This document shows, piece after piece, positions 1 to 64,000 of a stretch of 64,000 nt of DNA. The stretch comes from an uncultured Candidatus Saccharibacteria bacterium. Its GTDB lineage: Bacteria; Patescibacteriota; Doudnabacteria; UBA920. Below the pieces are notes generated by a model. That model searched no databases. It was not told the DNA's origin and worked only from the letters and a program-made list of their open reading frames with translations. The stretch spans positions 2,006-66,005 of the forward strand of contig CAZYQT010000005.1 of the NCBI GenBank assembly GCA_964650255.1, read 5' to 3'. A program made the position numbers and the translations under genes. How positions within the stretch are numbered: position 1 is the stretch's first letter; every line of letters starts with the position of its first letter.

Positions 1-2005
1 CTAAGGCTTTCACAGTAATGAACTGAGGATAGTTAAACATAAAACCACTTTGCTGTTTCCCAAATAAATCTCCAAAACCTCGTTCTTTTAAGTCCAGTTC
101 TGCTAAGGCGAATCCATCAGTCGTTTTGGTTAAAGCTGTTAAGCGCCTGGTATCTTGCTGGCTAGCCTCAGTGGTAAAAAGAAAACAGTAGCAATCGTAT
201 TTGTTGCGTCCAATGCGTCCCCGTAGTTGGTGTAGTTGTGCCAAGCCAAATCTTTCCGCCCCTTCAATAATCATAGTGGTGGCATTGGGAATGTCGATGC
301 CAATTTCAATTACCGAGGTGCTGACCAAAATGTCGAGCTTGCCGGCGGCAAATTCAGCCATAACTTTGTCTTTATCTGCGCCTTTCATTTTTCCGTATAG
401 CAGGCCCAGCTTAAGTTTTGGGAATACCTCAGTTTGTAATCTCGTAAATTCTTTTTTAACGGACCGGACTTCGCTTGCCCCACTGCTTGTGCCAAGTTCA
501 GACTCTTCGACTCGTGGGGTAACCACGAATGCTTGCCTACCCGAGGCAATTTCTTGTCGGACCAATTCGTAAGCTTGTCCCCGGTTTTCCTCCGATACTA
601 TTTTAGTAATAACAGGCTTGCGACCGCTAGGCACTTGTGTCAATGTTGATACCTCTAAGTCCGCGTATAAAGACATGGCCAATGTTCGAGGGATCGGTGT
701 TGCCGACATCGACAATAAGTGGGGAACAGTAGCCTGACGTTTAGCGTTGTCCGCATTTAAATTTGTTGACAACAAAAAGCCGCGCTGTCCCACGCCGAAA
801 CGGTGCTGCTCATCAATTATTACCAGTGCTAAATTATTAAATTTGATTTTTTCTTGAAGCAAGGCATGGGTGCCGATACAAATTTTCACAACCCCAGATA
901 ACAAGCCATTAATAATGGTCTTTTTGTCTTTAGTTTTGTCGCTCTCTGCAAATGTTCTGGTTAGCAAAGCCAGGCCATCACCTGATCCGAGAATTTGACC
1001 GAAAGTGTCGAAATGCTGTTTGGCTAAGATTTCGGTTGGGGCTAATAAAACAGTCTGATACCCAGCTCCCGCGGTTTGTAGCGCAGCCAAAAGGGCTACG
1101 ATAGTTTTGCCACTACCTACATCGCCTTGCAGTAAGCGATTCATTGGCTGGTCAGATTCTAGATCTTGAAAAATTTCCCAAGCTGCTCTCTTTTGGGAAG
1201 CGGTTAGGGTGAATGGCAAGGTGTTTAAAAAGGTTTTAACCTGATCAACTTTAACTTTAATATGATAGCTGTCTCTGTTGGCCGAATTTTGTTTTAGAAT
1301 TTGTACTGCTAATTGCTGAGGTAAGACATCGTCTACAGCAACACGGAACCGAGCTTGAGTTAACAGTTCATCATTTTCTGGAAAATGTAACTGCTCAATA
1401 GCCTCAGCTATTGGCATTAATTCCTTATTTTTTGAAAGCAGATTTTTAGGGACAAAATCCTCCAGTTCATTAGTAGCCTGCAAGCAGATTTTTACAAGTT
1501 TACGCACCGTGCGCAAAGGGATAACTTCGCTGCGCCTATAAATTGGCACAAGGCGACCAGTGTGAAGACCTGCCATTTGCGAGTCATCAGTTTGGGTGTT
1601 GTCGGAAATTTTTTCGTAAGCTGGGTTTGTAAACTGCAGATGTTTGTAGCGAGTTACCTTGCCTGACAGTATTAACTCATCCCCAGTTTTAAGTTGATTG
1701 GCAATATAGGTTTGATTAAACCACACTGCGCGGATAATCCCTGTGCCGTCTTCTAAAGTGACTTCGCAGTAAGACATGCGACCGCGAAACCCAAAATTAG
1801 CTTTTACAGATTTAATGCGGCCCATGACGGTAATCACGTCATTCTCCTCGGCCTGGCCAATGCTAACTGTTTTGCGGTAGTCCATGTACCGAGTTGGGAA
1901 AAAATATAGTAGGTCCGCAATAGTTTTTACTCCCACAGACGAAAAAGCCGCAGCTAGTTTAGCTCCGACAAGTGGCAGAGTTTGAATTGAATCAGTTAGC
2001 TTCAT
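1..2005 (-). CDS. recG: ATP-dependent DNA helicase RecG. The 3' end is cut by the window edge (no stop in window, so absent from the ORF track).
   Basis: Manual translation of the minus strand gives MKLTDSIQTLPLVGAKLAAAF... with Walker A QGDVGSGKTIVALLA, DEAD-like IIDEQHRFGV and helicase-C HQLRGRIGR motifs. The frame stays open to position 1. An alternative in-frame ATG at 2021-2023 overlaps the tRNA. Confidence 0.85.
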   Translation of the reverse strand, partial: MKLTDSIQTLPLVGAKLAAAFSSVGVKTIADLLYFFPTRYMDYRKTVSIGQAEENDVITVMGRIKSVKANFGFRGRMSYCEVTLEDGTGIIRAVWFNQTYIANQLKTGDELILSGKVTRYKHLQFTNPAYEKISDNTQTDDSQMAGLHTGRLVPIYRRSEVIPLRTVRKLVKICLQATNELEDFVPKNLLSKNKELMPIAEAIEQLHFPENDELLTQARFRVAVDDVLPQQLAVQILKQNSANRDSYHIKVKVDQVKTFLNTLPFTLTASQKRAAWEIFQDLESDQPMNRLLQGDVGSGKTIVALLAALQTAGAGYQTVLLAPTEILAKQHFDTFGQILGSGDGLALLTRTFAESDKTKDKKTIINGLLSGVVKICIGTHALLQEKIKFNNLALVIIDEQHRFGVGQRGFLLSTNLNADNAKRQATVPHLLSMSATPIPRTLAMSLYADLEVSTLTQVPSGRKPVITKIVSEENRGQAYELVRQEIASGRQAFVVTPRVEESELGTSSGASEVRSVKKEFTRLQTEVFPKLKLGLLYGKMKGADKDKVMAEFAAGKLDILVSTSVIEIGIDIPNATTMIIEGAERFGLAQLHQLRGRIGRNKYDCYCFLFTTEASQQDTRRLTALTKTTDGFALAELDLKERGFGDLFGKQQSGFMFNYPQFITVKAL

Positions 2006-2022
2006 AGTATTCCAATACTGCA

Positions 2023-2099
2023 TGGTGCTCCCGGCAGGGATCGAACCTGCGGCCTTTCCCTCCGGAGGGGAACGCTCTAATCCACTGAGCTACGGAAGC
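2023..2099 (-). tRNA. tRNA-Arg, anticodon CCG
   Basis: The reverse complement folds as a cloverleaf: acceptor GCTTCCG/CGGGAGC, T-loop GGTTCGATCC, anticodon loop CTCCGGA, 3' CCA encoded. Confidence 0.85.
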
Positions 2100-2572
2100 T
2101 AAAACTTAATTCGGTGGGCAATGCGCTGGTGAATTAATTCGTGCTTTTCTGGATTTTCCGGCAGTAGCTCGCTTAAAATTTCTTGCACTTCATCGGCATC
2201 TTGTTCATGAAGTTCGATAGCTAAAAGATGGTTTAGGTAAGCAGTGGTTTCAATATTTAAAGTTTTATGATTATCGTTATCGACAATCCAAAATTGTTTT
2301 ATACGCGAGTAGGGGATATGGCTATCATCAACATGCAGACCGTGAGTACTAATAACTACGTTAACAGTTTTGGGTTTGTGTAATGCAAACAAGGCAAAGA
2401 AAATTGATATAATAACCATAGTTACCGCGCCAAACCAATCTTTCATAAACAGCTCAAAGGCAATCACTAACGCAGCTATTACTCCAAAAGTAATATACCA
2501 CGCAGCGTTTTTAGGGTAGTGACGGAATTCCGGTGCTTCCCATTCAATTATTGGTTCTGGTAGCTTTGCCAT
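2099..2572 (-). CDS. Hypothetical small membrane protein (157 aa) between two tRNA genes
   Basis: Track ORF with two hydrophobic helices near the N-terminus. Its stop codon overlaps the tRNA-Arg 5' end. I recognise no family. Confidence 0.4.
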   Translation of the reverse strand: MAKLPEPIIEWEAPEFRHYPKNAAWYITFGVIAALVIAFELFMKDWFGAVTMVIISIFFALFALHKPKTVNVVISTHGLHVDDSHIPYSRIKQFWIVDNDNHKTLNIETTAYLNHLLAIELHEQDADEVQEILSELLPENPEKHELIHQRIAHRIKF

Positions 2573-2592
2573 TTTGTTTTATTGATATTCTC

Positions 2593-2681
<89 letters not shown>

Positions 2682-2742
2682 CTAAGTTTAGGGCAGATTT
2701 ATTATACCATCATTGCCCTGGTAATAGAAGGGAAATAAAAGC

Positions 2743-2782
2743 AAACAAAAACAGGCCTCGCTCTAGACTTTGGCCTGTTTTT
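2743..2782. terminator. Bidirectional Rho-independent terminator
   Basis: Stem AACAGGCC/GGCCTGTT with a 13-nt loop, flanked by an A-run upstream and a T-run downstream. It lies downstream of the minus-strand anti-sigma gene. Confidence 0.5.
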
Positions 2783-2878
2783 AAGTAATTTCTGTTTCCT
2801 GTAGTACTCTCGTTTCAGGGCAGGGAACTACAATTTTTTGTAATCCTTTGCCCAGAAACGATTTACAGGACAGATAAA

Positions 2879-4006
2879 TTACTTTTGATTGTACTGTGGA
2901 GCGCTTGGCTCTACAATGAATGATCCTGTTGCTTGATTCGGGTCTGTAACTGGTTCAATTGTGGTATCTGGCTGAACTGCTGGTTCCTTTGGCTTAACAA
3001 CTGGCTTAGTAGTTGTAGTGGCGCCTTTTACTTCACCTGTATCTGCAGGGAGAAGAGAGATTTGCTTAGCTACCAGAACACCATTTTCAGTTTTAATTCC
3101 TGTAATTGATGCGCGTCCTACTGGCATCTTTATAGTGCTGGCATCAACTGTTTCGCCAGTGCTTGCAGTAATTACAGTTTGTTCATCCATTGCAAAGGTA
3201 TTATTTTCTACAGTAATGTAGTTCTTGTAAAAGTAAGTAATATTACCCGTAACCGATACTTTGTTCGGTGCATCGATTAAGACTTGATCGTTAACAGTGG
3301 CAACGATTTTCGCCAGCGCTTGATCTGTCTTAATGTTTTCATTTAGAGCAGTGCTAGCAGCTGGATCGCCCAGTTCTGTTAAGACATCTTTTTGCTGTTT
3401 GTTTACAGCTACCAAAGTGTCTAGTAATGTGGAGTCTTGTTTGGAGATGGCGTTAGCAGTAGCTATTGGTCCAGCCTGGGCAAAGGTTTTTGCACTCTGA
3501 GATTGCAGTGCCGCTATAGCGGCTGTTTCTGCTTCGGCATTACCACTTTGTGCAGCTTGGCGAACTTCATTAAGACGTTTTTGCATTAGCTCAACGTGGA
3601 TAACAGCAATTTTTTCTTGGTCACGAGTAAAGGTTAAGCGAGCTTCTTCTGTGGCTCGTTTCAATGAGTAAAGCGTGTCGCCGGGTAAACTTGATGAAGT
3701 TTGATTCGCCAAAACATTTCCACCGATCAGTACTACAACCAGGGCAATGGGAATAGCTGCAATACGGTAGTAAGCAACGGCACTCCAGAACCATCCTTTA
3801 GTGACTGCTTCTGAATATAGGTGGCGCTTGTATGGAGCGGGGACATCCAATTTAGGAATATTTAACCCAATTTTAGAAATGGCTAAAAGGCCACTAAGCT
3901 CTTCTTTGTGGTCAGGGTAATCAGCTAGGATTGCGTGTTGGCTTTCGCCATTTTGCAATCTTGTGATCGCTGTATCTAGTATTTCATTTATGGAGTGGTG
4001 GGACAT
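2879..4006 (-). CDS. Putative anti-sigma factor: cytoplasmic N-domain, one TM helix, extracytoplasmic coiled-coil domain
   Basis: Lies 1 nt downstream of the ECF sigma gene in the same orientation. Has a single TM (IAAIPIALVVVLIGG) after a ~75 aa N-terminal region and a Ser/Thr-rich C-terminus. Confidence 0.5.
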   Translation of the reverse strand: MSHHSINEILDTAITRLQNGESQHAILADYPDHKEELSGLLAISKIGLNIPKLDVPAPYKRHLYSEAVTKGWFWSAVAYYRIAAIPIALVVVLIGGNVLANQTSSSLPGDTLYSLKRATEEARLTFTRDQEKIAVIHVELMQKRLNEVRQAAQSGNAEAETAAIAALQSQSAKTFAQAGPIATANAISKQDSTLLDTLVAVNKQQKDVLTELGDPAASTALNENIKTDQALAKIVATVNDQVLIDAPNKVSVTGNITYFYKNYITVENNTFAMDEQTVITASTGETVDASTIKMPVGRASITGIKTENGVLVAKQISLLPADTGEVKGATTTTKPVVKPKEPAVQPDTTIEPVTDPNQATGSFIVEPSAPQYNQK

Positions 4007-4007
4007 T

Positions 4008-4592
4008 TTAGTCTTTAGAAATGTTATCTATGAGTTCTTTAAGTTTATTAATGGCGCGGTGTTGAATAACTCTGATGGCGCCTTCAGTCTTTTCCATAAT
4101 TTCGGCAATCGCAGCGTTATCTATATCTTCCAAAAATTTTAGTTTGATAACTTGCTGCTGTTCTGCTGTTAGCTCTTTAAGTAATTTGATGAACAAAGTT
4201 TGTTCGGTTTTCAAATTGACCAGATCAACAATATTGGTTTCGTACTCCAAAGTGTTTTCGATTTCTTCCAGCGGAACAATTTGTCGTTTGCTTCGGTAGT
4301 AATCGATTACCCGGTTGCGAGCAATTTGGAATAACCAACCTTCGAATGCTGCTGGTTGCTCAAGCTTGCGAAGATTCTTAAAAATCTTCACAAACACTTC
4401 TTCGGTTAAGTCCTCGGCTGTTTCTTTATGGCTTACGCGATAGAAGATAAACCGATAGACTCGCTCAAAGTAATGGTTATAAATAGAGCTTAACGCAGCA
4501 TCTGCTCCAGCTTGGGCTTGCCGCAAAATTGGGGCCAGTTTTTCTGGAGGCATTTGCGCATTATTTAAGTTGGAATGAGCATGGTCATTCAT
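4008..4592 (-). CDS. ECF-type RNA polymerase sigma factor (sigma-70 family, regions 2 and 4)
   Basis: Region 2 (YNHYFERVYRFIFYRVSHKETAEDLTEEVFVKIF...WLFQIARNRVIDYYR) and region 4 HTH (LTAEQQQVIKLKFLEDIDNAAIAEIMEKTEGAIRVIQHRAINKL). An extended -10 TGcTACAAT sits on the minus strand at 4680-4688. Confidence 0.85.
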   Translation of the reverse strand: MNDHAHSNLNNAQMPPEKLAPILRQAQAGADAALSSIYNHYFERVYRFIFYRVSHKETAEDLTEEVFVKIFKNLRKLEQPAAFEGWLFQIARNRVIDYYRSKRQIVPLEEIENTLEYETNIVDLVNLKTEQTLFIKLLKELTAEQQQVIKLKFLEDIDNAAIAEIMEKTEGAIRVIQHRAINKLKELIDNISKD

Positions 4593-4690
4593 AGAGACGC
4601 TCCAAAAAGGGGTTTGTTACAGGTAAAATTTAGTTTCTAAATCTAAAATCAGACCTTTAAAATGGCCTAAAGTGTCTTTATTGTAGCATA

Positions 4691-4711
4691 CAAAAAAGCC
4701 CATAAGGGCTT
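4691..4711 (-). terminator. Rho-independent terminator downstream of tRNA-Ser(GCT)
   Basis: Minus-strand hairpin AAGCCC-ttat-GGGCTT followed by TTTTTTG. Confidence 0.6.
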
Positions 4712-4718
4712 ACTTCTC

Positions 4719-4812
<94 letters not shown>

Positions 4813-4882
4813 ATAAGCTAATATTGATGCGGCCCACGGTCTGTCGCCGGGTCGCTATAACTCATGTATTTTAGCGAAAAAC

Positions 4883-5614
4883 TTAGTCTTTGGCAATGCT
4901 GATGCACCAGACTTGTTCTGCGCCAGCTTGTTTGAGCACGCGCGTGGCTTCGAGGAAGGTTTGGCCAGTAGTAGATACATCGTCTACTAATATAACTTTT
5001 CTTGGAAAATTCGGAATCTGATTAGCTTTAAATGCATTAGCTAAATTAGTTTGACGCGATTTGGCGTCTAAGTTCTTTTGGGTTTGAGTGTTTTTACTTC
5101 GTTGAAGTAGAGGATAGTAAGGCAAGTTTAATCCTTGCGCCATTACTTTGGCTGCAATTTCGGATTGATTAAACCCTCGCCATCTTAAGCGGCGTGCATG
5201 TAAAGGAATAGCGCAAACCACAAAATCTTTTAACGCAGAATATTCTTCTGGTTTGGACTCTCGTTTGTATATAGCATCAAAAAAGATATGCTCTGAGGCC
5301 AGTGCTCCCAGCACTGCAAAAACTTCCGGAACGAAGTAATATTTTCCAGTAATTATCATGTCAGCCACAGTTTTGTTTTGATAGGCAAAAGCGCTAAGTA
5401 GGCGATCAGGGGAGAATTCGGTTTTACAAGGAGTATGCGTGAATCCTTGCGGACTGGCGGAATTGCAAACAACACAAAAGTTGCGAACCAAACTAGGAAT
5501 TTGGTTCATGCAAAACTTGCACAAATAACCGCCTGATCTTTGACAACCAAAGCAGTATTTGGGATAGAAAACATCCGCTAAAATATTGAGGCCAAATGAA
5601 AGTAATCCTGGCAT
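4883..5614 (-). CDS. comFC: ComF family protein (double zinc-ribbon plus phosphoribosyltransferase domain)
   Basis: N-terminal CxxC...CxxC pairs (CFGCQRSGGYLCKFC, CVVCN...C) and the C-terminal PRTase motif ILVDDVSTTGQTFLEA. Confidence 0.75.
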   Translation of the reverse strand: MPGLLSFGLNILADVFYPKYCFGCQRSGGYLCKFCMNQIPSLVRNFCVVCNSASPQGFTHTPCKTEFSPDRLLSAFAYQNKTVADMIITGKYYFVPEVFAVLGALASEHIFFDAIYKRESKPEEYSALKDFVVCAIPLHARRLRWRGFNQSEIAAKVMAQGLNLPYYPLLQRSKNTQTQKNLDAKSRQTNLANAFKANQIPNFPRKVILVDDVSTTGQTFLEATRVLKQAGAEQVWCISIAKD

Positions 5615-5701
5615 GCAATCATTGTAAACCAGGCTACCTCAATTCTACGTAAAGTTTTGATAAAGTTTTGCGAACAAAAAACACTAGCGTCGCCAATGTT
5701 T

Positions 5702-6319
5702 TTAATAGAAATACCATTTGCTAACCTCAGGAGATGTACCTAGAATCATTTTTATATTTTTATCAGGATGAGCAACCATATGTGCAGTAACTCTTGTATG
5801 TCCTTCAACAAGAATAATATTTTTATCTATCGCTTGTATTCCTATAATCTCAGGATAAGATTTGCCTTTTTTCATGTCCGTCACAATTTCGTTGACATGG
5901 TTGTTAAAATTATCTCCGTCATCACTAATGACATCTATGATATCTAGATTTTTTACCCCATCTATTACAAGCCGCGTCCCTTGAGTTATTGTTAGGAATT
6001 TATCGTAAACCATATATTTTAGAATACCGAACTCTCTGGGTTCTATCTCGATATGTTCGTAAACTATGTCTTTAGGCCAGCCTTGGAATAAACCTGTTTT
6101 ATCTCCATAGCCTCGAAAATTAAGTAAAGAGGCTCGTATGGAGTTGTGTAGTTCATTATTTAAGTCAGGAGTGTCAATTAATGATCCTCTATCAAAGCCG
6201 TGTATCGCTAATTTTGATATAGGGTTTTCTATGTAGTTTTTAAAACGAGGTGAGTCAATCTCAGCTTGTAAAAAAGCTAGTATTATTTCATTCTCGTTCG
6301 ATGGTCCAATTTTGAGCAT
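5702..6319 (-). CDS. Hypothetical protein (205 aa) in an AT-rich orphan gene
   Basis: Clean track ORF with no recognised motifs and visibly lower GC than its neighbours. A strong terminator lies immediately upstream (after clpC). Confidence 0.5.
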   Translation of the reverse strand: MLKIGPSNENEIILAFLQAEIDSPRFKNYIENPISKLAIHGFDRGSLIDTPDLNNELHNSIRASLLNFRGYGDKTGLFQGWPKDIVYEHIEIEPREFGILKYMVYDKFLTITQGTRLVIDGVKNLDIIDVISDDGDNFNNHVNEIVTDMKKGKSYPEIIGIQAIDKNIILVEGHTRVTAHMVAHPDKNIKMILGTSPEVSKWYFY

Positions 6320-6330
6320 GATATCAATAT

Positions 6331-6360
6331 AACAAAAAACACCTCGGATTACGAGGTGTT
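6331..6360 (-). terminator. Rho-independent terminator after clpC
   Basis: Minus-strand hairpin AACACCTCG-taatc-CGAGGTGTT followed by TTTTTTGTT. Confidence 0.65.
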
Positions 6361-6372
6361 TTTATATGATGC

Positions 6373-8934
6373 TTAAACCGGTACAGCCACAGGAGCTTTT
6401 TGGATTTCGAATATTACTTCATCATTTTTTACGTCTGCGGCAATAGTAGTACCGGAAGAAATGTTTTGTGAAATAATTTTCTCGGCCAATGGATCGCTAA
6501 TTAAATCTTGGATGTTTTTGCGAATGTAGCGCGCGCCTTGCAAAGGGTCAAAACTTTTTTCAGAAATATACTTGATTAGCGCAGGAGTAACTTTCAGGGT
6601 GACTTGTTGCATAGCAAGACGCCGTTGAACATCACCAAATTGAATAGTGGTGATCTTGCGTAATTGCTGCATGCCTAGTGGGCGGAAGATTAACACTTTG
6701 TCGATGCGGTTCAAGAATTCTGGGCGCAAATCTTGCTTTAGTTTTTCTAACAGGCCAAGTTTAATCCGATCGTATTCTTTTTCAAGTTTAACTTTTTGGT
6801 CTTCTTCCATTTCGCGGTCCGCAAAACCAATCTTCTTAGCCTGGGCATTCAGTTCCTGCATACCTAAGTTAGATGTCATAATGATAACAGTGTTGGCAAA
6901 ATTAACCCGTTTGCCCTGAGCGTCAGTTAATTGACCATCTTCCAAAATTTGCAGCAAGATGTTGAATACCTCTGGATTAGCTTTTTCGATTTCATCAAAC
7001 AAAACCACAGAGTAAGGCTTGCGTCGCACAGCTTCGGTTAAGCGGCCGCCTTCTTCGTAACCAACGTAACCTGCTGGCGCGCCAACTAAGCGCGACACGT
7101 TGTGGCGTTCCATGAACTCAGACATATCGATGCGGATTAACGCATCAGGATCTTCAAATACTTCCTGGGCAATCATTTTCGCGGTTTCTGTTTTTCCCAC
7201 TCCTGTAGGCCCCAGGAACATAAATGAGCCAATCGGGCGCTGTGGATCTGCAAGACCTGCGCGTGAGCGGCGAATGGTTTTGGCAATTTCATTAACTGCT
7301 TCATCTTGCCCAACAATTCGGGTTTTTAATATCTTTTCTAAATTAGCGAGTTTGCCAATTTCAGTTTGCGCTAATTTCTTCAACGGAATTTTAGTCATCA
7401 TGGAAACAGTGGCCGCAATGTCTTCGCCAGTAATAGAGTAAACCGGATCAGTTTCGGACTTTTCTTGGGTTTCTAAAATTTTCTTCTGATGCAATAGTTT
7501 TTCTTCCTGACTACGCAAATGCAAGGCAGTTGTAAAGTCTTGCGACAACACTGCTTTAGTTTTTTCTTCTTCCAAAGCAACAAGCTCGTTCTCAACTTTT
7601 TTACGGTTCTTCGCAGTTTTGGAGTTGCTGTGAATGCTGCGCAAAGCAGAAGCAGTTTCATCAATTAAGTCCACTGCTTTGTCTGGCAAGAAATGATCTT
7701 GAATATAACGGTCGGAAAGTTCCACTGCCGCGTTTATAGCTTCGTCAGTAATGGTAATTCGGTGATGCTTTTCGTAATTAGGGCGTAGGCCTTTCAAAAT
7801 CGCAATCGATTCTTCTTTGCTTGGCTCTTCTACTAATATAGATTGGAAGCGGCGTTCAAGTGCAGCATCGTGCTCAATATACTTCTTGTATTCCGATAGG
7901 GTAGTGGCACCAATGGTTCGGATTTCGCCGCGAGCTAAAGCAGGCTTCAAAATATTGGCAGCATCAAGACTGCCTGTAGAAGCGCCAGCGCCAATCATAG
8001 TGTGAAGCTCGTCTATAAATAGAATAACGTTTTCATCGGCTTTAACTTCATCAATAATTTGTTTTAAACGATTTTCAAATTCACCGCGGAACATTGAGCC
8101 GGCCACAACTAGAGCAAGGTCTAAAGAGAGAATGCGCTTGTCGAGCAAAATATCTGGCACTTCGCGGTTGGCAATAGCCAAAGCTAAACCTTCCACAATG
8201 GCGGTTTTACCAACACCAGCTTCACCAATTAACACTGGATTGTTTTTGGTGCGGCGACCAAGAATAGAAGTGAGGCGTTCAATTTCTTTTTTGCGACCAA
8301 TCACAGGATCGATTGAACCCATGGCTGCTTTTTTAGTTAGGTCCGTTGTGTAATACTCTAAGACACTTCCTTTGCGACCATCTTGTGGTCCACCAGGTTG
8401 ACCGTGCGCATGGGGATGCTCGCCAGCAGGACCAGCTGCTCCACCAGGCATACCTTGTTCAGCCGGCATGTCTGGAAATTTAGAAATATTTTCAAATACA
8501 GCAACCAGGTTATGTTCTAGCTCACCAATATCAATTCCAAGCTTGGACATAATTACCTTAGCTCGGTTTGGTTGAGTGGTTAGTAACCCATACAAAAAGT
8601 GTTCGGTGCCAATAAATTGATACCCATACTGACTGGCGACAATTGCTGAGCGCTCAATAGCTTGTTTGAGATGTTCTGAAAGTACTGGTTTCCAGGAGTC
8701 AGTTTCGTGATTCTTGTTGACCAGTACCAACTCGGCTTTAATAATTTCTGGCGTAATTTTCGCTTTTATTAAAATTTCCGCAGCAAAAGAGCTCTTTTCC
8801 GCCACTATGCCGAAAAGAAGGTGCTCTGTACCAATATGATCATGACGCAGCTCTTCCGAGGCCATTTGCGCTGCAATAAGCGCATTTTTAGCTCTACTGG
8901 AAAGGCGTTCTAATATAAATGAGAAATTATCCAT
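6373..8934 (-). CDS. clpC: ATP-dependent Clp protease ATP-binding subunit ClpC (two Clp_N repeats, two AAA+ modules, short M-domain)
   Basis: Walker A GEAGVGKT and GPTGVGKT, Walker B ILFIDELH and [10 protein letters not shown], and a ~70 aa middle domain (ClpC-like, not ClpB). I place the start at MDNFSF (8934) because CIRCE and the promoter overlap the 33-nt extension in the track. Confidence 0.85.
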
Positions 8935-8960
8935 AAAGATTTGATATTTTGAGAGATTAA

Positions 8961-8987
8961 TTAGCACTCTCTTGCCGAGACTGCTAA
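8961..8987. promoter_or_regulatory. CIRCE-like inverted repeat (HrcA operator) upstream of clpC
   Basis: TTAGCACTC-N9-GACTGCTAA matches TTAGCACTC-N9-GAGTGCTAA with one mismatch. It sits between the candidate promoter and the clpC start. Confidence 0.55.
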
Positions 8988-8991
8988 TTCG

Positions 8992-9021
8992 AGTGTATCA
9001 GTGAGCGCGGGGTTATGTCAA
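8992..9021 (-). promoter_or_regulatory. Candidate sigma-70 promoter for clpC
   Basis: On the minus strand: TTGACA, an 18-nt spacer, then TACACT, immediately upstream of CIRCE. Confidence 0.4.
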
Positions 9022-9131
9022 GAATCTTTATCTCATCTTTAGCATAACACGCTATAATAAAATTGATATAAAGAAATAGTGCATAACTCCTTCAATTTTT
9101 AATACAATATTTTCTATATTTTATTACGTAG

Positions 9132-9620
9132 ATGTTCAAAAAAAGTAAACCTTTAAAAAAACCTGATGATGCTGACCACGGCTATGAATACGCATTGTTT
9201 TTGTTGAACCTGAGCATGCGAACTGAATTTGAGATGCGCGAAAAAATGGCACGCCGTGGTTACTTTCCAAAAATTATTGACGAAGTGGTGCAGCGCTTGT
9301 TCGACGATCGCTACTTAAACGACGACCATTATGCCGAAGTATTTATCGATAGCTTAAAGCGCTATAAGTACTATGGCAGATTCATGATGAAAAAAAAGTT
9401 ATACGAAAAAAAATTGCCCAAAGAGGTTATTGAGGACAAGCTACATGAACTTGTTACTGAAGATGATGAACTAGATATTGCCCAGCGCTATGTAGAAAAA
9501 AACTTTGGCCCGTTAAAAGAAATCAAAAAATTTGATTACGATCAAAAGCAGAAAGTTATGCGCAGACTAATGGCGCGTGGCTTTGGCTTGGATTTAGTGA
9601 AAAGCTTGCTCGGGGTTTAA
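9132..9620 (+). CDS. recX: Regulatory protein RecX
   Basis: RecX-type three-helical-repeat pattern (YALFLLNLSMRTEFEMREKMARRGY...VVQRLFDDRYLNDDHYAEVFI...VMRRLMARGF). Confidence 0.8.
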   Translation: MFKKSKPLKKPDDADHGYEYALFLLNLSMRTEFEMREKMARRGYFPKIIDEVVQRLFDDRYLNDDHYAEVFIDSLKRYKYYGRFMMKKKLYEKKLPKEVIEDKLHELVTEDDELDIAQRYVEKNFGPLKEIKKFDYDQKQKVMRRLMARGFGLDLVKSLLGV

Positions 9621-10519
9621 TGCATCTCGCGCAATCTCTGAATGCGTTCTTTAATTGGTGGGTGCGTATTGAACAGCGCTGTTAGCCAGCCTGGTTCTTT
9701 GCCCTCACTGGCATTTTTAAATGGACTAGCAATGTACAAATGAGCAGTAGCTTTATTTGCTGCTTCCAATGCTTCGCTGTCTTCAGCGATTTTTTCTAGA
9801 GCCTGTGCAAGTCCTTCTGGGTAACGTGTTAGTAAGGCGCCAGAGGCATCAGCTAAATATTCTCGCTTGCGGGACACAGCCAGCTGTACAAGCATGGCAA
9901 CAATTGGTGACAAAATTGCCAGCACAATTCCAATGAGCAAGAAAACGCCGCCGCCTTCGTTGCTATTGCTACGTCTGCGCCCGCCAAATATTGATGCGCG
10001 TATCATCCAATCAGCGAGTAAGGTAATGGTGCCAACCAAGACTACTACCAAAGTCATAAAACGAATGTCGTAGTTGCCAATGTGCGAAAGCTCGTGAGCC
10101 AAAACCCCTTCAAGTTCGCTCTGGTTTAAGCGTTGCAAAGCACCTAGGGTAACACAAACCACAGCATTTTTTGGGTTACGACCAGTGGCAAAAGCGTTAA
10201 TCGCGGTATCGTCAATAATATAAACTCTTGGCATAGGGAGGCCAGCAGTAATACAAAGATTTTCCACGGTTTTGTATAACTGAGGCTGCGCTTTTAAATC
10301 AATTTCTTGCGCACCAGAAATGGCCAAGGTAATCTTGTCGGAATAGAAGTAGGAAATGAGCGCGGAAACAGAGCTGAACACCACAGCCACAAACAACAAA
10401 ATAGGTGAGCCATAATACTGAGACATTATAAAACCGAACCCAATAATAATTATTAGGAATATAAAGATGAGCAATACAGAGTACGCTTTGTTTTTACTGA
10501 CCTCGGTATAAGTTAGCAT
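9617..10519 (-). CDS. htpX: Zinc metalloprotease HtpX (M48 family)
   Basis: HEXXH (HELSHIGNYD), four TM segments, and the C-terminal ...HPPIKERIQRL characteristic of HtpX. Confidence 0.85.
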   Translation of the reverse strand: MLTYTEVSKNKAYSVLLIFIFLIIIIGFGFIMSQYYGSPILLFVAVVFSSVSALISYFYSDKITLAISGAQEIDLKAQPQLYKTVENLCITAGLPMPRVYIIDDTAINAFATGRNPKNAVVCVTLGALQRLNQSELEGVLAHELSHIGNYDIRFMTLVVVLVGTITLLADWMIRASIFGGRRRSNSNEGGGVFLLIGIVLAILSPIVAMLVQLAVSRKREYLADASGALLTRYPEGLAQALEKIAEDSEALEAANKATAHLYIASPFKNASEGKEPGWLTALFNTHPPIKERIQRLREMH

Positions 10520-10521
10520 TG

Positions 10522-11067
10522 TTAGTAATTAAGTGGGCCACGTCCGCATTGAGCAGGAACGGTAATTTTGTTAACGGTAATAAATTTGGCGGTTGGAGGG
10601 GCGTCGCCACCAGATGTTGGCATTGAGTAATCAGAAATAGTTATGCTGGCTTGACCCGAAATATGATCGCAGGCAACAAGTCCTATTGAGCCAGCATCAT
10701 TTACTTTTAGAGATTGCTTGGCAAGGTTTTGATTTGAAAAACAGAAAAAACTTTTTGCGGGAATACCAGTTACAGCAGTTGAAGTTTTAAAACATAGCGT
10801 GTCACTATATAGGCTGTCGTGTTCCATTCCAAACGTACCTCTAACTGTTTGCTGATCAGAGTCAGCCATCATTGTTTTAGGTGGAGTTTCTGAATTTGTA
10901 TCTGTGTCCACATTTTTTAATTGCTGGTTAGTGTTCATCATTCGATTGCCCATTACACCGACTGGGATATTAGAATTTTGGCCAGCACCAAAGGCAACAA
11001 CCCCGATTATTACAGCAGCAGCAAGGCCGGTGGCTACGCCGAGAAAAAACTTTTTATCGAATTCCAT
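10522..11067 (-). CDS. Hypothetical secreted or membrane-anchored protein (181 aa)
   Basis: N-terminal signal anchor (LGVATGLAAAVIIGVVAFGA), Cys-containing, no recognised domain. Tightly linked to htpX and lemA. Confidence 0.45.
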   Translation of the reverse strand: MEFDKKFFLGVATGLAAAVIIGVVAFGAGQNSNIPVGVMGNRMMNTNQQLKNVDTDTNSETPPKTMMADSDQQTVRGTFGMEHDSLYSDTLCFKTSTAVTGIPAKSFFCFSNQNLAKQSLKVNDAGSIGLVACDHISGQASITISDYSMPTSGGDAPPTAKFITVNKITVPAQCGRGPLNY

Positions 11068-11078
11068 AAATTTATTTA

Positions 11079-11627
11079 TTAAAACTTAACTTCGACCGGC
11101 TGTTGTTCTGGGCCGTTGTCATCTATGTCAAAGAAATTGCGTTTTGCAAATCCTAGCATTGATGCAAATAGGTTGGTTGGGAAAACTTCAATTTTAGTAT
11201 TGTAGTCACGGACATTGCCGTTGTAGAAGCGGCGAGCAGCTTGAATTTTGTTTTCTGTATCTGTTAGATCGGCTTGTAGCTGCATAAAGTTTTGGTTGCT
11301 TTTCAAATCAGGATAATTTTCAGCTACAGCAAACAAGCTTTTTAAAGTACCAGAAAGTTGGTTTTCATCTTTAGCCATTTCTTCTGGAGTCTTGGCGCCC
11401 ATGGCTTGAGTACGCGCTTGGGTAACACGCTCTAGCACGCCAGATTCTTGGGCGGCATAACCTTTGACTGTGTTAACCAAATTAGGAATCAGGTCGTAGC
11501 GGCGCTTAAGTTGCACCTCGATATCTGCCCAAGCTTCGTCAACTCGATACCGTGAGCGGATTAAAGAATTGTAGATAATGGCAGCAACTGCAACAATTGC
11601 GACTATGATCAAAATTAAGATTATCAT
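11079..11627 (-). CDS. lemA: LemA family protein
   Basis: N-terminal TM plus LemA core (RYDLIPNLVNTVKGYAAQE...RRFYNGNVRDYNTKIEVFPTNLFASMLGF). LemA-HtpX is a common gene pair. Confidence 0.8.
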   Translation of the reverse strand: MIILILIIVAIVAVAAIIYNSLIRSRYRVDEAWADIEVQLKRRYDLIPNLVNTVKGYAAQESGVLERVTQARTQAMGAKTPEEMAKDENQLSGTLKSLFAVAENYPDLKSNQNFMQLQADLTDTENKIQAARRFYNGNVRDYNTKIEVFPTNLFASMLGFAKRNFFDIDDNGPEQQPVEVKF

Positions 11628-11698
11628 ATTGTTTTATGAATTAATGCTTTTCCTTATTATACCAGGAAACCCATTTATTGGTAATGTATACTATAGAT

Positions 11699-12214
11699 AT
11701 GTCAATTTTTAATGAAATTTTAAGATTTGCGATCCCATGTTGGGTGATTAACATGTCTTTGAATGGAATTTTTGTTGCATCAATATATTTTCCCAAACTA
11801 ACTGCTTTTGATAAACCTTTGGATGCTGGCAAGTTTTGGAACGGCCGACGCATTTTGGGAAACGCCAGAACTTGGTACGGGTTACCTGTTTCAGTTACAG
11901 CAGGGTTTTTAATTCACCTAATAATTAGCCACAATTTTAAGCATGCTCTGTTAATTGGAATTTTGAATGGCTTAACGGTTTATGTTGGAGATATTCTGGG
12001 GAGTTTTATTAAGCGGAGGTTAAACTTTCGCGATGGCCAGTTTTTACCTCTCGTTGACCATGGTGATTACGTAATAATTACAGGAATTGTATTTGGCTTG
12101 TTGCAAATCTTTCCCTGGAAAGTGATTGGTTTGGCTCTTTTGATAACGTATCTAGTGCACCCAATCGTGACCTACTTAGCCTTTCTGGGAAAGTGGCGGA
12201 ATGATCCTTTGTGA
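11699..12214 (+). CDS. CarS-like membrane protein (CDP-archaeol synthase / DUF46 family homologue)
   Basis: Motif pattern PCWVINMSLNG...PLDAGKFWNGRRILGNARTWYGL resembles the CarS signature (PayvaN...pID.G...G.RilGdGKTwrG). Four or five TM segments. The start could instead be at 11678 or 11753. Confidence 0.5.
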   Translation: MSIFNEILRFAIPCWVINMSLNGIFVASIYFPKLTAFDKPLDAGKFWNGRRILGNARTWYGLPVSVTAGFLIHLIISHNFKHALLIGILNGLTVYVGDILGSFIKRRLNFRDGQFLPLVDHGDYVIITGIVFGLLQIFPWKVIGLALLITYLVHPIVTYLAFLGKWRNDPL

Positions 12215-12262
12215 TTATTCTAAGTGCTTTTCTTTTTAGTTGGTTTTCTCTATAATTAGGCT

Positions 12263-12544
12263 ATGTTAAGCCGAGAAGAAGTCATCAAAATCAGCCAAAT
12301 GGCTCGCATAAAGCTTCAAGAAGATGAGATCGAAAAGTTCCAAAAGGACCTCTCGTCTGTTTTGGATTATGTAGATGAATTAAAAGCGGTTAATACTGAT
12401 GGGCTAGAGATTGTTTCTAGTGTGACCGGTTTGGAAAATGTGGAGCGCGAAGATAAGGCCGTATTGATTGACTACCAGGAAGAAATTTTGGCCAACGCGC
12501 CGGAACGCAGGGATCGATACTATAAAGTGAAATCAATTTTATAA
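12263..12544 (+). CDS. gatC: Asp/Glu-tRNA amidotransferase subunit C
   Basis: A 93 aa GatC-like sequence whose stop overlaps the gatA start (TAATG). Confidence 0.85.
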   Translation: MLSREEVIKISQMARIKLQEDEIEKFQKDLSSVLDYVDELKAVNTDGLEIVSSVTGLENVEREDKAVLIDYQEEILANAPERRDRYYKVKSIL

Positions 12545-14052
12545 TGGCTAATTGGGAACAGTTAGAGCTGCATGAGCTGCGCGAAAAATTAGACAACAAA
12601 GAAGTTTCGTCTGTTGAACTGACGAAATATTTTTTGGCGCGGGTAAAAGAATTGTCGCCGGTTGGCGATTCGCCAGAAGTACGTGAAAAGTTGAACGCAT
12701 TCATAACTTTGTGTGAAGACGAAGCTTTGGCGCAAGCTGTAGAAGCTGATGAATACATGGCCGCGGGTGGTAAGTCTAATCCACCATTGTGCGGCATTCC
12801 GTTTGCAGCGAAGGATTTATTTTTGACTAAAGGCATTCGCACTACTGCAGCATCAAAAATTTTAGAGAACTACATCCCACCATATGATTCTACTGTGATT
12901 GCGAAGTTGAAAGAGCAGAAAGCAGTGATGATTGGTAAGACTAATATGGATCAGTTTGCGCATGGCTCTTCCGGCGAAACTTCCTTTTATGGTGCAACAC
13001 GAAATCCGTGGGATACCACGCGCATGCCTGGTGGGTCTTCTAGTGGTAGCGCGGCTGCGGTTGCAGCAGGGCTTGCCCCTTGGACTTTAGCAACAGAAAC
13101 TGGCGGCAGTATTCGCCAGCCGGCATCGCTTACAGGAGTTAGTGGATGGAAGCCAACTTATGGCCGAGTTAGTCGCTATGGCGTGGCCGCGATGGCATCA
13201 AGTTTGGATAGCCCTGGTGCAATGGCACGCAGTGTAAAAGATTTAGCAATGATAGCGGAAGTAATTTCCGGGCAAGATGCAAAAGATTCCACAACTGGTC
13301 CGTACGATGTGCCAGCATATTTTGGTGAACTCAACGCAGATATACAAGGAATGAAAATCGGTGTGCCTAAAGAATATTTTGTTGATGGTATGCAGCCAGA
13401 AGTTCGCACGCGCGTGGAAGAAGCGATTGAAGTTTTGAAAAGCAAAGGCGCGGAAATTGTAGAAGTCAGTTTGCCGAACACGAAGTATGGCTCTTTGGTG
13501 TATGCAATTGTGTGCCCGAGTGAAGTATCATCGAACTTAGCGCGCTATGATGGCATCCGCTACGGCCACTCCACGCAAGAAGGTAAAGATTTGTTTGAAG
13601 TGTATGCTAAGAGTCGCGCTGCGGGTTTTGGTGATGAAGCCAAGCGCCGTATTATGACCGGCACTTATGTTTTGTCGGCTGGTTATTACGATGCTTACTA
13701 CAAAAAAGCGCAAGCCGTGCGTCGCTTGATTTTGAATGAGTTTGAAGAAGTGTTTAAGCAAGTTGATGTATTAGTTGCGCCGTCGTCGCCGAATGTTGCT
13801 TTGCCTTTAGGTAAAGCGGCTGACGATCCCTTGTTTGGTTATATTGCTGATCAGTTGAATATTCCAGGGTCTCTTGCTGGAACACCGGGACTTTCTATAC
13901 CTTGTGGTTTCGCTGAAGCAGATGGCAAGCAATTGCCAGTCGGTTTACAAATTATTGGCCCGCAATGGGGCGAACAAAAAGTCTTTAATGTTGGCGCTGC
14001 CTATCAGGAAGTAACTGATTGGCACACTAAGATTCCCGAAACTAATATATAA
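12544..14052 (+). CDS. gatA: Glu/Asp-tRNA amidotransferase subunit A (amidase signature family)
   Basis: Amidase signature GGSSSGSAAAVAAG and catalytic K/S context (AKDLFLTKGIRTTAASK). Confidence 0.9.
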   Translation: MANWEQLELHELREKLDNKEVSSVELTKYFLARVKELSPVGDSPEVREKLNAFITLCEDEALAQAVEADEYMAAGGKSNPPLCGIPFAAKDLFLTKGIRTTAASKILENYIPPYDSTVIAKLKEQKAVMIGKTNMDQFAHGSSGETSFYGATRNPWDTTRMPGGSSSGSAAAVAAGLAPWTLATETGGSIRQPASLTGVSGWKPTYGRVSRYGVAAMASSLDSPGAMARSVKDLAMIAEVISGQDAKDSTTGPYDVPAYFGELNADIQGMKIGVPKEYFVDGMQPEVRTRVEEAIEVLKSKGAEIVEVSLPNTKYGSLVYAIVCPSEVSSNLARYDGIRYGHSTQEGKDLFEVYAKSRAAGFGDEAKRRIMTGTYVLSAGYYDAYYKKAQAVRRLILNEFEEVFKQVDVLVAPSSPNVALPLGKAADDPLFGYIADQLNIPGSLAGTPGLSIPCGFAEADGKQLPVGLQIIGPQWGEQKVFNVGAAYQEVTDWHTKIPETNI

Positions 14053-14057
14053 AATAT

Positions 14058-15683
14058 ATGGAAGAAACCAATATAGCACAACAAATTGAAACTAACGCCT
14101 CCACAGGTTCTCTTGTGGCTACTGAAAAAACGTCTGTGTGGAGATCAGTATTATTTTTTATTGGTACAACAGTTTTATTCGGACTGATTGCAGCAGTGTT
14201 AACAACTGCTTTTCCGAACTATTCAGGGTGTGGGTTTCCTCAATTCGGGCCGTGTGGTAATTTGGGAGGTTTTCCTATGGGTTATTTTTCGTTTCATGAT
14301 TTTAGCATTTTATGGATATCTATTGGTTTAATAGTTAATACTTTATTTTATAGTGCTATTGTGTTAGTCGCTCGGTTAATCGTCCTATTGTTAGCTAAAT
14401 TAGTCAAAGGGTCAAAGAGTTTAGTCTTAGTTATATTAATTTTACTATTACCAATTACAGTCCCAATTTTATTGTGGATTATTTCTTTGGTTGTCACATT
14501 TCCAGGTTCTTTAAGGGATGTATTGTTTTACTTAGGGGACTTACCTTATTTTATTGGAGATAAAATAGGGGTGATAGATACCGTGGCATATGTACCAATA
14601 GAAAGATATGTTTTGATGATTGAAATTCTTATATCTGGTACCGTATTATTTGCAGTATTCTACCTACTTACTTTTTTGAAATCAAGTTTCACAGTACATA
14701 AGTACTACAAATTACTGTTTATAATACTTGCTGTTATTTACCCGGTATTAACTTTTATACCCCACCCATCTTTAGCTGTTATCGACGCACCATCTTATGA
14801 AGATTTGCCATTTACGGTCAGGAATATAATTAAGACTCAAACAGCGCTGCGTTATAATTTAGAAATTAAGAGTTTTCCTGAGGACCAAAAAGTCTATAGT
14901 GTTAGAGTTTGCGCAGCTGATTCTGTGGCAGCTATTAAGGAATTTGGTTCCGATAGTCCTTGTGGTTTCAGTATTTCATACATGCGTAGTAATTCTGGTG
15001 TAATCGAAGATTCAGTCGGAGAAACTTTGTATGATAATGAATTTATCCCACATGCTGGAATAGAAGGTTTAATTCCATCCAACCTAACTGGGAAAGAAAA
15101 AAAACTTATTGTATTTATTGAGCCCCATACGGATGAAGGAGGGATTGTGAGGGGGCTTAGAACTTATGAAGTTAGCCTGGCCAATTATGAAATCAGGCAG
15201 GATTTGGGAATTCCGAAGCTTGATTTCCCAACTGGCTGGAAACAGTATAATAATTTTGATGGATATTCCATTGCTGTCCCCGCAGATTATGTAATATATT
15301 CCAGTATCGATCGGAGCAGTGCTGAACCATGGATGAGGGAAGCCTGGGAAGGCTCGCATCGGGTAAATATTGGAATCAGCGAAAAAGCAGTTGCTGAAAC
15401 TGAATCCCCTCAAATTCACGTTAGAATTCTAGCCAATAACCTTTCCCCTGAAGAAGCACTGACGATGTATATTTCAGAAAATAAATTTATAAATCCTAAG
15501 GGCAGTATTAAAAAAGTTGCTTACCAAAACTCTGATTCATACCGCTGGGATGGGGATGGAACAATTGGCTCACCATTGTATGTAATGTTAGTTTCCCAGG
15601 GAGATCAGTATTTTGTACTGCAACAAGATACAGATGACCCCATCTTAACTCAGATTGCAAATTCATTCACAATTTACGAGTAA
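14058..15683 (+). CDS. Hypothetical polytopic membrane protein (541 aa) embedded in the gatCAB operon
   Basis: Starts 5 nt after the gatA stop and ends 1 nt before the gatB ATG. It has ~7 TM helices in the N-terminal half and a ~270 aa soluble C-terminal domain with no family I recognise. AT-rich relative to gatA and gatB. Confidence 0.6.
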   Translation: MEETNIAQQIETNASTGSLVATEKTSVWRSVLFFIGTTVLFGLIAAVLTTAFPNYSGCGFPQFGPCGNLGGFPMGYFSFHDFSILWISIGLIVNTLFYSAIVLVARLIVLLLAKLVKGSKSLVLVILILLLPITVPILLWIISLVVTFPGSLRDVLFYLGDLPYFIGDKIGVIDTVAYVPIERYVLMIEILISGTVLFAVFYLLTFLKSSFTVHKYYKLLFIILAVIYPVLTFIPHPSLAVIDAPSYEDLPFTVRNIIKTQTALRYNLEIKSFPEDQKVYSVRVCAADSVAAIKEFGSDSPCGFSISYMRSNSGVIEDSVGETLYDNEFIPHAGIEGLIPSNLTGKEKKLIVFIEPHTDEGGIVRGLRTYEVSLANYEIRQDLGIPKLDFPTGWKQYNNFDGYSIAVPADYVIYSSIDRSSAEPWMREAWEGSHRVNIGISEKAVAETESPQIHVRILANNLSPEEALTMYISENKFINPKGSIKKVAYQNSDSYRWDGDGTIGSPLYVMLVSQGDQYFVLQQDTDDPILTQIANSFTIYE

Positions 15684-15684
15684 T

Positions 15685-17208
15685 ATGGAACTAAAAGGCT
15701 ACAAACCAGTTATAGGACTCGAGATCCACGTGCAGCTTGCTACTAAGAGCAAGATGTTTTCGAGTGCGCCGTGCGATCCCGAAGAAAAAATTCCGAACAC
15801 AAATATAGACGAGGTCGCAACTGGCGAGCCCGGCTCTTTGCCGGTGATTAACAAAGAAGCAGTGCGTTTGGGCGTTATGGTGGGCATGGCTTTGAATTGC
15901 GAGATTCCGGAATATTCTAAGTTTGACCGCAAACATTATTTTTACCCTGATCTTCCAAAGGGGTATCAGATTTCGCAATTGGATCATCCTGTTGCGGCAA
16001 AGGGCTATGTAGATATTTCTGTTCCTGCGGATCCGAATCGTGAAGGAAACAAAGATGCTTACACAAAACGCATTAGAATTACGCGCGCGCATTTGGAAGA
16101 AGATGCCGGGAAGAACACACACCCAGAGGGTTTGCCTTATTCTTTAGTAGATTTGAATCGCGCCGGCTGTCCGCTTTTGGAAATTGTAACTGAGCCTGAT
16201 GTCGAAACAGCAGAAGAAGCGCGCATCTTTTTGCAGGAGCTGCAGAGAATTGTTCGTTATGTGGGAGCATCAAGTGCAGATATGGAAAAAGGCACGATGC
16301 GCTGCGAGCCAAACATTTCGGTGCGTAAGCCTGGTGAAGAAAGTTTGCCGAAATATAAAGTTGAAGTGAAGAACATCAATAGCTTTAAGTTTGCCGAAGC
16401 TGCAATTAATTACGAAATTCCGCGGCACATTGAAATGCTCGAAGCAGGTGAGATGCCAAAGCAGGTAACCATGGGCTGGAATGAAAAGTACAACAAGACT
16501 GTTGAACAGCGCGAAAAGGGTGAAGCTAATGATTATCGTTACATGCCAGAACCAGATTTACCAGAACTCCATTTTACAGAAGAGTTTAAAGCAAAGCTTC
16601 GTGCCGAACTACCAGAATTGCCAGCACAAAAGCGCGTGCGTTTTAAAGCTGAGTTCGGCTTGGATGATGCAGGAATTGAAACTTTGCTCAACTGGAAGCA
16701 AATGAATGAGTACTTTGAGGAAGTAGTAAGTGAAATTGATGCATGGATGCTCACTGATGGAAATTCTGACAACCAAGACTTGCGTGCGAAGTTAATTAAA
16801 CTTGCTGCTAATTGGTGTGTGCAAGATTTTTCCGCATTGCTTAATGCAGAGCTTGCTAATCCACTTGAATCACGAGTTAGTGCGGAAAATATGGCAGAAT
16901 TAGTTAAGCTAATCGACAACGGAAAAATTTCTGGGTCTGCTGCCAAACAAGTGTTTAAAGTAATGTACGAAAAAGGCGGTGAGCCAGATATGATTGTCGA
17001 AGACTTGGGTTTGGTGCAGGTGAGTGATGCTGGTGCGATTGAATCAGCTATCGACGAAGTTATTGCAGCTAACGAAAAAGCTGTTGCAGATTTTAAAGCT
17101 GGCGAACAAAAATCATTTGGCTTCTTGGTCGGCCAAGTTATGGCGCACATGAAAGGCAAGGCCAATCCGCAGGTTGTAAATGAGTTGTTGAAGAAAAAAC
17201 TAAGTTAA
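15685..17208 (+). CDS. gatB: Glu/Asp-tRNA amidotransferase subunit B
   Basis: MELKGYKPVIGLEIHVQL...GxxxVRKPGEE... core and the C-terminal GatB/YqeY domain. The track start at 15655 is a TTG extension; the ATG is at 15685. Confidence 0.9.
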   Translation: MELKGYKPVIGLEIHVQLATKSKMFSSAPCDPEEKIPNTNIDEVATGEPGSLPVINKEAVRLGVMVGMALNCEIPEYSKFDRKHYFYPDLPKGYQISQLDHPVAAKGYVDISVPADPNREGNKDAYTKRIRITRAHLEEDAGKNTHPEGLPYSLVDLNRAGCPLLEIVTEPDVETAEEARIFLQELQRIVRYVGASSADMEKGTMRCEPNISVRKPGEESLPKYKVEVKNINSFKFAEAAINYEIPRHIEMLEAGEMPKQVTMGWNEKYNKTVEQREKGEANDYRYMPEPDLPELHFTEEFKAKLRAELPELPAQKRVRFKAEFGLDDAGIETLLNWKQMNEYFEEVVSEIDAWMLTDGNSDNQDLRAKLIKLAANWCVQDFSALLNAELANPLESRVSAENMAELVKLIDNGKISGSAAKQVFKVMYEKGGEPDMIVEDLGLVQVSDAGAIESAIDEVIAANEKAVADFKAGEQKSFGFLVGQVMAHMKGKANPQVVNELLKKKLS

Positions 17209-17212
17209 CTTT

Positions 17213-17818
17213 ATGCCAGAGCAAAGAGATCGAAGTATTATCAATTTTTTGTACGAAGTTGGAACCATGCGCCGTTTGCCGCGAATTCACAGTCAAACCC
17301 TGTTGTCTAGCGACACATCCGACACAATCGCCTCGCATTCATATCGTGTAGCAGTGATTGCTTGGTTTTTAGCAAAAATTGAAGGCGCTGACCTATATAA
17401 GTGTATGGCTATGGGTTTGTTCCATGATATTGCTGAAGCTCGTACTGGTGACCACAATTGGATTCACAAAAAATATGTAAAAATACATGATGAAGAAATT
17501 TTGGAAGACCAGCTTGGTCCGTTACCGTTCCCAGATCTGAAAGAGCTCATGGATGAATACGAGAAGCGCGAAAGTGCTGAATCAATTATTGCTAAGCAAG
17601 CTGACATCTTGGATCAGATTTTACTATTGCGCGAGTATGAGTGGCAGGGGAATAAAGAAGCGGCGATTTGGCTTCATGGTAAGGACGAAGACACCAACAA
17701 AGGTAGGGCGCAAATGAAAAAGCTGACTTTGCCATCGGCAATTAAGCTGGGCGAAATGATGTATGAAGTTGCGCCATCAGAATGGTGGGAAAATATTTGG
17801 ACCAGTAAAAATCGTTAA
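17213..17818 (+). CDS. HD-domain phosphohydrolase (YfbR-like 5'-deoxynucleotidase family)
   Basis: HD motif (SHSYRVAVIAWF...GLFHDIAEARTGD). Confidence 0.7.
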   Translation: MPEQRDRSIINFLYEVGTMRRLPRIHSQTLLSSDTSDTIASHSYRVAVIAWFLAKIEGADLYKCMAMGLFHDIAEARTGDHNWIHKKYVKIHDEEILEDQLGPLPFPDLKELMDEYEKRESAESIIAKQADILDQILLLREYEWQGNKEAAIWLHGKDEDTNKGRAQMKKLTLPSAIKLGEMMYEVAPSEWWENIWTSKNR

Positions 17819-17828
17819 ACAAAAATAA

Positions 17829-18704
17829 ATGTCATATTTAGGAATCATCTTTGCTCTGGTTGCGCTTTTTGCATGGGGCTTTGGTGATTTTTTTATTCAG
17901 CGAGCATCGCGCAAGATTGGGATTATGCAAGCGTTGTTTTTTAACACTCTTGCAGTTTCTGTAGTTTTGTTGCCATTCGTTTGGAATCAGATCCCCAATT
18001 TAGTTTCTGATCAAGTAACCTTTTGGGCGTTAATCGGCATTGGAGTAGCCTTCTTTTTTACCGGAACCTTGCAGTTTTATGTTCTAGAAATTGGCAAGCT
18101 TGCTGTGGTGGAACCGATTGCAAGCTTGGAGCTTCCGCTTACTGTTTTGATAAGTGCTGTGATTGGCGCAGAACTCCTGTCTGCTCCAAGTTATGTTATT
18201 ATCGCAATAGTATTTTTAGGTATTGCGTTAACCGTTAGTCCCCACGCATTTCACCTGGGCCATATCTTCCGTAGGCTTGAAAAAGGAACCTTCGTTGCAT
18301 TGTTAGGGGCCTTGGGTATGGCGCTGACAAATTTTTTGATGGGTCATGCGAGTCAAATTAGTTCGCCAGTACTAACCGTGTGGTTAGTAGACGTAGTGAT
18401 TTTGGTTATGGCCACTGTAATTTTGTTATATAAGAATCAGTTTAAGCATCTGTATCAAGATTTTAAAAAAGCCCCCGGAGCAATTATTGCTGAGAGCACT
18501 TTAGATAATATTGCATGGCTGGCATATTGTCTCGCGGTTATATATATACCAATTTCCATTGCTATTACTATTAGCGAAAGTTACATAATTTTAGCAGTAC
18601 TGCTCGGCATTTTCATTAATAAAGAAAAATTAAAACACCACCAAACGCTCGGGATAATCTTTGCGATTGGCGGTGTTCTGCTGTTGTCGTGGATGACGGG
18701 CTAA
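17829..18704 (+). CDS. EamA/DMT-family transporter
   Basis: Ten predicted TM helices in a duplicated 5+5 arrangement, with the typical EamA N-terminus (LVALFAWGFGDFFIQRASRKIG). Confidence 0.7.
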   Translation: MSYLGIIFALVALFAWGFGDFFIQRASRKIGIMQALFFNTLAVSVVLLPFVWNQIPNLVSDQVTFWALIGIGVAFFFTGTLQFYVLEIGKLAVVEPIASLELPLTVLISAVIGAELLSAPSYVIIAIVFLGIALTVSPHAFHLGHIFRRLEKGTFVALLGALGMALTNFLMGHASQISSPVLTVWLVDVVILVMATVILLYKNQFKHLYQDFKKAPGAIIAESTLDNIAWLAYCLAVIYIPISIAITISESYIILAVLLGIFINKEKLKHHQTLGIIFAIGGVLLLSWMTG

Positions 18705-18952
18705 GGCCACATATGGTATGCCAATTCGAATGTTGTCCCGCTAAAATTGATGATACGTTTTTCGTCAATTGCCGATTTTGGATCATAATTGAATTGCAAT
18801 GCCATTTCCATTGCCGTTTTGCGAATAAGATCCCTAATTTCTTCAGAATGTTTTTTTCTGCGTATTTTGGGTCTTACAGTGCATTGGTAGTCAACCATCA
18901 GTCCTTGAGGTACGTACTGAAACGAACCTTCTACTAGAGTGTGATTTGCCAT
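18701..18952 (-). CDS. Hypothetical small protein (83 aa) downstream of miaA
   Basis: Strong RBS GGAGGA 8 nt upstream of the ATG. I prefer it over the antisense 82 aa Cys/Phe-rich ORF at 18689-18937. Confidence 0.4.
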   Translation of the reverse strand: MANHTLVEGSFQYVPQGLMVDYQCTVRPKIRRKKHSEEIRDLIRKTAMEMALQFNYDPKSAIDEKRIINFSGTTFELAYHMWP

Positions 18953-18971
18953 ATTAATTCCTCCGTCAATG

Positions 18972-19874
18972 TCACAATCTAACAGATTTTTGATAATCAG
19001 TCAACCATTCGATATTATTATTGCGTTTCCACCAAGTCATTTGGCGCTTGGTGTATTTTTTAATGGCGCTAAATAATTGCTCTTCCATTTCTTGCCTGGA
19101 GAGTTTGCCTTGCAAAAATAAAGCACAATATTTATATTCCAAACCAAAACTTTCTAACTTCTTCCATGACAGTCCCGAGGCACGAAGTTTCTTCACTTCT
19201 GCGACCATGCCCTGCTTAAGTCGCGACCTCAAGCGTTTTTGAATATTTCTTTCCAGTTTTTCTTTTCCTGGGTTCAGGCCAATCCACTCAACTGTATAGT
19301 TTGATGACTGCTTCAGCTTTGGCACTGGCTTTCCGGTAGACATTACAATTTCCAAGGCACGCATTAATCTACGGGGGTTTTTAGCATCAATTTCCTTAGC
19401 CCTTTTGGGATCGAGCTGTTGTAATAATTTATACATTTCAGTTGTAGTAAGAGATGAGAGTTTTGCCCGGAGTTTGATATTGGGTTTTACTTCGGGCAAA
19501 ACCTTGCCAAATACTACTGCATCGACCCAATGGGCTGTACCACCACAAATAATTGGCATTTTGCCTCGCGCGTAGATGTCATCAATAATTTTTTTGGCTT
19601 TGCGCTGAAATTGCGCTACAGAATACTGCCGCAAAGGCGAAGCCTCATCAATTAGGTGGTGGGGGATATTTTTATACACAAAAACTTTATGGCCTTCGCG
19701 CAAAAGCCACTTGCCAGACACTTTGCCTGAACCAATATTCATTCCTTTGTAAATTTGCCTGGAGTCAGCGGAAATAATTTCGCCATGGATTTTTTTTGCA
19801 AGCTTTACAGCAAACTCGCTTTTCCCGGAGGAAGTTGGGCCAACAACGGCGATTAAAGATTTTTTCAGATTCAT
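18972..19874 (-). CDS. miaA: tRNA dimethylallyltransferase
   Basis: P-loop AVVGPTSSGKS and IPT-family core (ISADSRQIYKGMNIGS...GGTAHWVDAVV). Confidence 0.9.
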   Translation of the reverse strand: MNLKKSLIAVVGPTSSGKSEFAVKLAKKIHGEIISADSRQIYKGMNIGSGKVSGKWLLREGHKVFVYKNIPHHLIDEASPLRQYSVAQFQRKAKKIIDDIYARGKMPIICGGTAHWVDAVVFGKVLPEVKPNIKLRAKLSSLTTTEMYKLLQQLDPKRAKEIDAKNPRRLMRALEIVMSTGKPVPKLKQSSNYTVEWIGLNPGKEKLERNIQKRLRSRLKQGMVAEVKKLRASGLSWKKLESFGLEYKYCALFLQGKLSRQEMEEQLFSAIKKYTKRQMTWWKRNNNIEWLTDYQKSVRL

Positions 19875-19914
19875 ATGATATGATTAAAGCACTGTAATAA
19901 TTAATATAACATAA

Positions 19915-20415
19915 ATGAATTCAAAGTACCTTTTTACCGCCATCGCTGTGGTAATCGTGGCTATCATCGCCTTGTTTATTTACAATAATAAGAACAAGAC
20001 CGATGTAGCCAGCCAAACCAACTCTGCTACGAATATGAACACCGAGCAGCAGAATAATAGCAACGAAGCTATGGCTAATACTAACGCAACAATAAACACT
20101 AACACCTCGGAGCAAACCAATACTCCAGATGGTAATGATGTCGCTGTATTCGAAGTTGCCTACGATGGCAAAGCTTACTCCCCATCACAATTGAAAATTA
20201 AGAATGGCGATGTAGTGGTGTTCAAAAATGAAAGCACCGAAAGCTTTTGGCCAGCATCCGCACCACACCCTACACATACCATTTACCCAGAGTTTGACCC
20301 GAAAAAGTCTTATGGTCCTGGTACATCATGGCAGTTTAAATTCACAAAGGTTGGTAGTTGGTCGTATCATGATCACTTAAACCCTTCTGCGTTTGGCAAG
20401 ATTATGGTTGAATAA
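19915..20415 (+). CDS. Membrane-anchored cupredoxin-like protein
   Basis: N-terminal TM, an Asn/Thr-rich linker, then a ~90 aa beta-sandwich-like domain (NGDVVVFKNEST...WSYHDHLNPSAFGKIMV) resembling EfeO/cupredoxin folds. Confidence 0.5.
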   Translation: MNSKYLFTAIAVVIVAIIALFIYNNKNKTDVASQTNSATNMNTEQQNNSNEAMANTNATINTNTSEQTNTPDGNDVAVFEVAYDGKAYSPSQLKIKNGDVVVFKNESTESFWPASAPHPTHTIYPEFDPKKSYGPGTSWQFKFTKVGSWSYHDHLNPSAFGKIMVE

Positions 20416-20428
20416 ATGAATCTGTTAA

Positions 20429-20455
20429 AACCGCCCACTTGGGCGGTTTTGTTTT
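20429..20455 (+). terminator. Rho-independent terminator
   Basis: AACCGCCCA-ctt-GGGCGGTT followed by TTGTTTT. Confidence 0.65.
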
Positions 20456-20489
20456 AAAGGCAATAAATGGTATAATTTATGGGAGTTTT

Positions 20490-21194
20490 ATGGACATTGA
20501 TACTAAATTACAATCATTTTTACAGGCAAAAGATGGTATACCCCACGCGTTTTTGTTTTTGGGCAATCCGCAGGTAGGCTTAGATGTGGCGCACGATTTT
20601 GCAGCCAAGGTTTCTGGCCAAAAATTTCCGAATGCAGATACAGTTATTTTTGATGCTGCCAATGGAGATGGCGTTCAAGGTATTCGTGAAGTTTTGCAAT
20701 TATCTGCCCTTATGCCAGTAGCTGCATCAAAAAAAGTTGTCCTTATGACTAATATGGATGCCGCCAGTGCGCAAATGCTTAATGCGTTGCTTAAAACCTT
20801 AGAAGAACCTACCCAGCACACAGTGTTTATTTTACTTTCCGACAGGCCGTTGCTTTCCACAGTTATGTCTCGTTGCCAAGTTATTAATTTGCCGAAAAGT
20901 GAATTTGAAACAGAAGCTTCTGCAAAACTTACCGAAGCAGTAGCGCTCTTAGAGACAAATCGCAGTGCTGGTCTTGCCGAACGAATGGCTTTGGTGAGCA
21001 CTCTCGCTAGTTTAGAAGATGACTTGTTGCCCCGAGTAATAGAGCGGTGGCTAGAGCTACAAACTCAGGAATTAAAAAAAGAACCGCAAAAATTTAAAGC
21101 CGTCCGAGCTAGTCTTGAAACTCTTCAAGCCTTACGCGGAAATTTTAATAAAAAAATGGTGTTGCAAAGTTTTGTAACATCAGGATTGGTTTAA
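20490..21194 (+). CDS. holB: DNA polymerase III delta' subunit-like (clamp loader)
   Basis: AAA+ clamp-loader pattern (HAFLFLGNPQVGLDVA...LKTLEEPTQHTVFILLSDRPLLSTVMSRCQVINL). I moved the start to MDIDTK because the track start overlaps the upstream terminator. TGgTATAAT lies at 20466-20474 and a GGGAG RBS precedes the ATG. Confidence 0.7.
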   Translation: MDIDTKLQSFLQAKDGIPHAFLFLGNPQVGLDVAHDFAAKVSGQKFPNADTVIFDAANGDGVQGIREVLQLSALMPVAASKKVVLMTNMDAASAQMLNALLKTLEEPTQHTVFILLSDRPLLSTVMSRCQVINLPKSEFETEASAKLTEAVALLETNRSAGLAERMALVSTLASLEDDLLPRVIERWLELQTQELKKEPQKFKAVRASLETLQALRGNFNKKMVLQSFVTSGLV

Positions 21195-21206
21195 ATTAAA
21201 ATCAAA

Positions 21207-22259
21207 ATGAAAAAATATATTCTCTTGCTAATTTGCGCCCTATCTTTAACTGCAGCTTCGTGCGACTTGTTCCCGCAAAAAACAGCGGGGATAATTAAAA
21301 CTTCAAACGGCGGTGTAGACTGGCAGGCTACTAATAATCTAAAAGACAACACCGGCACCATTGCTGGCCTAAGTATTTCTAACCTTGCTTTTGATCCTCA
21401 GGCTACTGACATTTTGTATACCAGCAGTTACAACGCTGGCTTGTATAAATCTACTGACGGAGGCGCTAGTTGGGAACAAATTCTTGGTCAAATTCCAGTA
21501 GTGGATTTCGTTGTGCATCCAAATGACTCAAATACAATTTACGCTGCTGGGTATTTCGAAGAGCGGGGCCGGGCGTTAGTCACAAAAGATGGTGGGAAAT
21601 CTTGGAATGCTATTTATAGCTCGGCAACTACTAACACTGCGGTAAGAGCAATTGCGCTTAACCCAAATAATACTTCGCAGGTGGTAATGGGGCTGTCGTC
21701 CGGAGAATTAATTATGAGTGCCGATGGCGGAGCAACCTGGCGACTTGTACAAAGTTATAACGACCGCATTAATAAAATTGTATGGAATAACGAAGGGCTA
21801 TATGTATTAATTAAAGCCACGGGAATTTCCAAATCTAATGATGGCGGCAACACTTTCCAGCTCATAACCTCTAGCTTGCAATCCGCTGGTAATACCAGTA
21901 CGCTGTCTATATTCGGGGACACTATAACGGCCTATAACCAAATGGCAATTAGTACTTCCAATACTAGCCTCATCTACTTAACTACTAACTTGGGGCTATA
22001 TCGATCTCAAAATGGCGGCATCTCATGGCAGTTTGTGAGCATGCCACTGCGCCAACAATCACTTGCCCCAACTGCAGTAGCAATTGCGCGATCGAGTGAT
22101 AATGTAGTCTATGTGAGCGCTAATAGTATTATTTACAAAACTACAGACGCTGGCAGTTCGTGGTCGTCATCTGATACACAGACCAATGGCTTAATAAATG
22201 CGATCTTGATTAACCCTGATTTGCCGCAAGCCGCTTACGCCGGAGTGTACGCAAAATAA
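21207..22259 (+). CDS. BNR/Asp-box repeat lipoprotein (Ycf48/sialidase-like beta-propeller)
   Basis: Lipobox LTAASC and six repeats of the (S/T)xDGGxxW type (TSNGGVDW, TDGGASW, KDGGKSW, ADGGATW, NDGGNTF, QNGGISW, TDAGSSW). Confidence 0.65.
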   Translation: MKKYILLLICALSLTAASCDLFPQKTAGIIKTSNGGVDWQATNNLKDNTGTIAGLSISNLAFDPQATDILYTSSYNAGLYKSTDGGASWEQILGQIPVVDFVVHPNDSNTIYAAGYFEERGRALVTKDGGKSWNAIYSSATTNTAVRAIALNPNNTSQVVMGLSSGELIMSADGGATWRLVQSYNDRINKIVWNNEGLYVLIKATGISKSNDGGNTFQLITSSLQSAGNTSTLSIFGDTITAYNQMAISTSNTSLIYLTTNLGLYRSQNGGISWQFVSMPLRQQSLAPTAVAIARSSDNVVYVSANSIIYKTTDAGSSWSSSDTQTNGLINAILINPDLPQAAYAGVYAK

Positions 22260-22283
22260 TTATTAATAATTTAGATTTTCTTT

Positions 22284-22841
22284 ATGTTCGATTCGATTCT
22301 CGCAACCCACAAACCACAATTTGAAAAAACCATGGAGCACTTTCACCATGAACTGTCTTCAGTGCGCACGGGTCGTGCTAACCCGGCATTGCTCGGAACA
22401 GTAATGGTAGACAGCTACGGATCTAAAGTACCAATACAGCAAGTTGCAAACATTACTGTGTCCGATGCTAAAACTTTAACTATTAGCCCATGGGACAAAG
22501 GCCAGATTCAAGAAATTGAAAAAGGCATTATGGCTGCCAATTTAGGCTTTACTCCAAGTAATGATGGTAATGTTGTGCGCATTAATTTGCCGCCGCTTAC
22601 AGAAGATCGTCGCAAAGAAATGGTAAAGCTAGTTGGGCAGATTGCGGAAAATGCTAAAATTGGAATTCGGCAAGTTAGGGAAGATATTTTGAAAGCAGTA
22701 AAACGCGAAGAGTCCGAAGGCAGCGCTACTAAAGATGATGTGGCATCAGCTCAAAAGAAAGTCCAGGAAGTAATTGATGATTACAACAAGCAGATCAAAG
22801 AAATCGCTGAAGAAAAAGAAAAAGAATTAATGACTGTTTAA
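22284..22841 (+). CDS. frr: Ribosome recycling factor
   Basis: 185 aa with the typical RRF sequence (SVRTGRANPALL...VRINLPPLTEDRRKEMVK). Confidence 0.9.
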   Translation: MFDSILATHKPQFEKTMEHFHHELSSVRTGRANPALLGTVMVDSYGSKVPIQQVANITVSDAKTLTISPWDKGQIQEIEKGIMAANLGFTPSNDGNVVRINLPPLTEDRRKEMVKLVGQIAENAKIGIRQVREDILKAVKREESEGSATKDDVASAQKKVQEVIDDYNKQIKEIAEEKEKELMTV

Positions 22842-23980
22842 TGATAATAACAATACTAATTTTTCTACTAGTCCTTTCTCTGCTCGTATTCGTTCACGAA
22901 CTCGGGCATTTTGTCGTGGCCAAACGCAGCGGCATGAAAGTGCACGAGTTTGGATTTGGTTTCCCGCCACGTATGTTTGGTATTCAAAAGGTTGGCGGTA
23001 AATGGAAAATGGTTTGGGGTTACAAAGATACCAAGACTGATGATACAGTGTACTCAATAAACTGGATCCCCCTCGGCGGTTTCGTAAAAATTATGGGTGA
23101 AGATAATGAAACAGCTGAAGATGAGCGCAGTTTTGTACGTAAACCATTCTGGCCGCGCTTTGCAACTTTAGTTGCTGGTGTGGTCATGAATTTTTTGCTC
23201 GCCGGTGTGTTGCTTGGAATAGGGTATATGTCTGGACTTCCTGTTGCCGTGGAGTCAATGGATCAAATTCCTCAGAATGCGCAGTTTAAAGATCGCCATG
23301 TAGCCATTATTGGAGTTGGTGAAGGCACCCCTGCGGAAAAGGCAGGGATTTTGCCAAGTGATATTATTCAATCAGTTAATGGTCAAACTTTTGATACAGT
23401 GGAAGCCTTGCAGGCATATATAAAAGAACACAAGGGTGAGAAACAATCATTCACAATTCAGCGGGTCAATGAAACTAAAACTATAGAAGTTGAAACTTTA
23501 TCTGAACCAAAAGAAGGTCAGGGCGTGGTAGGGGTTGGCCTGGCTTTGTATGGTAAGTTGAGTTTTTCGCCATTGCCCGCTATCGGGCAAGGCTTTAAAA
23601 CAGCTTGGGAGCAGCTCAGTAACATTGCCAGTGGTTTGTACCATTTGTTTACAGCTGGCGAAGGCTTAAAGAGTTTGGGCGGTCCAGTAAAAATTGCGCA
23701 GATCACTGGGCAGGTGGCAGATTTAGGTATAATTCCTTTGCTGCAATTTGCCGCATTCCTTTCTTTGAACTTAGCGCTACTGAACATTTTGCCAATTCCG
23801 GCTCTTGATGGCGGTCGCGTGATGTTCCTTATCATTGAAAAAATTCGCGGCAAAGCAAATAATCCCAAAATTGAGCAGTATGCCAATGCGATTGGCTTCA
23901 TGGTGCTAATTTTGTTAATGTTGGTTATTTCAGCCCGCGACGTATGGCAGCTTGAATCAATTAAAAACTTGTTTAACTAA
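22841..23980 (+). CDS. rseP: RIP metalloprotease RseP (site-2 protease, M50)
   Basis: HELGHFVVAK at the N-terminus, a PDZ domain, and the LDGG motif near the C-terminus. Confidence 0.85.
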   Translation: MIITILIFLLVLSLLVFVHELGHFVVAKRSGMKVHEFGFGFPPRMFGIQKVGGKWKMVWGYKDTKTDDTVYSINWIPLGGFVKIMGEDNETAEDERSFVRKPFWPRFATLVAGVVMNFLLAGVLLGIGYMSGLPVAVESMDQIPQNAQFKDRHVAIIGVGEGTPAEKAGILPSDIIQSVNGQTFDTVEALQAYIKEHKGEKQSFTIQRVNETKTIEVETLSEPKEGQGVVGVGLALYGKLSFSPLPAIGQGFKTAWEQLSNIASGLYHLFTAGEGLKSLGGPVKIAQITGQVADLGIIPLLQFAAFLSLNLALLNILPIPALDGGRVMFLIIEKIRGKANNPKIEQYANAIGFMVLILLMLVISARDVWQLESIKNLFN

Positions 23981-23981
23981 T

Positions 23982-25436
23982 ATGGCAGATTTTAAAAAAA
24001 GAGATTTAACTCCAAAATCCGAAAACATTTCAGAGTGGTACAACGACGTGGTTGTTCGTGGTGACTTAGCGGATTACTCCGACGTTAAGGGTAGTATGAT
24101 CATCAAGCCAAATGGTTATGCGATTTGGGAAGCTGTCCAGAAAAACTTAGATGCGAAGTTTAAAGAAGCTGGTGTTAAAAATGTTTACTTCCCAATGTTT
24201 ATTCCAATGAGTTTGCTGCAAAAAGAAAAAGATCACTTGGAAGGTTTTTCTCCAGAGCTTGCTGTTGTAACTCATGCTGGCGGTGAAGAGTTGAGCGAAC
24301 CTTATGCGGTCCGTCCGACTTCGGAAACAATTATGTACGATACTTTTGCCAAATGGATTAAGAGTTATCGTGATTTGCCTTTGCTTGTAAACCAGTGGTG
24401 TAATGTGGTGCGTTGGGAAAAGCGCACGCATCCGTTTTTGCGCACTTCGGAATTTTTGTGGCAAGAAGGCCATACTGTTCATAAAACCGCAGATGAAGCC
24501 AAAGAAATGGCTTTGAAAGCATTGAATTGGTACAAAGAATTTTACGAAAATGTGTTTGCGATTTCTCCTTTCGTAGGAATTAAAAGTGATAGCGAACGGT
24601 TTGCTGGTGCGAAACAAACTTATACAATCGAGCTGGTGATGCCAGATGGTAAAGCTTTGCAGGCTGCAACATCACATGATTTGTCGGACAACTTTTCCAA
24701 AGTGTTTAACATTGAATTTTTGAATGATAGTAACGAAAAGGTGAATCCATTTCAAACTTCTTGGGGCCTTTCTACTCGTTCTATCGGTGGTCTAATTTTA
24801 GTTCATGGTGATGATGCAGGTCTTGTGTTGCCTCCAAACGTTGCTCCAACTCAAGTTGTTATTGTAGCTTTGGGTGATAAAGATGCAAGCAAGCAAGAAG
24901 AGTTAAATAAATATGTATCAAAAATAGCTGAACAGTTAAAGTCTGTTGGCGTGCGCGTAATTGTTGATGACGATAATTCGCAGAGCATGGGATCACGTAT
25001 TAATAAATGGGAACTTCAAGGCGTGCCACTTCGTTTTGAAATTGGTGGTAAGGAAATGGCGCACAATGAAGTTACTTGGGTGCGCCGTGATACTTTTGAA
25101 AAGGGGAAGATGAATGCAGATAGTGTAGCCAAGGAAATCCCACAGGTTATTTCTTATATACAAGAGCAGATGCTCGAGAAGTCTAAGAAGATTAAAAGCG
25201 ATTTAACTGCTGAGGCAAAAGATTTTGATGAGTATAAAAACATTCTCGAAACTAAGCGATCATTTGTGCGCGTGTATTGGTGTGAAGAAGCTGAATGCGA
25301 AGCCAAAGTAAAACAAGAAACTAAATCTACTACTCGCTGTTTGGAACTTGAAAACATAGACATGGAAGAATCCGCGGTGTGCTTCCACTGCGGCAAACCA
25401 GCCAAACGCAAGTGGCTATTTGGAATGAGTTATTAG
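23982..25436 (+). CDS. proS: Proline--tRNA ligase, archaeal/eukaryotic-type class II
   Basis: Class II motifs, ProRS core and a C-terminal Zn-binding CxxC...CxxC domain. No bacterial-type insertion or editing domain. The start is MADFKKRD immediately after the rseP stop. Confidence 0.9.
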   Translation: MADFKKRDLTPKSENISEWYNDVVVRGDLADYSDVKGSMIIKPNGYAIWEAVQKNLDAKFKEAGVKNVYFPMFIPMSLLQKEKDHLEGFSPELAVVTHAGGEELSEPYAVRPTSETIMYDTFAKWIKSYRDLPLLVNQWCNVVRWEKRTHPFLRTSEFLWQEGHTVHKTADEAKEMALKALNWYKEFYENVFAISPFVGIKSDSERFAGAKQTYTIELVMPDGKALQAATSHDLSDNFSKVFNIEFLNDSNEKVNPFQTSWGLSTRSIGGLILVHGDDAGLVLPPNVAPTQVVIVALGDKDASKQEELNKYVSKIAEQLKSVGVRVIVDDDNSQSMGSRINKWELQGVPLRFEIGGKEMAHNEVTWVRRDTFEKGKMNADSVAKEIPQVISYIQEQMLEKSKKIKSDLTAEAKDFDEYKNILETKRSFVRVYWCEEAECEAKVKQETKSTTRCLELENIDMEESAVCFHCGKPAKRKWLFGMSY

Positions 25437-25508
25437 CTTGCTTTATTGCCTGTCCTGTTCTATTATTATCCCATTCGCTCAAAACTCAAATCTTAGGAGG
25501 TAAGATTT

Positions 25509-25820
25509 ATGCCAGGACATGCACGAGCTTACAAATTATGGTTACTTTTAGTTGTTGTTTTACTGTCTACCCCAATAACTAATGAATTTGGTGTGGCGGC
25601 TGGATTCGCACTATTCATTACCGGTGATTTTTTTATGGATCATACCACTCATCTGCGTCAACACCATGGTGAAAATGACGGCAATCCGCCGCCTGAAACC
25701 GCGATTGAGAGGTGGATGTTAAAACACCATATTGTTTCTCGCGTTTTAGGGGCTGCGTTACTTATACCAGGCTTCCTGATACTTTGTTCCTACATAACAA
25801 GGATAATAAAAATACGCTGA
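25509..25820 (+). CDS. Hypothetical small membrane protein (103 aa)
   Basis: Strong SD AGGAGGT 7 nt upstream, two TM helices, and a hairpin with a T-run downstream (25846-25885). Confidence 0.45.
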   Translation: MPGHARAYKLWLLLVVVLLSTPITNEFGVAAGFALFITGDFFMDHTTHLRQHHGENDGNPPPETAIERWMLKHHIVSRVLGAALLIPGFLILCSYITRIIKIR

Positions 25821-25896
25821 TTTTCATCAGTTTACATCCCCCTAAATTCCAGCTAATATAGATAGAGACGCTGGAATTTTTGATTAAAAATACTTC

Positions 25897-26949
25897 ATGT
25901 TTGAACCCATATTTAAGCGCTTTTCCCAGGATTTGGGAATCGATTTAGGAACCGCCAATACCCTCGTCTATGTTAAAGGCAAGGGCATTGTTATTAATGA
26001 GCCATCTGTGGTCGCTGTGAACCAGCGCACAAAGCAGATTTTGGCTATCGGCTCTGATGCCCAGCGCATGGTCGGCCGCACCCCTTCTCATATCGTTGCA
26101 ACTCGCCCTCTTGTTGATGGTGTGATTTCTGATTTTGAAATTACCGAAGCCATGCTTCGCTACTTTATTGATAAAGTTCACAATCAAACTTATTCTTTTT
26201 TGCGTCGCCCTCGCGTGGTTATTGGAATTCCATCAGGAGTAACAGAAGTAGAGAAGCGCGCTGTGCAAGATGCTGCAATTAACGCTGGCGCGCGAGAGGC
26301 TTACTTAATAGAAGAACCGATGGCTGCTTCCATTGGCGCACGTCTTCCAGTGCAAGAAGCGCAAGGCTCCATGATTGTAGATATTGGCGGCGGTACTACA
26401 GAAATTGCAGTGCTGTCTTTGGGTGGTGTTGTAATTGCTCGTAGCGTGCGTATTGCCGGCGATGCCATGAACGAACACATTGTGCAGTACGCGCGAGATC
26501 ATTTTGGTATGCTCATTGGTATTCGCACTGCTGAAGAAGTGAAATTAAAAGTCGGCTCCTGCTATCCATTGCCAGAACCACTTGCTGCGCAGCTTCGCGG
26601 CCGCGATCTTGTATCGGGATTGCCAAAAGAAATTACAGTCACAGATTCGCACATTCGCGAAGCGCTTCAACCAGCGATTAAAGTGATTATCAACAACATC
26701 AAAGCGATTATTGAAGAGATTCCGCCGGAAATTATTTCTGATATTATGCACCGCGGCATTGTGATTGCTGGCGGCGGCGCTATGCTTCGCGGCTTCGACG
26801 AACTAGTTCAGGATGAAACTCAAATGCCAGTGACAATTGCTGATGATCCCTTAACTTGTGTTGTGCGCGGTACCGGCATAGTAGTAGAAGATCTTGAAAG
26901 CCTCAAAGACGTGCTTTTGCCCACAGATTTCTCTCGCATTCCTCGTTAG
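25897..26949 (+). CDS. mreB: Rod shape-determining protein MreB
   Basis: Actin-like ATPase motifs (GIDLGTANTLVY, DIGGGTTEIAV). Confidence 0.9.
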   Translation: MFEPIFKRFSQDLGIDLGTANTLVYVKGKGIVINEPSVVAVNQRTKQILAIGSDAQRMVGRTPSHIVATRPLVDGVISDFEITEAMLRYFIDKVHNQTYSFLRRPRVVIGIPSGVTEVEKRAVQDAAINAGAREAYLIEEPMAASIGARLPVQEAQGSMIVDIGGGTTEIAVLSLGGVVIARSVRIAGDAMNEHIVQYARDHFGMLIGIRTAEEVKLKVGSCYPLPEPLAAQLRGRDLVSGLPKEITVTDSHIREALQPAIKVIINNIKAIIEEIPPEIISDIMHRGIVIAGGGAMLRGFDELVQDETQMPVTIADDPLTCVVRGTGIVVEDLESLKDVLLPTDFSRIPR

Positions 26950-27056
26950 TATTTTGGAAAGTTGTTGGCTAAGCAGGGGGTAAGCTAGCGCCAGGCTGCG
27001 TAAGCAGCCGAGAGCGCCCTCTGCGTGCCAATAACTTTCCTATCAATAAAACAAAT

Positions 27057-27857
27057 ATGAGATTCATCTATTCAAAAACTTTTTTAGCATTTGCCAGCGT
27101 TTTGGTTCTGATAGTCATAGGCCTGGTGATGCAAGCCAAAGGTTGGCTGCAGCCAATTGAATATGCACTTCTACAAGCACCACGACCAGTTTCTAATGTT
27201 GTGCGTAGTGTTGCTAATCCCATTCACACCTTTTTCTCTACTTTAGGATCTTTGCGCGGCGTAGTTAGAGAAAATGCCACACTTAGAAACCAAGTGGCAC
27301 AGCTGCAACAGCAACAGGTCCAATACGATAAACTCAAAAGTGACAACGACATCCTGCGCGATGAATTAAAATTTAAAGCCCAATCAAAACAAGTGCTCGA
27401 GCCGTGCACAGTGCTATCAATCGACCCACAGGAATTATCCGACGCAATGGTCTTAAGTTGCGGCAAAGAGCAGGGAATCGAAGAAGGCCAAGCCGTAATC
27501 AGCCAAGGCTACATGATTGCCAAAGTTGCTTACGTCGGCAGCTACACCACAACAGCGCTGCTTATTTCCAATGCGCAGTCATCAATCGATGCCAAGCTTT
27601 CTAAAAACAACACGGAAGGTGTTTTGAAAGGCTCGTTTGGATCGGGAATGGTTTTTGATAAAATTTCTCAAAATGCCGATGTGCAGCCGGGCGATTTAGT
27701 TGTTACCGCAGGAATTAATCCGCGCATCCCTAAGGATATTTTAATCGGTCAGATTGGAACCATACTGTCTGGCTCTAACGATTTGTTCAAAAGAATGAGT
27801 GTAACATCGCCGGTGCGTCAACGCGCAGTGGAGTTTGTCTATGTAGTTAAACAATAA
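27057..27857 (+). CDS. mreC: Rod shape-determining protein MreC
   Basis: N-terminal TM, coiled coil (ENATLRNQVAQLQQQQVQYDKLKSDNDILRDEL) and a C-terminal beta-domain. Position is after mreB. Confidence 0.8.
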   Translation: MRFIYSKTFLAFASVLVLIVIGLVMQAKGWLQPIEYALLQAPRPVSNVVRSVANPIHTFFSTLGSLRGVVRENATLRNQVAQLQQQQVQYDKLKSDNDILRDELKFKAQSKQVLEPCTVLSIDPQELSDAMVLSCGKEQGIEEGQAVISQGYMIAKVAYVGSYTTTALLISNAQSSIDAKLSKNNTEGVLKGSFGSGMVFDKISQNADVQPGDLVVTAGINPRIPKDILIGQIGTILSGSNDLFKRMSVTSPVRQRAVEFVYVVKQ

Positions 27858-27868
27858 TCAATTCAACC

Positions 27869-28399
27869 TTGAGATATATAATTTACATAATTTTAATTGG
27901 TGCGATTGTTGGGATTACTTTTGGCTTGTTCAGCTCCTGGGGGTGGAACGGGTTAGTGCCAGATATGGTTTTGTTGGTTGTAATTGCCCTCTCAGTAATT
28001 TTTGATAATTTTGATTATTTGTTTGTGGCTGCCATTGGTGGGTTTTGGTTAGATGTTGTGTACGGCTTGCCGATTGGCAGCTTTACTATTCCTTTTGCTT
28101 TGTGTGGCGCAATTAGCAGTTACTTTTTGCGCAAATGGTTGTTTTCGGAATTTAGGTGGTATCACTTTGTGATGGCAATTGCAGTGGCAACGATTTTTGT
28201 AAAACTGTGGATTGGGTTTTATGGGAATATGCTGTTCTTGTTCCACTGGTTTTCATTCGGCATTTCCTGGAAACAACTGTTAGGAAATTTAATTTTCGGG
28301 GTTATCGCAAATGTAATTTTGGCTTATCCGATTTATGTAATAGTAGAAATGTTTGCCCGTAGTCAATTGCGCTGGCAAAAGCATCGCATTAGGTTATAA
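27869..28399 (+). CDS. mreD: Rod shape-determining protein MreD-like
   Basis: Five-TM small protein following mreC. Confidence 0.6.
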   Translation: MRYIIYIILIGAIVGITFGLFSSWGWNGLVPDMVLLVVIALSVIFDNFDYLFVAAIGGFWLDVVYGLPIGSFTIPFALCGAISSYFLRKWLFSEFRWYHFVMAIAVATIFVKLWIGFYGNMLFLFHWFSFGISWKQLLGNLIFGVIANVILAYPIYVIVEMFARSQLRWQKHRIRL

Positions 28400-28405
28400 A
28401 TTTTT

Positions 28406-30373
28406 ATGATACCAATACCGCGCAATCCATTCGACATAGAGGGATCAGATTCGGCCCGCAAGGACCGGCGGAGTTTGGATTGGGAAGAAAGTGCCATGGA
28501 TTCCCAAACAGATGTAGAAGGATTTGCCGATGAAGCTCGTACGCCGTTTTCATCTCGCTGGTTACACTTTGGGATTGTGGTGGCGTGCGGCGTAATTTTA
28601 TTTCAACTGTTTAATTTGCAAGTTATGCAAGGTCGAGACTTGCGCGCTTTGGCTGAAGGTAATCGGCTACGTATTCAAACCATTTTGGCGCCACGCGGCT
28701 ATATAGTCGATCGGAATGGCGAACAACTTGCCCGTAACACTGCTAGCTTTAGCTTGGTGGTTACTCCTGCGGACGTGCCGAAAGATGGATTGGACAAGAT
28801 TATCGATCAACTCAGCCAACTGTTAAATATTCCCCGAGAAGAAATTCAGGACAAGCTTAAGGATCTCAATCGCAATTCGCTGCAGCAAATTGTTGTGAAG
28901 CGGGGGATCAGTCAGCAAGAAAGTATTTTATTTGAAACTCGCGCCAACGAGTTTGCCGGCTTCTCGGTGAGGAGTATTCCTATTAGAGAGTACTTAGATG
29001 CAGAAGCATTTTCGCATGCTCTTGGGTACACTGGTGTCATTTCTGAAAGTGAATTAACTGCACTAGAAGAGGAGGATTATGACCCAAATGACTTTATTGG
29101 AAAATCTGGGATCGAGCTGTCCTATGAAAAATATTTGCGAGGGGTAAATGGCAATACCCAGGTTGAAGTTGATGCTAGTGGGCGACCAATTAAATTACTG
29201 GGCAATGTTGAACCAAAGCCAGGCGATATTGTCCAATTGAGTATTGATGCAGGACTCCAAAAACAACTATATAATAGTTTTACAAAACTAGGCGGAAATG
29301 TGAAAGGGGCAGCAGTAGCACTTAATCCAAAGACTGGTGAGGTGCTGGCCCTTGTGTCTGTGCCTGGATTTAACAACAATATGTTTGCGTCAGGTATTTC
29401 CGGCGATGATTACAAGAACTTGCTGGAGAATAAAAACCTACCGTTGTTTAACCGAGCAATTTCCGGGGCTTATCCCCCAGGGTCAACAATTAAAATAATT
29501 GGCGCAGCTGCTGCATTGCAAGAAGGAGTGGTTACAGAAAACACAGTTATCAATGATAACGGTTTGTTGGTTATTCCAAATCAATACAACCCAAGCATTA
29601 AATATAATTTTTACGGCTGGAAGCATAGTGGCTTGGGTCCAATGACAGTTAAGTCTGCGATCGCAGAAAGTAGTGATATTTATTTTTACACCGTAGCCGG
29701 TGGTCATCCAAGTTCTAAAATTCACGGCCTGGGAGCAGACAAGTTAGCGAGTTACTATCGTCGATTCGGCATGGGAAGCGTAACTGGAATAGATATCCAG
29801 GGCGAAAAGCCTGGCCTTGTGGCAGACCCAGCTTGGAAAGCTAATTATTTTGAAAACGATCCGATTTCCAGTAAGTGGTATTTGGGTGACACCTACCATA
29901 TTGCAATCGGTCAGGGTGACATGTTGGCTACGCCACTTCAGGTGGCAGTATGGACTGCGGCAATTGCTAACAATGGCACTTTCAACAAGCCGCATTTGCT
30001 AAAGCAGGTGACTGATCAAAACGGCGGTACCGTGTTTGCACCTAAGCTAGAAAAATTAATTGATTCGCAGATTAGTCAAAGTTTTTTGAAAGCAGTACAA
30101 GAAGGTATGCGTGAAAATGTTATTGGTAGCAATGGAAGCGGGCGTCAGCTGGCCACTTTGTCAATGAGTTCGGCTGGTAAGACTGGTACTTCACAGTTTG
30201 ATGGCGCAGACCCAAGCCGTACCCACGCTTGGTTTACTTCTTACGCACCATACGAAAACCCGGAAATCGTAGTTACAGTTTTAGTTGAAGCTGGTGGTGA
30301 GGGGCATGCTGCAGCTGTACCGATTGCTAAAGATGCGCTAAAATGGTGGGCAGATAATAGGCATGGAAAGTAA
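28406..30373 (+). CDS. mrdA: Penicillin-binding protein 2 (peptidoglycan D,D-transpeptidase)
   Basis: STxK (GSTIK), SxN-like and KTG (AGKTGTSQ) motifs, and an N-terminal TM. Confidence 0.85.
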   Translation: MIPIPRNPFDIEGSDSARKDRRSLDWEESAMDSQTDVEGFADEARTPFSSRWLHFGIVVACGVILFQLFNLQVMQGRDLRALAEGNRLRIQTILAPRGYIVDRNGEQLARNTASFSLVVTPADVPKDGLDKIIDQLSQLLNIPREEIQDKLKDLNRNSLQQIVVKRGISQQESILFETRANEFAGFSVRSIPIREYLDAEAFSHALGYTGVISESELTALEEEDYDPNDFIGKSGIELSYEKYLRGVNGNTQVEVDASGRPIKLLGNVEPKPGDIVQLSIDAGLQKQLYNSFTKLGGNVKGAAVALNPKTGEVLALVSVPGFNNNMFASGISGDDYKNLLENKNLPLFNRAISGAYPPGSTIKIIGAAAALQEGVVTENTVINDNGLLVIPNQYNPSIKYNFYGWKHSGLGPMTVKSAIAESSDIYFYTVAGGHPSSKIHGLGADKLASYYRRFGMGSVTGIDIQGEKPGLVADPAWKANYFENDPISSKWYLGDTYHIAIGQGDMLATPLQVAVWTAAIANNGTFNKPHLLKQVTDQNGGTVFAPKLEKLIDSQISQSFLKAVQEGMRENVIGSNGSGRQLATLSMSSAGKTGTSQFDGADPSRTHAWFTSYAPYENPEIVVTVLVEAGGEGHAAAVPIAKDALKWWADNRHGK

Positions 30374-30388
30374 TCGAAGAAAAAACTA

Positions 30389-31261
30389 GTGGAACATCAG
30401 TTTATAAAAAATTCAAACGAGATTGATGGCCGCGCAATTGCAGCGGCTTTGTTTAGTAATATTAAAGCACGCGTGGAAAAATTAAATTTTCAGCCGCTGC
30501 TTTGTGATGTAATTGCAGGCGAGGATGCAGTTTCGATTTCATATGTAAAAATTAAGCGCAAGTTTGCCTTAGAATGTGGTTTGGATTTTTCGTTGGTGCA
30601 CTTGCAGAATGCAACTACTGCTGATGAAGTAATTACTGCTATTCAAATGGAGCAACAAAAATCAAATTTATGCGGGCTGATTGTCCAGTTGCCATTGCCA
30701 AAGCAAATTAACTCAGAGGATGTGTTGCGCGCCATAAACCCAGAAGTAGATGTTGATTTGCTAAACCCGCAATCATCAGAAAAATTTTATGAAAACCAAA
30801 GCAGTTTAGTCCCACCAACGCCTGGGGCAATTATGCAGATTTTGGAGCAACTTCCAATTGATCTTGCCAAGGAGAAAATTTTGGTTCTTGGGCAGGGCGA
30901 TTTAGTCGGCCGGCCGGTTACTAGTTTACTTCGAGCGAAAGGTTATGCAGTCGATGTTGCTACTGGCGATACTCCGAATAGACTAGAACTTTTGAAACAG
31001 GCAACTGTGATTATTAGCGGAGTGGGGAAGTCAGGAGTGCTAACTGGCGATGATGTTAGTGATGGAGTGGTTGTAATAGACGCTGGAACATCAGAATCTG
31101 GCGGCTCTATTTATGGCGACGTGGACTTTGAAACAGTGGCTCCCAAAGCGAAATTCATCACACCATCACCAGGTGGAGTTGGGCCAGTAACTGTGGCAAA
31201 ACTGTTGGAAAATGTTTTAAATGTTGCAGAACAAAGAGAGGGTAAAAACTATCAACAGTGA
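30389..31261 (+). CDS. folD: Bifunctional methylenetetrahydrofolate dehydrogenase/cyclohydrolase
   Basis: Typical FolD sequence (PGGVGPVTVAKLLEN). Confidence 0.85.
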   Translation: MEHQFIKNSNEIDGRAIAAALFSNIKARVEKLNFQPLLCDVIAGEDAVSISYVKIKRKFALECGLDFSLVHLQNATTADEVITAIQMEQQKSNLCGLIVQLPLPKQINSEDVLRAINPEVDVDLLNPQSSEKFYENQSSLVPPTPGAIMQILEQLPIDLAKEKILVLGQGDLVGRPVTSLLRAKGYAVDVATGDTPNRLELLKQATVIISGVGKSGVLTGDDVSDGVVVIDAGTSESGGSIYGDVDFETVAPKAKFITPSPGGVGPVTVAKLLENVLNVAEQREGKNYQQ

Positions 31262-31265
31262 AGGC

Positions 31266-31294
31266 TTGACAGGGACTTCATTAATCTGTAAGAT
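31266..31294 (+). promoter_or_regulatory. Sigma-70-type promoter for greA
   Basis: TTGACA, a 17-nt spacer, then TAAGAT. Confidence 0.5.
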
Positions 31295-31321
31295 GTAGAC
31301 CAATACTATTTTTAAATCCAA

Positions 31322-31783
31322 ATGTCTAAAAAATATTTACTAACCCAAGAAGGGTTGCTGAAACTGAATGAAGAGCTTAAGCATTTAATTAATGATAAGC
31401 GCAAAGAAGTTATTGAGCGCATTCGCGAAGCTGCAGCGCATGGTGATCTAAGCGAGAATGCGGATTATGCCCAAGCGCGTGAAGAGCAATCTTTCATTGA
31501 AGGTCGTATCCAAGAAATTGAAGATATGATTAAGAATGCAGAAATTATTACTGCATCAACACAGCATAACAACGTAACCATTGGCTCAACCATTAAAGTA
31601 AGGGTTGATGGCGAAGAGCGCACCTACTCAATTGTAGGTAGCAACGAAGCTAATCCGAGTGAGGGCAAGATTTCCAATGAGTCTACTGTAGGAAAATCTC
31701 TGCTTGGTAAAAAGATCGGTGATAAGGTTGTAATCGAAACCCCAGCTGGTGAAAAAGAATACGAGATTGTGGGGATTAACTAG
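31322..31783 (+). CDS. greA: Transcription elongation factor GreA
   Basis: Coiled-coil N-domain and FKBP-like C-domain (GDLSENADYAQAREEQ...). Confidence 0.9.
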   Translation: MSKKYLLTQEGLLKLNEELKHLINDKRKEVIERIREAAAHGDLSENADYAQAREEQSFIEGRIQEIEDMIKNAEIITASTQHNNVTIGSTIKVRVDGEERTYSIVGSNEANPSEGKISNESTVGKSLLGKKIGDKVVIETPAGEKEYEIVGIN

Positions 31784-31822
31784 CATCGCGTAAGATCGAG
31801 ATAATATTTAGATAAAAAGAAG

Positions 31823-31857
31823 AGCGGCGAAGTCGAGAGACTCTGCCGCTTTTTTTG
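31823..31857. terminator. Bidirectional Rho-independent terminator between greA and the convergent gene
   Basis: AGCGGC...GCCGCT stem followed by TTTTTTT. Confidence 0.6.
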
Positions 31858-31859
31858 AT

Positions 31860-32399
31860 TTATTGCGTCGTATCCGTGAGGTCATGGATGATATCGGCCC
31901 ACTCATCATCATCAATAACTTTCTTTTTGCTGAAAGCGAGATAACAGAATAATGGTAGGCCAAATAAAGGTACCGAAAAGGCAATTCTTTCATACCAAGC
32001 CATGTCATCGATAGGAGCAAAACTAAACACGTTGAAGAAAAAACAAGCGAAGAATAGTGGTATGGGAATTGAAGCAAAGAACAGTGCATGTTGCCACCAC
32101 CTCCATTGCTTGAACGGGATACTGATCTCTTTGGTTTGCGAGCTTAAGATTCTCGAGGTATTTTCTTCCTCTCTTAGGTCACGCGCCGTTTTTAGCAATT
32201 CCACGGAGCTGGGTTGTACCTCAATAGCAATGCTGAGGATCAAAAAGAGAAATACCATCCCAAGAACGGAATAAAATCCAAAGACTTTATAATTTTCTGA
32301 TCCCAAGAGAAGCAAAGAAATAAATATCCATGGAACTGTCATTAGAAACAGTAATTTTAGCCATAGCCTAGAATTAGCCCTTAACAATTTTATACCCAC
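31860..32399 (-). CDS. Hypothetical membrane protein (179 aa)
   Basis: Four TM helices and an acidic C-terminus. No family recognised. Confidence 0.5.
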   Translation of the reverse strand: MGIKLLRANSRLWLKLLFLMTVPWIFISLLLLGSENYKVFGFYSVLGMVFLFLILSIAIEVQPSSVELLKTARDLREEENTSRILSSQTKEISIPFKQWRWWQHALFFASIPIPLFFACFFFNVFSFAPIDDMAWYERIAFSVPLFGLPLFCYLAFSKKKVIDDDEWADIIHDLTDTTQ

Positions 32400-32520
32400 A
32401 TTAGCCTCCTTACTAAGTATTTTTTATTATTATGCATATTTAATTCCCAAAAGTCAATTAGTTCAAACCCCTATTTTTTGCTATAATTTAAAGACTAAAA
32501 ATCAAGAAAATCTTACAAAA

Positions 32521-33987
32521 ATGAACGAAAGACTGGACGATATTATTGCGCATCGCAAGGCCAAGCTGGAAAATCTCAAAGCTGCTGGCATGGAGCCGTA
32601 TCCATCAACTACTGAGCGCACTCACACTAACAACGAAGCCTTAGAAAAATTTGATGAGCTTTCCAACTCACATACGCACGTTATTTTAGTTGGTCGCATA
32701 CGCAGCATGCGTGGCATGGGCAAGCTACTGTTTTTGCATATTGATGATGGCTCTGCCCGAGTTCAAGTTTTGTTAAAGTCTGATAGTATTGGTGAAGATC
32801 GCTTTGGGTTTTTTGTAGATAATTTTGACTTGGGTGATTTTGTTCAAGTAAGCGGAACATTATTTGTCACTAAAACTGGTGAGCAAACTTTGCAAGCCAC
32901 TGATTACAAAATGCTGGCTAAGTCTTTACGACCCCTTCCAAGTGAACACTACGGTTTAGAAGACGTTGAAACCAAACTACGCAAACGGTACCTGGATGTT
33001 TTATTAGATTCCGAAGCACGCGAACTGTTCATCAAGAAAAATAAGTTCTGGACTTCTATGCGTAGCTTTTTAGTAGAACGTGGATTTCTTGAGCTGGAGA
33101 TGCCAATTCTTGAATCAACTCCAGGTGGTGCAGAAGCGGAGCCATTTACTACACACCACAATGCTTTGGATAGGGATTTCTATTTACGTATTTCTCTAGA
33201 GTTGCCTCTTAAAAAGATGTTAGTTGCCGGGTATGAAAAAGTGTTTGAGATTGGCCGCATCTTCCGCAATGAAGGAATTTCTACCACTCACCTGCAGGAC
33301 TACACGCAAATGGAATTCTATTGGGCTTATGGTGACTTTGAGAAGTTGCAAAAGTTTTTACAAGAGATGTATCAACAAATGATCCAAGACACTTTCGGGA
33401 CATTGCAAATTACTTCTGGTGGTGTGACCTGTGATTGGTCCGGAGATTGGGAAAAAGTTGATTACATGGCTTTGTTCAAAGAGCACACTAATATAGATCT
33501 AGAAACTTGCAGTGATGAAGACTTGAAAGCTTACGCAAAATCGCAGCACATTAAGTTTGAAGATTTTGCACAGCGCGGACGTTTAATAGATTTAATTTTC
33601 AAAAAAGTTCGTTCCAACATTAAAACAGACAAGCCGGTATTTTTGGTAAATCAACCGATTGAGCTAGAGCCACTCGCAAAGCGCGATCCGAGCAATCCGA
33701 AAGTTGTTCAACGGTTACAAATCATGGCTTACGGCACAGAGCTTGGTAAGGGGTTCGGTGAGCTAAATGATCCTATTGATCAACGCCTGCGTTTTGAAGA
33801 ACAAGCCAAGCTGCGCGAGGCGGGCGACAATGAGGCGCAAATGCTAGACGAAGATTATATGGAAGCCATGGAATACGGCATGCCCCCTGCAGCAGGATTT
33901 GGCTTATCAGAGCGTTTATTCGCAGTTCTGGCAGATAAGTCCATTCGCGAAATAGTTGTGTTCCCACCAATGAAAAATAAGGAATAA
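32521..33987 (+). CDS. lysS: Lysine--tRNA ligase, class II
   Basis: OB anticodon-binding domain plus class II motifs (FRNEGISTTH, ...GLSERL). TTGCTATAAT lies at 32478-32487 upstream. Confidence 0.9.
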   Translation: MNERLDDIIAHRKAKLENLKAAGMEPYPSTTERTHTNNEALEKFDELSNSHTHVILVGRIRSMRGMGKLLFLHIDDGSARVQVLLKSDSIGEDRFGFFVDNFDLGDFVQVSGTLFVTKTGEQTLQATDYKMLAKSLRPLPSEHYGLEDVETKLRKRYLDVLLDSEARELFIKKNKFWTSMRSFLVERGFLELEMPILESTPGGAEAEPFTTHHNALDRDFYLRISLELPLKKMLVAGYEKVFEIGRIFRNEGISTTHLQDYTQMEFYWAYGDFEKLQKFLQEMYQQMIQDTFGTLQITSGGVTCDWSGDWEKVDYMALFKEHTNIDLETCSDEDLKAYAKSQHIKFEDFAQRGRLIDLIFKKVRSNIKTDKPVFLVNQPIELEPLAKRDPSNPKVVQRLQIMAYGTELGKGFGELNDPIDQRLRFEEQAKLREAGDNEAQMLDEDYMEAMEYGMPPAAGFGLSERLFAVLADKSIREIVVFPPMKNKE

Positions 33988-33990
33988 TAT

Positions 33991-35343
33991 ATGTTAGACA
34001 TCAAATTTATCCGCGACAATACAGATGCGGTCAAAAAAGCTATTCAAGACAAAAATGTAGATTTAGATTTAGATCGTCTTTTGGAATTAGATGAACAACG
34101 ACGCAACCTTTTGCAAGAGAACGAAACGTTTTTAGCAACCAAGAACGCTTTTTCGAAAGAACTCCCAACTTTAGATGAAGAAGCTAAGAAGGTTAAGCTT
34201 TTGGAAATGCAGGAAATGGATGCACATCATACTGAGGTAAAAGAAAAGTTGCGCAACATTGAAGCTGACTACAATGGTTTAATGCTTTTGGTGCCAAACA
34301 TTCCATCACCAGAAAGCCCGATTGGTAAAGATGATACTGGCAATGTTGCATGGAGCTATTGGTCTCCAGAACTTGGTAAGGTGGATCCTAATGAGCAAGA
34401 CAAAGTTGCGCAGGTGCCAACCAAATTTGATTTTCAGATTAAGGACCATATTGCTTTGGGTAAGGATTTAGATTTAATTGATACTGATCGCGGCACCGAA
34501 GTATCTGGTTTTCGAGGTTACTATTTAAAGAATGAATTAACTTTGATGCACCAAGGGCTAATGTGGCATGTGATGGTGAAGTTGCGAAGCAAGGGGTTCA
34601 CTTTAATGCAAACCCCGACTTTGGTGCGAGAGTTTCCATTAACTGGCGCGGGAATGTTTCCAACTGGAAAAGCAGAAGTGTATCAGGTGGCCAACGCTGC
34701 TGGAATGGAAAGCCCTGAAGGCGAAATTAAAGAAAAGCAGTACCTTGCCGGCACATCTGAACCAGCCTTAATTGGTTATTACGCTAATCAAATTTTAGAT
34801 GAAGCTCAATTGCCGATTCAGCTTTCTGGGATATCAGCATGTTACAGAAGTGAAGTTGGTAGTTACGGTAAAGACACCAAGGGATTGTACCGCGTTAAGG
34901 AATTTTTGAAAGTTGAGCAAGTAGTAATTTGTAAAGCCGATATGCGCGAAGGCGAAGTATGGCTCGAAAAACTGCGTGAAATTTCCGAGGAAATTCTTCA
35001 GGAATTGAAATTGCCATACCGCGTATTGAATATTTGCACTGGTGATATGGGCGCAGGTAAATACAAGATGTATGATATTGAAACCTGGATGCCTGGCCGC
35101 AATAGTTACGGCGAAACTCACAGCGACTCCAACTTAACGGATTGGCAAGCACGTCGTTTGAATATCCGCTACAAAGATAAAGAAGGTAAAACTAAATTTG
35201 CTTATACGCTAAACAATACTGCTGTTGCCAGTCCGCGCATTTTAATTGCAATCCTCGAAAATTATCAGCAGGCAGACGGTAGTATTAAAGTCCCAGAAGT
35301 TTTGCAAAAGTACGTTGGCGCTGAAGTCATCAAGAAAAAATAA
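33991..35343 (+). CDS. serS: Serine--tRNA ligase
   Basis: N-terminal coiled coil and a class II core (YRSEVGSYGKDTKGLYRVKEF). Confidence 0.9.
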   Translation: MLDIKFIRDNTDAVKKAIQDKNVDLDLDRLLELDEQRRNLLQENETFLATKNAFSKELPTLDEEAKKVKLLEMQEMDAHHTEVKEKLRNIEADYNGLMLLVPNIPSPESPIGKDDTGNVAWSYWSPELGKVDPNEQDKVAQVPTKFDFQIKDHIALGKDLDLIDTDRGTEVSGFRGYYLKNELTLMHQGLMWHVMVKLRSKGFTLMQTPTLVREFPLTGAGMFPTGKAEVYQVANAAGMESPEGEIKEKQYLAGTSEPALIGYYANQILDEAQLPIQLSGISACYRSEVGSYGKDTKGLYRVKEFLKVEQVVICKADMREGEVWLEKLREISEEILQELKLPYRVLNICTGDMGAGKYKMYDIETWMPGRNSYGETHSDSNLTDWQARRLNIRYKDKEGKTKFAYTLNNTAVASPRILIAILENYQQADGSIKVPEVLQKYVGAEVIKKK

Positions 35344-35351
35344 ATTATCCT

Positions 35352-36644
35352 ATGGCCCGCACAGATAAAGTTCAATCCATGTTAGCGTTTTTTGCGCGAA
35401 AGATTTTGGCTAAACATCAGCCATTTATAATTGGAGTTACTGGCAGCGTTGGCAAAACTTCCACGCGCCACGCTATTGCGGCGGCCCTTGGGGCAAAATA
35501 CAAGTTGCGCGAACCGATTAAAAACTATAACAACGAAATTGGCATTCCTTTAACTATTATTGGTACCAAAAGTTGGGATGATGATGCCGGCTCTTTTGCC
35601 AAACAAAAAGCTTTAATGCGCATTATTTTGAAAGGACTTTTAGCTTGGCTTGGTAGCGATTACCCAAAGGTTTTAGTGTTAGAGTATGGCGTGGATCATC
35701 CTGGCGATATGGATATTTATTTAGAAATTGCTAAACCAAATTTAACCGTATTTACGGCTGTAGATTTTTCCCACAAGGAATTTTTTGAGTCCCAAGAACA
35801 AATTGCTCAAGAAAAAGGAAAGCTGGCAGCAGCCCTGCCTGCAGATGGAACTTTTGTGTATAACGCAGATGACCCGCTTGTCGCTTCTCAGGTAGCAAGA
35901 ACCACGGCGCGAACGGTTTCTTTTGGCACTGCTCAAGCCGGACATAGCGCAGACGTGATTTTAGAAAAAGTTGATATTTCCTTAGGGGGTCAAACTTTTT
36001 CAAATTTGCAAATTAAAACTCCTAGCAGAACTTTGCATGTAACTTTACCAGCGATTGGCGCTGCTCACGAGAAAGCTGCACTGGTTGCAGTTGCCGTTGC
36101 AGAAGCTATGGAGGTAGAATCAGATTTAATTATCAATGGGTTAGCAAATTACCGGCCAATGCCTGGGCGTTTGAACGTTATCTCTGGAATTAAAAAATCT
36201 ATAATTCTTGATGACTCCTATAATGCGGCACCCATTTCCACAATTGCCGGCTTAAATCTATTGGCTAAGTTTCCGAACAAAATTAAAATGGCAGCTCTTG
36301 GTGACATGCTAGAGCTTGGTGATAGTACAGACAAGGCGCACAAAGAAGTTGGGGAACTGGCAGCGGCTATGGACCTGCAAAAATTAATTACAGTGGGAGA
36401 GTTGGGTAAAAAGATTGCAGTCAGTGCAATTGCAGCAGGTATGCCAGCAGAAAAAGTAATTTCATTTCCAGATAGTGACACGGCTAAGAGTGAAGTCTTA
36501 AAAATGCTTGAGCCAGAAAGTGTGATTTTTGTGAAAGGCTCGCAAGGAGTACGTATGGAAAAAATTAGCAAAGAGTTAATGGCACAGCCTCTCAGCGCTG
36601 CACAATTTTTGCCCAGGCAATATGGTAAGTGGTTGGAATCGTAA
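35352..36644 (+). CDS. murF: Mur ligase family protein, MurF-like (UDP-MurNAc-tripeptide--D-Ala-D-Ala ligase)
   Basis: P-loop GVTGSVGKTST and Mur ligase middle and C-terminal domains. Confidence 0.7.
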   Translation: MARTDKVQSMLAFFARKILAKHQPFIIGVTGSVGKTSTRHAIAAALGAKYKLREPIKNYNNEIGIPLTIIGTKSWDDDAGSFAKQKALMRIILKGLLAWLGSDYPKVLVLEYGVDHPGDMDIYLEIAKPNLTVFTAVDFSHKEFFESQEQIAQEKGKLAAALPADGTFVYNADDPLVASQVARTTARTVSFGTAQAGHSADVILEKVDISLGGQTFSNLQIKTPSRTLHVTLPAIGAAHEKAALVAVAVAEAMEVESDLIINGLANYRPMPGRLNVISGIKKSIILDDSYNAAPISTIAGLNLLAKFPNKIKMAALGDMLELGDSTDKAHKEVGELAAAMDLQKLITVGELGKKIAVSAIAAGMPAEKVISFPDSDTAKSEVLKMLEPESVIFVKGSQGVRMEKISKELMAQPLSAAQFLPRQYGKWLES

Positions 36645-36659
36645 AATCGTAGAAACAAA

Positions 36660-37802
36660 ATGTTTTTCAAAAAGAAAAAACCAAAAATCGATCCCAAGAT
36701 TCGCTTTCAAAATAGGCAATTTAATCAAAAATTACATCAAGCAAGGACCTATAAACGAACTGTTCGCGCCATTCCAGAAGGCGGCTTTCAGCGGTTTTTA
36801 ACAGCGATCGGATTGGGTAGTGCCTGGAAGCAAATTTTGGCCTTACTAATTTTGGGCGGACTGATTTATATAGTTTATATTCCCAATTTTTTGAGCATTC
36901 AGAAAATTATTATTACTGGCATGTCGCCTGATGACACTACAGCCACACAAAACGCCGTGGAAGAGGTTATTAAGAGTGCGCATTTTTTCGACCCTCAGCG
37001 TAATTTATTATTTTTAAGCAAGAGCAGAGTCAGTCAAGCTGTTATGCATGTGGCCGGGGTTGATCGAGTGAATAGCATCAAAAAAGATTTCAAAAACAAA
37101 ACTGTTACAATATCAATTACATCTAAGTATGAAAGATTCTTAGTGCGCGACTCTGAAAAAGTTTATGATGTTTATAATGATGGCACCACAAAAGGTATAG
37201 CCGGGGTGGATAGGACCTATTGGGAATCATTACAAAACCCTGGTATGGTTAAGATTGATTTGAAGGGTAAGGTAATGAATGCCGACAATAAGCAGTTCCT
37301 TTCACCGGAAACAGTTAAGTATATTTTGGAAGCAGAAGATCAAATGAAGGGAATCGTTGGTTCCAGTTTGGCATTTGTGCAAATTACTTTGCCGGAGGTT
37401 AAAAAGCCAAGTGGCGAATTTGAGGAGAGCCCAGTTCCAGAAGTTGAAAATGCTCAGCCTGAAAAAGTTTCCCTTGATGATAAAATGACCACGCAGCTAG
37501 AGCCAGAAAATGATGGCAAGCCCGCAGTGGACGTTATATTGCCAACTCCAGAACCGCTGATTGAAATTAATTTGCCCCTAAAGGCTGATGAGCTAGAATT
37601 TTACTTGCAAAAAGGCAGTGACTCAAAAACCCTTTTTAGGGTTTTGATTGACACAAAAGAAAGTCCGCATGACATGGTTCAGCGGTTGAATTTATTACTG
37701 TCCCAAACTGCCTCTGATCGGTATAATTTATTAGCTTATATTGATTTGCGAGTAAAAACCCGAGCGTTTGTGTGCTTGCTTGGAACTGTTTGTGATAAAT
37801 AA
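36660..37802 (+). CDS. ftsQ: FtsQ/DivIB-like cell division protein (TM plus POTRA)
   Basis: Basic N-terminus, one TM, then a POTRA-like IQKIIITGMSPDDTTATQNAVEE segment. Lies downstream of murF. Confidence 0.5.
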   Translation: MFFKKKKPKIDPKIRFQNRQFNQKLHQARTYKRTVRAIPEGGFQRFLTAIGLGSAWKQILALLILGGLIYIVYIPNFLSIQKIIITGMSPDDTTATQNAVEEVIKSAHFFDPQRNLLFLSKSRVSQAVMHVAGVDRVNSIKKDFKNKTVTISITSKYERFLVRDSEKVYDVYNDGTTKGIAGVDRTYWESLQNPGMVKIDLKGKVMNADNKQFLSPETVKYILEAEDQMKGIVGSSLAFVQITLPEVKKPSGEFEESPVPEVENAQPEKVSLDDKMTTQLEPENDGKPAVDVILPTPEPLIEINLPLKADELEFYLQKGSDSKTLFRVLIDTKESPHDMVQRLNLLLSQTASDRYNLLAYIDLRVKTRAFVCLLGTVCDK

Positions 37803-37822
37803 AAAGCCGCGTAAGCGGCTTT
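37803..37822. terminator. Bidirectional hairpin terminator
   Basis: AAAGCCGC-gtaa-GCGGCTTT with an A-run before and T/A after. It separates the convergent ftsQ-like and GT-C genes. Confidence 0.5.
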
Positions 37823-37835
37823 AAAATGCATGTGG

Positions 37836-39440
37836 TTAGTTTACTTTATATTCTGTTACGTAAACCCATGTTCCCACATAGGGTCTGACTTCAGCAAAAC
37901 TTTTTTGAACTACTTCAGTCCAGTTTTTTGGTGTAGTGGGTTTGCTGCCGCCGAAGCCGTTGGTCCACAATAGCCACACAGTGTCGCCGTGTCGTGTTGA
38001 ATCGGAAAAATTAAGGACTAGATCATCATCAGTGAGGATGGCAGTGCCAGCATAGTGAGGTAGGTCATGTGTGAGGTGGCCATCAGTAAAAAGTAGCGGC
38101 TTCACAGAAGTTTCGTTGTAGTATTTGTAGTTGAAAAATTCAAAACTACTACCCACATAAATTTTATGTTGCGGTTCAACATTGGCGGTAAGGTATGCGC
38201 TGGCTGCGGCCATTCCCGGTTTAGTTTCTAATTGGAGCTTATCCCAATAATTCCAAACTGAGTAAAGATTTAGTAAAACCAGAACCAGGCTAAGTAAAGT
38301 AGCTAGTTGTTTGATTTTAAATTTACTTAGGAATAACGCCACTAAAATAGAATAGTACGCGCTGCAGAATATGAAATAGCGCACTAAATAGACTGAGCTG
38401 TTGTTGCCTTGGAGTTTGGCAATTATATAAAAGAGGATTGCGCCGCCGAACGGAGCTAGGAATGCCAGTATCGCCAGCCATTTTTCGGTTTCTTGCAACT
38501 TACGAATTACTTGAACAATAATTAGTAAGGTTAACATGGTGACAAATATCCAAAGAGGATTTGGGATTTGCCAGGATCCAATTAGCGGAAGTTTGGTTAT
38601 AGAATTGGGTAATCGAATGAGTAATTCCCATAATGTTGATGGAATACTCCATTCATCCATTGGCGGGATCCAATATCCAGCGCCGACTTGCTTGAATTGG
38701 AACAAAAAGACTTTCAACCAAGGAATAAATAGTATACCAATTCCCAGACCCGACAGCACCATCCAGCCGTATCGTTTAAATTCACCTTTGAAGTTAATAA
38801 TGCAATAAATGATTGCGTATATTCCTAGGGCTGCAACAGTGAACAACAAATAATAGTGAGTGTAAGTTAGAATGGCACTACACAATGTGAAGACCGCATA
38901 GTAAATTAGGAATCGTTTTTTTAACTTTGTCTTCAGTACTATATTGGTTTTACTGGCGTAGTAAGCAGTTTGATTGCGCAGAGCAGCACATAGAGCTAAT
39001 GCGGCAATCACTGCAAAGAACGCACCCATGGTGTACATGCGGGCTTCAGTGACATACTGCACTTGAAAAGGATTCACTGCAACGAACAGCGCAGCCCACA
39101 AAGCGGCACCTCGGTTGTTAAAGGCATATTTTACTAGATAATAAACGCCAATGACTGTGCCAACTCCGAAAAGCACGGACATGCCTCGCAGTGAAAACAA
39201 AGAGTTGCCAAAAATATAAGACCAAATACGCAAGAAAATATAATACATTGGTGGATGAACATCCAAACCAATTCGGTGCATCATTTCGCCCCATGGGTAT
39301 TTAATCAGCAACGCAGAAAAAGCTTCATCGTGCCAAAGCGATATTGAAGTCAAATGCCACAAACGCAGTACGAGTCCTAGGGCAGCGATGCAAATTAAAG
39401 CGAAATTGGTGCTAACTAGACTTTTGGCTTTTTGAATCAT
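37836..39440 (-). CDS. GT-C family glycosyltransferase (PMT/ArnT-like, GT39/GT83), 534 aa
   Basis: First-loop DE motif (LWHDEAFSA), ~12 TM helices and a C-terminal soluble domain. Confidence 0.7.
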   Translation of the reverse strand: MIQKAKSLVSTNFALICIAALGLVLRLWHLTSISLWHDEAFSALLIKYPWGEMMHRIGLDVHPPMYYIFLRIWSYIFGNSLFSLRGMSVLFGVGTVIGVYYLVKYAFNNRGAALWAALFVAVNPFQVQYVTEARMYTMGAFFAVIAALALCAALRNQTAYYASKTNIVLKTKLKKRFLIYYAVFTLCSAILTYTHYYLLFTVAALGIYAIIYCIINFKGEFKRYGWMVLSGLGIGILFIPWLKVFLFQFKQVGAGYWIPPMDEWSIPSTLWELLIRLPNSITKLPLIGSWQIPNPLWIFVTMLTLLIIVQVIRKLQETEKWLAILAFLAPFGGAILFYIIAKLQGNNSSVYLVRYFIFCSAYYSILVALFLSKFKIKQLATLLSLVLVLLNLYSVWNYWDKLQLETKPGMAAASAYLTANVEPQHKIYVGSSFEFFNYKYYNETSVKPLLFTDGHLTHDLPHYAGTAILTDDDLVLNFSDSTRHGDTVWLLWTNGFGGSKPTTPKNWTEVVQKSFAEVRPYVGTWVYVTEYKVN

Positions 39441-39442
39441 AA

Positions 39443-41107
39443 TTATTGAACTGTGTATACAGCTAATACTGCTTGGTTAAATTTATTACGCCGTTCTAAA
39501 GTTAGTTTGGCTTCAGGGTGATACTGTTTGAATTTTTTAATATCAAAAATACTAGATTGCGTGAACACGAGCCGGTCTCCTGGCTTGAGATTCTTGAGTT
39601 CCCATGAGTTTTCGGGATCCACCTGTTGGTATGGGTTGCCTTTATCGCTTGTAAAATAATCCACGGTTTGAACAGAGAACTTATCAAGTATAAGGAAAGT
39701 ATTATTTTTGTTGCCCGTGTTGTTTAGATAATCACTGACATTGGTTAAGTCAGACCGGAACGAGTAGAAGTTTTCTGGGCTATTAGCAGCAAAAATAAAG
39801 TAGAGGATGTAGGTTTGTAAGATGAGTGCCGCAATAAATACAATCGTCTTTGCATGAAAGGCAAAAGATAGTAGATTTTTTTGCCACCCCTGAAGATAAG
39901 GCCAGTACTTATTCACCACCCGCGAAGTCCATTCGACAACCCACATTAAACCCACGCTGGACATAATAAATACTACTGGGATAGTACCAATCGCACGCAA
40001 GCCGTGAGGGATACCTTCGGCAGTGGTGATTACAGGGATGAGCATGGCCCAAAACCACCCAGCGAGCAAAAAGTATTTCCAGTCGAGTTTATTTTTTATT
40101 GGAGTGAAGACATACCGGGCCGCTAGGGCAGTGGCGCCGATCAAACCCAAGGCAAAAAATGGAGCAATAATAATAGATAGGAATGCTTCACCAGAAATGT
40201 TGTGGCGCCAATTTAGATCGCCTCCCCAGAAGTAGGCGCGCATACTAGTCCAGAACACTTCACCTAATGTGCCTATTAGATTGCCGTGGTTAAGCGCAGG
40301 GCTAAATACGGATACTTGTCCGCTGCGACCAATAAACGATCCGGCATGTGTCCAGAAGTAATAAGCTATCCATGAGATAAAGACTAAAAAGCTGGCAATT
40401 AGGCCAATAAATGGTCCGAAAAACTTTTTAATATTTTGGAAGCGCGGAGACTTAATGATATCAACAGCCAATGGCCACAAAATTGCAACAGCAACAAGCG
40501 GTACCATTATCCTGTAGGCAATGTAGGTATAAAAACCTAGAGCAAAGGTTGCACCGGTAAGCACCGCCCACATGTAACGTTTGGCTTTGGTGGCGGCTTG
40601 AAAAGCCATTAGGCCAAAAAAGAAAGTGAATGTAGTAAATAAAGGAATTAAATTGGCGCGAAAAGCTGTGCGAGACAAGACTACATGCCAACTCGAAACC
40701 GCCATAAAGAATGATGCCCAAAGGGCAAGATTAGTTGCGCGACTAGTAATGGCATTGGGTTTGTCTCCATCGCGACTGCGGCCAAAGATTTTAAACAAAG
40801 CTCGAGCAACTAAGAAACAACCCAGCACCGCAATTACACCAACTAGAGCTGAAACAATATGATGCTGCCACGGACCTTTGCCAAACAGCTCCACACTGCC
40901 CCATAGCATGTAAAAGAACAAAGCCTCTCGGCCATTGCCGCGCTCGTAAAATGGTTGCAACTGTCCTTGTTGCATCAAGTTAATATCAAGGCCATTAGCG
41001 GCTTCGTCTGGAAACAATCCGCCAGGCATCGCCATAATCTGGTAATACCTAAAGAAGATTGCCAGGGCCATTATGCCGACTAGGAGCCATTTTTGTTTTG
41101 GTGTCAT
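39443..41107 (-). CDS. GT-C family glycosyltransferase (PMT/ArnT-like), second tandem copy
   Basis: GGLFPDEAANG motif, 12 or more TM helices. The track start at 41263 adds a non-hydrophobic extension. I prefer MTPKQKW (41107) or MNSW (41143). Confidence 0.65.
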   Translation of the reverse strand: MTPKQKWLLVGIMALAIFFRYYQIMAMPGGLFPDEAANGLDINLMQQGQLQPFYERGNGREALFFYMLWGSVELFGKGPWQHHIVSALVGVIAVLGCFLVARALFKIFGRSRDGDKPNAITSRATNLALWASFFMAVSSWHVVLSRTAFRANLIPLFTTFTFFFGLMAFQAATKAKRYMWAVLTGATFALGFYTYIAYRIMVPLVAVAILWPLAVDIIKSPRFQNIKKFFGPFIGLIASFLVFISWIAYYFWTHAGSFIGRSGQVSVFSPALNHGNLIGTLGEVFWTSMRAYFWGGDLNWRHNISGEAFLSIIIAPFFALGLIGATALAARYVFTPIKNKLDWKYFLLAGWFWAMLIPVITTAEGIPHGLRAIGTIPVVFIMSSVGLMWVVEWTSRVVNKYWPYLQGWQKNLLSFAFHAKTIVFIAALILQTYILYFIFAANSPENFYSFRSDLTNVSDYLNNTGNKNNTFLILDKFSVQTVDYFTSDKGNPYQQVDPENSWELKNLKPGDRLVFTQSSIFDIKKFKQYHPEAKLTLERRNKFNQAVLAVYTVQ

Positions 41108-41141
41108 ATTTGGTATAATTGGTACTGCTAACCAAGAATTC

Positions 41142-41471
41142 ATGCCATACGATAAGCACACACAAAAAGCCTGGGGCATTGCAATTGTCCTTTTTATTAT
41201 AACACTGGTTGCTGTGTATTTCAAAATGCGCAACGCTCCAGACACTGTAGCTTTACGATACAATATTATCGTTGGCGTTAATCAGATCGGGAGTAAGTAC
41301 GAGTTGTTAAAAATTCCTGCCACTGGCTTGTTAATCGGCATTGTTAATTACTTACTCATTCGATTGCAGAAATTTGATAAATCATTTTTGCCATTTTTGG
41401 CAGCTTTGACCACAGTCATGGTTAATGCCTTTTTACTCATCGCAGTTTTATTTTTATTCCGCGTTAGCTAA
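41142..41471 (+). CDS. Hypothetical small membrane protein
   Basis: Three TM helices. A plus-strand TGgTATAAT at 41111-41119 supports a divergent transcript running into the GT2 gene at 41481. The start is uncertain. Confidence 0.35.
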   Translation: MPYDKHTQKAWGIAIVLFIITLVAVYFKMRNAPDTVALRYNIIVGVNQIGSKYELLKIPATGLLIGIVNYLLIRLQKFDKSFLPFLAALTTVMVNAFLLIAVLFLFRVS

Positions 41472-41480
41472 AGTTTTAAT

Positions 41481-43157
41481 ATGTTCCGCACTCGCACACG
41501 CAGAGAACGATTTTGGGAAATTTTACCTGGCCTTTCCTTTTGGACGGTTTTTTTGGGTTCTATAGTCTTGTCTTTCGTTAAACCAGTTTGGGCAGCGGTG
41601 TTTATTGTTTGTTTTGATTTGTACTGGCTACTAAAGGCTATGAACACTTCGATTCATTTAATTTCGAGCTATCGCAAATTTCGAGTGTACGTAAAAATTG
41701 ATTGGCTTTATTTGATTAGCAAGCTGCAAAATCGGTCTGAATTAATTGAGCATATGGAAGAACTCGGGGTCAAGGCCGTCAAGTCGCTAGAAAAAAGGTT
41801 TTATAAAACCGAGGTAGAGAAGCTGCGCACAATGCCAGATAATGGCGTAATTAAGCGCCCATATACAGACTTCGTGCATTTAATATTAGTACCGTTTGTG
41901 GATGAATCCGAGGAAGTTCTTACATCAACTATCGGAGCTTTGGCCAGTGCTCAGTACCCCCATGATCGAATGATTGTTGTTTTGGCTTCGGAAGAACGGG
42001 CTGGGGCAGAGGCACAAAAAGTTGGCCAAGCCATGCTTGCAAAGTTTAAAGATAAATTTGCACACATGTTTTTAACTGTGCATCCAGATGGCTTGGAGGG
42101 GGAAATAAAAGGGAAGAGCGCCAATGCCAGTTATGCGGTTTCTTCGTTGCTGCCAAAGTTAGAAGAACTTGGCATTGCAGAAGAAGAGGTATTAATTTCT
42201 AATTTAGACAGCGATACTATTGTGCACCCGCAGTACTTTGCGCGCGTGATGTATGCGTTTTTAACTTCTGAAAAACCATACCGCCGTAGTTACCAGCCAA
42301 TTGCGATTTACAATAATAATATTTGGGATAGCCCAGCATTTATTCGCGTGGTGTCCATTTCGAATTCGTTTTGGCAGTTTACTGAAAGTTCCCGACCCGA
42401 CAGGCTTCGCACGTTCGCTTCGCATACAATGACCCTTAAGGCCCTGCGTGAGGTTGGGTTCTGGAAAAAAGATATCATCAATGAAGATGGATTTATTTAT
42501 TGGCAGTGTTACTTGCACTATAAAGGTGATTACGAAGTGGTCCCGTTGTTTATTCCGGTTTCGCTAGATACTTGTCTGGCTGACACTTTTTGGCAAACGC
42601 TGATTAATCAATACAAACAGAAAAAGCGTTGGGCATACAATGTGGAATATTATCCGCATTTGGTGCCAGCCATGTTAAAGAGTAAAGCGCCATTTTGGGA
42701 TCGGATGTATAAGTTGTGGCAATACGTTGAAGGTGATTTTAACTGGGCTACGGCTAGTTTGTTGATTACGGTTTTGGGTTGGCTTCCTTTGTTTATTGGC
42801 GGGCCGGAGTTTAAGGAAACAGTGATTGCTTATAACTTACCGCATGCTACCCGCACTCTAATGACGATTGCAACAGGATTTTTAATTTTCAGTGTGTACA
42901 TCAATTTAATTTTATTGCCACCGCGGCCAAAGAAATACAGTGTGTGGCGTAGTGTGATGATGTATTTGCAGTGGGTACTGGTGCCGATTGTTTCTGTGGT
43001 GTTCGGAAGTTTGCCAGCCATTGAAGCGCAAACTAGATTGATGATGGGTTGGTATTTAGAATTCTTCGTAACGCCAAAGGCCCGCAAAGGCGAAGTAACA
43101 GCTTCTACAATGCGCGAAATGCAAGCCGCAGAAAGCTCAGCAGGAGGGCAAAAATGA
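41481..43157 (+). CDS. Membrane glycosyltransferase family 2, processive-type (cellulose/chitin/hyaluronan-synthase-like)
   Basis: DxD (NLDSDT), Q(Q/R)xRW-like (QKKRW) and multiple C-terminal TM helices. Confidence 0.7.
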   Translation: MFRTRTRRERFWEILPGLSFWTVFLGSIVLSFVKPVWAAVFIVCFDLYWLLKAMNTSIHLISSYRKFRVYVKIDWLYLISKLQNRSELIEHMEELGVKAVKSLEKRFYKTEVEKLRTMPDNGVIKRPYTDFVHLILVPFVDESEEVLTSTIGALASAQYPHDRMIVVLASEERAGAEAQKVGQAMLAKFKDKFAHMFLTVHPDGLEGEIKGKSANASYAVSSLLPKLEELGIAEEEVLISNLDSDTIVHPQYFARVMYAFLTSEKPYRRSYQPIAIYNNNIWDSPAFIRVVSISNSFWQFTESSRPDRLRTFASHTMTLKALREVGFWKKDIINEDGFIYWQCYLHYKGDYEVVPLFIPVSLDTCLADTFWQTLINQYKQKKRWAYNVEYYPHLVPAMLKSKAPFWDRMYKLWQYVEGDFNWATASLLITVLGWLPLFIGGPEFKETVIAYNLPHATRTLMTIATGFLIFSVYINLILLPPRPKKYSVWRSVMMYLQWVLVPIVSVVFGSLPAIEAQTRLMMGWYLEFFVTPKARKGEVTASTMREMQAAESSAGGQK

Positions 43158-44212
43158 GCTACTTCGGCTTCGGCTTGTTCGCGTTTATAATGGCGGTGTT
43201 AATTACGCCAATCGTACGTTTTTTGGCGGAGCGAGTCGGGGCAGTTGATGTGCCTAGGCCGCCGCGTAATTTGCATACTCACACAGTTGCTAAGCTGGGT
43301 GGTTTGGCAATCTTTCTGAGTGTGGCTCTTGGTATGTTACTTTATGTGCACGCTGGAGCAATTGATCCTCTCATTGTGCCGTTTCGATTTGTATGGGCTT
43401 TGCTCTTGGGTGGGGCAGTGTTAATGGTCGGTGGTTTTTTAGATGACAAATACGAACTTCCGCCTTACATCTTGTGGATTTTTCCAACCATCTCTGCGTT
43501 GATAGTTGTTTTTTCTGGAATTGGAGTTGGAATTAAATTTATTAGCAACCCATTTGGCGCGCCGATTAATTTAGACTTCGCTTTACTTGGTGTGCCTGCA
43601 TCTGGTATTTTTATTTTTTTGTGGATGCTGGGCATGATGTTTACCACAAAATTTTTGGATGGTTTGGATGGACTTGTAGCTGGCATTGGTCTAATCGCTG
43701 GTCTGACTTTGTTTGCTCTGTCGTTAACCGATAGTGTGCAGCAACCAATTACTGCGAGTCTAGCAATTATTTTGGTTGGGGCGTTGGCTGGTTATTTAGT
43801 GTATGCGTTTCATCCAGCATCAATATTTCTCGGTGAGGGCGGCAGCACTTTAATTGGTTTTATTTTGGGAGTGCTCTCAGTAATTTTGGGCGGGAAGATT
43901 GCCACGGCTTTGCTGGTTATGGGGATTCCAATTTTAGATGTCGCTTGGGTAATTTTACAAAGACTGTGGTCGCGAAAAAGTCCGTTTCGTGGCGATCGAT
44001 TGCACATTCATTTTAAAATGATAGATTTAGGATTTTCCCAAAGACAGATTGCGTTGCTGCTATATGCACTGTCTGCAGGATTTGGTTTTACAGCGGTGTT
44101 TTTGCAAAGCATGGGTAAGCTTGTGGCCTTGGGAATTCTCTTTGCTATTATGGGCGTAATGGTATTGGGAGTGTTGTATGCGTACAAACGGAAACAATCC
44201 ATTAACGATTGA
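43154..44212 (+). CDS. Polyprenyl-phosphate N-acetylhexosamine-1-phosphate transferase (WecA/MraY family)
   Basis: Ten or eleven TM helices, DDxxE (GGFLDDKYELP) and DGLDGL motifs. The start overlaps the upstream stop (ATGA). Confidence 0.8.
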   Translation: MSYFGFGLFAFIMAVLITPIVRFLAERVGAVDVPRPPRNLHTHTVAKLGGLAIFLSVALGMLLYVHAGAIDPLIVPFRFVWALLLGGAVLMVGGFLDDKYELPPYILWIFPTISALIVVFSGIGVGIKFISNPFGAPINLDFALLGVPASGIFIFLWMLGMMFTTKFLDGLDGLVAGIGLIAGLTLFALSLTDSVQQPITASLAIILVGALAGYLVYAFHPASIFLGEGGSTLIGFILGVLSVILGGKIATALLVMGIPILDVAWVILQRLWSRKSPFRGDRLHIHFKMIDLGFSQRQIALLLYALSAGFGFTAVFLQSMGKLVALGILFAIMGVMVLGVLYAYKRKQSIND

Positions 44213-44270
44213 CTTTGAGTTAAAATTCTGTTAGTATTCCACAGTTACAAAATTCCCTGGAGGTCAAATA

Positions 44271-44669
44271 GTGAAAACTCAAAGAGCAAAGAGAAGTGCA
44301 GATGAGCTTCTACAGGAGCTTGCCATTTTGATGCATGATAAGAAATATGATTCAGTGAGTGACTTGTTAGAGACTTTTCCCGAGTTGATTAACAATCTCA
44401 CACCACGATGCGAGGTCCCATTGGTTATGGCCATTAAATGTTGGGATCCAAAATTGGTAGGGATCTGTATGAAGCACGGTGCTAACCCGACAGAGAAGCA
44501 CCATTGTTCAAAGGACAAAAAGGATAAAATCCCGATTTTAATTACCTTTGAGCAGTTTTGTAAAAGGATCCACAAACTCAAGACCAGGCAAGCTTGGGAT
44601 AGACATTTCAGGATTTACTCCCAGATGATTCTTGAGATGACAGAGGTGGCTCCATTTTCAAAGGGTTAA
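44271..44669 (+). CDS. Hypothetical protein (132 aa) with an ankyrin-repeat-like segment
   Basis: GTG start with a strong SD GGAGGT 7 nt upstream. Contains VPLVMAIKCWDPKLVGICMKHGANP. Confidence 0.45.
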   Translation: MKTQRAKRSADELLQELAILMHDKKYDSVSDLLETFPELINNLTPRCEVPLVMAIKCWDPKLVGICMKHGANPTEKHHCSKDKKDKIPILITFEQFCKRIHKLKTRQAWDRHFRIYSQMILEMTEVAPFSKG

Positions 44670-44679
44670 GCTTTAGTTC

Positions 44680-44708
44680 TTGACAAAATACCGCATTTTC
44701 GATAAGAT
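44680..44708 (+). promoter_or_regulatory. Sigma-70-type promoter for rplU
   Basis: TTGACA, a 17-nt spacer, then TAAGAT. Same architecture as the greA promoter. Confidence 0.45.
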
Positions 44709-44744
44709 TATGTGGTATTTTAATTTATAAGAATCAATATATCT

Positions 44745-45053
44745 ATGTCATTTGCAGTTATTGCCACCGGCGGAAAACAGTATTTGGTTGCCAAAGGTGA
44801 AAAAATTCAAGTTGAAAAGCTAGAAGGTAAAGCCGGGGACAAAATCACTTTTGACCAGGTTCTCGCCACTATTTCAGATAAAGACTACGTTTTGGGTAAG
44901 CCTGCCATCAAAGATGCAGCCGTTGAAGCCAAGATTCTAAAGCAGGGCCGCGGTAAGAAAATTGATGTCTTAAAGTACAAGCCAAAGAGTAAGTACCGCC
45001 GCAAGATTGGCCACCGCCAAGCTTACACTGAAGTCGAGATCACGAAAATTTAA
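44745..45053 (+). CDS. rplU: 50S ribosomal protein L21
   Basis: MSFAVIATGGKQYLVAKGEKI...YKPKSKYRRKIGHRQAYTEV. Confidence 0.9.
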   Translation: MSFAVIATGGKQYLVAKGEKIQVEKLEGKAGDKITFDQVLATISDKDYVLGKPAIKDAAVEAKILKQGRGKKIDVLKYKPKSKYRRKIGHRQAYTEVEITKI

Positions 45054-45065
45054 TTTGATCTTTTA

Positions 45066-45095
45066 AAAGCCACCCAAATGGGTGGTTTTTTGTTT
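45066..45095 (+). terminator. Rho-independent terminator after rplU
   Basis: AAAGCCACCC-aaat-GGGTGGTTTT followed by TTGTTTT. Confidence 0.65.
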
Positions 45096-45107
45096 TCCTG
45101 CGTGGGA

Positions 45108-45136
45108 TTGACTTGTGTAAGTAAATATGGTATTCT
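45108..45136 (+). promoter_or_regulatory. Candidate promoter of the GC-rich single-gene cassette
   Basis: TTGACT, a 17-nt spacer, then TATTCT. A strong SD AAGGAG lies 8 nt before the ATG at 45200. Confidence 0.3.
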
Positions 45137-45199
45137 TTTAAATCTGAAAACAAGCTTACTTGTTTTCGTGATAATAAAAAATACTAAGGAGACAATATT

Positions 45200-45886
45200 A
45201 TGTCAGTTGACACAGTTACGGAATGGCAGCGATGGCTTAGGCAGCAGCGCGAAAAAGGGAATATGCGTTTGTTCGATCATAATCTGAATCTGGAGCTGAA
45301 CGCTTCCGATGATGATGACGGCCGATCCAAATGGGGCGTCGGTAATTCTGATTACACAGGTCATCAGGCCTATCGACGCGATGATTCAGGTTTTTTCGAG
45401 GTCGAGTATGTCCAAGTTACTACTGACGGCAGAGAGGTCGGCGGCTGGTTCCAACCTTTAATCCGAGATTTGCCAGAAGGCGGAATCGCGGTTTTGGGAA
45501 GAGATAACGACTCTGAGCTCTTTTTGGTCAGTATCCGCGAGGAGCCCGGCAATCCGCCAGATAAAAATTATATTCTTTTAGGGCCATCTGCTCAGATGAG
45601 TTTGTCCAATGCTCGAAAAGATCACGGCGGTAACGCGCCGCCGCGGCACGAACTGATCAAAACCGCAATTTTGTTTGATCAGGTTCAGGACGGAGGACGT
45701 TTTAGGAACAAGGTCAATCAGATCGGGTTCACGGTGATCCCCTCGATACGGGATATAACGCTCAGTGATAAGGAGAGAATTTTCACCCGGGCAGAGTTGG
45801 TCGAGGCTATTCGTGCAGGGGAGTGCAACTCTCACCTCGTCGAGATCTTCTCGCGCGTTTCCGCTGACCTGCTACGTCTTCAATAA
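45200..45886 (+). CDS. Hypothetical protein (228 aa), GC-rich. Tentatively an NDP-hexose 2,3-dehydratase-like (EvaA/TylX3 family) single Nudix-fold domain.
   Basis: Own promoter, SD and terminator, and higher GC than its neighbours. Motifs RDDSGFFEVEYV, WFQPLI, GIAVLGR, EPGNPPDK and LGPSAQMSLSNARKDHGG recall (from memory, unverified) the 2,3-dehydratase half-domain. Confidence 0.5.
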   Translation: MSVDTVTEWQRWLRQQREKGNMRLFDHNLNLELNASDDDDGRSKWGVGNSDYTGHQAYRRDDSGFFEVEYVQVTTDGREVGGWFQPLIRDLPEGGIAVLGRDNDSELFLVSIREEPGNPPDKNYILLGPSAQMSLSNARKDHGGNAPPRHELIKTAILFDQVQDGGRFRNKVNQIGFTVIPSIRDITLSDKERIFTRAELVEAIRAGECNSHLVEIFSRVSADLLRLQ

Positions 45887-45915
45887 ATGCTTAGCAAGTT
45901 CGGTCAACCTATTTG

Positions 45916-45956
45916 GGCACAAAGTCAATCAAACGACTTTGTGCCTTCTTTTTTTA
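45916..45956 (+). terminator. Rho-independent terminator
   Basis: GGCACAAAGTC-aatcaaac-GACTTTGTGCC followed by TTCTTTTTTTAT. Confidence 0.65.
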
Positions 45957-45986
45957 TATCCAAAAAATTGCTATAATCAAGCCAAT

Positions 45987-46988
45987 ATGGCTAAGGTAAC
46001 GTTAATTCAGGTGGTTTGGAACAGCCGCAAATTCATTGAGCGGGTGTTTGCTGCAGCGCTTAATCAAACCTATAAAGATATTGAAATGGTTGCTGTAATT
46101 TCTGGCAATGAAGATGGCGGCAAAGAACTTATTCAAGAGAAATTTCCACAAGTAAAAATTATTGACCCAGGTTTTAATATTGGTTTTTCCCGCGGGCATA
46201 ATGAGTACTTTGAAAAAAGTGATTCCGAGTTTTTTCAACTCGTAAATCCAGATTTAATTATGGCGCCAACTTACGTGGAAGAAATGTTGAAGGCCTTTGA
46301 AGATCCCGCTGTAGGCGCAGCAACTGGAAAACTTTTGCGTTACGACTTTGACAACAACAAACCTTTAGATATTATAGATACCACTGGCGTGGTGTTTAGT
46401 AAAAGTGGTCGGGGCCGCGACCGTGGTCAGCACGAAGTAGACAAAGGTCAATACGACAGCTTAACAAAAGTTTTAGCAGTATCTGGTGCGGGACCAATGT
46501 ATCGAAAATCAGCGCTAGAAGCAGTTAAGACAATTGGCGCAGATGGCCGCTCGCAATATTTTGATGAAGACTTTCATTCCTACTGGGAAGATGTTGATCT
46601 TGGTATGCGCATGACGAACGCAGGGCTGAAGTGTGTTTTCGTGCCCAAAGCTGTGGCTTGGCATGGACGTGCAGCAGGATCGAGTAAGGGTGGGTATAAA
46701 AAGTTATTTTCTTACATTAAGTTCCATAATAAAATTAGTCCTTGGGTGAGGCAGCTAAATTACCGTAACCACATTTTCTTATTTTTAAAAAATACTCCTC
46801 GATTTTACCTAAAATTCTTTGCGCGAGAGATCTTCATGTTCGGCTATATTTTATTGTTTGAAACTGCTACATTAAAGGTATTGCCCCAGCTTTTTAAGCT
46901 CCTGCCGTCAATGTGGCAAAAACGCAAAGCCATTCAAAAATCCCGAAAAATCCCCGTAGAAGAATTTGAATCAATGCTCATTAATTAA
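45987..46988 (+). CDS. Glycosyltransferase family 2 (rhamnosyltransferase/WcaA-like)
   Basis: GT-A N-terminus (VTLIQVVWNSRKFIERVFAAALNQTY) and a DxD region. The track ORF begins upstream inside the preceding gene. I place the start at MAKV after TTGCTATAAT (45968-45977). Confidence 0.7.
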   Translation: MAKVTLIQVVWNSRKFIERVFAAALNQTYKDIEMVAVISGNEDGGKELIQEKFPQVKIIDPGFNIGFSRGHNEYFEKSDSEFFQLVNPDLIMAPTYVEEMLKAFEDPAVGAATGKLLRYDFDNNKPLDIIDTTGVVFSKSGRGRDRGQHEVDKGQYDSLTKVLAVSGAGPMYRKSALEAVKTIGADGRSQYFDEDFHSYWEDVDLGMRMTNAGLKCVFVPKAVAWHGRAAGSSKGGYKKLFSYIKFHNKISPWVRQLNYRNHIFLFLKNTPRFYLKFFAREIFMFGYILLFETATLKVLPQLFKLLPSMWQKRKAIQKSRKIPVEEFESMLIN

Positions 46989-47010
46989 TATTTATAAATA
47001 ATTCACACCA

Positions 47011-47901
47011 ATGGATTTAAGCATAATCATCGTTCCATATAAATGTAAGGACAACGTCGACATCACACTCGAGGCGGTTTTTAATTCTAAAACTCAATAC
47101 TCTTACGAAGTAATTATTGTTGATAACGATTCTAAAGACGGCACCGTGGAAATGATCCGCGAAAAGTATTTGAGCAACCCAGAAATTGCCGCTAAAACAA
47201 CCTTGATTGAGAATACTAACGAAGGCTTTGGCAAGGGAAATAATCGCGGTATTAAAATTGCGAAAGGAGAATATGTATTACTACTTAATCCGGACACTAA
47301 GGTTGCAGAAGACAACTTTGAAGTCATGATCAATTTCTTGAAGGCACATCCAAATGTTGGTATGGCAGGATGCAAACTTATTAAGGGCGATGGGGAAGTA
47401 GATTTGGCTTGCCGCCGTAGTGAACCAGACCCACGCGTGTCTTTTTACCGCCTAAGTGGTTTGCAATACATTTTTCCAAAAACCTTTGGTGGTTACAATG
47501 TTTTAGACAAAGGCTTTGACGAGGAAACTGAGATTGATTGTATCTCTGGTGCTTATATGATGATGACTAAAGATTGCTTACGCCAAGTTACTGGCTTCGA
47601 CGAAAGCTTCTTTATGTACGGCGAAGATATCGATCTGTGTCGCAGGGTTCGCCAAGCTGGATATAAAGTTTGGTATTATCCTAAAACTTATTCCTATCAC
47701 TTTAAGGGTCAGTCATCTAAGAAAGCATCAAAGTTTTCTTTGTTCCACTTCCATAACGCCATGTGGATTTATTATAAAAAGTACTATTACCACAAGAGCA
47801 GCTTCATTATGAATGGTTTAGTTTATTTCGGAATTTGGGCACGTTACTATTTAAAGTTGGTTATTAATCATTTCAAAACCGATAAAGCGATTAGTAAATA
47901 A
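47011..47901 (+). CDS. Glycosyltransferase family 2
   Basis: IIIVPYKCKDN...VIIVDNDSKDGT... plus a DxD-like region, GT2_3-like. Confidence 0.8.
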   Translation: MDLSIIIVPYKCKDNVDITLEAVFNSKTQYSYEVIIVDNDSKDGTVEMIREKYLSNPEIAAKTTLIENTNEGFGKGNNRGIKIAKGEYVLLLNPDTKVAEDNFEVMINFLKAHPNVGMAGCKLIKGDGEVDLACRRSEPDPRVSFYRLSGLQYIFPKTFGGYNVLDKGFDEETEIDCISGAYMMMTKDCLRQVTGFDESFFMYGEDIDLCRRVRQAGYKVWYYPKTYSYHFKGQSSKKASKFSLFHFHNAMWIYYKKYYYHKSSFIMNGLVYFGIWARYYLKLVINHFKTDKAISK

Positions 47902-47915
47902 TATTTTGAGTTTTT

Positions 47916-47948
47916 AAAAACCGCGTTTACCACGCGGTTTTAATTTTA
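47916..47948. terminator. Bidirectional terminator between GT2 and the convergent NUDIX gene
   Basis: AAACCGCG-tttacca-CGCGGTTT flanked by A-runs and T-runs. The NUDIX stop lies inside the stem. Confidence 0.55.
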
Positions 47949-48382
47949 TCCCAATGTTTACGGAGTAGGTCGCCATGTTCAGGAACAATATTTTCAGGGA
48001 TTTCTTTGAATACCTGGATGGCTGAAGAGTCTTCATCATGTTTCAGGGTCCCAGAAACTACATCGCACATGAATGTCGCACTAATTGTATAACCGTAGCC
48101 TCGTTCTTTTTCCTCTTCCGGAAAATACATATGATCCAAAAATGATAAGTTGTTAACTTCTAATCCAGTTTCTTCTAGCGCTGTTCGTATTACTGCTGCC
48201 TCAAGAGTTTCTTTAAAGAACACCATGCTTCCAGGAAAATGCCAAAGCCCTTCCCAGCCACCATTTTTGCGGAGCAATAAAACAACTCCGTCCTTACCGC
48301 GAATGACTATATCTACAGTCAGTCGGGTTATTTTTGAGTAGATAGCTTTGTACTCCTCGAACGGAATTGGTTTTTGGCCCAT
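47927..48382 (-). CDS. NUDIX hydrolase (sugar-nucleotide/ADP-ribose type)
   Basis: Nudix box GSMVFFKETLEAAVIRTALEETGLEV (G-x6-E-x7-RT-ALEETGL). Confidence 0.7.
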   Translation of the reverse strand: MGQKPIPFEEYKAIYSKITRLTVDIVIRGKDGVVLLLRKNGGWEGLWHFPGSMVFFKETLEAAVIRTALEETGLEVNNLSFLDHMYFPEEEKERGYGYTISATFMCDVVSGTLKHDEDSSAIQVFKEIPENIVPEHGDLLRKHWDKIKTAW

Positions 48383-48391
48383 AGTATATTG

Positions 48392-49150
48392 TTAAACTCC
48401 AAAAGTAGTTTGAGTACTGACTGGTTTTGGCTTGTTTGCTTGTTCACGCCTCCAGACATTTGCCTCATGATAAGATTCTATTGTACCAGCGTCAATCCAG
48501 GCCCCTTTCATAATCTCAGCTTTTAAGATGCCCTTTTCGCGGTACCAGTTATTTAAATCAGTAATTTCTAGTTCACCGCGAGCAGATGGTCTTTGTCCCT
48601 TAGCTGCCCCAACAACCTGATTGTCGTAAATGTAGATTCCAGTTTGGGCATACGGTGATTTGGGATGCATAGGTTTTTCTTCAATATCCAAAACTTTATT
48701 ATCTTTGTCTAAGATTACGTTACCCAATCGACTGCGCTCCTCGACCGGCACTTCTTTTACAAAAATTGTTGCCCCAGATTGAAAGTTTGTAATTGCATCG
48801 GTAATGGAATCTTCAAAAATATTATCACCTAAAATAAGAGTGACGTTATCGCCATCGTCCAAAAAGTTTTCGCCTATAATAAAGGCTTGCGCCAGGCCAT
48901 CAGGCTTGTCCTGAATTTCATAGGTAAATTTTGCACCAAAATCTTTACCAGAGCCTAATACGCGCATGTAGTCGCCGCAATGATCCGGAGCAACAATAAT
49001 TAAAATTTCTCTAACGCCGGCTTCGACCAATTTTTCAATTGGATAGAAGATCATTGGCTTATCATAAATTGGCAACAACTGCTTCGATGTTACCTTGGTT
49101 AGGGGATATAGCCTTGTTCCTAAGCCTCCGGAAAGAATGATGCCTTTCAT
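48392..49150 (-). CDS. rmlA: Glucose-1-phosphate thymidylyltransferase, short form
   Basis: GGLGTRLYPLT nucleotide-binding motif and RmlA-like core. 252 aa. Confidence 0.85.
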   Translation of the reverse strand: MKGIILSGGLGTRLYPLTKVTSKQLLPIYDKPMIFYPIEKLVEAGVREILIIVAPDHCGDYMRVLGSGKDFGAKFTYEIQDKPDGLAQAFIIGENFLDDGDNVTLILGDNIFEDSITDAITNFQSGATIFVKEVPVEERSRLGNVILDKDNKVLDIEEKPMHPKSPYAQTGIYIYDNQVVGAAKGQRPSARGELEITDLNNWYREKGILKAEIMKGAWIDAGTIESYHEANVWRREQANKPKPVSTQTTFGV

Positions 49151-49157
49151 TTATGTA

Positions 49158-50066
49158 TTATTTCACTAGACTTAATTTGTAATCTGTTTCTTGTTGCGTT
49201 TCTTCAAGAATTTCTTGGGCACGTTCGAGATTGGCCTTGAATTCTGGGAGTAGGCGACGCAATCGGGATTCGATTTCTTCCAACTCAATACCGAGCGCTT
49301 TTAATTTTGATGTATTTAGCACGCAGTCAACGCGCGTGGCAAGAGTCATGGCATTCAACTCATCTTTGGAGATTATGCTAATTTCCATATCGGGTTTTAC
49401 CAATTCTTTTAACAGCTGTGCCAAGCGGAATGGGGTCATAATTCCTGGGTTAGTAATATTGTAGAGTCCTTCTGCTCGAAGACCAATTAATTTATCCGTT
49501 ACTTCTATTAAGTCTTCAACAATCGTCATCGAATTAGCTGTATCAATGAATTTGTTGTAGGTTAAAAGCTTTGTTAAAGCATTTCGTTTATTTGCTTTGG
49601 CACTCATAAGCTGTCGGCCGCGAAGTAGGAGTACTTTTAGCCCTTGGCGTGCAGCGCGTTCCATAAGCAAATTTTCTGCCCAGACTTTTGTCCAAGAGTA
49701 AAAGGCCAAAGGATGAGCTGGGTCATCCTCAGTGTGGACAATATCTGCTGACTGACTTTCTTGCACGCAGCCGCTTGAGAGGTGCACTAGATAAACACCT
49801 GCTTCTTGGCAAGCTCGCCCAATTGTATCAGAGCCTAAAGTATTAACATCGAAGCACTCTAATTGATTCTGCTCACACCAGTCCAAGTTGGTTTTACCAG
49901 CGCAATTAATGACAACGTCTGGTTGAAAGTCTGCAATGGCGCTACTAACTTGATCAAAATTGCGTATGTCCACGTCTTGATCGATGGCCACTTCCTCACC
50001 TTTTTCTAGGTAGTATTCTTCATAGGCTTGGCCAAGTTGCCCTCGGCCGAATATTAGTACTTTCAT
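49158..50066 (-). CDS. rmlD: dTDP-4-dehydrorhamnose reductase-like (RmlD family SDR / 4-ketoreductase)
   Basis: Rossmann N-terminus (KVLIFGRGQLG) and YxxxK (YSWTK). RmlD-like length. Confidence 0.7.
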   Translation of the reverse strand: MKVLIFGRGQLGQAYEEYYLEKGEEVAIDQDVDIRNFDQVSSAIADFQPDVVINCAGKTNLDWCEQNQLECFDVNTLGSDTIGRACQEAGVYLVHLSSGCVQESQSADIVHTEDDPAHPLAFYSWTKVWAENLLMERAARQGLKVLLLRGRQLMSAKANKRNALTKLLTYNKFIDTANSMTIVEDLIEVTDKLIGLRAEGLYNITNPGIMTPFRLAQLLKELVKPDMEISIISKDELNAMTLATRVDCVLNTSKLKALGIELEEIESRLRRLLPEFKANLERAQEILEETQQETDYKLSLVK

Positions 50067-50092
50067 ATTTTTGTAGTTAATTTGTTGATGGG

Positions 50093-51109
50093 TTATTTTT
50101 TGTTCACTACTGCTTCGCCTCGCTTGGCGTACAGTGCCTCACTTTCTTCAGCCAGTGCCTGCCAAATGTGTTGGTTGGCAATATACCATTCAATAGTTTG
50201 TTTTAGCCATTCTTCAAAGTTATGCAATGGCTCCCAACCGAGTTCGTTTTTTATTACACTCCAGTCAACGTCATACTTTTGATCATGTCCAGGCCGGTCA
50301 GTTACATATTCAATGCGACTCTCTGGCAAGTCCATTAGTTTTAAAATTAATTTGGCAACATCTTCATTTTTAATTCCTTCAGTCATCCCGCCAACAGTGT
50401 AAGTTCGGCCTGGCTCACCTTTCAATAGAATTAATTCAATTGCTCGGCAATGATCATTAACATGTAACCAATCACGAACTTGATTGCCTGGTGTATAAAC
50501 GCGAATGTTGTTGCCGTTCAGAAGGCGGGCGATAGAGCGCGGGATAAACTTTTCTGGATACATCCGCGGACCAAAGTTATTACTGGCATTACTGATGGTA
50601 ACCGGTAAGCCATAAGTTTTGTGGTAAGCTCTCACCATGTGATCACTTCCGGCTTTGCTGGCCGAATAGGGGCTATTGGGTTTGTAGGTTGTATCCGCGG
50701 TAAACTTCCAATCTTCTTCTAAAGGGATATGGCCGAAAACTTCATCAGTAGAAATATGGTGGAATCTTTTTATGCCCAGTTCGCGAGCCACTTCTAACAA
50801 CACATGAGTTCCTAATACGTTTGTGCGGGTAAAAAGAAATGGATCATGAATGCTTCGGTCGACATGGCTTTCTGCGGCGAAGTGTACTACGCAATCGCAG
50901 CCGGACATGGCTCGGCGAACAACGTCTGGATCTGTAATATCACCTTCAATAAAAGTGATGGAGTCGTTGTGTGGGTCAAGGTTAGCTCTGTTGCCAGCAT
51001 AAGTAAGTTTGTCTAAAACAACGATTTCGTCGTTGGGATAGTGTTTGCGCCAGTGATGCACAAAATTAGAGCCAATAAAGCCGGCACCGCCAGTAATCAG
51101 TAATTTCAT
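50093..51109 (-). CDS. rmlB: dTDP-glucose 4,6-dehydratase
   Basis: TGGAGFIGSN, catalytic YSASK and RmlB-like overall sequence. Confidence 0.9.
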   Translation of the reverse strand: MKLLITGGAGFIGSNFVHHWRKHYPNDEIVVLDKLTYAGNRANLDPHNDSITFIEGDITDPDVVRRAMSGCDCVVHFAAESHVDRSIHDPFLFTRTNVLGTHVLLEVARELGIKRFHHISTDEVFGHIPLEEDWKFTADTTYKPNSPYSASKAGSDHMVRAYHKTYGLPVTISNASNNFGPRMYPEKFIPRSIARLLNGNNIRVYTPGNQVRDWLHVNDHCRAIELILLKGEPGRTYTVGGMTEGIKNEDVAKLILKLMDLPESRIEYVTDRPGHDQKYDVDWSVIKNELGWEPLHNFEEWLKQTIEWYIANQHIWQALAEESEALYAKRGEAVVNKK

Positions 51110-51178
51110 TCCTGTATTTTAGCAAAAATTGGCTCCCATTGAAAATTAAAAATCTCATAGCATATTGAGCAGTATCGA

Positions 51179-51207
51179 TTGACAAAACCAAAAAATATCA
51201 TTATAAT
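51179..51207 (+). promoter_or_regulatory. Consensus sigma-70 promoter upstream of the sortase-domain gene
   Basis: TTGACA, a 17-nt spacer, then TATAAT (perfect hexamers). Confidence 0.55.
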
Positions 51208-51244
51208 AACTGGTTATTAAAATTGTGATATACTTAAAACAGTT

Positions 51245-52678
51245 ATGGCTAATTCACCAGACAATCAAGACGATAAAAAACACATGGCTGCTAGCGATTC
51301 TATGCGTGAGTTTTTGAATATGGGGAGTAAGGAAGGCGAACTGTCACCGTCGATCGATCTTTCAGCCAATAGTGATTCGAAATCTGTAGAGGCGCAACAG
51401 ATTGGGGAGCTGCCACCAGACCTGCCGTTTTTAGATACTTTAGAAGAACCAGGAGAAGATTCAGAAGCTCCTTCGCAGACATCACCAAATACTCCGCCCA
51501 GCCCAGCTGGACCAGTGGAGCAAATTCTTGGGCCTGCTGCAGACAAAGGCAACGAAGGCTATGCTTTCGTTCTGTGGTTAGTAAAATCAATCGCTCCCTA
51601 CGTGGTAATTTTTGCGATCGGTTTAGGGTTGTACTTTTTCTATTTTAGCGACTTTTCATTTACTAGTGTTTTCAAAACCAACAGCATCACCCTAGAAAAG
51701 GTGACCAGCTCTTCCAATAAGGATTTGGAAAAACTGAAGAGTGACCAGAAAGAAGAATATTTAAAATGGATGTCGCAATTCTTTTTCGCGGTAAATGATG
51801 ATGCGATTATTTCTATGGATGCCGATGTTTCGGGGAATGGTTTGTCTAACTTTGAAAAGTATTTGTTGGATTTAAATCCAAAAGTTTACAGTACTCGCGG
51901 TACCAGTAAGCCCGATGGCGAGTTGGTAGCTGAAGGAATTAACCCTTGGACCGGTAAGCCTTTCACAGACAAGCAAAAAGAATTAGTTGATAAATACATT
52001 AGCAAAGAGTTAGTCAGCAACCGCATTACCGCGGCAGCGTTGAATCGTGGTGTAACTAAGTTTGCACAATATGTAAACGAAGACTCTCCTTATTACATAG
52101 ATCCGAACACGCTTAAGGAAACAGCGAACAATCCTGCCAATGAAACCCAGAACAATGAGATTGCTCATAACGCAGCTCAGCAGGCGAATTCACCTTCGGC
52201 AGGTAACATCAATCCCGGAAGCGATATTAATCAATCTATCCCAGGACACTTAGACATTCCGGCGAATAACATTTCCGTGCCTCTCATTTGGACTAAGGAT
52301 GTGAAAGATTTTGACAAAGATTTAAAGAATGGCGTGGTGCACTATCCAGGCACTGCTTTGCCTGGACAGTTGGGGACTAGTTATATTTCTGGTCACTCGA
52401 GCGGGTACCTTTGGGATAAGAGTGCATACAAAGAAGTCTTTGCTATTTTGGGAAATGTAACTGATGGTACTTCGTTTACTATCACGGCTACTTTAAATAA
52501 TGGCCAAAAGGTTCGCTATGACTATGTGGTTACTGGTCGAGGAGAGTTTGCTGCTAACGATCAGGCCCAGTTTGTGAATACTGCTGATTCCATGGTGGCT
52601 TTGTCTACTTGCTGGCCAGTGGGAACTACAGCGCGTCGTCTAGTTTTGTTCGCAAAATTAGTCCAAACTAGCCAATAA
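51245..52678 (+). CDS. Sortase-family transpeptidase with a long N-terminal disordered region and one TM
   Basis: C-terminal domain carries the sortase catalytic triad context: YISGHSS (His), ALSTCWP (TLxTC-like Cys), TTARRLV (Arg). The N-terminus is Pro/Ser/Glu-rich followed by a TM helix. Confidence 0.7.
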   Translation: MANSPDNQDDKKHMAASDSMREFLNMGSKEGELSPSIDLSANSDSKSVEAQQIGELPPDLPFLDTLEEPGEDSEAPSQTSPNTPPSPAGPVEQILGPAADKGNEGYAFVLWLVKSIAPYVVIFAIGLGLYFFYFSDFSFTSVFKTNSITLEKVTSSSNKDLEKLKSDQKEEYLKWMSQFFFAVNDDAIISMDADVSGNGLSNFEKYLLDLNPKVYSTRGTSKPDGELVAEGINPWTGKPFTDKQKELVDKYISKELVSNRITAAALNRGVTKFAQYVNEDSPYYIDPNTLKETANNPANETQNNEIAHNAAQQANSPSAGNINPGSDINQSIPGHLDIPANNISVPLIWTKDVKDFDKDLKNGVVHYPGTALPGQLGTSYISGHSSGYLWDKSAYKEVFAILGNVTDGTSFTITATLNNGQKVRYDYVVTGRGEFAANDQAQFVNTADSMVALSTCWPVGTTARRLVLFAKLVQTSQ

Positions 52679-52692
52679 TACTCTAATAATAT

Positions 52693-52722
52693 AAAAAGCC
52701 TCATAAATATGAGGCTTTTTAT
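52693..52722 (+). terminator. Rho-independent terminator
   Basis: AAAAGCCTCAT-aaat-ATGAGGCTTTTT. Confidence 0.65.
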
Positions 52723-52793
52723 TGTTGCTTTATATGCTGTATAGGCATAAAATAATATGATTTCCTCTGTTTTGATAGGGAAATCATCAGCTA

Positions 52794-52822
52794 TTGACAA
52801 GACATGGCTTTTGTGCTATACT
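52794..52822 (+). promoter_or_regulatory. Near-consensus sigma-70 promoter
   Basis: TTGACA, a 17-nt spacer, then TATACT with TGc extended -10. Confidence 0.55.
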
Positions 52823-52828
52823 GTTTGG

Positions 52829-53039
52829 TCATAGTTGAGTTCAGTTATGACAGATAGATTATTGCTCATCACCTCGAAATATTTACTTAGTCGAGCGTTT
52901 GGTGAGCACTGATCTGTCTAACAAGCTTGTATAGTTGTTGGGCGGCACCGCAAGGTGGCAGCAGCGTGCTGCAACCGCTTTAACGCGGTGTAGAAATTTT
53001 GCACATACTATTTTCAAATCGGGGGTTTAATTAAAAATC
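52829..53039 (+). ncRNA. Candidate structured, GC-rich 5' leader or cis-regulatory RNA (~210 nt)
   Basis: Predicted stems GTCAT...ATGAC, GCTCATCACCTCGA...TCGAGCGTTTGGTGAGC, a GNRA hairpin CACC-GCAA-GGTG, GCAGCA-GCG-TGCTGC, and mutually exclusive GCGG/CCGC versus ACCGC/GCGGT pairings. No ORF. Lies between the promoter and the RBS of the next gene. Confidence 0.3.
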
Positions 53040-53996
53040 ATGAAGTATATTTCACTTCTTTTCGTTGCGTTCATTTTCATTGCTTTCGCTGATGTTGCGA
53101 ATGCTCAAATCGTTAAAGACAAGCGTCGGGCGATAAGCCTTGGCACTTGCGTGGACATCGACCAGCTGCCTCAAGACGTTCAGGATCTCCTGGAGAATTC
53201 TGACCTTGATGAGTACGTTGATGAGTCGTCGCTCGACGGTATGGGGCCAAACAAGGTTCGTAATGCCGGCTGGGCAACAGTTGGTGTTTGGAATGAGAGA
53301 CCAGGCAATAAGCATCATAAAACGCAGTTTTGTTTTTCTGTTCTCGACGGCGATGCCGACGTTTGGACTCTGAACGGCGACAGGAATCCACAAGTTGGTT
53401 ATCTTGATAAATGTCTTAAAGACGGTAAACGAACTTTCAAAAATCGCATCCTCGTTCCACCCTCAAAGGTGGTAACAAAGGAAAAGATCGAGTTTAAGGA
53501 TAAGATCGTGTATAAGGACAAACTTGTCGAGAAGGATTGCCCGGAATGCCCGGATGATACTAAACTTGTCGAGGTCACAACTGGCAAGGAACGCTTAACT
53601 GGTGGGCTTAAGGGCACTGCTGTTTCGGCAGGAATTGCTTGCACAATCTCGGGGATTATAAATAAGTCCCTTAGGGACTGCGCAATTGATGCAGCTATAT
53701 CGGCAGGTGGTAATCGTGTTGCTCAGGCCGTTAATCCTTCACCCAATGCTGTCCGCGCTTATTGCGATGGAGAGAATAAGGTTTTCAAAAGAGGGAATGG
53801 CGGTAAGGTAGGCGGTTGTCAGCTGGAATGGGAAGGCAATACAGCCGTGTTGAAATTTGATGGCAAAGAGTGCAAATCACGCACCCTCGGCCACAATCTT
53901 AATACAACTGTTTTCGCGATTGAACGAAACAACGGACCATCCTCAACTCGGAAAACAATCAATACCCAGACACGTCGAGTTCGTGTTGTTAGGTAG
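53040..53996 (+). CDS. Hypothetical secreted Cys-rich protein (318 aa), GC-rich
   Basis: Signal peptide (LLFVAFIFIAFADVANA), about 14 Cys, a KDK-rich mid-region, no recognised family. GC is higher than neighbouring genes. Confidence 0.6.
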   Translation: MKYISLLFVAFIFIAFADVANAQIVKDKRRAISLGTCVDIDQLPQDVQDLLENSDLDEYVDESSLDGMGPNKVRNAGWATVGVWNERPGNKHHKTQFCFSVLDGDADVWTLNGDRNPQVGYLDKCLKDGKRTFKNRILVPPSKVVTKEKIEFKDKIVYKDKLVEKDCPECPDDTKLVEVTTGKERLTGGLKGTAVSAGIACTISGIINKSLRDCAIDAAISAGGNRVAQAVNPSPNAVRAYCDGENKVFKRGNGGKVGGCQLEWEGNTAVLKFDGKECKSRTLGHNLNTTVFAIERNNGPSSTRKTINTQTRRVRVVR

Positions 53997-54026
53997 CCGA
54001 TCCTGTACTTCATGAACCCTTAGCAA

Positions 54027-54062
54027 AAGCGGGCAATCTTCAATGATTGCCTGCTTTTTTCA
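54027..54062 (+). terminator. Rho-independent terminator
   Basis: GCGGGCAATC-ttcaat-GATTGCCTGC followed by TTTTTT. Confidence 0.6.
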
Positions 54063-54123
54063 TACCCATTTTTATCTATCAACCAGAATTTGCTATACTA
54101 ATGGCAAGTAAAACTCTAAAAAA

Positions 54124-54861
54124 ATGAAAAAATTATCTGTGGTAATTCCGGCCTACAATGAGGAAAAACGGATTACCGCCACCCTTAAGAGCGTTGATCA
54201 TTATCTCGAAAAGCAAAAGTACGACTATGAGATAATCGTTATCGACAATAATAGTAAGGATCGTACCAGCGAAGTCGTTAAAAAGTTAGAAGCAACTACT
54301 GTGCAAAAGTCTTCGGTGGTCTTGGTAAAAAATCCCGGCAAGGGCGCAGCGGTAAAAGCTGGCCTCCTGGAATCTGCCAAGGGCGACATTGTTATGTTTA
54401 TGGACGCAGATAATGCTACCCCAATTTCGGAAATCGAAAAGTTTTTGCCTTACTTCGATCAAGGCTACGACGTAGTAATTGGATCACGCTATACGAACCC
54501 GGATTTGGTTAAAGTTCACCAGCCCCTCTATAGAATTATTTTGTCTCGTATGAGTAACTTACTGATTCAGTTTTTGGCCGTACCAGGGATTAAAGATACC
54601 CAGCTTGGCTTTAAAGCTTTCACAGCAAAAGCAGCAAAAGATATTTTCCCTTTTGTGACTGTGCCTCGGTGGGGTTTTGATATGGAAGTACTTACTGTTG
54701 CCAATGCTCGTGGCTACAAAATTAAAGAAGTCGGTGTGTCTTGGACAGAGCATGGCGGCGGGCACGTGCCTTTAAAAGCTTATATTGAATCTCTTATAGA
54801 TTTATTAAAAATAAAAGTTCGTTCAATGTCGGGTCGTTACACTGCGAAACGACCAGCCTAA
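54124..54861 (+). CDS. Polyprenol-phosphate glycosyltransferase (GT2; Dpm1/GtrB/ArnC-like)
   Basis: LSVVIPAYNEEKRI...IIVIDNNSKDRT...FMDADNATP...QLGFKAF, a typical DPM1-like sequence. TTGCTATACT lies upstream at 54090-54099. Confidence 0.8.
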   Translation: MKKLSVVIPAYNEEKRITATLKSVDHYLEKQKYDYEIIVIDNNSKDRTSEVVKKLEATTVQKSSVVLVKNPGKGAAVKAGLLESAKGDIVMFMDADNATPISEIEKFLPYFDQGYDVVIGSRYTNPDLVKVHQPLYRIILSRMSNLLIQFLAVPGIKDTQLGFKAFTAKAAKDIFPFVTVPRWGFDMEVLTVANARGYKIKEVGVSWTEHGGGHVPLKAYIESLIDLLKIKVRSMSGRYTAKRPA

Positions 54862-54876
54862 TCTATTCATCAACAA

Positions 54877-56760
54877 ATGTTAAAACTAAAACTAAAATTA
54901 TTGGTATGTGTTTTAACTGCCACTTCCATTGTCGGAAGTGGGTTTTTTGCTATGCCTGCCAAAGCTGCAGACAAACAAGTTGCAGCTGTACGCCATGATT
55001 TCGTAATCAAATTAAAATCATCCGACGCTCAAATCCTAAAAGCCTTACCAGGCATTACCAATATTCAGCCGGTATTCATTAATGCCCAAAGTGATATCCT
55101 TTCTAATACCTATACTTTTAGTTCAACATCTTCACTAGAAGTTCTGCGCCAAACCTTCGAAGGGTTGTACCAATATCTGGACGCCAACGATCCCATAACA
55201 GATTCTGCAATCAAAACTTCTGGCAAAGCCAAAAAGGTATTACCTAACGACCCATTTTTTACCCAGAATGCTGTTAATGTAGATAAGCAGTGGGGATTGG
55301 TAAAAGCAAATTTTATCACTGCCTGGGAAACGAGCCTGGGGAAGCGCAGCACTGTAGTAGCGGTGATTGATACGGGCATTGATGGTACGCACGAAGATTT
55401 CGAGCACACTAAGTTTGTTGGCGGGTACAACACTATCACCAAAAAAACTCTTGTTGCTGGTGGGAACTCAGACGATAACGGCCACGGTACACTAATAGCA
55501 GGAGTAATTGCCGCTTCGACAGATAACAAAACTGGTATTGCTGGTGCGGCCTCCGGTGTTTCTTTAATGGCGGTTAAAGCTTTAAATTCTAGTGGCAGCG
55601 GCAGTTCATCAAAAATTTCTGAAGCTATTGTTTGGGCCGCCGACCATAATGCCGATGTAATTAATCTTTCTTTGGGTGGTATTGGATTTGGTCACGATAC
55701 TGTGTTAGCAAGTGCCATCACTTATGCCTTTAATAAAAATGTTGTGATTGTTGCAGCGGCTGGCAATGATGTTGCTATTACTGGAGGGAACCTCGATAAA
55801 GATCCAGTGTTTCCGATTTGTGATGATAATGGTCAGAACATGGTGATTGGTGTAACTGCCACAGACAGCAATGACCTCAAGCCATCGTTTGCTAATTACG
55901 GAAAGGCTTGTGTAGATGTTTCCGCTCCAGGCAAGCGCATTTTGTCCACTGTTAACCATGATCCAACTACAGGCCGCGAAGCCCCCGATGCTTACGCTTA
56001 CGCCTCTGGTACATCACTAGCAGTGCCGTTTGTAAGTGCTCAGGCGGGATTGCTTCGTTCAGTATTTCCAAGGGCCACTAATCGACAGATTAGAGACCGT
56101 ATTATCGGCACTGCAGACAGTATCGATGCTCTTAATTTAAGCCAGTGTGGTGACCAGTCTTGCGCTGGTTATCTAGGCGGGGGTCGTATTAATGCTGCAA
56201 AGAGTTTAGAGGCAAAGTTTGCGGATCTTGCTGATGGTGATGTCATTCAGGTTAAAGGAACATCAGAATATTTCTATATTAATGGCGGTAAGAGACAGCC
56301 GATCAGCCCCTTTGTTAAAGGACAGCGATTTGCAAGTGCGAAAATAAAAATAGTTCCACTTTCAGAGTTAGAGGATTTTCCAGAGGGGTCATATGCAGAG
56401 CCGTTAGACGGTACACTGGTGAAGAGTCCAAATGAAGGCGCTGTCTATTATATGCAAGATGGTTTGCGCCGACCATTAACAGCGCAGGTTTTTTCTATGC
56501 GTGGATTTAAGTTTTCCGATATTGTTACTTTGACCAACGTTGAGGTTGGGTCGTGGATTGAAGGTAGTTTCTTAGCCCCTCCAGATGGAACGATCGTTCG
56601 AGGCAAAACCAACCCAACTATTTATTGGACAGTCAACGGAATCATTCATCCGATCAACTATGAATTTTTCGTCAACCGTGGATTGAACGCGCTGCCTATT
56701 ATTTATTTTCCAGATGGTGATGTTGCTAAATTTCCACATGGCGACCCATATGTTTTGTAA
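54877..56760 (+). CDS. Secreted subtilisin-like serine peptidase (S8) with C-terminal ~57 aa repeats
   Basis: Asp (VAVIDTGID), His (HGTLIAG) and Ser (GTSLAVPFV) catalytic motifs, a signal peptide, and three C-terminal repeats (...YFYINGGKRQPISPFVKGQRF...). Confidence 0.85.
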   Translation: MLKLKLKLLVCVLTATSIVGSGFFAMPAKAADKQVAAVRHDFVIKLKSSDAQILKALPGITNIQPVFINAQSDILSNTYTFSSTSSLEVLRQTFEGLYQYLDANDPITDSAIKTSGKAKKVLPNDPFFTQNAVNVDKQWGLVKANFITAWETSLGKRSTVVAVIDTGIDGTHEDFEHTKFVGGYNTITKKTLVAGGNSDDNGHGTLIAGVIAASTDNKTGIAGAASGVSLMAVKALNSSGSGSSSKISEAIVWAADHNADVINLSLGGIGFGHDTVLASAITYAFNKNVVIVAAAGNDVAITGGNLDKDPVFPICDDNGQNMVIGVTATDSNDLKPSFANYGKACVDVSAPGKRILSTVNHDPTTGREAPDAYAYASGTSLAVPFVSAQAGLLRSVFPRATNRQIRDRIIGTADSIDALNLSQCGDQSCAGYLGGGRINAAKSLEAKFADLADGDVIQVKGTSEYFYINGGKRQPISPFVKGQRFASAKIKIVPLSELEDFPEGSYAEPLDGTLVKSPNEGAVYYMQDGLRRPLTAQVFSMRGFKFSDIVTLTNVEVGSWIEGSFLAPPDGTIVRGKTNPTIYWTVNGIIHPINYEFFVNRGLNALPIIYFPDGDVAKFPHGDPYVL

Positions 56761-56853
56761 TACATAGTGCAGTTGATTTTCACCTCGAAATCTTATATTG
56801 TAATAACAGCAAAGTTTAGCCGTCTAAAATAATAGGTTCGCAATTATTTACTT

Positions 56854-58740
56854 ATGAAGAAACACAAATCATTTTTAATTTACAGTTTAATTATCGGGGG
56901 TTTATTTTTTTCCTCCTTATCTAACCCCGCTGCAGTTTTAGCTGCTGAGCCAGTTCAGTCTGGATTCAACCCTAACAAACTTATTGATGATAAGGTTTTT
57001 TCCAATTCCAAAACTATGACTGCTTCTGATATTCAGAAGTTTCTAGATAGCAAAAACAGTGTTTTAGCAAACACCAGCGATTCATTTATATCCCAATTGA
57101 AGGAACCAGTTAGCAATCAAACTTTAAAGGAAACTTTGGAAGATCCAGGCGCATCATCAACCTCACCAAGGACTGCGGCGCAGTTAATTTTTGATGCTGC
57201 TAAATCTAGCGGCTTAAACCCGCAAGTTATTTTAGTCACTCTTAACAAAGAACAAAGTTTAATTACTGGGCGTCAGAATGCAACTCCAGAACAACTCCAG
57301 CGCGCCTTAGATTTTGCTATGGGTTTTGGCTGTCCAGACAGTCAACCTTGCGGCGACATCTATCGCGGTTTTTATTTTCAACTCTTTGGTGGAGTTGATG
57401 CAGAAAATAATCGTTACTTAGGTGCTGCAAAATCTTTGATGAAATCATTTGAAACCCCAGGCGGTCGTGGCCCTTGGTATAATGGTGCGACCTCAAAAGT
57501 TGGAGACACTATTACTTTGGGTAATACAGTTGGAAATTACGAAGGGGTTGAGGCAAATCAGACGGTCACTCTTTCAAACGCGGCCACTGCTGCGCTTTAC
57601 CGCTACACCCCACATGTTTTTAATGGGAATTATAATTTTTGGCGATTCTTTAAGCTGTGGTTTGGCGGTAAGTCCAGCGACTCAGGCAGTAGTGTGAACG
57701 GTTTGGTTAAAACCTCCTCGACTGGTGATGTGTATGTGGTGGAGAATAATACTCGGTACAAGGTTTTGCCATTCGTGGCCAAGGCCAACGATCTAAAAGT
57801 ATCCAAGGCAAAAAAAGTTAGCAAAAGCACGTTCAATAAATATTCTGATGGCGGCCTCTACCCAGTTCCAGATAATACTTTAATTAAAGTTGGCACTAAA
57901 TATTATTTGTTTTTAGCCAACCAGAAGCGACCAATTAGTGAAGAGAATATTAAGAGCCGTGGTTTAAAAATTGCTGATGCAATTGATGCTAACAGTTCTG
58001 ATGCTGATAAATACACAACCGGCGAACAAATTGCTATTACAGACGGCGCGGTTCTAAAGGGCACGTCCAGGCCAGATGTTTATTTGCTAACCAATGGCAA
58101 ACTCAAGCTATTTACATACGCTACTTTCCAGCAGTACGGAGCAGCAGCGAACATGCTCACTGTGGCCGACACTGTGATTGATGGTTATGCGAAAGATGGT
58201 TTAGTTTTGCCTAAGTCAGGGAGTTTGGTAAAGAGTTTTAACTCTGCAACTGTTTATTTTTACGAAGATGGTCAGAAAAAACCGATGGACGGAGAGATTT
58301 TCCGTAATCGCGGCTTTTCATTGAGCAATGTTTACGAACTCACTCAGGCGGAAATCGACGCCTTGCCGTTAGGACCATTCCCTTTGCCAGCCAACAATAC
58401 ATTTTTTGAGGACAAGAAAACCCATCAATTGTATTGGTACACCGATGGTAAGAAACGATCAATTTCGTCTTTTGTAGCCAAGCAAAAAAACATTACTCCA
58501 GATTTCAGTTTCGGTGAAGACACCATCAAAAATTTACCAGACGGAACTCCAGTGCTGCCAAAAGAAGGCACAGTGTTTAAGAGTGACAAAAAAGCAGACG
58601 TTTATATTATTAGTTCAAGTGTAGCTCGGCCTTTGTCTGCAGCTGCGTTTACAGCACGAGGTATTACTCCTGCTCAAGTTAATATTTTACCTCAGGCAGA
58701 AGTAGATAGCTATCCAAAAGGTTCGCTTTTGACACAATAA
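56854..58740 (+). CDS. Secreted repeat protein (628 aa) sharing the ~57 aa repeat with the S8 peptidase
   Basis: Signal peptide and an N-terminal domain of unknown function (possibly glycan-hydrolase-like). Six C-terminal repeats of consensus dGtlvK...vY.i..g.kRPi....f..rGf. Confidence 0.6.
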   Translation: MKKHKSFLIYSLIIGGLFFSSLSNPAAVLAAEPVQSGFNPNKLIDDKVFSNSKTMTASDIQKFLDSKNSVLANTSDSFISQLKEPVSNQTLKETLEDPGASSTSPRTAAQLIFDAAKSSGLNPQVILVTLNKEQSLITGRQNATPEQLQRALDFAMGFGCPDSQPCGDIYRGFYFQLFGGVDAENNRYLGAAKSLMKSFETPGGRGPWYNGATSKVGDTITLGNTVGNYEGVEANQTVTLSNAATAALYRYTPHVFNGNYNFWRFFKLWFGGKSSDSGSSVNGLVKTSSTGDVYVVENNTRYKVLPFVAKANDLKVSKAKKVSKSTFNKYSDGGLYPVPDNTLIKVGTKYYLFLANQKRPISEENIKSRGLKIADAIDANSSDADKYTTGEQIAITDGAVLKGTSRPDVYLLTNGKLKLFTYATFQQYGAAANMLTVADTVIDGYAKDGLVLPKSGSLVKSFNSATVYFYEDGQKKPMDGEIFRNRGFSLSNVYELTQAEIDALPLGPFPLPANNTFFEDKKTHQLYWYTDGKKRSISSFVAKQKNITPDFSFGEDTIKNLPDGTPVLPKEGTVFKSDKKADVYIISSSVARPLSAAAFTARGITPAQVNILPQAEVDSYPKGSLLTQ

Positions 58741-58745
58741 GCTGA

Positions 58746-60179
58746 ATGTCGAGCCCTTCGAAAAACATTTTGTGGTTGTCAGTTTCAAGGATCATTTCCC
58801 TGATCCTTTTGTTTTTAGCTTATTTACTCCTAACTAGTTACTTAGGGCCCTATCGTTACGGTCAATTTCAGTTTGTGTTGTCGTATGTGACTTTGTTTGG
58901 CGTAGTAATTGATTTCGGCATTCAGCAGTACATTATCAAAAAAGTTAGCGAGGATCGAAGCCAAGCTAAAAAATATTTTCACAATTTTTTAGCAGTGGAA
59001 CTGTTGATGGTGGTCATTGTTTATGGCGCCATGGTCGCAGTTGCTAGGATTAATGGCTATGATCCGGTAGTTATCAAGGCTATAACAGTGGCCGGGTTGG
59101 GTGTGGCCATCCATGGTTTAACTTATCCGTTCCTGGCTATTATCACGGTGTTTTATGATTTAAAGAAAGCCGCGTTTCTAAACTTTCTCAGTTCAGCTAT
59201 TAACGTGGCCATGATCTTAATCACCATTAAAGTCGGTGGGGGGATCGTTATGCTAACCTTCCAACAACTTATTTATGCAACTTTGGCGGTGGTTATCTAT
59301 TACCACTTTGTTAAAAAACACATTGGTAAACCAGAAATTTTACACGGCCTACGCACCCTAGATAAAAAATTAATCAAGACGATTTTGATTGCTGCGTTAC
59401 CATTCGCTCTGTTGGTAGGGTTTAGTACCGTGTATAATCGGATCGATGTGGTTTTGATTAAGCAAATTTTAGGGTACACCCAGACGGGTTTGTACTCAGC
59501 TGCCTATAAGTTTTATGATTTACTAGCTTTTTTCCCAGCGGTGGTTTCACATACTTTGTACCCACTCTTTTCTTCACTCATGGCTGAGGGGAAGCTTGGA
59601 GAAATTCGTACCATCCTCGAAAGATATTTACGATTCATGGCGGCCTTGGCTTTACCGATTGGTATGGGCGGGATGTTGCTTTCAAAACAGATTATTGGGA
59701 TCCTTAGTCCTGAGTTCACTTCGGCAGCAACAGTTTTAGCTATCCTCGTCTGGGCGCCATCAATATTATTTATGTACATTGTGGTTAACTCTTTAGTTAT
59801 TTCTCAGCTTACTAAATGGGCAATGGTGATTACTGGTGTGAATGTTTTGGTGAACATAGTTGGTAATATAATTCTACTACCGAGAATTGGAATCGAAGGC
59901 GCCGCGATTATGACTTTAGTTTCAGAATTTTTGCAAGGAGTTTTCTATTTTTACTTTGTACGAAAAAAGATTACAGATTTTCATTTCTTCAGTTTAATCT
60001 GGCGACCAATTTGCGCAGCCGTCATGATGGGGGTAGTGGTATGGTTTATTCGCGATTGGCCTTTGGTGGGAGCAATCGTAATCGGAGTGGTAGTTTATGG
60101 TCTTTCTTTATTTGCTCTTCGCTTTTTCCATAAAGATGATGTTACGTTTATTAAGGCATTGGTGAGTCGTGGCGTTTAA
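58746..60179 (+). CDS. Wzx-like oligosaccharide flippase (MOP superfamily polysaccharide biosynthesis protein)
   Basis: About 12-14 TM helices and a typical Wzx/MurJ-family N-terminus (ILWLSVSRIISLILLFLAYLLLTSYLGPYRYGQFQF). Confidence 0.7.
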   Translation: MSSPSKNILWLSVSRIISLILLFLAYLLLTSYLGPYRYGQFQFVLSYVTLFGVVIDFGIQQYIIKKVSEDRSQAKKYFHNFLAVELLMVVIVYGAMVAVARINGYDPVVIKAITVAGLGVAIHGLTYPFLAIITVFYDLKKAAFLNFLSSAINVAMILITIKVGGGIVMLTFQQLIYATLAVVIYYHFVKKHIGKPEILHGLRTLDKKLIKTILIAALPFALLVGFSTVYNRIDVVLIKQILGYTQTGLYSAAYKFYDLLAFFPAVVSHTLYPLFSSLMAEGKLGEIRTILERYLRFMAALALPIGMGGMLLSKQIIGILSPEFTSAATVLAILVWAPSILFMYIVVNSLVISQLTKWAMVITGVNVLVNIVGNIILLPRIGIEGAAIMTLVSEFLQGVFYFYFVRKKITDFHFFSLIWRPICAAVMMGVVVWFIRDWPLVGAIVIGVVVYGLSLFALRFFHKDDVTFIKALVSRGV

Positions 60180-60615
60180 AAAAACAACCCGGGTCATGGT
60201 TTTCGGTACCTTTGATATGATTCACCCGGGCCACAAACATTTTTTTCAACAGGCTCGTGCTTTGGTAAAACCACCGGGCAAAGCTTATTTAATAGTATCT
60301 TTGGCCCGGGATAAAAACGTGCATCGTATAAAAAACAAGCTACCAATGGCGAACGAACAAAAACGACTAGCTCAAATTAAAGCTTTGCCAGAGGTAGATA
60401 AAGCTGTGCTTGGAGCTATTGGTGACCACATTCCGCCAATTGTTAGACTTCACCCAGATATTATTGCGCTTGGTTACGACCAAACCGCCTATGTAAAAGG
60501 CTTGCGTCGCGATCTAAAGGCTGCAGGGATTAACCCAAGAATCATTCGCTTGAAACCCCACAAGCCACATTTGTATAAAACATCGATAATTCAACCCAAG
60601 CTATCTTTGCGATAG
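60169..60615 (+). CDS. ribL: FAD synthase, archaeal RibL-type (CTP-dependent FMN adenylyltransferase; cytidylyltransferase fold)
   Basis: GTFDMIHPGH (HxGH), ARDKNVHRIKNK...NEQKRLAQIKALPEVDKAVLG and PDIIALGYDQT closely parallel RibL. Overlaps the flippase stop by 11 nt. Confidence 0.65.
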   Translation: MAFKKTTRVMVFGTFDMIHPGHKHFFQQARALVKPPGKAYLIVSLARDKNVHRIKNKLPMANEQKRLAQIKALPEVDKAVLGAIGDHIPPIVRLHPDIIALGYDQTAYVKGLRRDLKAAGINPRIIRLKPHKPHLYKTSIIQPKLSLR

Positions 60616-61500
60616 GTATAGGCTCATCAGAATAATTACCAGGTACAATCTCGTAGCCATGTAAATTTTTATTTGAACTTTGCGAATCGTTGATATTTGC
60701 TCCTGTTCTGATATTTTTGATTGTTCAAACATAGCTGCCGCAGTATACAAAGAGAAGAGTATGGTTAAAAATACATACCAATAATTTTGCTCAGAAATTT
60801 TTGATAGAGCTAGTAGTATTAACATTGCACCCACGCTAAGTGCCGCCCAGCTTAGGAGCAGTAAATTTTTTGTTTTTAATATTATCGCTAAGGAGCTGCG
60901 GCCGTGGGCGTGGTCTCCCAAGCGGTCTCGAATGTCCTTAAGAATTACTCGGCCGAAAGCAATCAGTAACAATCCGGAAACTACCGCTACATCTGTTGAC
61001 GTTATGCTAGTGCTTCCCAATCTGGCGTAAATCCCTAGATAGTAGGGAACTATGATTGAGCCAATTAGTATGGACACAATTGCTAAAAACGGATTTTTGG
61101 AAAACTCGAATTTTGGATATGAATAGCAAAACCCAATTGCTAACATCAGAAACGTCAGAGCTATGTATAAATATTCCTTGAATATAAACCACGGAACCAC
61201 CACTCCCAAAAGTACCGAAGCCAAGAAGAGGTAGACAGCTAGATATCGAGCGAATATTAGGGGTATTAACCCTTGCGTTAGTGGCTTATTCCGGTGGTTG
61301 GCTAGGTCGATATTATAATCGTAGATATCATTTATGGTGTGAATAAAGAAAACTGTTATAAGCAGAATTAAAATACCTAGGACCGGGCTACTGTGTGCAG
61401 TTGAGTTGTGTAGGAAGTATCCCAATAGCAAGACAATCAGTCCATCTACTGCTTCTCTTGCTCCAACTAGTTTCAAGAATGCATTAATTTGAGTGGTCAT
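60601..61500 (-). CDS. UbiA-family polyprenyl/phosphoribosyl transferase
   Basis: NDIYDYNIDLANHRNKPL (NDxxDxxxD Asp-rich motif) and 8-9 TM helices. I place the start at MTTQINAF; the track extension is Cys-rich and non-membrane. Confidence 0.65.
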   Translation of the reverse strand: MTTQINAFLKLVGAREAVDGLIVLLLGYFLHNSTAHSSPVLGILILLITVFFIHTINDIYDYNIDLANHRNKPLTQGLIPLIFARYLAVYLFLASVLLGVVVPWFIFKEYLYIALTFLMLAIGFCYSYPKFEFSKNPFLAIVSILIGSIIVPYYLGIYARLGSTSITSTDVAVVSGLLLIAFGRVILKDIRDRLGDHAHGRSSLAIILKTKNLLLLSWAALSVGAMLILLALSKISEQNYWYVFLTILFSLYTAAAMFEQSKISEQEQISTIRKVQIKIYMATRLYLVIILMSLYLSQR

Positions 61501-61560
61501 TTTAAATTCACCAATTAGTAACATATTAACACAGCATGGTTTCCGTGATACAATTATGGC

Positions 61561-61791
61561 ATGTTTGAAGCAATAGTTAGGCTCCATTTAATGGAGCTGG
61601 GGATAGTCATTATACTTTTACCAGTTATAGCGTTACATGTTTTCCTGGCTGTACATGGAAAGGTTGCTGGGAAAAAGGGATTTACGTATTTGTCTGTATT
61701 TATGCTGCTGTTACTTATTGCCGCTTTAGGCTTCGGCGCATTTTGGGGAGTATTGATGATGATATTTATATTGTGGCCACCTTCTTATTAA
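61561..61791 (+). CDS. Hypothetical small membrane protein (76 aa)
   Basis: Two TM helices, divergent from the UbiA gene. Weak evidence. Confidence 0.3.
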   Translation: MFEAIVRLHLMELGIVIILLPVIALHVFLAVHGKVAGKKGFTYLSVFMLLLLIAALGFGAFWGVLMMIFILWPPSY

Positions 61792-61807
61792 GAAAAGAAT
61801 AATTTTA

Positions 61808-62125
61808 ATGAACCAACCATCTTATTATCCTTTCAAGCTAGCGGTCAAAATTGCCTTTTTTGGTATATTAGTCCCTTTGCTTTGCATTAATGCATTACTG
61901 ATGGCAATGTACCAATTTGGAGTTGATGGCGAATTGGCTAACAATTTGTTATGGATTTTTGTGATAGTTATCCCAATTACTTATGGAGTAATTTTTTTCC
62001 AAACTGTTGATAAATTCGCTTCCCAAACAAAACAGATACCAGGCCAGTCGTCTAACCTGCCAACATCAAACCAGCCCATAAGTGAACTAGAGCCCAATTC
62101 AAACTTCACTGAATTCGATAAATAA
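61808..62125 (+). CDS. Hypothetical small membrane protein (105 aa)
   Basis: Two TM helices. Followed immediately by a clean terminator. Confidence 0.4.
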   Translation: MNQPSYYPFKLAVKIAFFGILVPLLCINALLMAMYQFGVDGELANNLLWIFVIVIPITYGVIFFQTVDKFASQTKQIPGQSSNLPTSNQPISELEPNSNFTEFDK

Positions 62126-62149
62126 CCTGCTAACCTAGCAGGTTTTTTT
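62124..62149 (+). terminator. Rho-independent terminator
   Basis: AACCTGCTA-acc-TAGCAGGTT followed by TTTTTTTAA. Confidence 0.6.
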
Positions 62150-62281
62150 AATGTTACTTTTCCCGTAAACAGGCGTATATATAGCAGAAACCCAGTTTCT
62201 CGCACCCCCTTATATTCGTGATACAATTTAATTGTGGAAATTACAGAATCAAAAATTATAGCTGCCTGCAAAGCAGGTGAG

Positions 62282-62800
62282 ATGGAATCGTTTGTGTATC
62301 TTTACGACCGCTACGTGGAAAAGATCTACAAATTTCTTTACTTCCGGACTTTTGACCAACAGTTGGCCGAAGACATTACCAGTCAGGTATTTTTAAAGGT
62401 GATGAATAAGATTAGTACCTTTAACGAATCCAAGGGAACTTTCCAAGCCTGGCTGTACCAGATAGCTCGCAACCTGCTTATAGATGAGTATCGCAAACAA
62501 AAACCCACAGATAATATTGATGCTCACTTCGATTTAGCAAGCGGTATTAATTTAGAAGCAGAAACTGGACAAACTCTCACTAACGAAGCGCTCCATAAAT
62601 TGCTCATGACTTTGCCAGCGGAAGCACAAGAATTAATTACCATGCGCTTGTGGCAAGAAATGCCTTACGCGGAAATCGCGGCCGTTACCGGAAAAACCGA
62701 AGGCAGTCTAAAGATGCAATTCTCGCGCATCATTCTCCAATTACAAAAACACTCCCACCTTTTGGTCTTGCCATTTATTTTGGCTCTAATCCTTAACTAA
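62282..62800 (+). CDS. ECF-type RNA polymerase sigma factor (second paralogue)
   Basis: Regions 2 and 4 (LYDRYVEKIYKFLYFRTFDQQLAEDITSQVFLKV...WLYQIARNLLIDEYR; MPYAEIAAVTGKTEGSLKMQFSRI). I prefer the ATG at 62282 with AGGTGA RBS over the track GTG at 62234. TGaTACAAT lies at 62219-62227. Confidence 0.8.
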   Translation: MESFVYLYDRYVEKIYKFLYFRTFDQQLAEDITSQVFLKVMNKISTFNESKGTFQAWLYQIARNLLIDEYRKQKPTDNIDAHFDLASGINLEAETGQTLTNEALHKLLMTLPAEAQELITMRLWQEMPYAEIAAVTGKTEGSLKMQFSRIILQLQKHSHLLVLPFILALILN

Positions 62801-62805
62801 ATTTT

Positions 62806-64000
62806 ATGACAGAATTAAACAACGAACAGCTCACACAAATCTTGACTGAGTTAGGGTTGGATCCGAACGATTCACAAGCCCGAAAAACAGTCCAACGGCT
62901 CTTGCAGTCTCGCCCGAATATTCCAATGAACGAACAGTTCTTTAGGCAGCTGCGTGAGGATGTGCAGTATCAGGCCGCGCAAATGTCGCCGTCACATACA
63001 TCTAATAATTTATCAACTAATTTTACAGCCATGTTTATAAATAAAATTTTAGCTTCTGCGCTCGTAGTTATGATCGTAGTTGCTGCCGGTGGTTTTTGGT
63101 ACATCCAAAACCGGACCGACAAACCATTGTTTCAAAGCCCAGCGGCCAAAGAAGCCAATCAGCTTCTATCTGGAAAGTTTGATGTTGCCGAAGCCCCAGA
63201 GGAATCTTTTGGAGACCTGCATAAAGTCTCTATCGTAAACGCAACCGAGGCAGCAAAGTTAAACAGTAATAGTAAGCCTGCTGCAGAAAACGGAACTTCG
63301 ACCGAACCAGGCATGTCTGCTTCAATGGGCTCTAGCACTAACATGTCCCCGGATTCTAACGATAAGATGGCCATGCCTGCCCCTGCGCCAATAAACCCCG
63401 ACCCGGTTCCTGAAAGTTATAATTTTGTGTACGAAGGTAAGGATATTTCCTCAATGTTGGCCAAAAGCCAACCGGTTTTAAAGCGCAAACCACCTGTTCA
63501 AAAAGGCACGGGAATTGCTAGTCGAATCATCAGTTTGTTAAGTTTTGGTTTAATTGATTTGGATAAATTCCATGACTTGGCAATTCAGTACATTACTTTC
63601 TTAGAGGACCGTGACTATGGCTACATGCTTAATGTGGATTTAATGCAAGGTACTGTTAATTTAAATCAGAACTGGGAGAAGTGGCCACAGCCTGAGTACG
63701 TATGCAAAAGTCCAACGGATTATTGTGGCCCGTTACCTCGGATTACTTTAGAAAATTATCCGAAAGACGATGCGATTATTTCTGTTGCCGATGATTTCGT
63801 AAAAGAATACGGTATTTCTTTGGAAGCTTACAGTAAGCCACAGATTATTGATCAGCAGTGGCGCGTGTACTATAAGAATTTGCCAGAAACAGAAAAAGCA
63901 ACCTTCTATTTCCCAGAACAAGTTTCTGTTGTGTATCCTTTGATGCTTGACGGCAAGCAAGTTCTTGATGAGGGTGGAAACCCAAACGGTCTAACAGTTA
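62806..64000 (+). CDS. Putative anti-sigma factor or membrane regulator, partial (runs off the window)
   Basis: Open frame from the ATG 6 nt after the sigma stop to the window end, with no stop. Cytoplasmic N-domain, one TM (ILASALVVMIVVAAGGFWYI) and an extracytoplasmic domain. Same architecture as the pair at 2879-4592. Confidence 0.5.
   Translation, partial: MTELNNEQLTQILTELGLDPNDSQARKTVQRLLQSRPNIPMNEQFFRQLREDVQYQAAQMSPSHTSNNLSTNFTAMFINKILASALVVMIVVAAGGFWYIQNRTDKPLFQSPAAKEANQLLSGKFDVAEAPEESFGDLHKVSIVNATEAAKLNSNSKPAAENGTSTEPGMSASMGSSTNMSPDSNDKMAMPAPAPINPDPVPESYNFVYEGKDISSMLAKSQPVLKRKPPVQKGTGIASRIISLLSFGLIDLDKFHDLAIQYITFLEDRDYGYMLNVDLMQGTVNLNQNWEKWPQPEYVCKSPTDYCGPLPRITLENYPKDDAIISVADDFVKEYGISLEAYSKPQIIDQQWRVYYKNLPETEKATFYFPEQVSVVYPLMLDGKQVLDEGGNPNGLTV

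Follow-up and report, generated by a model that had tools for sequence, protein, structure and literature searches.

A predicted membrane protein gene between gatA and gatB of a Doudnabacteria genome and the turnover of accessory genes at this junction

Described insertions and related proteins

A gene inserted into gatCAB, the operon of an essential tRNA amidotransferase, is known from Moraxella, where the bro beta-lactamase gene is located in the gatAB intergenic region of Moraxella catarrhalis and M. bovoculi and has been spread by transformation (PMC4073114). The bro insertion changes the C terminus of GatA, and viability is kept (bioRxiv 10.1101/2021.03.29.437598). The locus analyzed here, from an uncultured, ultra-small CPR bacterium of the Doudnabacteria, resembles Moraxella bro (BRO-1/BRO-2) in that a co-oriented gene for an envelope-associated protein, here a predicted one, lies between gatA and gatB, is missing from close relatives and is tolerated. 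However, bro is recent and nearly clonal, encodes a known enzyme under antibiotic selection and has altered the GatA C terminus, whereas the gene described here, which encodes a protein of 541 amino acids (aa), is old (its copies in two lineages are 46% identical), lacks an assigned function and does not alter GatA.

Hotspots of integration between core genes are reportedly a general concept of bacterial genome organization. The gatA-gatB junction shares with them a conserved flanking pair that brackets variable content, including toxin-antitoxin and small selfish genes. It differs from them in lying inside the operon for the subunits of one essential enzyme, and in its inserts, which are mostly single, promoterless-looking, co-oriented and placed a few nucleotides (nt) from their neighbors, with no integrase, tRNA or repeats. 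A search for literature on the organization of gatCAB in CPR bacteria or Patescibacteria found no relevant paper. The use of the gatA-gatB slot is an event of a known kind, here in a new and broader form.

PsbP_2, DUF1795-DcrB and Mog1-PsbP proteins are abundant membrane-anchored extracytoplasmic proteins in CPR bacteria, and domains of the PsbP/DcrB/LpqN type serve in the envelope as binding or scaffold modules outside the cytoplasm. The C-terminal 150 aa of the 541-aa protein align over the whole domain with two proteins of this superfamily, P0004 and P0005. Typical members are anchored by a single transmembrane (TM) helix or by a lipobox, whereas the 541-aa protein fuses the domain to a predicted five-TM region and a beta-sandwich. 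This architecture was found only in the 541-aa protein and in its homolog P0001; the protein belongs to a new, tiny family that is partly built from a known domain type.

The gatCAB locus and the 541-aa protein

In the window, i.e., the whole stretch of 64,000 nt that was analyzed, all genes of the gatCAB operon are encoded on the + strand. The stop codon of gatC (12263-12544; 93 aa; Pfam GatC, 6.5e-21) overlaps the start of gatA (12544-14052; 502 aa; Pfam Amidase/GatA, 3.8e-142), the product of which is 82-83% identical to GatA of the related loci L001 and L081. The gatA stop codon TAA (14050-14052) is followed by the 5-nt spacer 'aatat' (14053-14057) and the ATG start codon of the 541-aa ORF at 14058 (14058-15683, + strand). 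The ORF ends with TAA (15681-15683), and a single 't' separates it from the ATG of gatB at 15685 (15685-17208; 507 aa; Pfam GatB_N, 2.4e-107, and GatB_Yqey, 1.9e-47). The junction sequences agree exactly with the placement between gatA and gatB and the spacing of 5 and 1 nt reported in the preliminary description of this DNA. A Shine-Dalgarno motif was absent from the 5-nt spacer and from the region upstream of every gene in the gatCAB operon. The sequence 'ATATGGAA', common to the starts of the ORF and gatB, was considered as a duplication of the gatB start, and the idea was dropped because 8 nt in AT-rich sequence are no evidence.

The ORF has a GC content of 0.368 and a GC3 of 0.290, as compared to 0.467 and 0.396 for gatA and 0.441 and 0.412 for gatB. 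Among the 52 ORFs of the window (mean GC 0.421, sd 0.027; mean GC3 0.394, sd 0.046), it ranks second lowest for both measures, and the soluble half of the ORF alone still showed a low GC3 of 0.31. The likelihood of its synonymous codons was within the range of the window. Thus, the composition is unlike that of both flanking genes, as had been proposed, but the deviation in GC and GC3 is modest and the codon choice unremarkable. A foreign origin would fit the low GC3 as well.

An identical protein with the same neighbors is encoded in the assemblies ENA ERZ27258499 (99.94% nucleotide identity) and Logan SRR8893623 (100%), in both cases without indels. Since these exact copies come from assemblies of other samples, a chimera and a sequencing error can both be dismissed as the source of the arrangement. 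When the ORF was compared exhaustively by phmmer to 1.84 billion cluster representatives, a single strong relative was returned, P0001, with 534 aa and a full-length identity of 46% (E 7e-143); its NCBI record, from a MAG of Candidatus Doudnabacteria, names it a hypothetical protein. In four assemblies, its gene likewise occupies the gatA-gatB slot, flanked by spacers of 18 and 8 nt; the identity of this genome (L081) to the window is 82% for GatA and 85% for GatB. According to the preliminary description, homologs with matching codon usage routinely found at this position across the phylum would mark the gene as a known lineage trait; the position is indeed shared, though narrowly, with one sister lineage only.

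In comparison to the P0001 locus, dN (Nei-Gojobori) was 0.50 for the ORF, 0.13 for gatA and 0.11 for gatB, i.e., the gene evolves about four times as fast as gatA and gatB. For the ORF, pN was 0.36 and pS was 0.78 (Nei-Gojobori); dN/dS proper is not computable with synonymous sites that are saturated, as they are in the flanking genes. The start of the protein ('ME..') is conserved, and identity to P0001 was 29% in the N-terminal tail, 38% in the TM region, 49% in the middle domain and 52% in the C-terminal domain. The family is tiny, with 5 relatives among 5.8 billion proteins, namely the full-length homolog P0001 and four proteins in which the similarity is limited to the beta-sandwich and part of the membrane region. 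No remnants of the 541-aa gene were detected in other gatA/gatB gaps, and the window holds no paralogs. A word-index search with the full ORF found no homolog; the representative of its own 90% cluster is a fragment of 54 aa, and words from the TM region saturated the candidates.

The AT-richness of the ORF, the lack of a database family and the low AF2 confidence would fit a spurious ORF, a pseudogene or an assembly chimera, and a pseudogene had been considered before. This reading has next to no probability and is already refuted by the 1.6-kb open frame that is kept in the relative with pN well below pS, by the intact and identical ORF in three assemblies, and by homology at the domain level with real protein families. 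Judged from these sequence comparisons, the ORF is a real, fast-evolving gene under purifying selection.

Hydropathy, AF2 helices and charge distribution predicted five TM helices (residues 31-52, 84-112, 121-147, 184-206 and 218-233) in a membrane region of residues 31-233 (14148-14756), instead of the approximately seven counted earlier. The soluble part, formerly given as one domain of about 270 aa, comprises about 305 aa and two domains, a middle beta-sandwich domain (~residues 245-385; 14790-15212) and a C-terminal domain (~residues 392-541; 15231-15680), all on the + strand. The topology was assigned by hand rules from hydropathy, AF2 helices, loop charges and Cys pairs. K and R residues cluster in loops 2-3 and 4-5 and are missing from loop 1-2, and the short K-rich loops AKLVKGSK and LKSSFTVHKYY were assigned to the cytoplasmic side. 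In this model, the N terminus would be inside, and the last ~305 residues up to the C terminus would be outside. All four Cys residues are in predicted external parts, with the pair C58/C66 in the first outside loop and the pair C285/C302 in the middle domain, and both pairs are conserved in P0001. C285/C302 is also kept in the more distant relative P0002 and was lost as a pair in P0003, P0006 and P0007. The Cys pairs fit disulfides without proving them, and each external domain is probably disulfide-stabilized.

The whole protein had no match in Pfam, NCBIfam, PDB sequences, PADLOC or PHROGs, and the null results for PADLOC and PHROGs therefore give no support to a defense or phage origin. 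Pfam searches at E <= 0.1 for the ORF and E <= 1 for P0001 gave no match save an irrelevant one to GLEYA (0.074). When the whole library was searched by phmmer, residues 383-540 matched P0004 (E 2e-4) and P0005 (E 5e-4). These two proteins reached 54.3 and 27.7 bits, respectively, with the PsbP_2 model PF18933 (cut-off 27); the 541-aa ORF does not reach the gathering score of this model. Alignment of the C-terminal domain (alignment A3) to P0004 by hhalign gave a probability of 94.8% (E 5e-8, 140 columns), and the model of this domain appears to match the DcrB, SciW, PA0094, Mog1, LpqN and PsbP folds. A word-index search with alignment A3 returned nothing and also missed P0001 itself. At the level of sequence, residues ~392-541 are thus assigned to a PsbP/DcrB/Mog1-like domain with whole-domain homology to bona fide members. 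The earlier statement that no family could be recognized holds for the TM and middle parts, but not for these C-terminal 150 aa.

The middle domain is a predicted C2/Ig-like beta-sandwich. AF2 models of the 541-aa protein reached a pLDDT of 46.8 from the single sequence and 50.6 from a 6-sequence alignment, and Foldseek comparison to the PDB gave generic Ig matches only (E > 1e-3). Sequence and profile searches of the PDB returned chance matches only (GST mu, E 0.05; FnIII domain, E 0.9). The sandwich is shared with P0002, P0003, P0006 and P0007 at 23-25% identity, including the motif 'PFxV...L...P(E/K)(E/D)', together with the preceding TM helices, which comprise nearly the whole TM region in P0003 and P0007 and the last helices only in P0002 and P0006; P0002 also has the Cys pair. 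In contrast to the 541-aa protein, these four lack the PsbP-like domain, and none of them has been characterized. The genes of P0002 and P0003 lie outside gat operons, and the neighbors of P0003 look non-CPR. The only invariant columns of the family are P251, F252, V254, L268, P274, G321, V352, Y518 and P528.

The gatA-gatB junction in related lineages

Among the first 80 GatA loci analyzed, non-relatives with adjacent gatA and gatB showed a spacing of about 0-40 nt, with three exceptions of up to about 150 nt, and large gaps were present only in the two closest relatives, L001 and L002. In L001 (83% GatA identity), the slot is occupied by the gene of a 230-aa protein with a single TM helix, and in L002 (69% GatA identity), a 401-nt spacer is free of an ORF. 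The 230-aa insert was considered as a shortened homolog of the 541-aa ORF and rejected (BLASTP E 0.04 over 25 aa; hhalign 0.1%).

A metagenome scan with lineage-specific C-terminal peptides of GatA yielded 80 further loci. The spacing census covered the 62 loci in which both genes could be placed, or 51 non-redundant loci after merging those that were at least 95% identical. Spacing within the lineage ranged from -4 to 2552 nt and reached 200 nt or more in 32 of 62 loci (27 of 51 after de-duplication). In nearly all cases, the longest ORF between the two genes is encoded on the + strand, spans the gap and either comes to within a few nt of the gat genes or overlaps them. By BLASTP, the inserts belong to at least 22 mutually unrelated families; this number of cargo families across the lineage sets the slot apart from the bro case. 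The inserts include two groups of four-helix-bundle proteins of the 23S-rRNA-intervening-sequence type (23S_rRNA_IVP), a DUF559 endonuclease, an MFS transporter, a six-gene block with a BrnT/CopG toxin-antitoxin system and DUF5674, a PemK/MazF toxin and many ORFans, several of which are membrane-anchored. Frameshifted or truncated remnants of four-helix-bundle genes were detected in the gaps of L110, L140 and L116.

The 541-aa gene is carried by 2 of the 51 non-redundant lineages. L087 (81% GatA identity) and L081 are equally close to the window, and in L087, gatA and gatB are 6 nt apart without an insert; the slots of L001 and L104 encode unrelated small proteins. In a rough neighbor-joining (NJ) tree built from the flanking sequences, the lineages with the 541-aa gene are interleaved with L087, L001 and L104. 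This branching pattern calls either for losses or replacements, or else for repeated gains.

Other junctions of the syntenic block were scored for gaps of at least 200 nt in the same set of loci. Of the co-directional junctions, M48-LemA had such gaps in 2/22, gatC-gatA in 6/60, holB-BNR in 0/10 and BNR-RRF in 0/5 loci. Pooled, these tight junctions amount to 8/97 as compared to 32/62 for gatA-gatB (Fisher p ~1e-9, a value that is only indicative because the loci are not phylogenetically independent). Boundaries between divergent or convergent genes were about as variable as gatA-gatB, with 12/24 for LemA-gatC, 22/31 for gatB-miaA and 8/9 for miaA-holB. Thus, in this lineage, gene turnover at gatA-gatB resembles that of an operon boundary, while its inserts are packed like members of an operon.

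Expression, origin and role of the 541-aa gene

No terminator was found at either boundary of the ORF, and promoter-like sites were not enriched (22 vs. 17.5 ± 4.2). Given this and the packing of 5 and 1 nt, the gene is most likely transcribed together with gatCAB. It probably entered the slot before the organism of the window and that of L081 diverged, and has since been kept by purifying selection in both lineages. Co-transcription with gatCAB, with translation by re-initiation or coupling, would provide constitutive expression without a promoter of its own, at a junction that seems to gain, exchange and lose co-oriented accessory genes repeatedly.

The 541-aa gene is probably an old, vertically retained accessory passenger that encodes an envelope protein, and not a partner of the amidotransferase, because unrelated accessory genes have repeatedly landed at gatA-gatB. 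That a gene of 1.6 kb was retained in the same slot of two lineages could still point to a functional tie to the expression of gatCAB. A lineage-specific partner of the amidotransferase had been proposed in the preliminary description, and the operon-tight spacing, the identical position in a second lineage and an additional 102-aa ORF between gatC and gatA of L081 would fit a fourth subunit or a membrane tether of GatCAB. The 30-aa cytoplasmic tail and the short loops would then anchor the amidotransferase or transamidosome, with the operon ensuring stoichiometric co-expression. However, the prediction places nearly all of the non-membrane protein outside the cytoplasm, conservation is lowest in the cytoplasmic parts (29% identity in the N-terminal tail), and the protein showed no similarity to GatC or GatF in Pfam. 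Its distant relatives P0002 and P0003 are not encoded beside gat genes, and the distribution also argues against a partner: only 2 of 51 lineages carry the gene, L087 has none, L001 and L104 have unrelated small proteins, and the slot of other relatives holds toxins, endonucleases and intervening-sequence (IVS) proteins. A fourth subunit or tether is therefore considered very improbable.

A foreign gene that landed in an essential operon, the other origin proposed at first, describes the locus better, but the event was not a one-off, and it was not recent, since an ortholog of 46% identity occupies the same slot in a genome with 82% identical GatA and 85% identical GatB. Recent horizontal acquisition, independently in the lineage of the window and in L081, by a mobile element or by recombination as for bro, is unlikely, but deserves consideration. 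In favor of it are the GC3 of 0.29 (second lowest of 52 ORFs), the extreme rarity of the family and the rough NJ tree, which pairs the window with the insert-free L087, and L081 with L104 and its different insert. As an accessory gene in a gatA-gatB slot, the ORF has the features known from bro, namely co-orientation between gatA and gatB, absence from close relatives and deviant composition. The features of a mobile element or integron cassette (repeats, an attC-like hairpin, a target-site duplication, an integrase or transposase) were not found at the ORF. Direct or inverted repeats bracketing the ORF did not exceed chance, mobile-element boundaries were not visible, no tRNA was present within 9 kb, and the junctions of 12 relatives had no common motif beyond the packing of stop and start codons. 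In addition, synonymous codon usage lies inside the range of the window, and protein searches found no donor lineage. As the two copies are only 46% identical and their synonymous sites are saturated like those of the flanking genes, a single old insertion with vertical descent and losses fits the data.

For the old passenger gene preferred here, the predicted protein would consist of a five-helix anchor with the N terminus inside, followed by an external C2/Ig-like sandwich and a PsbP/DcrB/Mog1-like alpha-beta domain. By analogy to DcrB, LpqN and PsbP-type domains, which are extracytoplasmic modules, the anchor and the two external domains suggest a role at the envelope or surface, in binding or scaffolding. 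An envelope enzyme or transporter, e.g., a polymerase resembling Wzy/O-antigen ligase or glycosyltransferase C, appears improbable. Weak, sub-threshold Pfam matches of P0002 to Wzy_C (E 0.009) and of P0003 to DUF6057 (E 0.008) point in this direction, as do several PMT_2-type glycosyltransferases encoded in the window. However, the scores for Wzy_C and DUF6057 fall far short of the gathering thresholds, these families would require more than five TM helices, and no conserved polar or catalytic residues stand out among the invariant columns.

Taken alone, the protein is one more uncharacterized envelope protein of CPR bacteria, now with a defined architecture. Its context is more useful: in one CPR lineage, the turnover of accessory genes at a junction between subunit genes of an essential enzyme is as frequent as at a boundary between operons, and the single-gene precedent of Moraxella bro is widened to a lineage-wide pattern. 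This provides a concrete model, open to counting, for the gain and loss of genes that ride on essential transcripts in streamlined genomes with few promoters, and a caution to annotators who apply 'guilt by association' to CPR operons. A further-reaching and improbable reading is that gatA-gatB in Doudnabacteria-like CPR bacteria is a dedicated promoterless site for gene capture and test expression, a recombinase-independent analog of an integron platform within an essential operon, and that the 541-aa ORF is a captured surface protein for host interaction that was fixed in two lineages. If so, the site would let streamlined episymbionts take up genes for surface proteins, toxins and selfish genes, express them and drop them again.

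Occupants of the gatA–gatB slot in related genomes

The intergenic slot between gatA and gatB, which holds the 541-aa membrane protein gene in the window, was occupied most commonly in the relatives by four-helix-bundle genes of the 23S-rRNA-intervening-sequence type (PF05635). Such genes or their remnants were located in the gatA–gatB gaps of loci L110, L126, L144, L129, L131, L164, L140 and L116; they split into two divergent groups, and frameshifted or truncated remnants were seen in L110, L140 and L116. Genes of this type were absent from the window. The largest inserts were those of L114 (5247–7798), with six co-oriented genes, among them those for a BrnT toxin, a CopG antitoxin and a DUF5674 protein, and of L155 (5313–6530), with a PemK/MazF toxin gene and an ORFan with four TM helices. 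In L002, from a Doudnabacteria MAG, gatA and gatB were separated by a spacer of 401 nt (7468–7868). This spacer contained no ORF of at least 50 aa on either strand and showed no similarity when compared with the four-helix-bundle inserts; either a decayed gene or a non-coding element might account for it.

The 541-aa protein belongs to a 90% cluster whose representative is a 54-aa fragment (P0009), and therefore searches of representatives cannot recover the full 541-aa protein. The close relative at locus L001 is labelled 'Candidatus Saccharibacteria', yet its gat genes group with those of Doudnabacteria-labelled MAGs.

Gene order on either side of the slot

Upstream, gatC lies directly downstream of a CarS-like gene (11678–12214, plus strand; CDP-archaeol synthase family PF01864, E 1.6e-18); the genome is that of a bacterial CPR member. 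At this position, L081, the locus with the 534-aa homologue of the 541-aa protein, carries three tiny ORFs, and in L001 LemA is followed by gatC without any intervening gene. Between gatC and gatA, inserts of at least 300 nt were found in 6 of 60 loci. A 102-aa hydrophobic ORF occurs there as an additional gene in L081 (6220–6528), the genome with the 534-aa homologue, and also in L082; it gave only a weak, sub-threshold Bax1-I match (E 0.067).

Downstream, the operon of the window is extended past gatB by two plus-strand genes. The first (17213–17818) begins 4 nt past the gatB stop and encodes an HD-domain phosphohydrolase; the second (17829–18704) encodes an EamA transporter. In L001, gatB is followed by miaA with no gene between them; in L081 the place is taken by a different gene of 148 aa on the opposite strand. 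Among the relatives, the gatB–miaA spacing ranged from -31 to 2972 nt.

RNA and sugar-related genes of the window

Rfam yielded three tRNA genes on the minus strand (2026–2099, 2596–2681 and 4722–4812) and no other matches over the 64-kb window. Among the 52 ORFs of the window, GC and GC3 both peak in an NDP-hexose 2,3-dehydratase-like gene (45200–45886, plus strand), at 0.507 and 0.535. This gene lies near glycosyltransferase genes of the PMT_2 (37836–41179) and GT2 (41481–43157) types, and may be a sugar-modification gene gained horizontally.

The ORFan between the M48 protease gene and LemA

The M48 protease gene (9617–10519) and LemA (11079–11627) flank an ORFan of 181 aa (10522–11067, minus strand) that has a TM helix at its N terminus and matches nothing in Pfam. 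Since these two neighbours are co-directional and at most 126 nt apart in 20 of 22 relatives, the ORFan is a second membrane-anchored, lineage-specific insert, in the same block as the insert between gatA and gatB.

Follow-up and report, generated by a model that had tools for sequence, protein, structure and literature searches.

Polyprenol-dependent GT-C systems beyond the Actinobacteria include ArnT, Gtr, GacL, YfhO and the GT136 three-component systems (PMC11127046; bioRxiv 10.1101/180810), and the view of the first-pass annotation that such pathways are largely uncharacterised outside that phylum is therefore not tenable. In the processive synthases BcsA and CesA, the gating loop is formed by the motif FxVTxK and contacts UDP (PMC10592267; PMC6821405). 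Relatives of both kinds of enzyme are encoded side by side in the window analysed here, a stretch of 64,000 nucleotides from the genome of a member of the Doudnabacteria, within the Patescibacteria (CPR). The five open reading frames reported earlier, with their DE, DSD and QKKRW motifs and family memberships, were all found at their reported positions. GT-C#2 and GT-C#1 follow each other on the minus strand, divergent from the genes for a small membrane protein, a GT2 and a WecA-like enzyme on the plus strand. The features are as follows.

37803-37822, minus strand: terminator-like hairpin, 8-bp stem (5 G-C pairs) and T-rich tail behind it
37836-39440, minus strand: GT-C#1, 534 aa, PMT_2 family, first-loop motif WHDEAF
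39443-41107, minus strand: GT-C#2, 554 aa, paralogue of GT-C#1 with GT-C fold, motif FPDEAA
41142-41471, plus strand: small membrane protein, 109 aa, three predicted TM helices
41196-41224, minus strand: near-consensus promoter-like site of sigma-70 type, TTGAAA, 17 nt, TG-TATAAT, 11 of 12 matches
41481-43157, plus strand: membrane GT2 of the processive-synthase type, 558 aa, Glyco_trans_2_3, BcsA/PgaC homology
43154-44212, plus strand: WecA/TagO-type enzyme of the PNPT superfamily, 352 aa, PF00953
54124-54861, plus strand: soluble GT2 resembling polyprenyl-phosphate-sugar synthases, 245 aa, 31% identity to ArnC

Both operons are tightly coupled. In the window, 2 nt separate the GT-C#2 stop from the GT-C#1 start and 9 nt the end of the small ORF from the GT2 start, while the GT2 stop and the WecA-like start overlap as ATGA; the corresponding median gaps in Doudnabacteria are about 5, 4 and 1 nt. 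The GT-C operon has promoter-like and terminator-like sites of its own, the former lying within the small ORF of the opposite strand, about 90 nt ahead of where GT-C#2 starts, the latter immediately 3' of the GT-C#1 stop, before the convergent ORF 36660-37802. Three maximal ORFs are longer than the listed genes. For GT-C#2 (39443-41263) the true start is probably ATG 41107 or 41071, the second giving the 542-aa form on record (P0271); for the small protein (41073-41471) and the WecA-like enzyme (43049-44212) the likely starts are ATG 41142 and ATG 43154. The reading preferred here, to which a probability of roughly 0.45 is given, is that the locus holds two back-to-back cell-envelope glycan modules of known kinds, a lipid-primed, synthase-dependent operon on the plus strand and a separate outer-face GT-C operon on the minus strand.

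The GT-C assignment of the two large membrane proteins was confirmed by Pfam PMT_2, by hhalign paralogy and by the AF2 model with Foldseek, and both carry an acidic motif in the first loop. In GT-C#1 this is SLWHDEAFSAL (residues 34-44), with an invariant W36-H-D38-E39-A-F followed by DVHPPxYY; in GT-C#2 it is GGLFPDEAANG, with an invariant P-G-G-L-F-P-D34-E35-A-A. The score of GT-C#1 against PMT_2 is above the cut-off (36.3 versus 26.1 bits) and that of GT-C#2 below it (19.8 bits), but profile comparison makes GT-C#2 a remote paralogue of its neighbour (hhalign 95.7%, E 9.5e-9), and its AF2 model (pLDDT 81.9, pTM 0.84) retrieved only GT-C structures in Foldseek, with STT3, ArnT, AglB, Pmt4 and AftA as the best matches. 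GT-C#1 also matches Agl23 weakly. Orthologues of GT-C#2 are annotated with PF13231 or PF02366 and named GT39 family or phospholipid carrier-dependent glycosyltransferase. The sequence places neither protein among the ArnT or PMT orthologues. The topology previously proposed for both, a 13-TM type, has to be replaced by one of about 11 TM helices with a soluble C-terminal domain of about 110-140 aa: hydropathy gives about 10-11 helices and a domain of about 140 aa in GT-C#1, and for GT-C#2 both hydropathy and the AF2 model indicate about 11 helices and an alpha/beta domain of about 110 aa.

The pair could alternatively be a PMT-like protein O-glycosyltransferase heterodimer, comparable to Pmt1-Pmt2, which acts on pilins, wall-bound enzymes or other proteins that are secreted or at the surface, and has no functional tie to the GT2/WecA operon. 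The D-E motif in loop 1, the tandem, translationally coupled paralogues, the restriction of family matches to Pfam PMT_2 and PMT, the presence of Pmt4 and Pmt1-Pmt2 among the structural matches and the several secreted proteins encoded close by all fit this, yet it is considered unlikely. PF02366 (PMT) remains just under its cut-off in GT-C#1 (21.9 versus 22.7 bits) and gave no match in GT-C#2 in the Pfam search, MIR and PMT_4TMC domains are missing from the pair, and STT3 and ArnT outscore the Pmt structures. Nor does a Ser/Thr-rich extracytoplasmic acceptor stand out among the nearby secreted proteins, in which a search for Ser/Thr/Pro-rich acceptor regions had been suggested; the Pro/Ser-rich segment of the sortase lies N-terminal to its TM helix and is probably cytoplasmic.

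The GT2 of the plus-strand operon, previously called processive, shows in its motifs and homology every hallmark of a processive membrane synthase. It has two N-terminal and about 3-4 C-terminal TM helices and contains E142, K212-x-x-N215, D243-S-D245 (NLDSDT), Q272-P, E335-D336, Q380-K-K-R-W384 and F528-F-V-T-P-K533. Among 53 family members with 25-64% identity, D243xD245, E/D335-D336 and Q380xxR383W384 reach at least 90% conservation, and K533 and F/Y528 of the C-terminal FxVTxK are each kept in 51. This motif is of the BcsA type and absent from PgaC, and lies about 148 residues after QxxRW, compared with 124 in E. coli BcsA. The Pfam Glyco_trans_2_3 score is just above the cut-off (28.5 versus 27 bits). 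The family is large and uncharacterised (404 clusters at 50% identity, E<1e-30), and its profile matches E. coli BcsA (hhalign 96.7%, E 4e-10) and PgaC (96.5%, E 7.8e-10). BcsA and hyaluronan synthase were also the best Foldseek matches of an AF2 model of only moderate quality (pLDDT 63.8), with a poor prediction of the channel-forming C-terminal half.

The small protein encoded before the GT2, with three likely hydrophobic helices and a conserved loop of the (P)LHYN-x3-G-x-D type after TM1, fits no curated family, a sub-threshold DUF1648 match being the only one. Doudnabacteria have it ahead of the GT2 in 37 loci; the same order is seen in 22 of 65 distant loci and at one Saccharibacteria locus (L127). 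Its close coupling to the GT2 and the combination of GT2, small membrane protein and GT-C enzymes correspond to the general layout of a three-component system of the Gtr/Arn/GacIJL type (PMC11127046; bioRxiv 10.1101/180810), in which the GT2 would make and perhaps flip a polyprenyl-phosphate sugar, the small protein would be a GacJ/GtrA-like activator or flippase, and the GT-C enzymes would consume the product. Such a system is very improbable here. With QxxRW, ED, FxVTxK and multiple TM helices the GT2 is cellulose-synthase-like, unlike GtrB or ArnC in architecture; GtrA and the other flippase families gave no match to the small protein; most members of the GT2 family have no GT-C neighbour; and a separate ArnC-like GT2 is present at 54124.

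For the last gene, the earlier call of a WecA-family initiating transferase, of the polyprenyl-phosphate HexNAc-1-phosphate type, is supported by sequence comparison. The protein has about 10-11 TM helices, scores 86.7 bits against Glycos_transf_4 (PF00953, cut-off 27), and has WecA as its best NCBIfam match (91.8 bits, MraY reaching just 33.6). It shares 28% identity with E. coli WecA over 307 aa (E 4e-16), and the alignment covers the DDxxD, DGxDGL, GxxGS and HIH motifs. This enzyme could instead start a Wzx-dependent, dTDP-sugar-using pathway whose genes (Wzx, RmlA, RmlB, RmlD-like and two further GT2 genes) lie 1-16 kb downstream. The locus would then consist of three unrelated neighbours, namely a stand-alone exopolysaccharide synthase with its small protein, the initiator of the downstream pathway and an independent GT-C pair. 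A WecA-like gene lies 3' of the GT2 in just 11 of 68 distant loci, the GT2 homologue of Brevibacterium has neither the small protein nor a WecA-like gene adjacent, and synteny within the clade extends into housekeeping genes. With a WecA-like neighbour missing from the majority of distant GT2 homologues, WecA priming cannot be a general property of this GT2 family. On the other side, the GT2 and WecA-like (GT4) genes overlap or abut in most Doudnabacteria, and the identical three-gene order recurs in other lineages at 37-42% identity, a pattern that would be difficult to account for if the genes had no function in common; three independent units are thought improbable.

The five-gene arrangement recurs in 32 to about 40 species-level Doudnabacteria relatives and is thus not a chance feature of one genome; the scattering of the locus among close relatives that would have spoken against the first-pass annotation was not found. 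The genes are under strong purifying selection, with mean identities among 21 relatives of 73.0% (GT2), 68.7% (GT4), 62.2% (GT-C#2) and 56.5% (GT-C#1), next to 72.5% for SerRS, 75.8% for L21 and 48.4% for MurF as a comparison. A single integrated pathway had been proposed from this adjacency: the five genes, a Dpm1-like synthase and a UbiA protein would build one polyprenol-linked product, a protein O-glycan or a lipoglycan/arabinogalactan-like wall polymer, with WecA initiating, the GT2 elongating and the GT-C enzymes extending outside. Arguments for it are the divergent head-to-head layout, which 32-37 species-level genomes keep, most of them with start codons just 24-70 nt apart, and the nearby Rml and GT2 genes, a formal analogy to the GlcNAc-Rha-linked wall polysaccharides of actinobacteria and streptococci. 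GT-C#2/GT2 (0.70) and GT-C#1/GT-C#2 (0.58) also show the two highest rate covariations, weakly above controls of 0.1-0.48. However, no GT-C gene adjoins the GT2 in 77 distant loci; a link between the GT-C pair and the plus-strand operon is supported in one clade only, and there SerRS, MurF and L21 are equally syntenic. The Dpm1-like gene is real but not syntenic, lying 10 kb from the cluster and within that distance in only 1 of about 40 relatives (L017). The UbiA gene is also real, although it spans 60601-61587 and does not end at 61500; its suggested arabinan-type role as a decaprenyl-phosphate phosphoribosyltransferase found no specific support (21.9 bits, against 74.9 for generic or archaeal-type prenyltransferases). 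Among the genes of the window, neither a ligase (LCP or O-antigen) nor an acceptor protein could be recognised. A single pathway is regarded as rather doubtful.

Outside the clade only the small protein and the synthase, sometimes with the starter, stay together, which favours two neighbouring modules. For their substrates and products we infer the following scheme. In the plus-strand module, the WecA-like enzyme would form polyprenyl-PP-HexNAc at the cytoplasmic face, and the BcsA-like GT2, probably assisted by the small protein, would add beta-linked sugars processively from a UDP-sugar to this primer and thread the growing chain through its own membrane channel. On the outer side of the membrane, the two GT-C paralogues of the minus-strand module, possibly a heteromer or catalysts of consecutive steps, would transfer sugars from polyprenyl-phosphate-sugar donors to an acceptor, perhaps the polymer of the first module, another wall glycan or a protein. 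The soluble GT2 at 54124 is a plausible candidate for making the lipid-linked donor. Its best NCBIfam matches, all under cut-off, are PgfS, ArnC, Dol-P-hexose transferase and PpgS, and its alignment with E. coli ArnC has an E value of 2e-22. As for the plus-strand module, the synthase-dependent O-antigen route of WbbF provides a precedent for a synthase that works on an Und-P-linked glycan (PMC2841628).

The window has a G+C content of about 42%, its mix of housekeeping and envelope genes is typical of Patescibacteria (CPR), and homologues were named Candidatus Doudnabacteria or Patescibacteria group. The genes identified encode ClpB, GatA, GatB and MiaA, the proteins MreB, MreC and PBP2, and FolD, GreA, two class II aminoacyl-tRNA synthetases and MurF, as well as a single-pass membrane protein followed by five glycan genes and L21. 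Other genes form a dTDP-sugar set (RmlA, RmlD-like, RmlB and a half-size NDP-hexose 2,3-dehydratase-like ORF) or encode two cytoplasmic GT2 proteins, a sortase, an ArnC/PgfS-like GT2, a subtilase, a Wzx-type flippase, a cytidylyltransferase and a UbiA prenyltransferase. A 541-aa ORF (14058-15683, plus strand) with about six hydrophobic helices and no Pfam match is situated between GatA (12544-14052) and GatB (15655-17208) and overlaps the start of the latter. The five glycan genes were all located where the first-pass annotation of this DNA had placed them:

37836-39440, minus strand: GT-C#1, motif SLWHDEAF; Pfam PMT_2 36.3 bits (cut-off 26.1)
39443-41107, minus strand: GT-C#2, motif FPDEAANG; as a single sequence sub-threshold for PMT_2 at 19.8 bits
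41142-41471, plus strand: small 3-TM protein, 109 aa
41481-43157, plus strand: membrane GT2, 558 aa, motifs DSD and QKKRW
43154-44212, plus strand: WecA-like Glycos_transf_4 protein (GT4), best curated match WecA

Three starts are placed too far upstream by the maximal ORFs; with the likely starts, GT-C#2 and the small gene lie 34 nt apart in divergent orientation and the overlap of GT2 and GT4 is ATGA. For the GT-C operon, a separate near-consensus promoter-like site (41224-41196, minus strand) and a hairpin terminator-like site (37822-37803, minus strand) were identified.

The membrane GT2 is the most informative gene of the cluster. A word-indexed search yielded more than 1300 homologues, the best 120 of which share 67-91% identity, and an exhaustive profile search returned 2204 clusters at 50% identity with E<1e-3, including 404 at E<1e-30. 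No curated family describes this protein, for which only marginal Pfam Glyco_trans_2_3 and weak PgaC_IcaA matches were obtained; PgaC_IcaA is the only NCBIfam model matched by the family, weakly and in 11 of 53 members. The family profile found no PDB sequence even at E<=1. Comparison by hhalign aligned this profile to E. coli BcsA (96.7%, E 4e-10) with the canonical motifs in register, and to E. coli PgaC (96.5%, E 7.8e-10) in an alignment of 319 columns that takes in the C-terminal TM region. Conservation was assessed in 53 members sharing 25-64% identity. E142 (the first acidic position), D243xD245, E335-D336 and Q380xxR383W384 are each kept in at least 90% of them, and near-invariant residues are E142, E171, H201, K212, N215, D243, D245, Q272, N280, W282, R289, D336, D363, Q380, R383 and W384. 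About 148 residues C-terminal to QxxRW, the family carries F528-x-V-T-x-K533, with K and F/Y each present in 51 of the 53 members, T in 41 and V in 39. In E. coli BcsA, FNVTAK is found 124 residues after QRIRW, while the motif is missing from PgaC. In BcsA/CesA, FxVTxK forms the gating loop, which contacts UDP and is required for activity, and hyaluronan and chitin synthases carry WGTR/KG in its place (PMC10592267; PMC6821405). WGT(R/K) was found in one out of 116 GT2 representatives.

Hydropathy analysis predicted two N-terminal and three to four C-terminal hydrophobic helices. The AF2 model of the GT2 was of moderate quality (pTM 0.65; pLDDT 63.8, falling below 50 in large parts of residues 273-357 and 501-543), and its best PDB matches were BcsA and hyaluronan synthases. 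The protein ends about 25 residues past FxVTxK. No PilZ domain was matched in it by Pfam and no BcsB-like gene was found in the window or in related loci; an assignment as cellulose synthase BcsA proper was rejected on these two points. From the signature we conclude that the GT2 is probably a processive, membrane-embedded synthase, nearest to the beta-glucan synthase group, and the processive type proposed earlier was borne out by the motifs in register with both BcsA and PgaC.

The small 3-TM protein could not be placed in GtrA, PgaD or DUF1648: only the window copy reaches a sub-threshold DUF1648 match, and seven others match nothing. The last gene of the operon encodes a protein with a clear PF00953 match (86.7 bits in Pfam), scoring 91.8 bits with the NCBIfam WecA model (equivalog cut-off 326) against 33.6 bits with MraY (cut-off 192), by which a MraY identity was rejected. 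Its alignment with E. coli WecA spans 307 residues at 28% identity (E 4e-16) and includes the pairs LDDKYEL/LDDRFDI, FLDGLDGL/MVDGIDGL, FLGEGGSTLIGF/FMGDAGSTLIGF and DRLHIHF/DRQHIHH. These scores agree with the WecA-type PNPT recognized in the first reading, and the enzyme is best described as a predicted member of the WecA/TagO subgroup, not a strict WecA orthologue. The view that this GT4 acts wholly independently of the GT2 is at odds with the overlap of the two genes and with the fact that other lineages show the three-gene order again.

For the analysis of close relatives, one genome per species was scanned, giving 43 loci. The order in these is SerRS, MurF, membrane protein, GT-C#1 and GT-C#2, then the divergent small gene, GT2, GT4 and L21, and the full block is kept in practically every locus of sufficient length. 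Median intra-operon gaps are about 4, 1 and 5 nt for small gene/GT2, GT2/GT4 and GT-C#2/GT-C#1, respectively. Over 21 loci, mean identity to the window is 73.0% for GT2, 68.7% for GT4, 62.2% for GT-C#2 and 56.5% for GT-C#1; for the neighbours it is 72.5% (SerRS), 75.8% (L21), 48.4% (MurF) and 38.9% (upstream membrane protein). The glycan enzymes of both operons are under strong constraint, as judged from these sequences. Adjacency inside the clade says little on shared function, because unrelated housekeeping genes are equally syntenic. The upstream membrane protein (36660-37802, plus strand) is a 380-aa single-pass protein encoded after MurF, at a position where one might look for FtsQ. Pfam and NCBIfam gave no match for it, and no other gene of the syntenic block is so weakly conserved. 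In a crude test of rate covariation, the top pairs were GT-C#2/GT2 (0.70) and GT-C#1/GT-C#2 (0.58), with the MurF and FtsQ-like controls reaching up to 0.48.

A distant set of 77 metagenomic loci, in which the GT2 is 37-42% identical to that of the window, was obtained by a metagenome pattern scan with a 12-sequence GT2 subset. A small 3-TM ORF is present 5' of the GT2 in 22 of 65 of these loci, and a 10-11-TM GT4-like gene 3' of it in 11 of 68. Homologues of GT-C#1 or GT-C#2 were found in none of the flanks of the 77 loci, which hold only two unrelated large polytopic ORFs. In a Saccharibacteria genome (locus L127), the small gene overlaps the beginning of the GT2 gene, and neither a GT4 nor a GT-C gene lies close by. 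From the distant and Saccharibacteria patterns, the small protein and the GT2 therefore represent the ancestral unit. In one GT2 subfamily the GT4 recurs as a third member, and the GT-C pair adjoins only in Doudnabacteria. Among the distant loci (L047-L123), longer (about 555-590 aa) and shorter (about 490-545 aa) GT2 forms occur; the longer form is as a rule accompanied by the small partner and often by the GT4, and the shorter lies mostly among unrelated housekeeping genes. This suggests two subfamilies differing in their need for a partner.

The GT2 family is also found in Micrococcales, namely in Brevibacterium casei, B. epidermidis, B. litoralis, Leucobacter and Pseudoclavibacter (proteins P0193, P0402-P0410, P0434, P0439 and P0509; loci L125 and L126). 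The B. litoralis protein P0193, used as query, is 45-50% identical to Saccharibacteria-named proteins among the matches listed. In B. casei the gene is situated after an AnmK/SSF/SIS/BadFG-type cluster and before a PspC-domain gene, and no small partner, GT4 or GT-C was found at this locus. Since Saccharibacteria live as epibionts of actinobacteria, the presence of the GT2 in the latter may reflect gene transfer between host and epibiont.

Both large membrane proteins contain about 10-12 hydrophobic segments by hydropathy. The AF2 model of GT-C#2, built with 40 orthologues, was of good quality (pLDDT 81.9, pTM 0.84) and displays about 11 TM helices followed by a C-terminal alpha/beta domain (residues 444-554); the 13 TM helices attributed to these proteins beforehand are probably about 11, according to both hydropathy and model. 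The first-loop acidic pair is invariant in each family (D38-E39 in 23 GT-C#1 orthologues, D34-E35 in 25-40 GT-C#2 orthologues). The two families are distant paralogues over the N-terminal 290 residues (hhalign 95.7%, E 9.5e-9), with their D-E motifs in register. The 14 best Foldseek PDB matches of the GT-C#2 model are all GT-C enzymes, led by yeast STT3 (E 3.9e-6), ArnT (7.5e-6) and AglB (8.5e-6) and including Pmt4, AftA, Pmt1/2 and AftB, with AftA and AftB ranked lower; TM-scores of the best matches range from 0.43 to 0.51. GT-C#1 is tied to the class by its PMT_2 match above cut-off and its paralogy with GT-C#2. The GT-C nature of both proteins could thus be confirmed at fold and superfamily level from motif, AF2/Foldseek, PMT_2 and paralogy.

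PMT_2 or PMT is precomputed on many GT-C#2 orthologues, with PF02366 on a few, and these orthologues bear names such as 'glycosyltransferase family 39 protein', 'phospholipid carrier-dependent glycosyltransferase' and 'ArnT-like'. In the window, PF02366 (PMT) reaches 21.9 bits in GT-C#1, below the cut-off of 22.7, and does not match GT-C#2, and Pfam detected no PMT_4TMC or MIR domain in either protein. A GT39 PMT proper was rejected on these grounds. A role as PMT-like protein O-glycosyltransferase is possible, the Pfam name being the one positive point in its favour; the Ser/Thr/Pro-rich acceptor regions sought in neighbouring secreted proteins yielded nothing convincing. Orthology to the GT83 enzyme ArnT was likewise rejected: hhalign against E. 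coli ArnT gave only 2.2% and 1.4%, the NCBIfam ArnT models are not matched, and the likeness is at fold level only. The classification rests on Pfam, hhalign and predicted structure because searches of PDB sequences with the GT-C#1, GT-C#2 and GT2 family profiles, and with the GT4 protein, returned nothing meaningful. By these measures, GT-C#1 and GT-C#2 appear to fit no characterised GT-C subfamily, and the two divergent families are new. Literature searches on CPR/Patescibacteria glycosyltransferases and envelope returned no paper on these families.

A plausible candidate for the donor synthase of the GT-C enzymes is the ArnC/PgfS-like GT2 encoded at 54124-54861 (plus strand), which is 31% identical to ArnC and has PgfS, ArnC, Dol-P-hexose transferase and PpgS as best NCBIfam matches. 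A distance of 13 kb separates this gene from the GT-C genes, and relatives do not keep it in synteny with the cluster; no GtrA-, SMR- or ArnE/F-type flippase gene was found near the cluster. The presence of an ArnC-like enzyme could recall a Gtr- or Arn-type three-component system encoded together, but this reading conflicts with the distance and lacking synteny of that gene, with the missing flippase gene and with the synthase signature of the adjoining GT2.

The UbiA-family gene (60169-61587 region) scored 74.9 bits with generic/archaeal GGGP-type prenyltransferase models against 21.9 bits with the DPPR synthase model (cut-off 207), in an organism which we take to be a quinone-less member of CPR. 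It is convergent with a small cytidylyl/adenylyltransferase gene, itself 3' of the Wzx-type flippase gene. The analogy to Emb/Aft with UbiA-DPPR, drawn in the first-pass annotation, found no specific signal and was abandoned: the UbiA is not DPPR-like, neither GT-C protein matches the arabinosyltransferase Pfam domains, and no DprE-like gene was seen in the window. That annotation had also suggested that these genes form a polyprenol-linked pathway of protein O-glycosylation or lipoglycan assembly. Comparative genomics upheld this in one respect, the locus order being kept in close relatives, but not in the other, the GT-C genes being absent from distant GT2 loci; with the UbiA non-specific as well, such a pathway is unlikely.

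Several other neighbours deserve mention. RmlA, RmlD-like and RmlB genes are present at 45200-45886 and 48392-51109, and no RmlC-like epimerase was seen in the window. A 228-aa ORF matches only part of the NDP-hexose 2,3-dehydratase domain (68 bits). Because of this partial dehydratase ORF in place of an RmlC-like gene, the activated sugar may be other than plain L-rhamnose. The subtilase (54877-56760; residues ~450-627) and a secreted 628-aa protein (56854-58740; residues ~280-628) have in common a repeated module of about 55 aa (BLASTP E 6e-19, several offset alignments), which may be wall- or glycan-binding. For the 628-aa protein, neither Pfam nor NCBIfam gave a match, and the sole Pfam match of the subtilase, Peptidase_S8, covers residues 157-415 and leaves the repeat region uncovered.

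The data show how the genes are built and coupled, their folds and motifs, and the statistics of selection and linkage; the substrates, the priming step, any cross-talk between the modules and the product are inferred in the following proposal. In the plus-strand operon (module A), the WecA-like enzyme would form polyprenyl-PP-HexNAc, from which the GT2 and its small partner would extend a beta-linked chain using a UDP-sugar, and this chain would be exported through the GT2's own channel; the synthase-dependent O-antigen route with WbbF offers a precedent (PMC2841628). In the minus-strand operon (module B), GT-C#2 and GT-C#1 would serve as outer-face transferases using polyprenyl-phosphate sugars, with the 54124 enzyme as plausible synthase of the donor. 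A locus combining known enzyme kinds in this way is plausible but unproven. The fullest form of this reading would see the small 3-TM protein and the GT2 as a minimal cellulose-synthase-like machine, widespread in Patescibacteria, which makes a hitherto undescribed core envelope beta-glycan of these ultra-small bacteria and is as conserved in the clade as a tRNA synthetase. In Doudnabacteria and some others the glycan would be primed by the operon-coupled WecA-like enzyme, and it would be finished outside by a heteromeric, novel GT-C pair, the whole amounting to a wall-polymer pathway of a new, lipid-primed and synthase-dependent type; the copies in Brevibacterium, Leucobacter and Pseudoclavibacter would stem from exchange between Saccharibacteria and host. 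We give this complete picture a probability of about 15%.

To our knowledge, almost nothing experimental has been reported on the cell envelope of Patescibacteria beyond peptidoglycan and pili, and attachment to host cells is their lifestyle. The most useful result of this analysis is the GT2 family and not the GT-C pair, because ArnT/PMT_2-like proteins with no assigned function are common in bacteria. With its 404 clusters, the complete set of BcsA-type catalytic and gating motifs, a small membrane protein as dedicated partner and a conservation in the clade equal to that of SerRS, the GT2 offers a concrete, testable candidate for the synthesis of a surface beta-glycan in Patescibacteria, and orthologues exist in cultivable Saccharibacteria and Brevibacterium. 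WecA-like priming and GT-C finishing, if true, would supply a Gram-positive-type example of a rare synthase-dependent, lipid-linked route.

Among known systems, the GT-C pair was compared with ArnT, the three-component systems and the PMTs. GT-C#2 shares with ArnT the GT-C fold (5f15, TM ~0.45) and the acidic first-loop motif, but the pair shows no sequence relationship to ArnT. In three-component systems synthesis of a lipid-linked donor takes place inside and its transfer outside (PMC11127046), and the donor logic proposed for the GT-C pair is the same. Like ArnT/ArnC and the Gtr, GacI/J/K/L, CsbB/GtcA/YfhO and GT136 systems, the window contains an ArnC-like GT2, but unlike in the Arn/Gtr systems this gene is not syntenic, no GtrA- or ArnE/F-type flippase gene is near, and two tandem GT-C paralogues stand in place of one. 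With the GT39 PMTs (Pmt1-Pmt2, Pmt4, and actinobacterial Pmt with Ppm1), the pair shares the loop-1 D-E motif and about 11 TM helices; Pfam PMT_2 and PMT are its only family matches, and the two paralogues recall the Pmt1-Pmt2 heterodimer. It differs from PMTs in its PF02366 scores and the lack of MIR and PMT_4TMC, and the structural likeness of GT-C#2 to PMTs is weaker than to STT3 and ArnT.

The GT4 resembles E. coli WecA/TagO in the DDxxD, DGxDGL, GxxGS and HIH(H/F) motifs and in its approximately 10-11 TM helices, and differs from WecA by E for D in the F-x-G-D-x-G-S motif (FLGEGGS). Small membrane partners of GT2 synthases have precedents in PgaC-PgaD and IcaA-IcaD, and E. coli pgaD is annotated as a synthase subunit. 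Module A is like these poly-beta-1,6-GlcNAc systems in joining a membrane GT2 synthase to a small membrane partner; however, PgaC lacks the FxVTxK present in the GT2, which scores far under the PgaC equivalog cut-off (18.9 vs 422 bits), and PgaD, with 2 TM helices and encoded downstream, has no detected similarity to the 3-TM upstream partner. In the WecA-initiated O-antigen route, the synthase WbbF both elongates and exports the Und-P-linked glycan (PMC2841628). Module A likewise has a PNPT initiator and an integral-membrane processive GT2, which is a likeness of pathway logic; unlike in the O-antigen host, a single membrane is present here, and the use of a lipid-linked primer by the GT2 is putative. 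In signature, the GT2 is closest to BcsA and the related beta-glucan synthases CrdS, BgsA and plant CesA. The GT2 has a GT-A domain homologous to that of BcsA, its best structural match, and both contain P-x-Y/V-x-E, K-x-x-N, DxD, ED, QxxRW and the C-terminal FxVTxK (PMC6821405; PMC10592267), with TM helices on both sides of the catalytic domain. Unlike BcsA, the GT2 has no PilZ domain and no TM helix past the gating loop; in place of a BcsB partner, the gene upstream of the GT2 specifies a 3-TM protein of about 110-145 aa, and in some lineages the GT2 gene is operon-coupled to a WecA-like enzyme. All parts of the locus are of known kinds (GT-C, processive GT2 synthase and PNPT), and what is new beside the GT-C families is a large BcsA-like family with a small partner, conserved in its clade like a housekeeping gene and sometimes operon-coupled to a WecA-like enzyme.

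Follow-up and report, generated by a model that had tools for sequence, protein, structure and literature searches.

A single-repeat EvaA-like (PF03559) protein in a rhamnose and surface glycan locus of an uncultivated bacterium

What is a protein that resembles one half of the two-repeat sugar 2,3-dehydratase EvaA doing in a rhamnose locus of an uncultivated bacterium? Its gene lies in a 64,000-nucleotide stretch of DNA, all of which was analysed and which we call the window, and is preceded by rplU (44745-45053). The initial annotation had described a self-contained cassette at this place: rplU with its own terminator, a TTGACT-17-TATTCT promoter, an AAGGAG ribosome-binding site, a 228-aa ORF and a closing terminator. 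Each part was found where it had been placed, and the peptide segments quoted as reminiscent of EvaA are all present in the ORF translation. The features are as follows.

45065-45090, forward strand: terminator-like hairpin (11 pairs, loop of 4) and T-run, TGTTTTCC, closing rplU
45108-45136, forward strand: promoter-like site, TTGACT (45108-45113), 17-nt spacer, TATTCT (45131-45136)
45186-45191, forward strand: Shine-Dalgarno AAGGAG, 8 nt 5' of the ATG, read from the sequence
45200-45886, forward strand: single-repeat EvaA-like (PF03559) protein, 228 aa, from ORF and profile match
45915-45946, forward strand: terminator-like hairpin of 12 bp and T-run, closing the cassette, from a hairpin search

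The promoter-like site has 9 of 12 consensus matches and a TG two bases 5' of the -10 hexamer. Like both terminators it is a consensus match only, and the region holds 11 such promoter-like sites where 3.8 are expected. The hairpin at 45065-45090 is predicted to isolate the cassette from upstream transcription, and the ORF is a putative transcription unit of its own. The copy of the gene in a related locus, L014, has its own TTGACA-17-GATAAT site and its own terminator. Is the upstream regulatory DNA conserved among relatives? The intergenic regions do not align. The only RNA genes in the window are three tRNAs.

The 228-aa protein matched the PF03559 profile significantly, at 68.2 bits (cutoff 25; E=8.6e-19), over one stretch, aa 58-208, and a sequence search matched it to EvaA at E=2.6e-12. 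The family profile matched EvaA at E=5e-63, with both halves covered end to end: at full length it aligned to EvaA residues 37-234 (112.7 bits) and again to residues 262-448 (100.9 bits). An AF2 model from a 52-sequence alignment reached pLDDT 93 and pTM 0.88. We conclude that the protein has an EvaA-like Nudix-type fold, and the alignments show it to correspond to one of EvaA's two repeats. The proposal that the ORF is one Nudix-fold half of an EvaA-type enzyme was borne out by the profile's full-length match to each EvaA half. A missing family match, or a GC content like the background, had been named beforehand as telling against the proposal; we found a strong family match and, as described below, an outlying GC content.

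No second PF03559-like segment occurs in the window. A search with PF00293 gave no match to the protein even at E<=10, and the Nudix box GX5EX7REUXEEXGU, in strict or loose form, is absent from the protein and from 52 of 52 members of its clade. This makes pyrophosphate hydrolysis improbable. The protein is covered by no NCBIfam model, PADLOC and PHROGs returned no match to it, and the single-repeat proteins are named in no source searched.

Might the ORF be a fragment of a two-domain gene? Word-indexed homologue searches returned 2 and 7 proteins only, and all relatives found in this way carried a precomputed PF03559 annotation; an exhaustive HMMER search was used instead. Among the best 38 of its 731 matches, 36 were proteins of 197-270 aa with one matched stretch. 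Complete short homologues of this length number 58; every one starts with Met, and they share an N-terminal W-x-x-W-L helix. In a neighbor-joining tree, the single-repeat proteins (S) and the N- and C-terminal halves of two-domain enzymes (N and C) formed separate groups (S 52/52, N 81/81, C 80/81). The N-C comparison gave 0.29-0.31 and comparisons of S with either half gave 0.24-0.26, N and C being nearer each other. Since 58 complete, Met-starting homologues form their own clade, the 228-aa protein is not a fragment; the tree shows it to belong to a distinct single-repeat clade of about 200-230 aa, set apart from both two-domain halves. Literature searches for single-domain PF03559 forms or links to candidate phyla turned up nothing relevant, and the clade is apparently undescribed. 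Pattern-limited profile scans gave no matches in genome contigs, a scan of viral contigs gave none, and a scan of metagenome contigs gave one short locus.

The residues that the clade keeps bear on where it came from. S proteins retain 11 of the 12 residues invariant in both halves. They also retain four of five signatures found in the C-half only (R78, E79, V80, G166; the fifth is a conservative E-to-D change at 164), together with H142, G144, K171 and N118, which are found in the N-half only. Because S keeps signatures of both halves, descent from either half alone would require that lost residues be regained. Hence, the clade probably descends from a pre-duplication form of the enzyme and not from a broken two-domain gene, and the residue pattern suggests a homodimeric form in which no duplication ever took place. 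If so, the complementary losses in the N- and C-halves of EvaA record a division of work after duplication. The inactive pocket B of EvaA has been proposed to be a relic of gene duplication (PMC8987622), and a natural single-repeat relative carrying the signature residues of both halves makes that idea directly testable.

Is the active site that of a 2,3-dehydratase? Alignment gave these key residues of the 228-aa protein:

45200-45886, forward strand: E115 (= EvaA E139), Q163 (= EvaA E190), D164, H142, K171, R78-E79

E139 of EvaA is essential, and E190 is its second essential glutamate (PMC8987622). The first is conserved throughout: E115 is present in 51/51 S proteins, 81/81 N-halves and 77/81 C-halves. 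The second is not. Position 163 is Glu in 79 of 81 N-halves, whereas it is Gln in the window and Gln, Lys, Met or Glu across the clade (27, 8, 4 and 3 proteins, respectively). One residue further on, D164 is conserved in 49 of 51 clade members and could take over the role of E190. Three further N-half invariants are changed in S (Q90 to E, E92 to G, Q126 to L), so that the acid/amide set reads E90/G92/Q163/D164 where N-halves have Q90/E92/E163/Q164. With the E190 equivalent lost and other N-half invariants altered, the active site appears rewired.

The initial annotation had placed the cassette next to GT2 genes and an rmlA/rmlD/rmlB module with no rmlC, and had taken the missing rmlC as a sign of an unusual pathway. 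The neighbours are these.

43154-44212, forward strand: GT4-family (WecA/MraY-like) polyprenyl-phosphate sugar-phosphate transferase (PF00953, 87 bits)
45987-46988, forward strand: GT2 glycosyltransferase, 333 aa (PF00535), 73% identical to its L014 counterpart
47011-47901, forward strand: second GT2 glycosyltransferase, 296 aa, 75% identical to its L014 counterpart
47927-48382, reverse strand: Nudix
48392-49150, reverse strand: RmlA-like glucose-1-phosphate thymidylyltransferase, short form, 252 aa ORF (PF00483, 194.6 bits)
49158-50066, reverse strand: RmlD-like SDR, homologue of bifunctional 3,5-epimerase/4-reductases (NRS/ER, L780 type)
50093-51109, reverse strand: RmlB, dTDP-glucose 4,6-dehydratase (TIGR01181, 425 bits against a cutoff of 365.1)

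The GT4-family transferase, 63% identical to its L014 counterpart, is likely the initiating enzyme of the glycan locus. The first GT2 gene lies directly 3' of the PF03559 gene, an arrangement kept in L014. The RmlA-like protein scored 273.9 bits against TIGR01207, under the cutoff of 360.65. RmlB is encoded 4.2 kb from the PF03559 gene and supplies dTDP-4-keto-6-deoxy-D-glucose, the presumed substrate. No RmlC or FdtA-like cupin was found in the 64 kb by six-frame phmmer or by Pfam on all ORFs of at least 100 aa. The neighbours and the lack of rmlC were thus as described; the name rmlD was not, since the SDR scored only 99.6 bits against the RmlD equivalog model (cutoff 224). It gave 105.7 bits with 4qqr and 87.5 bits with 7jid, against at most 56.7 bits with bacterial RmlDs, and control comparisons were run. 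The Cys and Lys with roles in the epimerase function of L780 (C108 and K175; PMC9614988) are aligned and conserved. We conclude from these comparisons that the SDR is a predicted substitute for RmlC plus RmlD and that the L-rhamnose pathway of the window is, by homology, complete without RmlC. With a bifunctional 3,5-epimerase/4-reductase homologue in the place of rmlD, the missing rmlC gives no ground for supposing an unusual pathway, and that part of the earlier argument falls. One review states that bacteria need two enzymes for the 3,5-epimerase/4-reductase step; this locus has a predicted complete rhamnose route with a plant/giant-virus-type bifunctional homologue in a bacterium, along with glycosyltransferases for a surface glycan that is likely to matter for cell-cell interaction.

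Related loci repeat the association. Of 10 related loci with readable flanks, 9 have a reductase of RmlD-like or ER type within two genes of the PF03559 gene; on contigs that extend far enough, RmlB, nucleotidyltransferase and GT2 genes are always found as well. RmlB-like genes adjoin the PF03559 gene in L007, L008/L009, L011, L014 and L015. The window, L007, L009 and L015 each have an ER-type enzyme, and L001 and L018 an FdtA-like cupin; L014 has a stand-alone rmlC and L011 an RmlB-RmlC fusion, both alongside the PF03559 gene. On its 8-kb contig, the homologue in L017 is accompanied by no rml genes. No 3-ketoreductase (Gfo/Idh/MocA or aldo-keto reductase) turned up among window ORFs of at least 100 aa, and the gene annotations of the ten related loci list none.

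The gene also stands out in composition, as the initial annotation had noted. Its GC content is 0.505, whereas 58 other genes average 0.418 (z=3.4), and its GC3 is 0.533 against 0.393 (z=3.3), the next-highest gene reaching 0.474. Both values rank first among 59 genes, and no 687-bp sliding window exceeds the ORF; the GC profile is clearly off background. The step is restricted to the coding region and ends at the ORF ends. Elsewhere the picture recurs. The PF03559 gene has the highest GC3 of its neighbourhood in 9 of 10 loci, lying 0.12-0.43 above its neighbours in hosts of 33-50% GC, with protein divergence down to about 30% identity; in syntenic comparisons its product had diverged more than any other protein in four cases of five, and its tree agrees only in part with locus synteny. 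This lasting GC-richness and fast divergence indicate a history partly decoupled from that of the neighbours. What maintains the excess? An overlapping antisense gene was rejected as the cause: the antisense frame is open only in GC-rich copies, where it is explained as a by-product of avoiding TTA, CTA and TCA codons, and it is interrupted in the copies of the window, L011, L014 and L018. Selection for mRNA structure found no support as a general cause: the synonymous-shuffle z was +0.25 for the window copy and near 0 for L008 and L015, but -2.2 to -3.6 for L018, L014 and L011. A mobile cassette with flanking repeats was likewise discarded, as only short, chance-level repeats were present. 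The gene-specific GC3 excess, recurring across genomes, is an evolutionary puzzle.

What, then, does the protein do? The reading we favour, to which we give a probability of about one half, is that the ORF encodes a stand-alone single-repeat member of the EvaA/PF03559 family, homodimeric and of pre-duplication descent, whose 2,3-dehydration feeds a surface glycan. A symmetric homodimer would recreate the N-half/C-half pseudo-dimer of EvaA and give two equivalent pockets, each of which may bind the dTDP-4-keto-6-deoxy-D-glucose that the RmlA and RmlB encoded nearby produce. Glu115 would abstract H-3 to form an enolate. The likeliest outcome would be loss of the 2-OH (2,3-dehydration), with a 2-deoxy branch leaving the rhamnose pathway; after reduction, the product of this branch would serve the adjacent GT2 enzymes in building the glycan. 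Such chemistry is plausible from the residues kept; since E190 is not conserved in the clade and no 3-ketoreductase lies nearby, a 2,3-dehydratase function is not established. Of the earlier label "2,3-dehydratase-like", family membership and half size held up, and the dehydratase role is a putative one. For the same two reasons, predictions of 2,6-dideoxy sugars from PF03559 in these organisms may be wrong, which marks a limit of automated annotation.

Perhaps the fold, the substrate and proton abstraction by Glu115 are all retained and only the outcome differs? An epimerase, keto-isomerase or enolate-based tailoring enzyme would then produce an unusual 6-deoxyhexose. Loss of the E190 equivalent, the rearranged acid/amide constellation, nearby reductases that are RmlD- or ER-type 4-reductases only, and the absence of a 3-ketoreductase from the window and the annotated genes of related loci all favour this idea. 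However, it is without precedent in PF03559, epimerase capacity already exists in every locus examined in enough depth, and D164 could replace E190; we consider it unlikely. The lack of a partner admits another interpretation. The 3,4-diketo product of 2,3-dehydration decays spontaneously to dTDP and maltol, and a partnerless dehydratase might serve as a relief valve that recycles dTDP from surplus dTDP-4-keto-6-deoxyglucose; in a variant, the protein would be a non-catalytic dTDP-sugar-binding or regulatory protein. A rhamnose pathway already complete without the PF03559 gene and predicted signals for separate transcription fit this view. So does pocket B of EvaA, in which the fold binds dTDP-sugar without catalysis (PMC8987622). 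Yet the clade keeps H142, G144, K171 and N118, which are lost from the vestigial C-half pocket, a pattern in favour of a pocket that still catalyses and does more than bind; the conserved GT2 adjacency suggests that a product is used. The proposal is speculative and without precedent, and we think it quite improbable.

Replacement of RmlC by the PF03559 protein as a non-orthologous 3,5-epimerase was suggested by the window, L007, L008/L009 and L015, which combine rmlA, rmlB, a reductase and the PF03559 gene with no rmlC. We rejected it and give it almost no credence: rmlC coexists with the PF03559 gene in L014, as does an RmlB-RmlC fusion in L011, and loci without rmlC have a bifunctional-type reductase with conserved catalytic Cys and Lys (PMC9614988), so that no epimerase is missing. 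Might the gene instead be a passenger that the genome acquired recently from a donor rich in GC and that plays no integrated part in it? Its top rank in GC and GC3, its own promoter and terminators, its divergence and its partly incongruent tree are what one would expect of such a transfer. But the gene occupies the same neighbourhood in L011 and L014 although flanking proteins are only 58-86% identical, and its presence must therefore be old. Family-invariant residues are intact, flanking repeats are absent, the GC step stops at the ORF ends, and PADLOC, PHROGs and the viral contigs scan gave no phage or defence-system matches. Recent transfer is thus highly improbable. Recurrent in-place replacement by relatives is a possible explanation of the GC pattern, one of two, and does not imply lack of function.

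A bolder reading joins three elements. The clade would be the surviving unduplicated form of the 2,3-dehydratases, a symmetric homodimer with two complete composite pockets; its E90, Q163, D164 site might perform on a dTDP-4-keto-6-deoxyhexose some reaction different from classical 2,3-dehydration; and the GC3 excess across hosts would reflect gene-specific nucleotide-level selection or recurrent in-place replacement, not a single transfer. We offer this combination tentatively and would not expect all of it to hold. If the altered chemistry is real, the surface glycans of small-genome uncultivated bacteria contain an undescribed sugar.

How does the protein compare with known systems? Nudix sugar-nucleotide hydrolases of the YffH type work as homodimers, the quaternary arrangement proposed for the 228-aa protein. 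These domain-swapped enzymes (E. coli GDP-mannose hydrolase YffH, PDB 3O52/3O61; ADP-ribose pyrophosphatases 1VIU, 1G0S and 1MK1) are also of similar single-domain size, but sequence identity is only 10-15%, and the protein has neither a PF00293 match nor a Nudix-box-like motif. With RmlC it would share the intermediate and proton abstraction beside the 4-keto group. RmlC, however, has an unrelated cupin fold and coexists with a PF03559 gene in L011 and L014, and its function in the window appears, from sequence, to be covered by the ER-type reductase.

The closest comparison is with EvaA (Amycolatopsis orientalis; PDB 4J7G/4J7H), TylX3, Gra-orf27, OleV and SpnO, which have PF03559 in common. 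Those enzymes have two repeats in about 450-490 aa and pockets A and B, whereas the 228-aa protein has one repeat and falls in a separate clade. There, the E190 equivalent is Gln, Lys or Met with Asp at the next position, Q90 is changed to E, E92 to G and Q126 to L, His is replaced by Arg at position 60, and the C-half-only R78-E79-V80 is kept. The 3-ketoreductase partner needed by canonical 2,6-dideoxy pathways is absent from the window and the annotated genes of related loci, and the gene, unlike those of antibiotic gene clusters, belongs to a surface glycan locus in a low-GC bacterium that is uncultivated. Against these differences stand the EPGN motif with the catalytic Glu (E139 = E115), the conserved W83-x-Q85-P86, Q132, N137, H142-G-G144, K171 and GGRF motif, and the 4,6-dehydratase gene close by, whose enzyme produces the canonical substrate.

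The PF03559 gene occupies a cassette of its own. The rplU terminator, promoter, AAGGAG ribosome-binding site, 228-aa ORF and 3' terminator described in the initial annotation were all found in place, the promoter and terminators being consensus matches with predicted function:

44745-45053: rplU
45065-45090: terminator-like hairpin and T-run closing rplU (consensus match)
45108-45136: promoter-like site TTGACT-17-TATTCT, with TG upstream (consensus match)
45186-45191: AAGGAG, 8 nt ahead of the ATG
45200-45886 (+): PF03559 gene, 228-aa ORF
45915-45946: 12-pair hairpin and T-run after the PF03559 gene (consensus match)

This arrangement is not an assembly accident, since L006, a contig that comes from a different sample, shows 99.4% identity across 1848 bp. 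We conclude that the cassette is real. The PF03559 copy of the related locus L014 has its own promoter-like site and its own terminator.

The ORF had been proposed to resemble one half of an EvaA-type 2,3-dehydratase, and our searches bear this out. The protein matches Pfam PF03559 (NDP-hexose 2,3-dehydratase) in one stretch (E=8.6e-19; 68.2 bits versus a cutoff of 25). Its only meaningful PDB sequence match is the two-domain enzyme EvaA (4j7g, E=2.6e-12), and the 228-aa query aligned with both EvaA halves. EvaA chains were also the four best Foldseek matches of a structure predicted from 52 homologues (pLDDT 93, pTM 0.88). The family profile matched EvaA 37-234 (112.7 bits) and EvaA 262-448 (100.9 bits), each time over nearly its whole length, N-terminal helix included. 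Hence, the protein is exactly one EvaA repeat. No second PF03559 half was found in the window. Profile and motif searches of the protein detected neither a canonical Nudix box nor a PF00293 match, and NCBIfam, PADLOC and PHROGs gave no match to it.

HMMER, run exhaustively against 1.84 billion representative proteins, returned 731 matches. Among the 38 best, 36 are 197-270 aa long with one matched stretch; two-repeat proteins (410-500 aa) are confined to scores under about 100 bits. The top 150 include 58 short proteins, every one of which has a start Met, a helix with W-x-x-W-L-x-x-Q-R near the N terminus and one with G-x-C-N-x-H-L near the C terminus. We built a neighbour-joining tree from 52 single-repeat proteins (S) and the N-terminal (N) and C-terminal (C) halves of 81 two-repeat proteins. 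Three clean groups emerged (S 52/52, N 81/81, C 80/81), and N-C identity (0.29-0.31) exceeded N-S (0.26) and C-S (0.24) identity. Members of this distinct single-repeat clade come from metagenome assemblies only, with no protein names attached; we found no description of the clade in the accessible literature, many subscription-journal papers lying outside the search.

EvaA requires Glu139 and Glu190 in pocket A, and its pocket B is an inactive gene-duplication relic (PMC8987622). In our alignment, the Glu139 equivalent, E115, is conserved in 51/51 S, 81/81 N and 77/81 C sequences. S proteins retain 11 of the 12 residues invariant in both halves, four of five C-half-only signatures (R78, E79, V80 and G166; at the fifth, position 164, E is conservatively changed to D) and the N-half-only residues H142, G144, K171 and N118. 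Because S keeps signatures of both halves, origin from one half would need regain of lost residues. Judged from this pattern rather than from an outgroup-rooted tree, descent of S from an unduplicated ancestor, with complementary losses in N and C, would be more parsimonious. The PF03559 protein thus looks like a natural half-size EvaA relative of probable pre-duplication origin.

From left to right, the window carries GT2_3, GT4 initiating transferase, small ORF, rplU, PF03559 gene, GT2, GT2, Nudix (-), rmlA (-), RmlD-like (-), rmlB (-) and sortase. We read ten further loci with clade members for context.

Gene content of related loci (clade-member protein in brackets)
L011 (P0003): rplU, PF03559 gene, rmlA, rmlD, RmlB-RmlC fusion, GT2, GT2
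L014 (P0007): same gene set as the window, plus stand-alone rmlC
L007 (P0152), L008/L009 (P0151), L015/L016 (P0012): RmlB, reductase, PF03559 gene, nucleotidyltransferase, GT2 genes
L001 (P0002), L018 (P0031): FdtA-like cupin, RmlD-like gene, one other gene, PF03559 gene
L017 (P0010): rml genes absent from the 8-kb contig

Because rml-type neighbours recur across loci, the functional tie of the PF03559 gene to dTDP-6-deoxyhexose metabolism is strong and repeated. The L011 fusion (4273-5967, -; 564 aa) joins a 4,6-dehydratase to a C-terminal PF00908 epimerase domain; over residues 1-334 it shares 67% identity with the window RmlB, and its C-terminal part shares 65% with the stand-alone L014 RmlC. 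Directly downstream of the L001 PF03559 gene lies a gene (4344-6464, +) for a 706-aa fusion of a GT4/GT1-type glycosyltransferase and, at its C terminus, an RmlD-like SDR domain. The window Nudix hydrolase gene (47927-48382, -) abuts rmlA and is canonical (PF00293, 56.5 bits), with a weak match (E=6e-8) to PDC-S07, a candidate defence family of PADLOC. L011 and L014 do not share it at the corresponding place; in L008, a Nudix gene lies some 5 kb away from the PF03559 gene. Between the GT4 gene and rplU, a 132-aa ORF (44271-44669, +) matches no Pfam, PADLOC or PHROGs family. L011 and L014 have small ORFs of 108 and 114 aa, respectively, in the corresponding place, with no detectable similarity to the window ORF.

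An rmlA/rmlD/rmlB and GT2 neighbourhood without rmlC had been reported here. The gene order and the lack of rmlC stand, and no cupin epimerase/isomerase was found in the window; the name rmlD does not. With the RmlD equivalog model (cutoff 224), the product of this gene (49158-50066, -) scored 99.6 bits and L014 RmlD 224.6 bits. The gene product shares 25% identity with the true L011 and L014 RmlDs and 33-34% (E about 1e-47) with the L007 and L009 reductases. Its closest PDB relatives are 4qqr ('3,5-epimerase/4-reductase'; 105.7 bits) and 7jid ('UDP-L-rhamnose synthase'; 87.5 bits), bacterial RmlDs reaching at most 56.7 bits. The L009 and L015 reductases likewise match 4qqr (148 and 167 bits); the control, L014 RmlD, matched RmlDs only. 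In the bifunctional enzyme L780, which takes a dTDP-linked substrate, Cys108 and Lys175 are catalytic (PMC9614988), and at the aligned positions the window reductase has a Cys and a Lys, both conserved. These matches identify it as a homologue of plant/giant-virus bifunctional NDP-4-keto-6-deoxyglucose 3,5-epimerase/4-reductases (ER type), which is notable in a bacterium, given that bacteria normally use two enzymes for this step (PMC9614988). ER-type reductases also occur in L007, L009 and L015.

With such a reductase, catalytic Cys and Lys included, RmlA and RmlB would form a complete L-rhamnose route; the window pathway is thus predicted to be complete without RmlC. The absent rmlC, which had seemed a pathway oddity, has an ordinary explanation: the ER-type reductase would cover the epimerase step. 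Apart from the short L017 contig, a complete pathway, of RmlC+RmlD or ER type, goes with the PF03559 gene in every case. We therefore reject the gene as an RmlC replacement.

What might the protein do, encoded beside RmlB, GT2 enzymes and a full rhamnose pathway? A homodimer would recreate the EvaA pseudo-dimer, with two equivalent composite pockets. The substrate would be dTDP-4-keto-6-deoxy-D-glucose, and Glu115 would be the base taking H-3. The fate of the enolate is the least certain step. We consider 2,3-dehydration its most likely outcome, with a probability of about 0.5. In canonical 2,6-dideoxy pathways the instability of the 3,4-diketo product makes a 3-ketoreductase necessary; neither the window nor the annotated genes of any of the related loci include one of the Gfo/Idh/MocA or aldo-keto-reductase type. 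Of the contextual evidence, this absence weighs most against a textbook role as a 2,3-dehydratase, though a 3-ketoreductase gene could sit elsewhere in the genome. The window also has no sugar aminotransferase. Epimerisation or isomerisation of the enolate seems improbable to us, and a relief-valve or binding role more improbable still.

The ORF had also been called more GC-rich than its surroundings. Indeed, it ranks first of the 59 window genes in GC (0.505 versus a mean of 0.418, z=3.4), its GC3 is 0.533 versus 0.393 (z=3.3), and it is the maximum among all 687-bp sliding windows. The rise begins at the start codon and stops just past the stop codon.

GC3 of the PF03559 gene; mean GC3 of its neighbours
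Window: 0.53; 0.41
L011: 0.47; 0.35
L014: 0.57; 0.32
L018: 0.41; 0.22
L001: 0.89; 0.54
L008: 0.85; 0.52
L015: 0.77; 0.38
L017: 0.78; 0.50
L012: 0.94; 0.52
L007: 0.80; 0.81

The gene has the top GC3 in nine of ten loci, lacking an excess only in L007, which is GC-rich throughout. The excess averages +0.24 (one-sided Wilcoxon p=0.002, only indicative, as the loci are not phylogenetically independent). The protein is also the most diverged in four of five syntenic comparisons.

Identity of PF03559 proteins; of flanking proteins
Window vs L011: 44%; 60-86%
Window vs L014: 37%; 45-77%
L011 vs L014: 41%; 45-67%
L007 vs L009: 31%; 52-73%
L015 vs L007: 28%; 39-69%

Between the window and L011 or L014, only the 25% reductase pair is more diverged, and this pair is non-orthologous because the ER type stands in for the RmlD type; between L011 and L014 the PF03559 protein has the lowest value. 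Its tree is star-like and follows locus synteny only in part.

Neither an overlapping gene, mRNA structure nor flanking repeats explain this pattern. A single old transfer with amelioration does not fit: at the 58-86% identity of flanking proteins among the window, L011 and L014, saturation of synonymous sites is to be expected. That leaves two explanations: copies from GC-richer relatives may have repeatedly replaced the gene in place, or selection or a mutational bias may act on its nucleotide composition. In synonymous-codon shuffles, three lower-GC copies fold more stably than expected (L011 1707-2330, z = -3.6; L014 8001-8636, z = -2.7; L018 5302-5946, z = -2.2); the window and GC-rich copies gave z about 0. 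Relatedness across the glycan locus (41481-51109) is discordant between genes: the window is closer to L011 in rplU (86%, versus 63% to L014) and closer to L014 in GT2a, GT2b and rmlA (73-77%, versus 60-69% to L011). This suggests possible recombination or segment exchange between related lineages.

Elsewhere in the window, a 541-aa ORF without a Pfam match (14058-15683, +) lies between a GatA-like amidase (12544-14052) and GatB (15655-17208), within what is normally a compact gatCAB operon. A 178-aa protein (11678-12214, +) matches the CarS-like (CDP-archaeol synthase) family PF01864 (67.8 bits) in an otherwise bacterial-looking genome. Just upstream of the glycan locus (37836-41263, -) lie two adjacent large membrane proteins (534 and 606 aa) with PMT_2-type glycosyltransferase domains, the second match falling below the Pfam cutoff. 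Our impression is that the sortase, ComEC and type IV pilins, with the relatives' small conserved glycan loci, are reminiscent of small-genome uncultivated bacteria.

The active site of the single-repeat proteins is no copy of that of EvaA. Where EvaA has Glu190, the window protein has Q, and S varies (Q27/K8/M4/E3); beside this position, D164 is conserved in 49/51. S has E, G and L where the N halves invariantly have Q90, E92 and Q126. The site still holds two acidic residues, in positions that differ from those of EvaA, and the alignment indicates a rewired site. We conclude that the PF03559 protein is a variant of a known enzyme kind, with a rewired active site and an unusual gene-specific composition.
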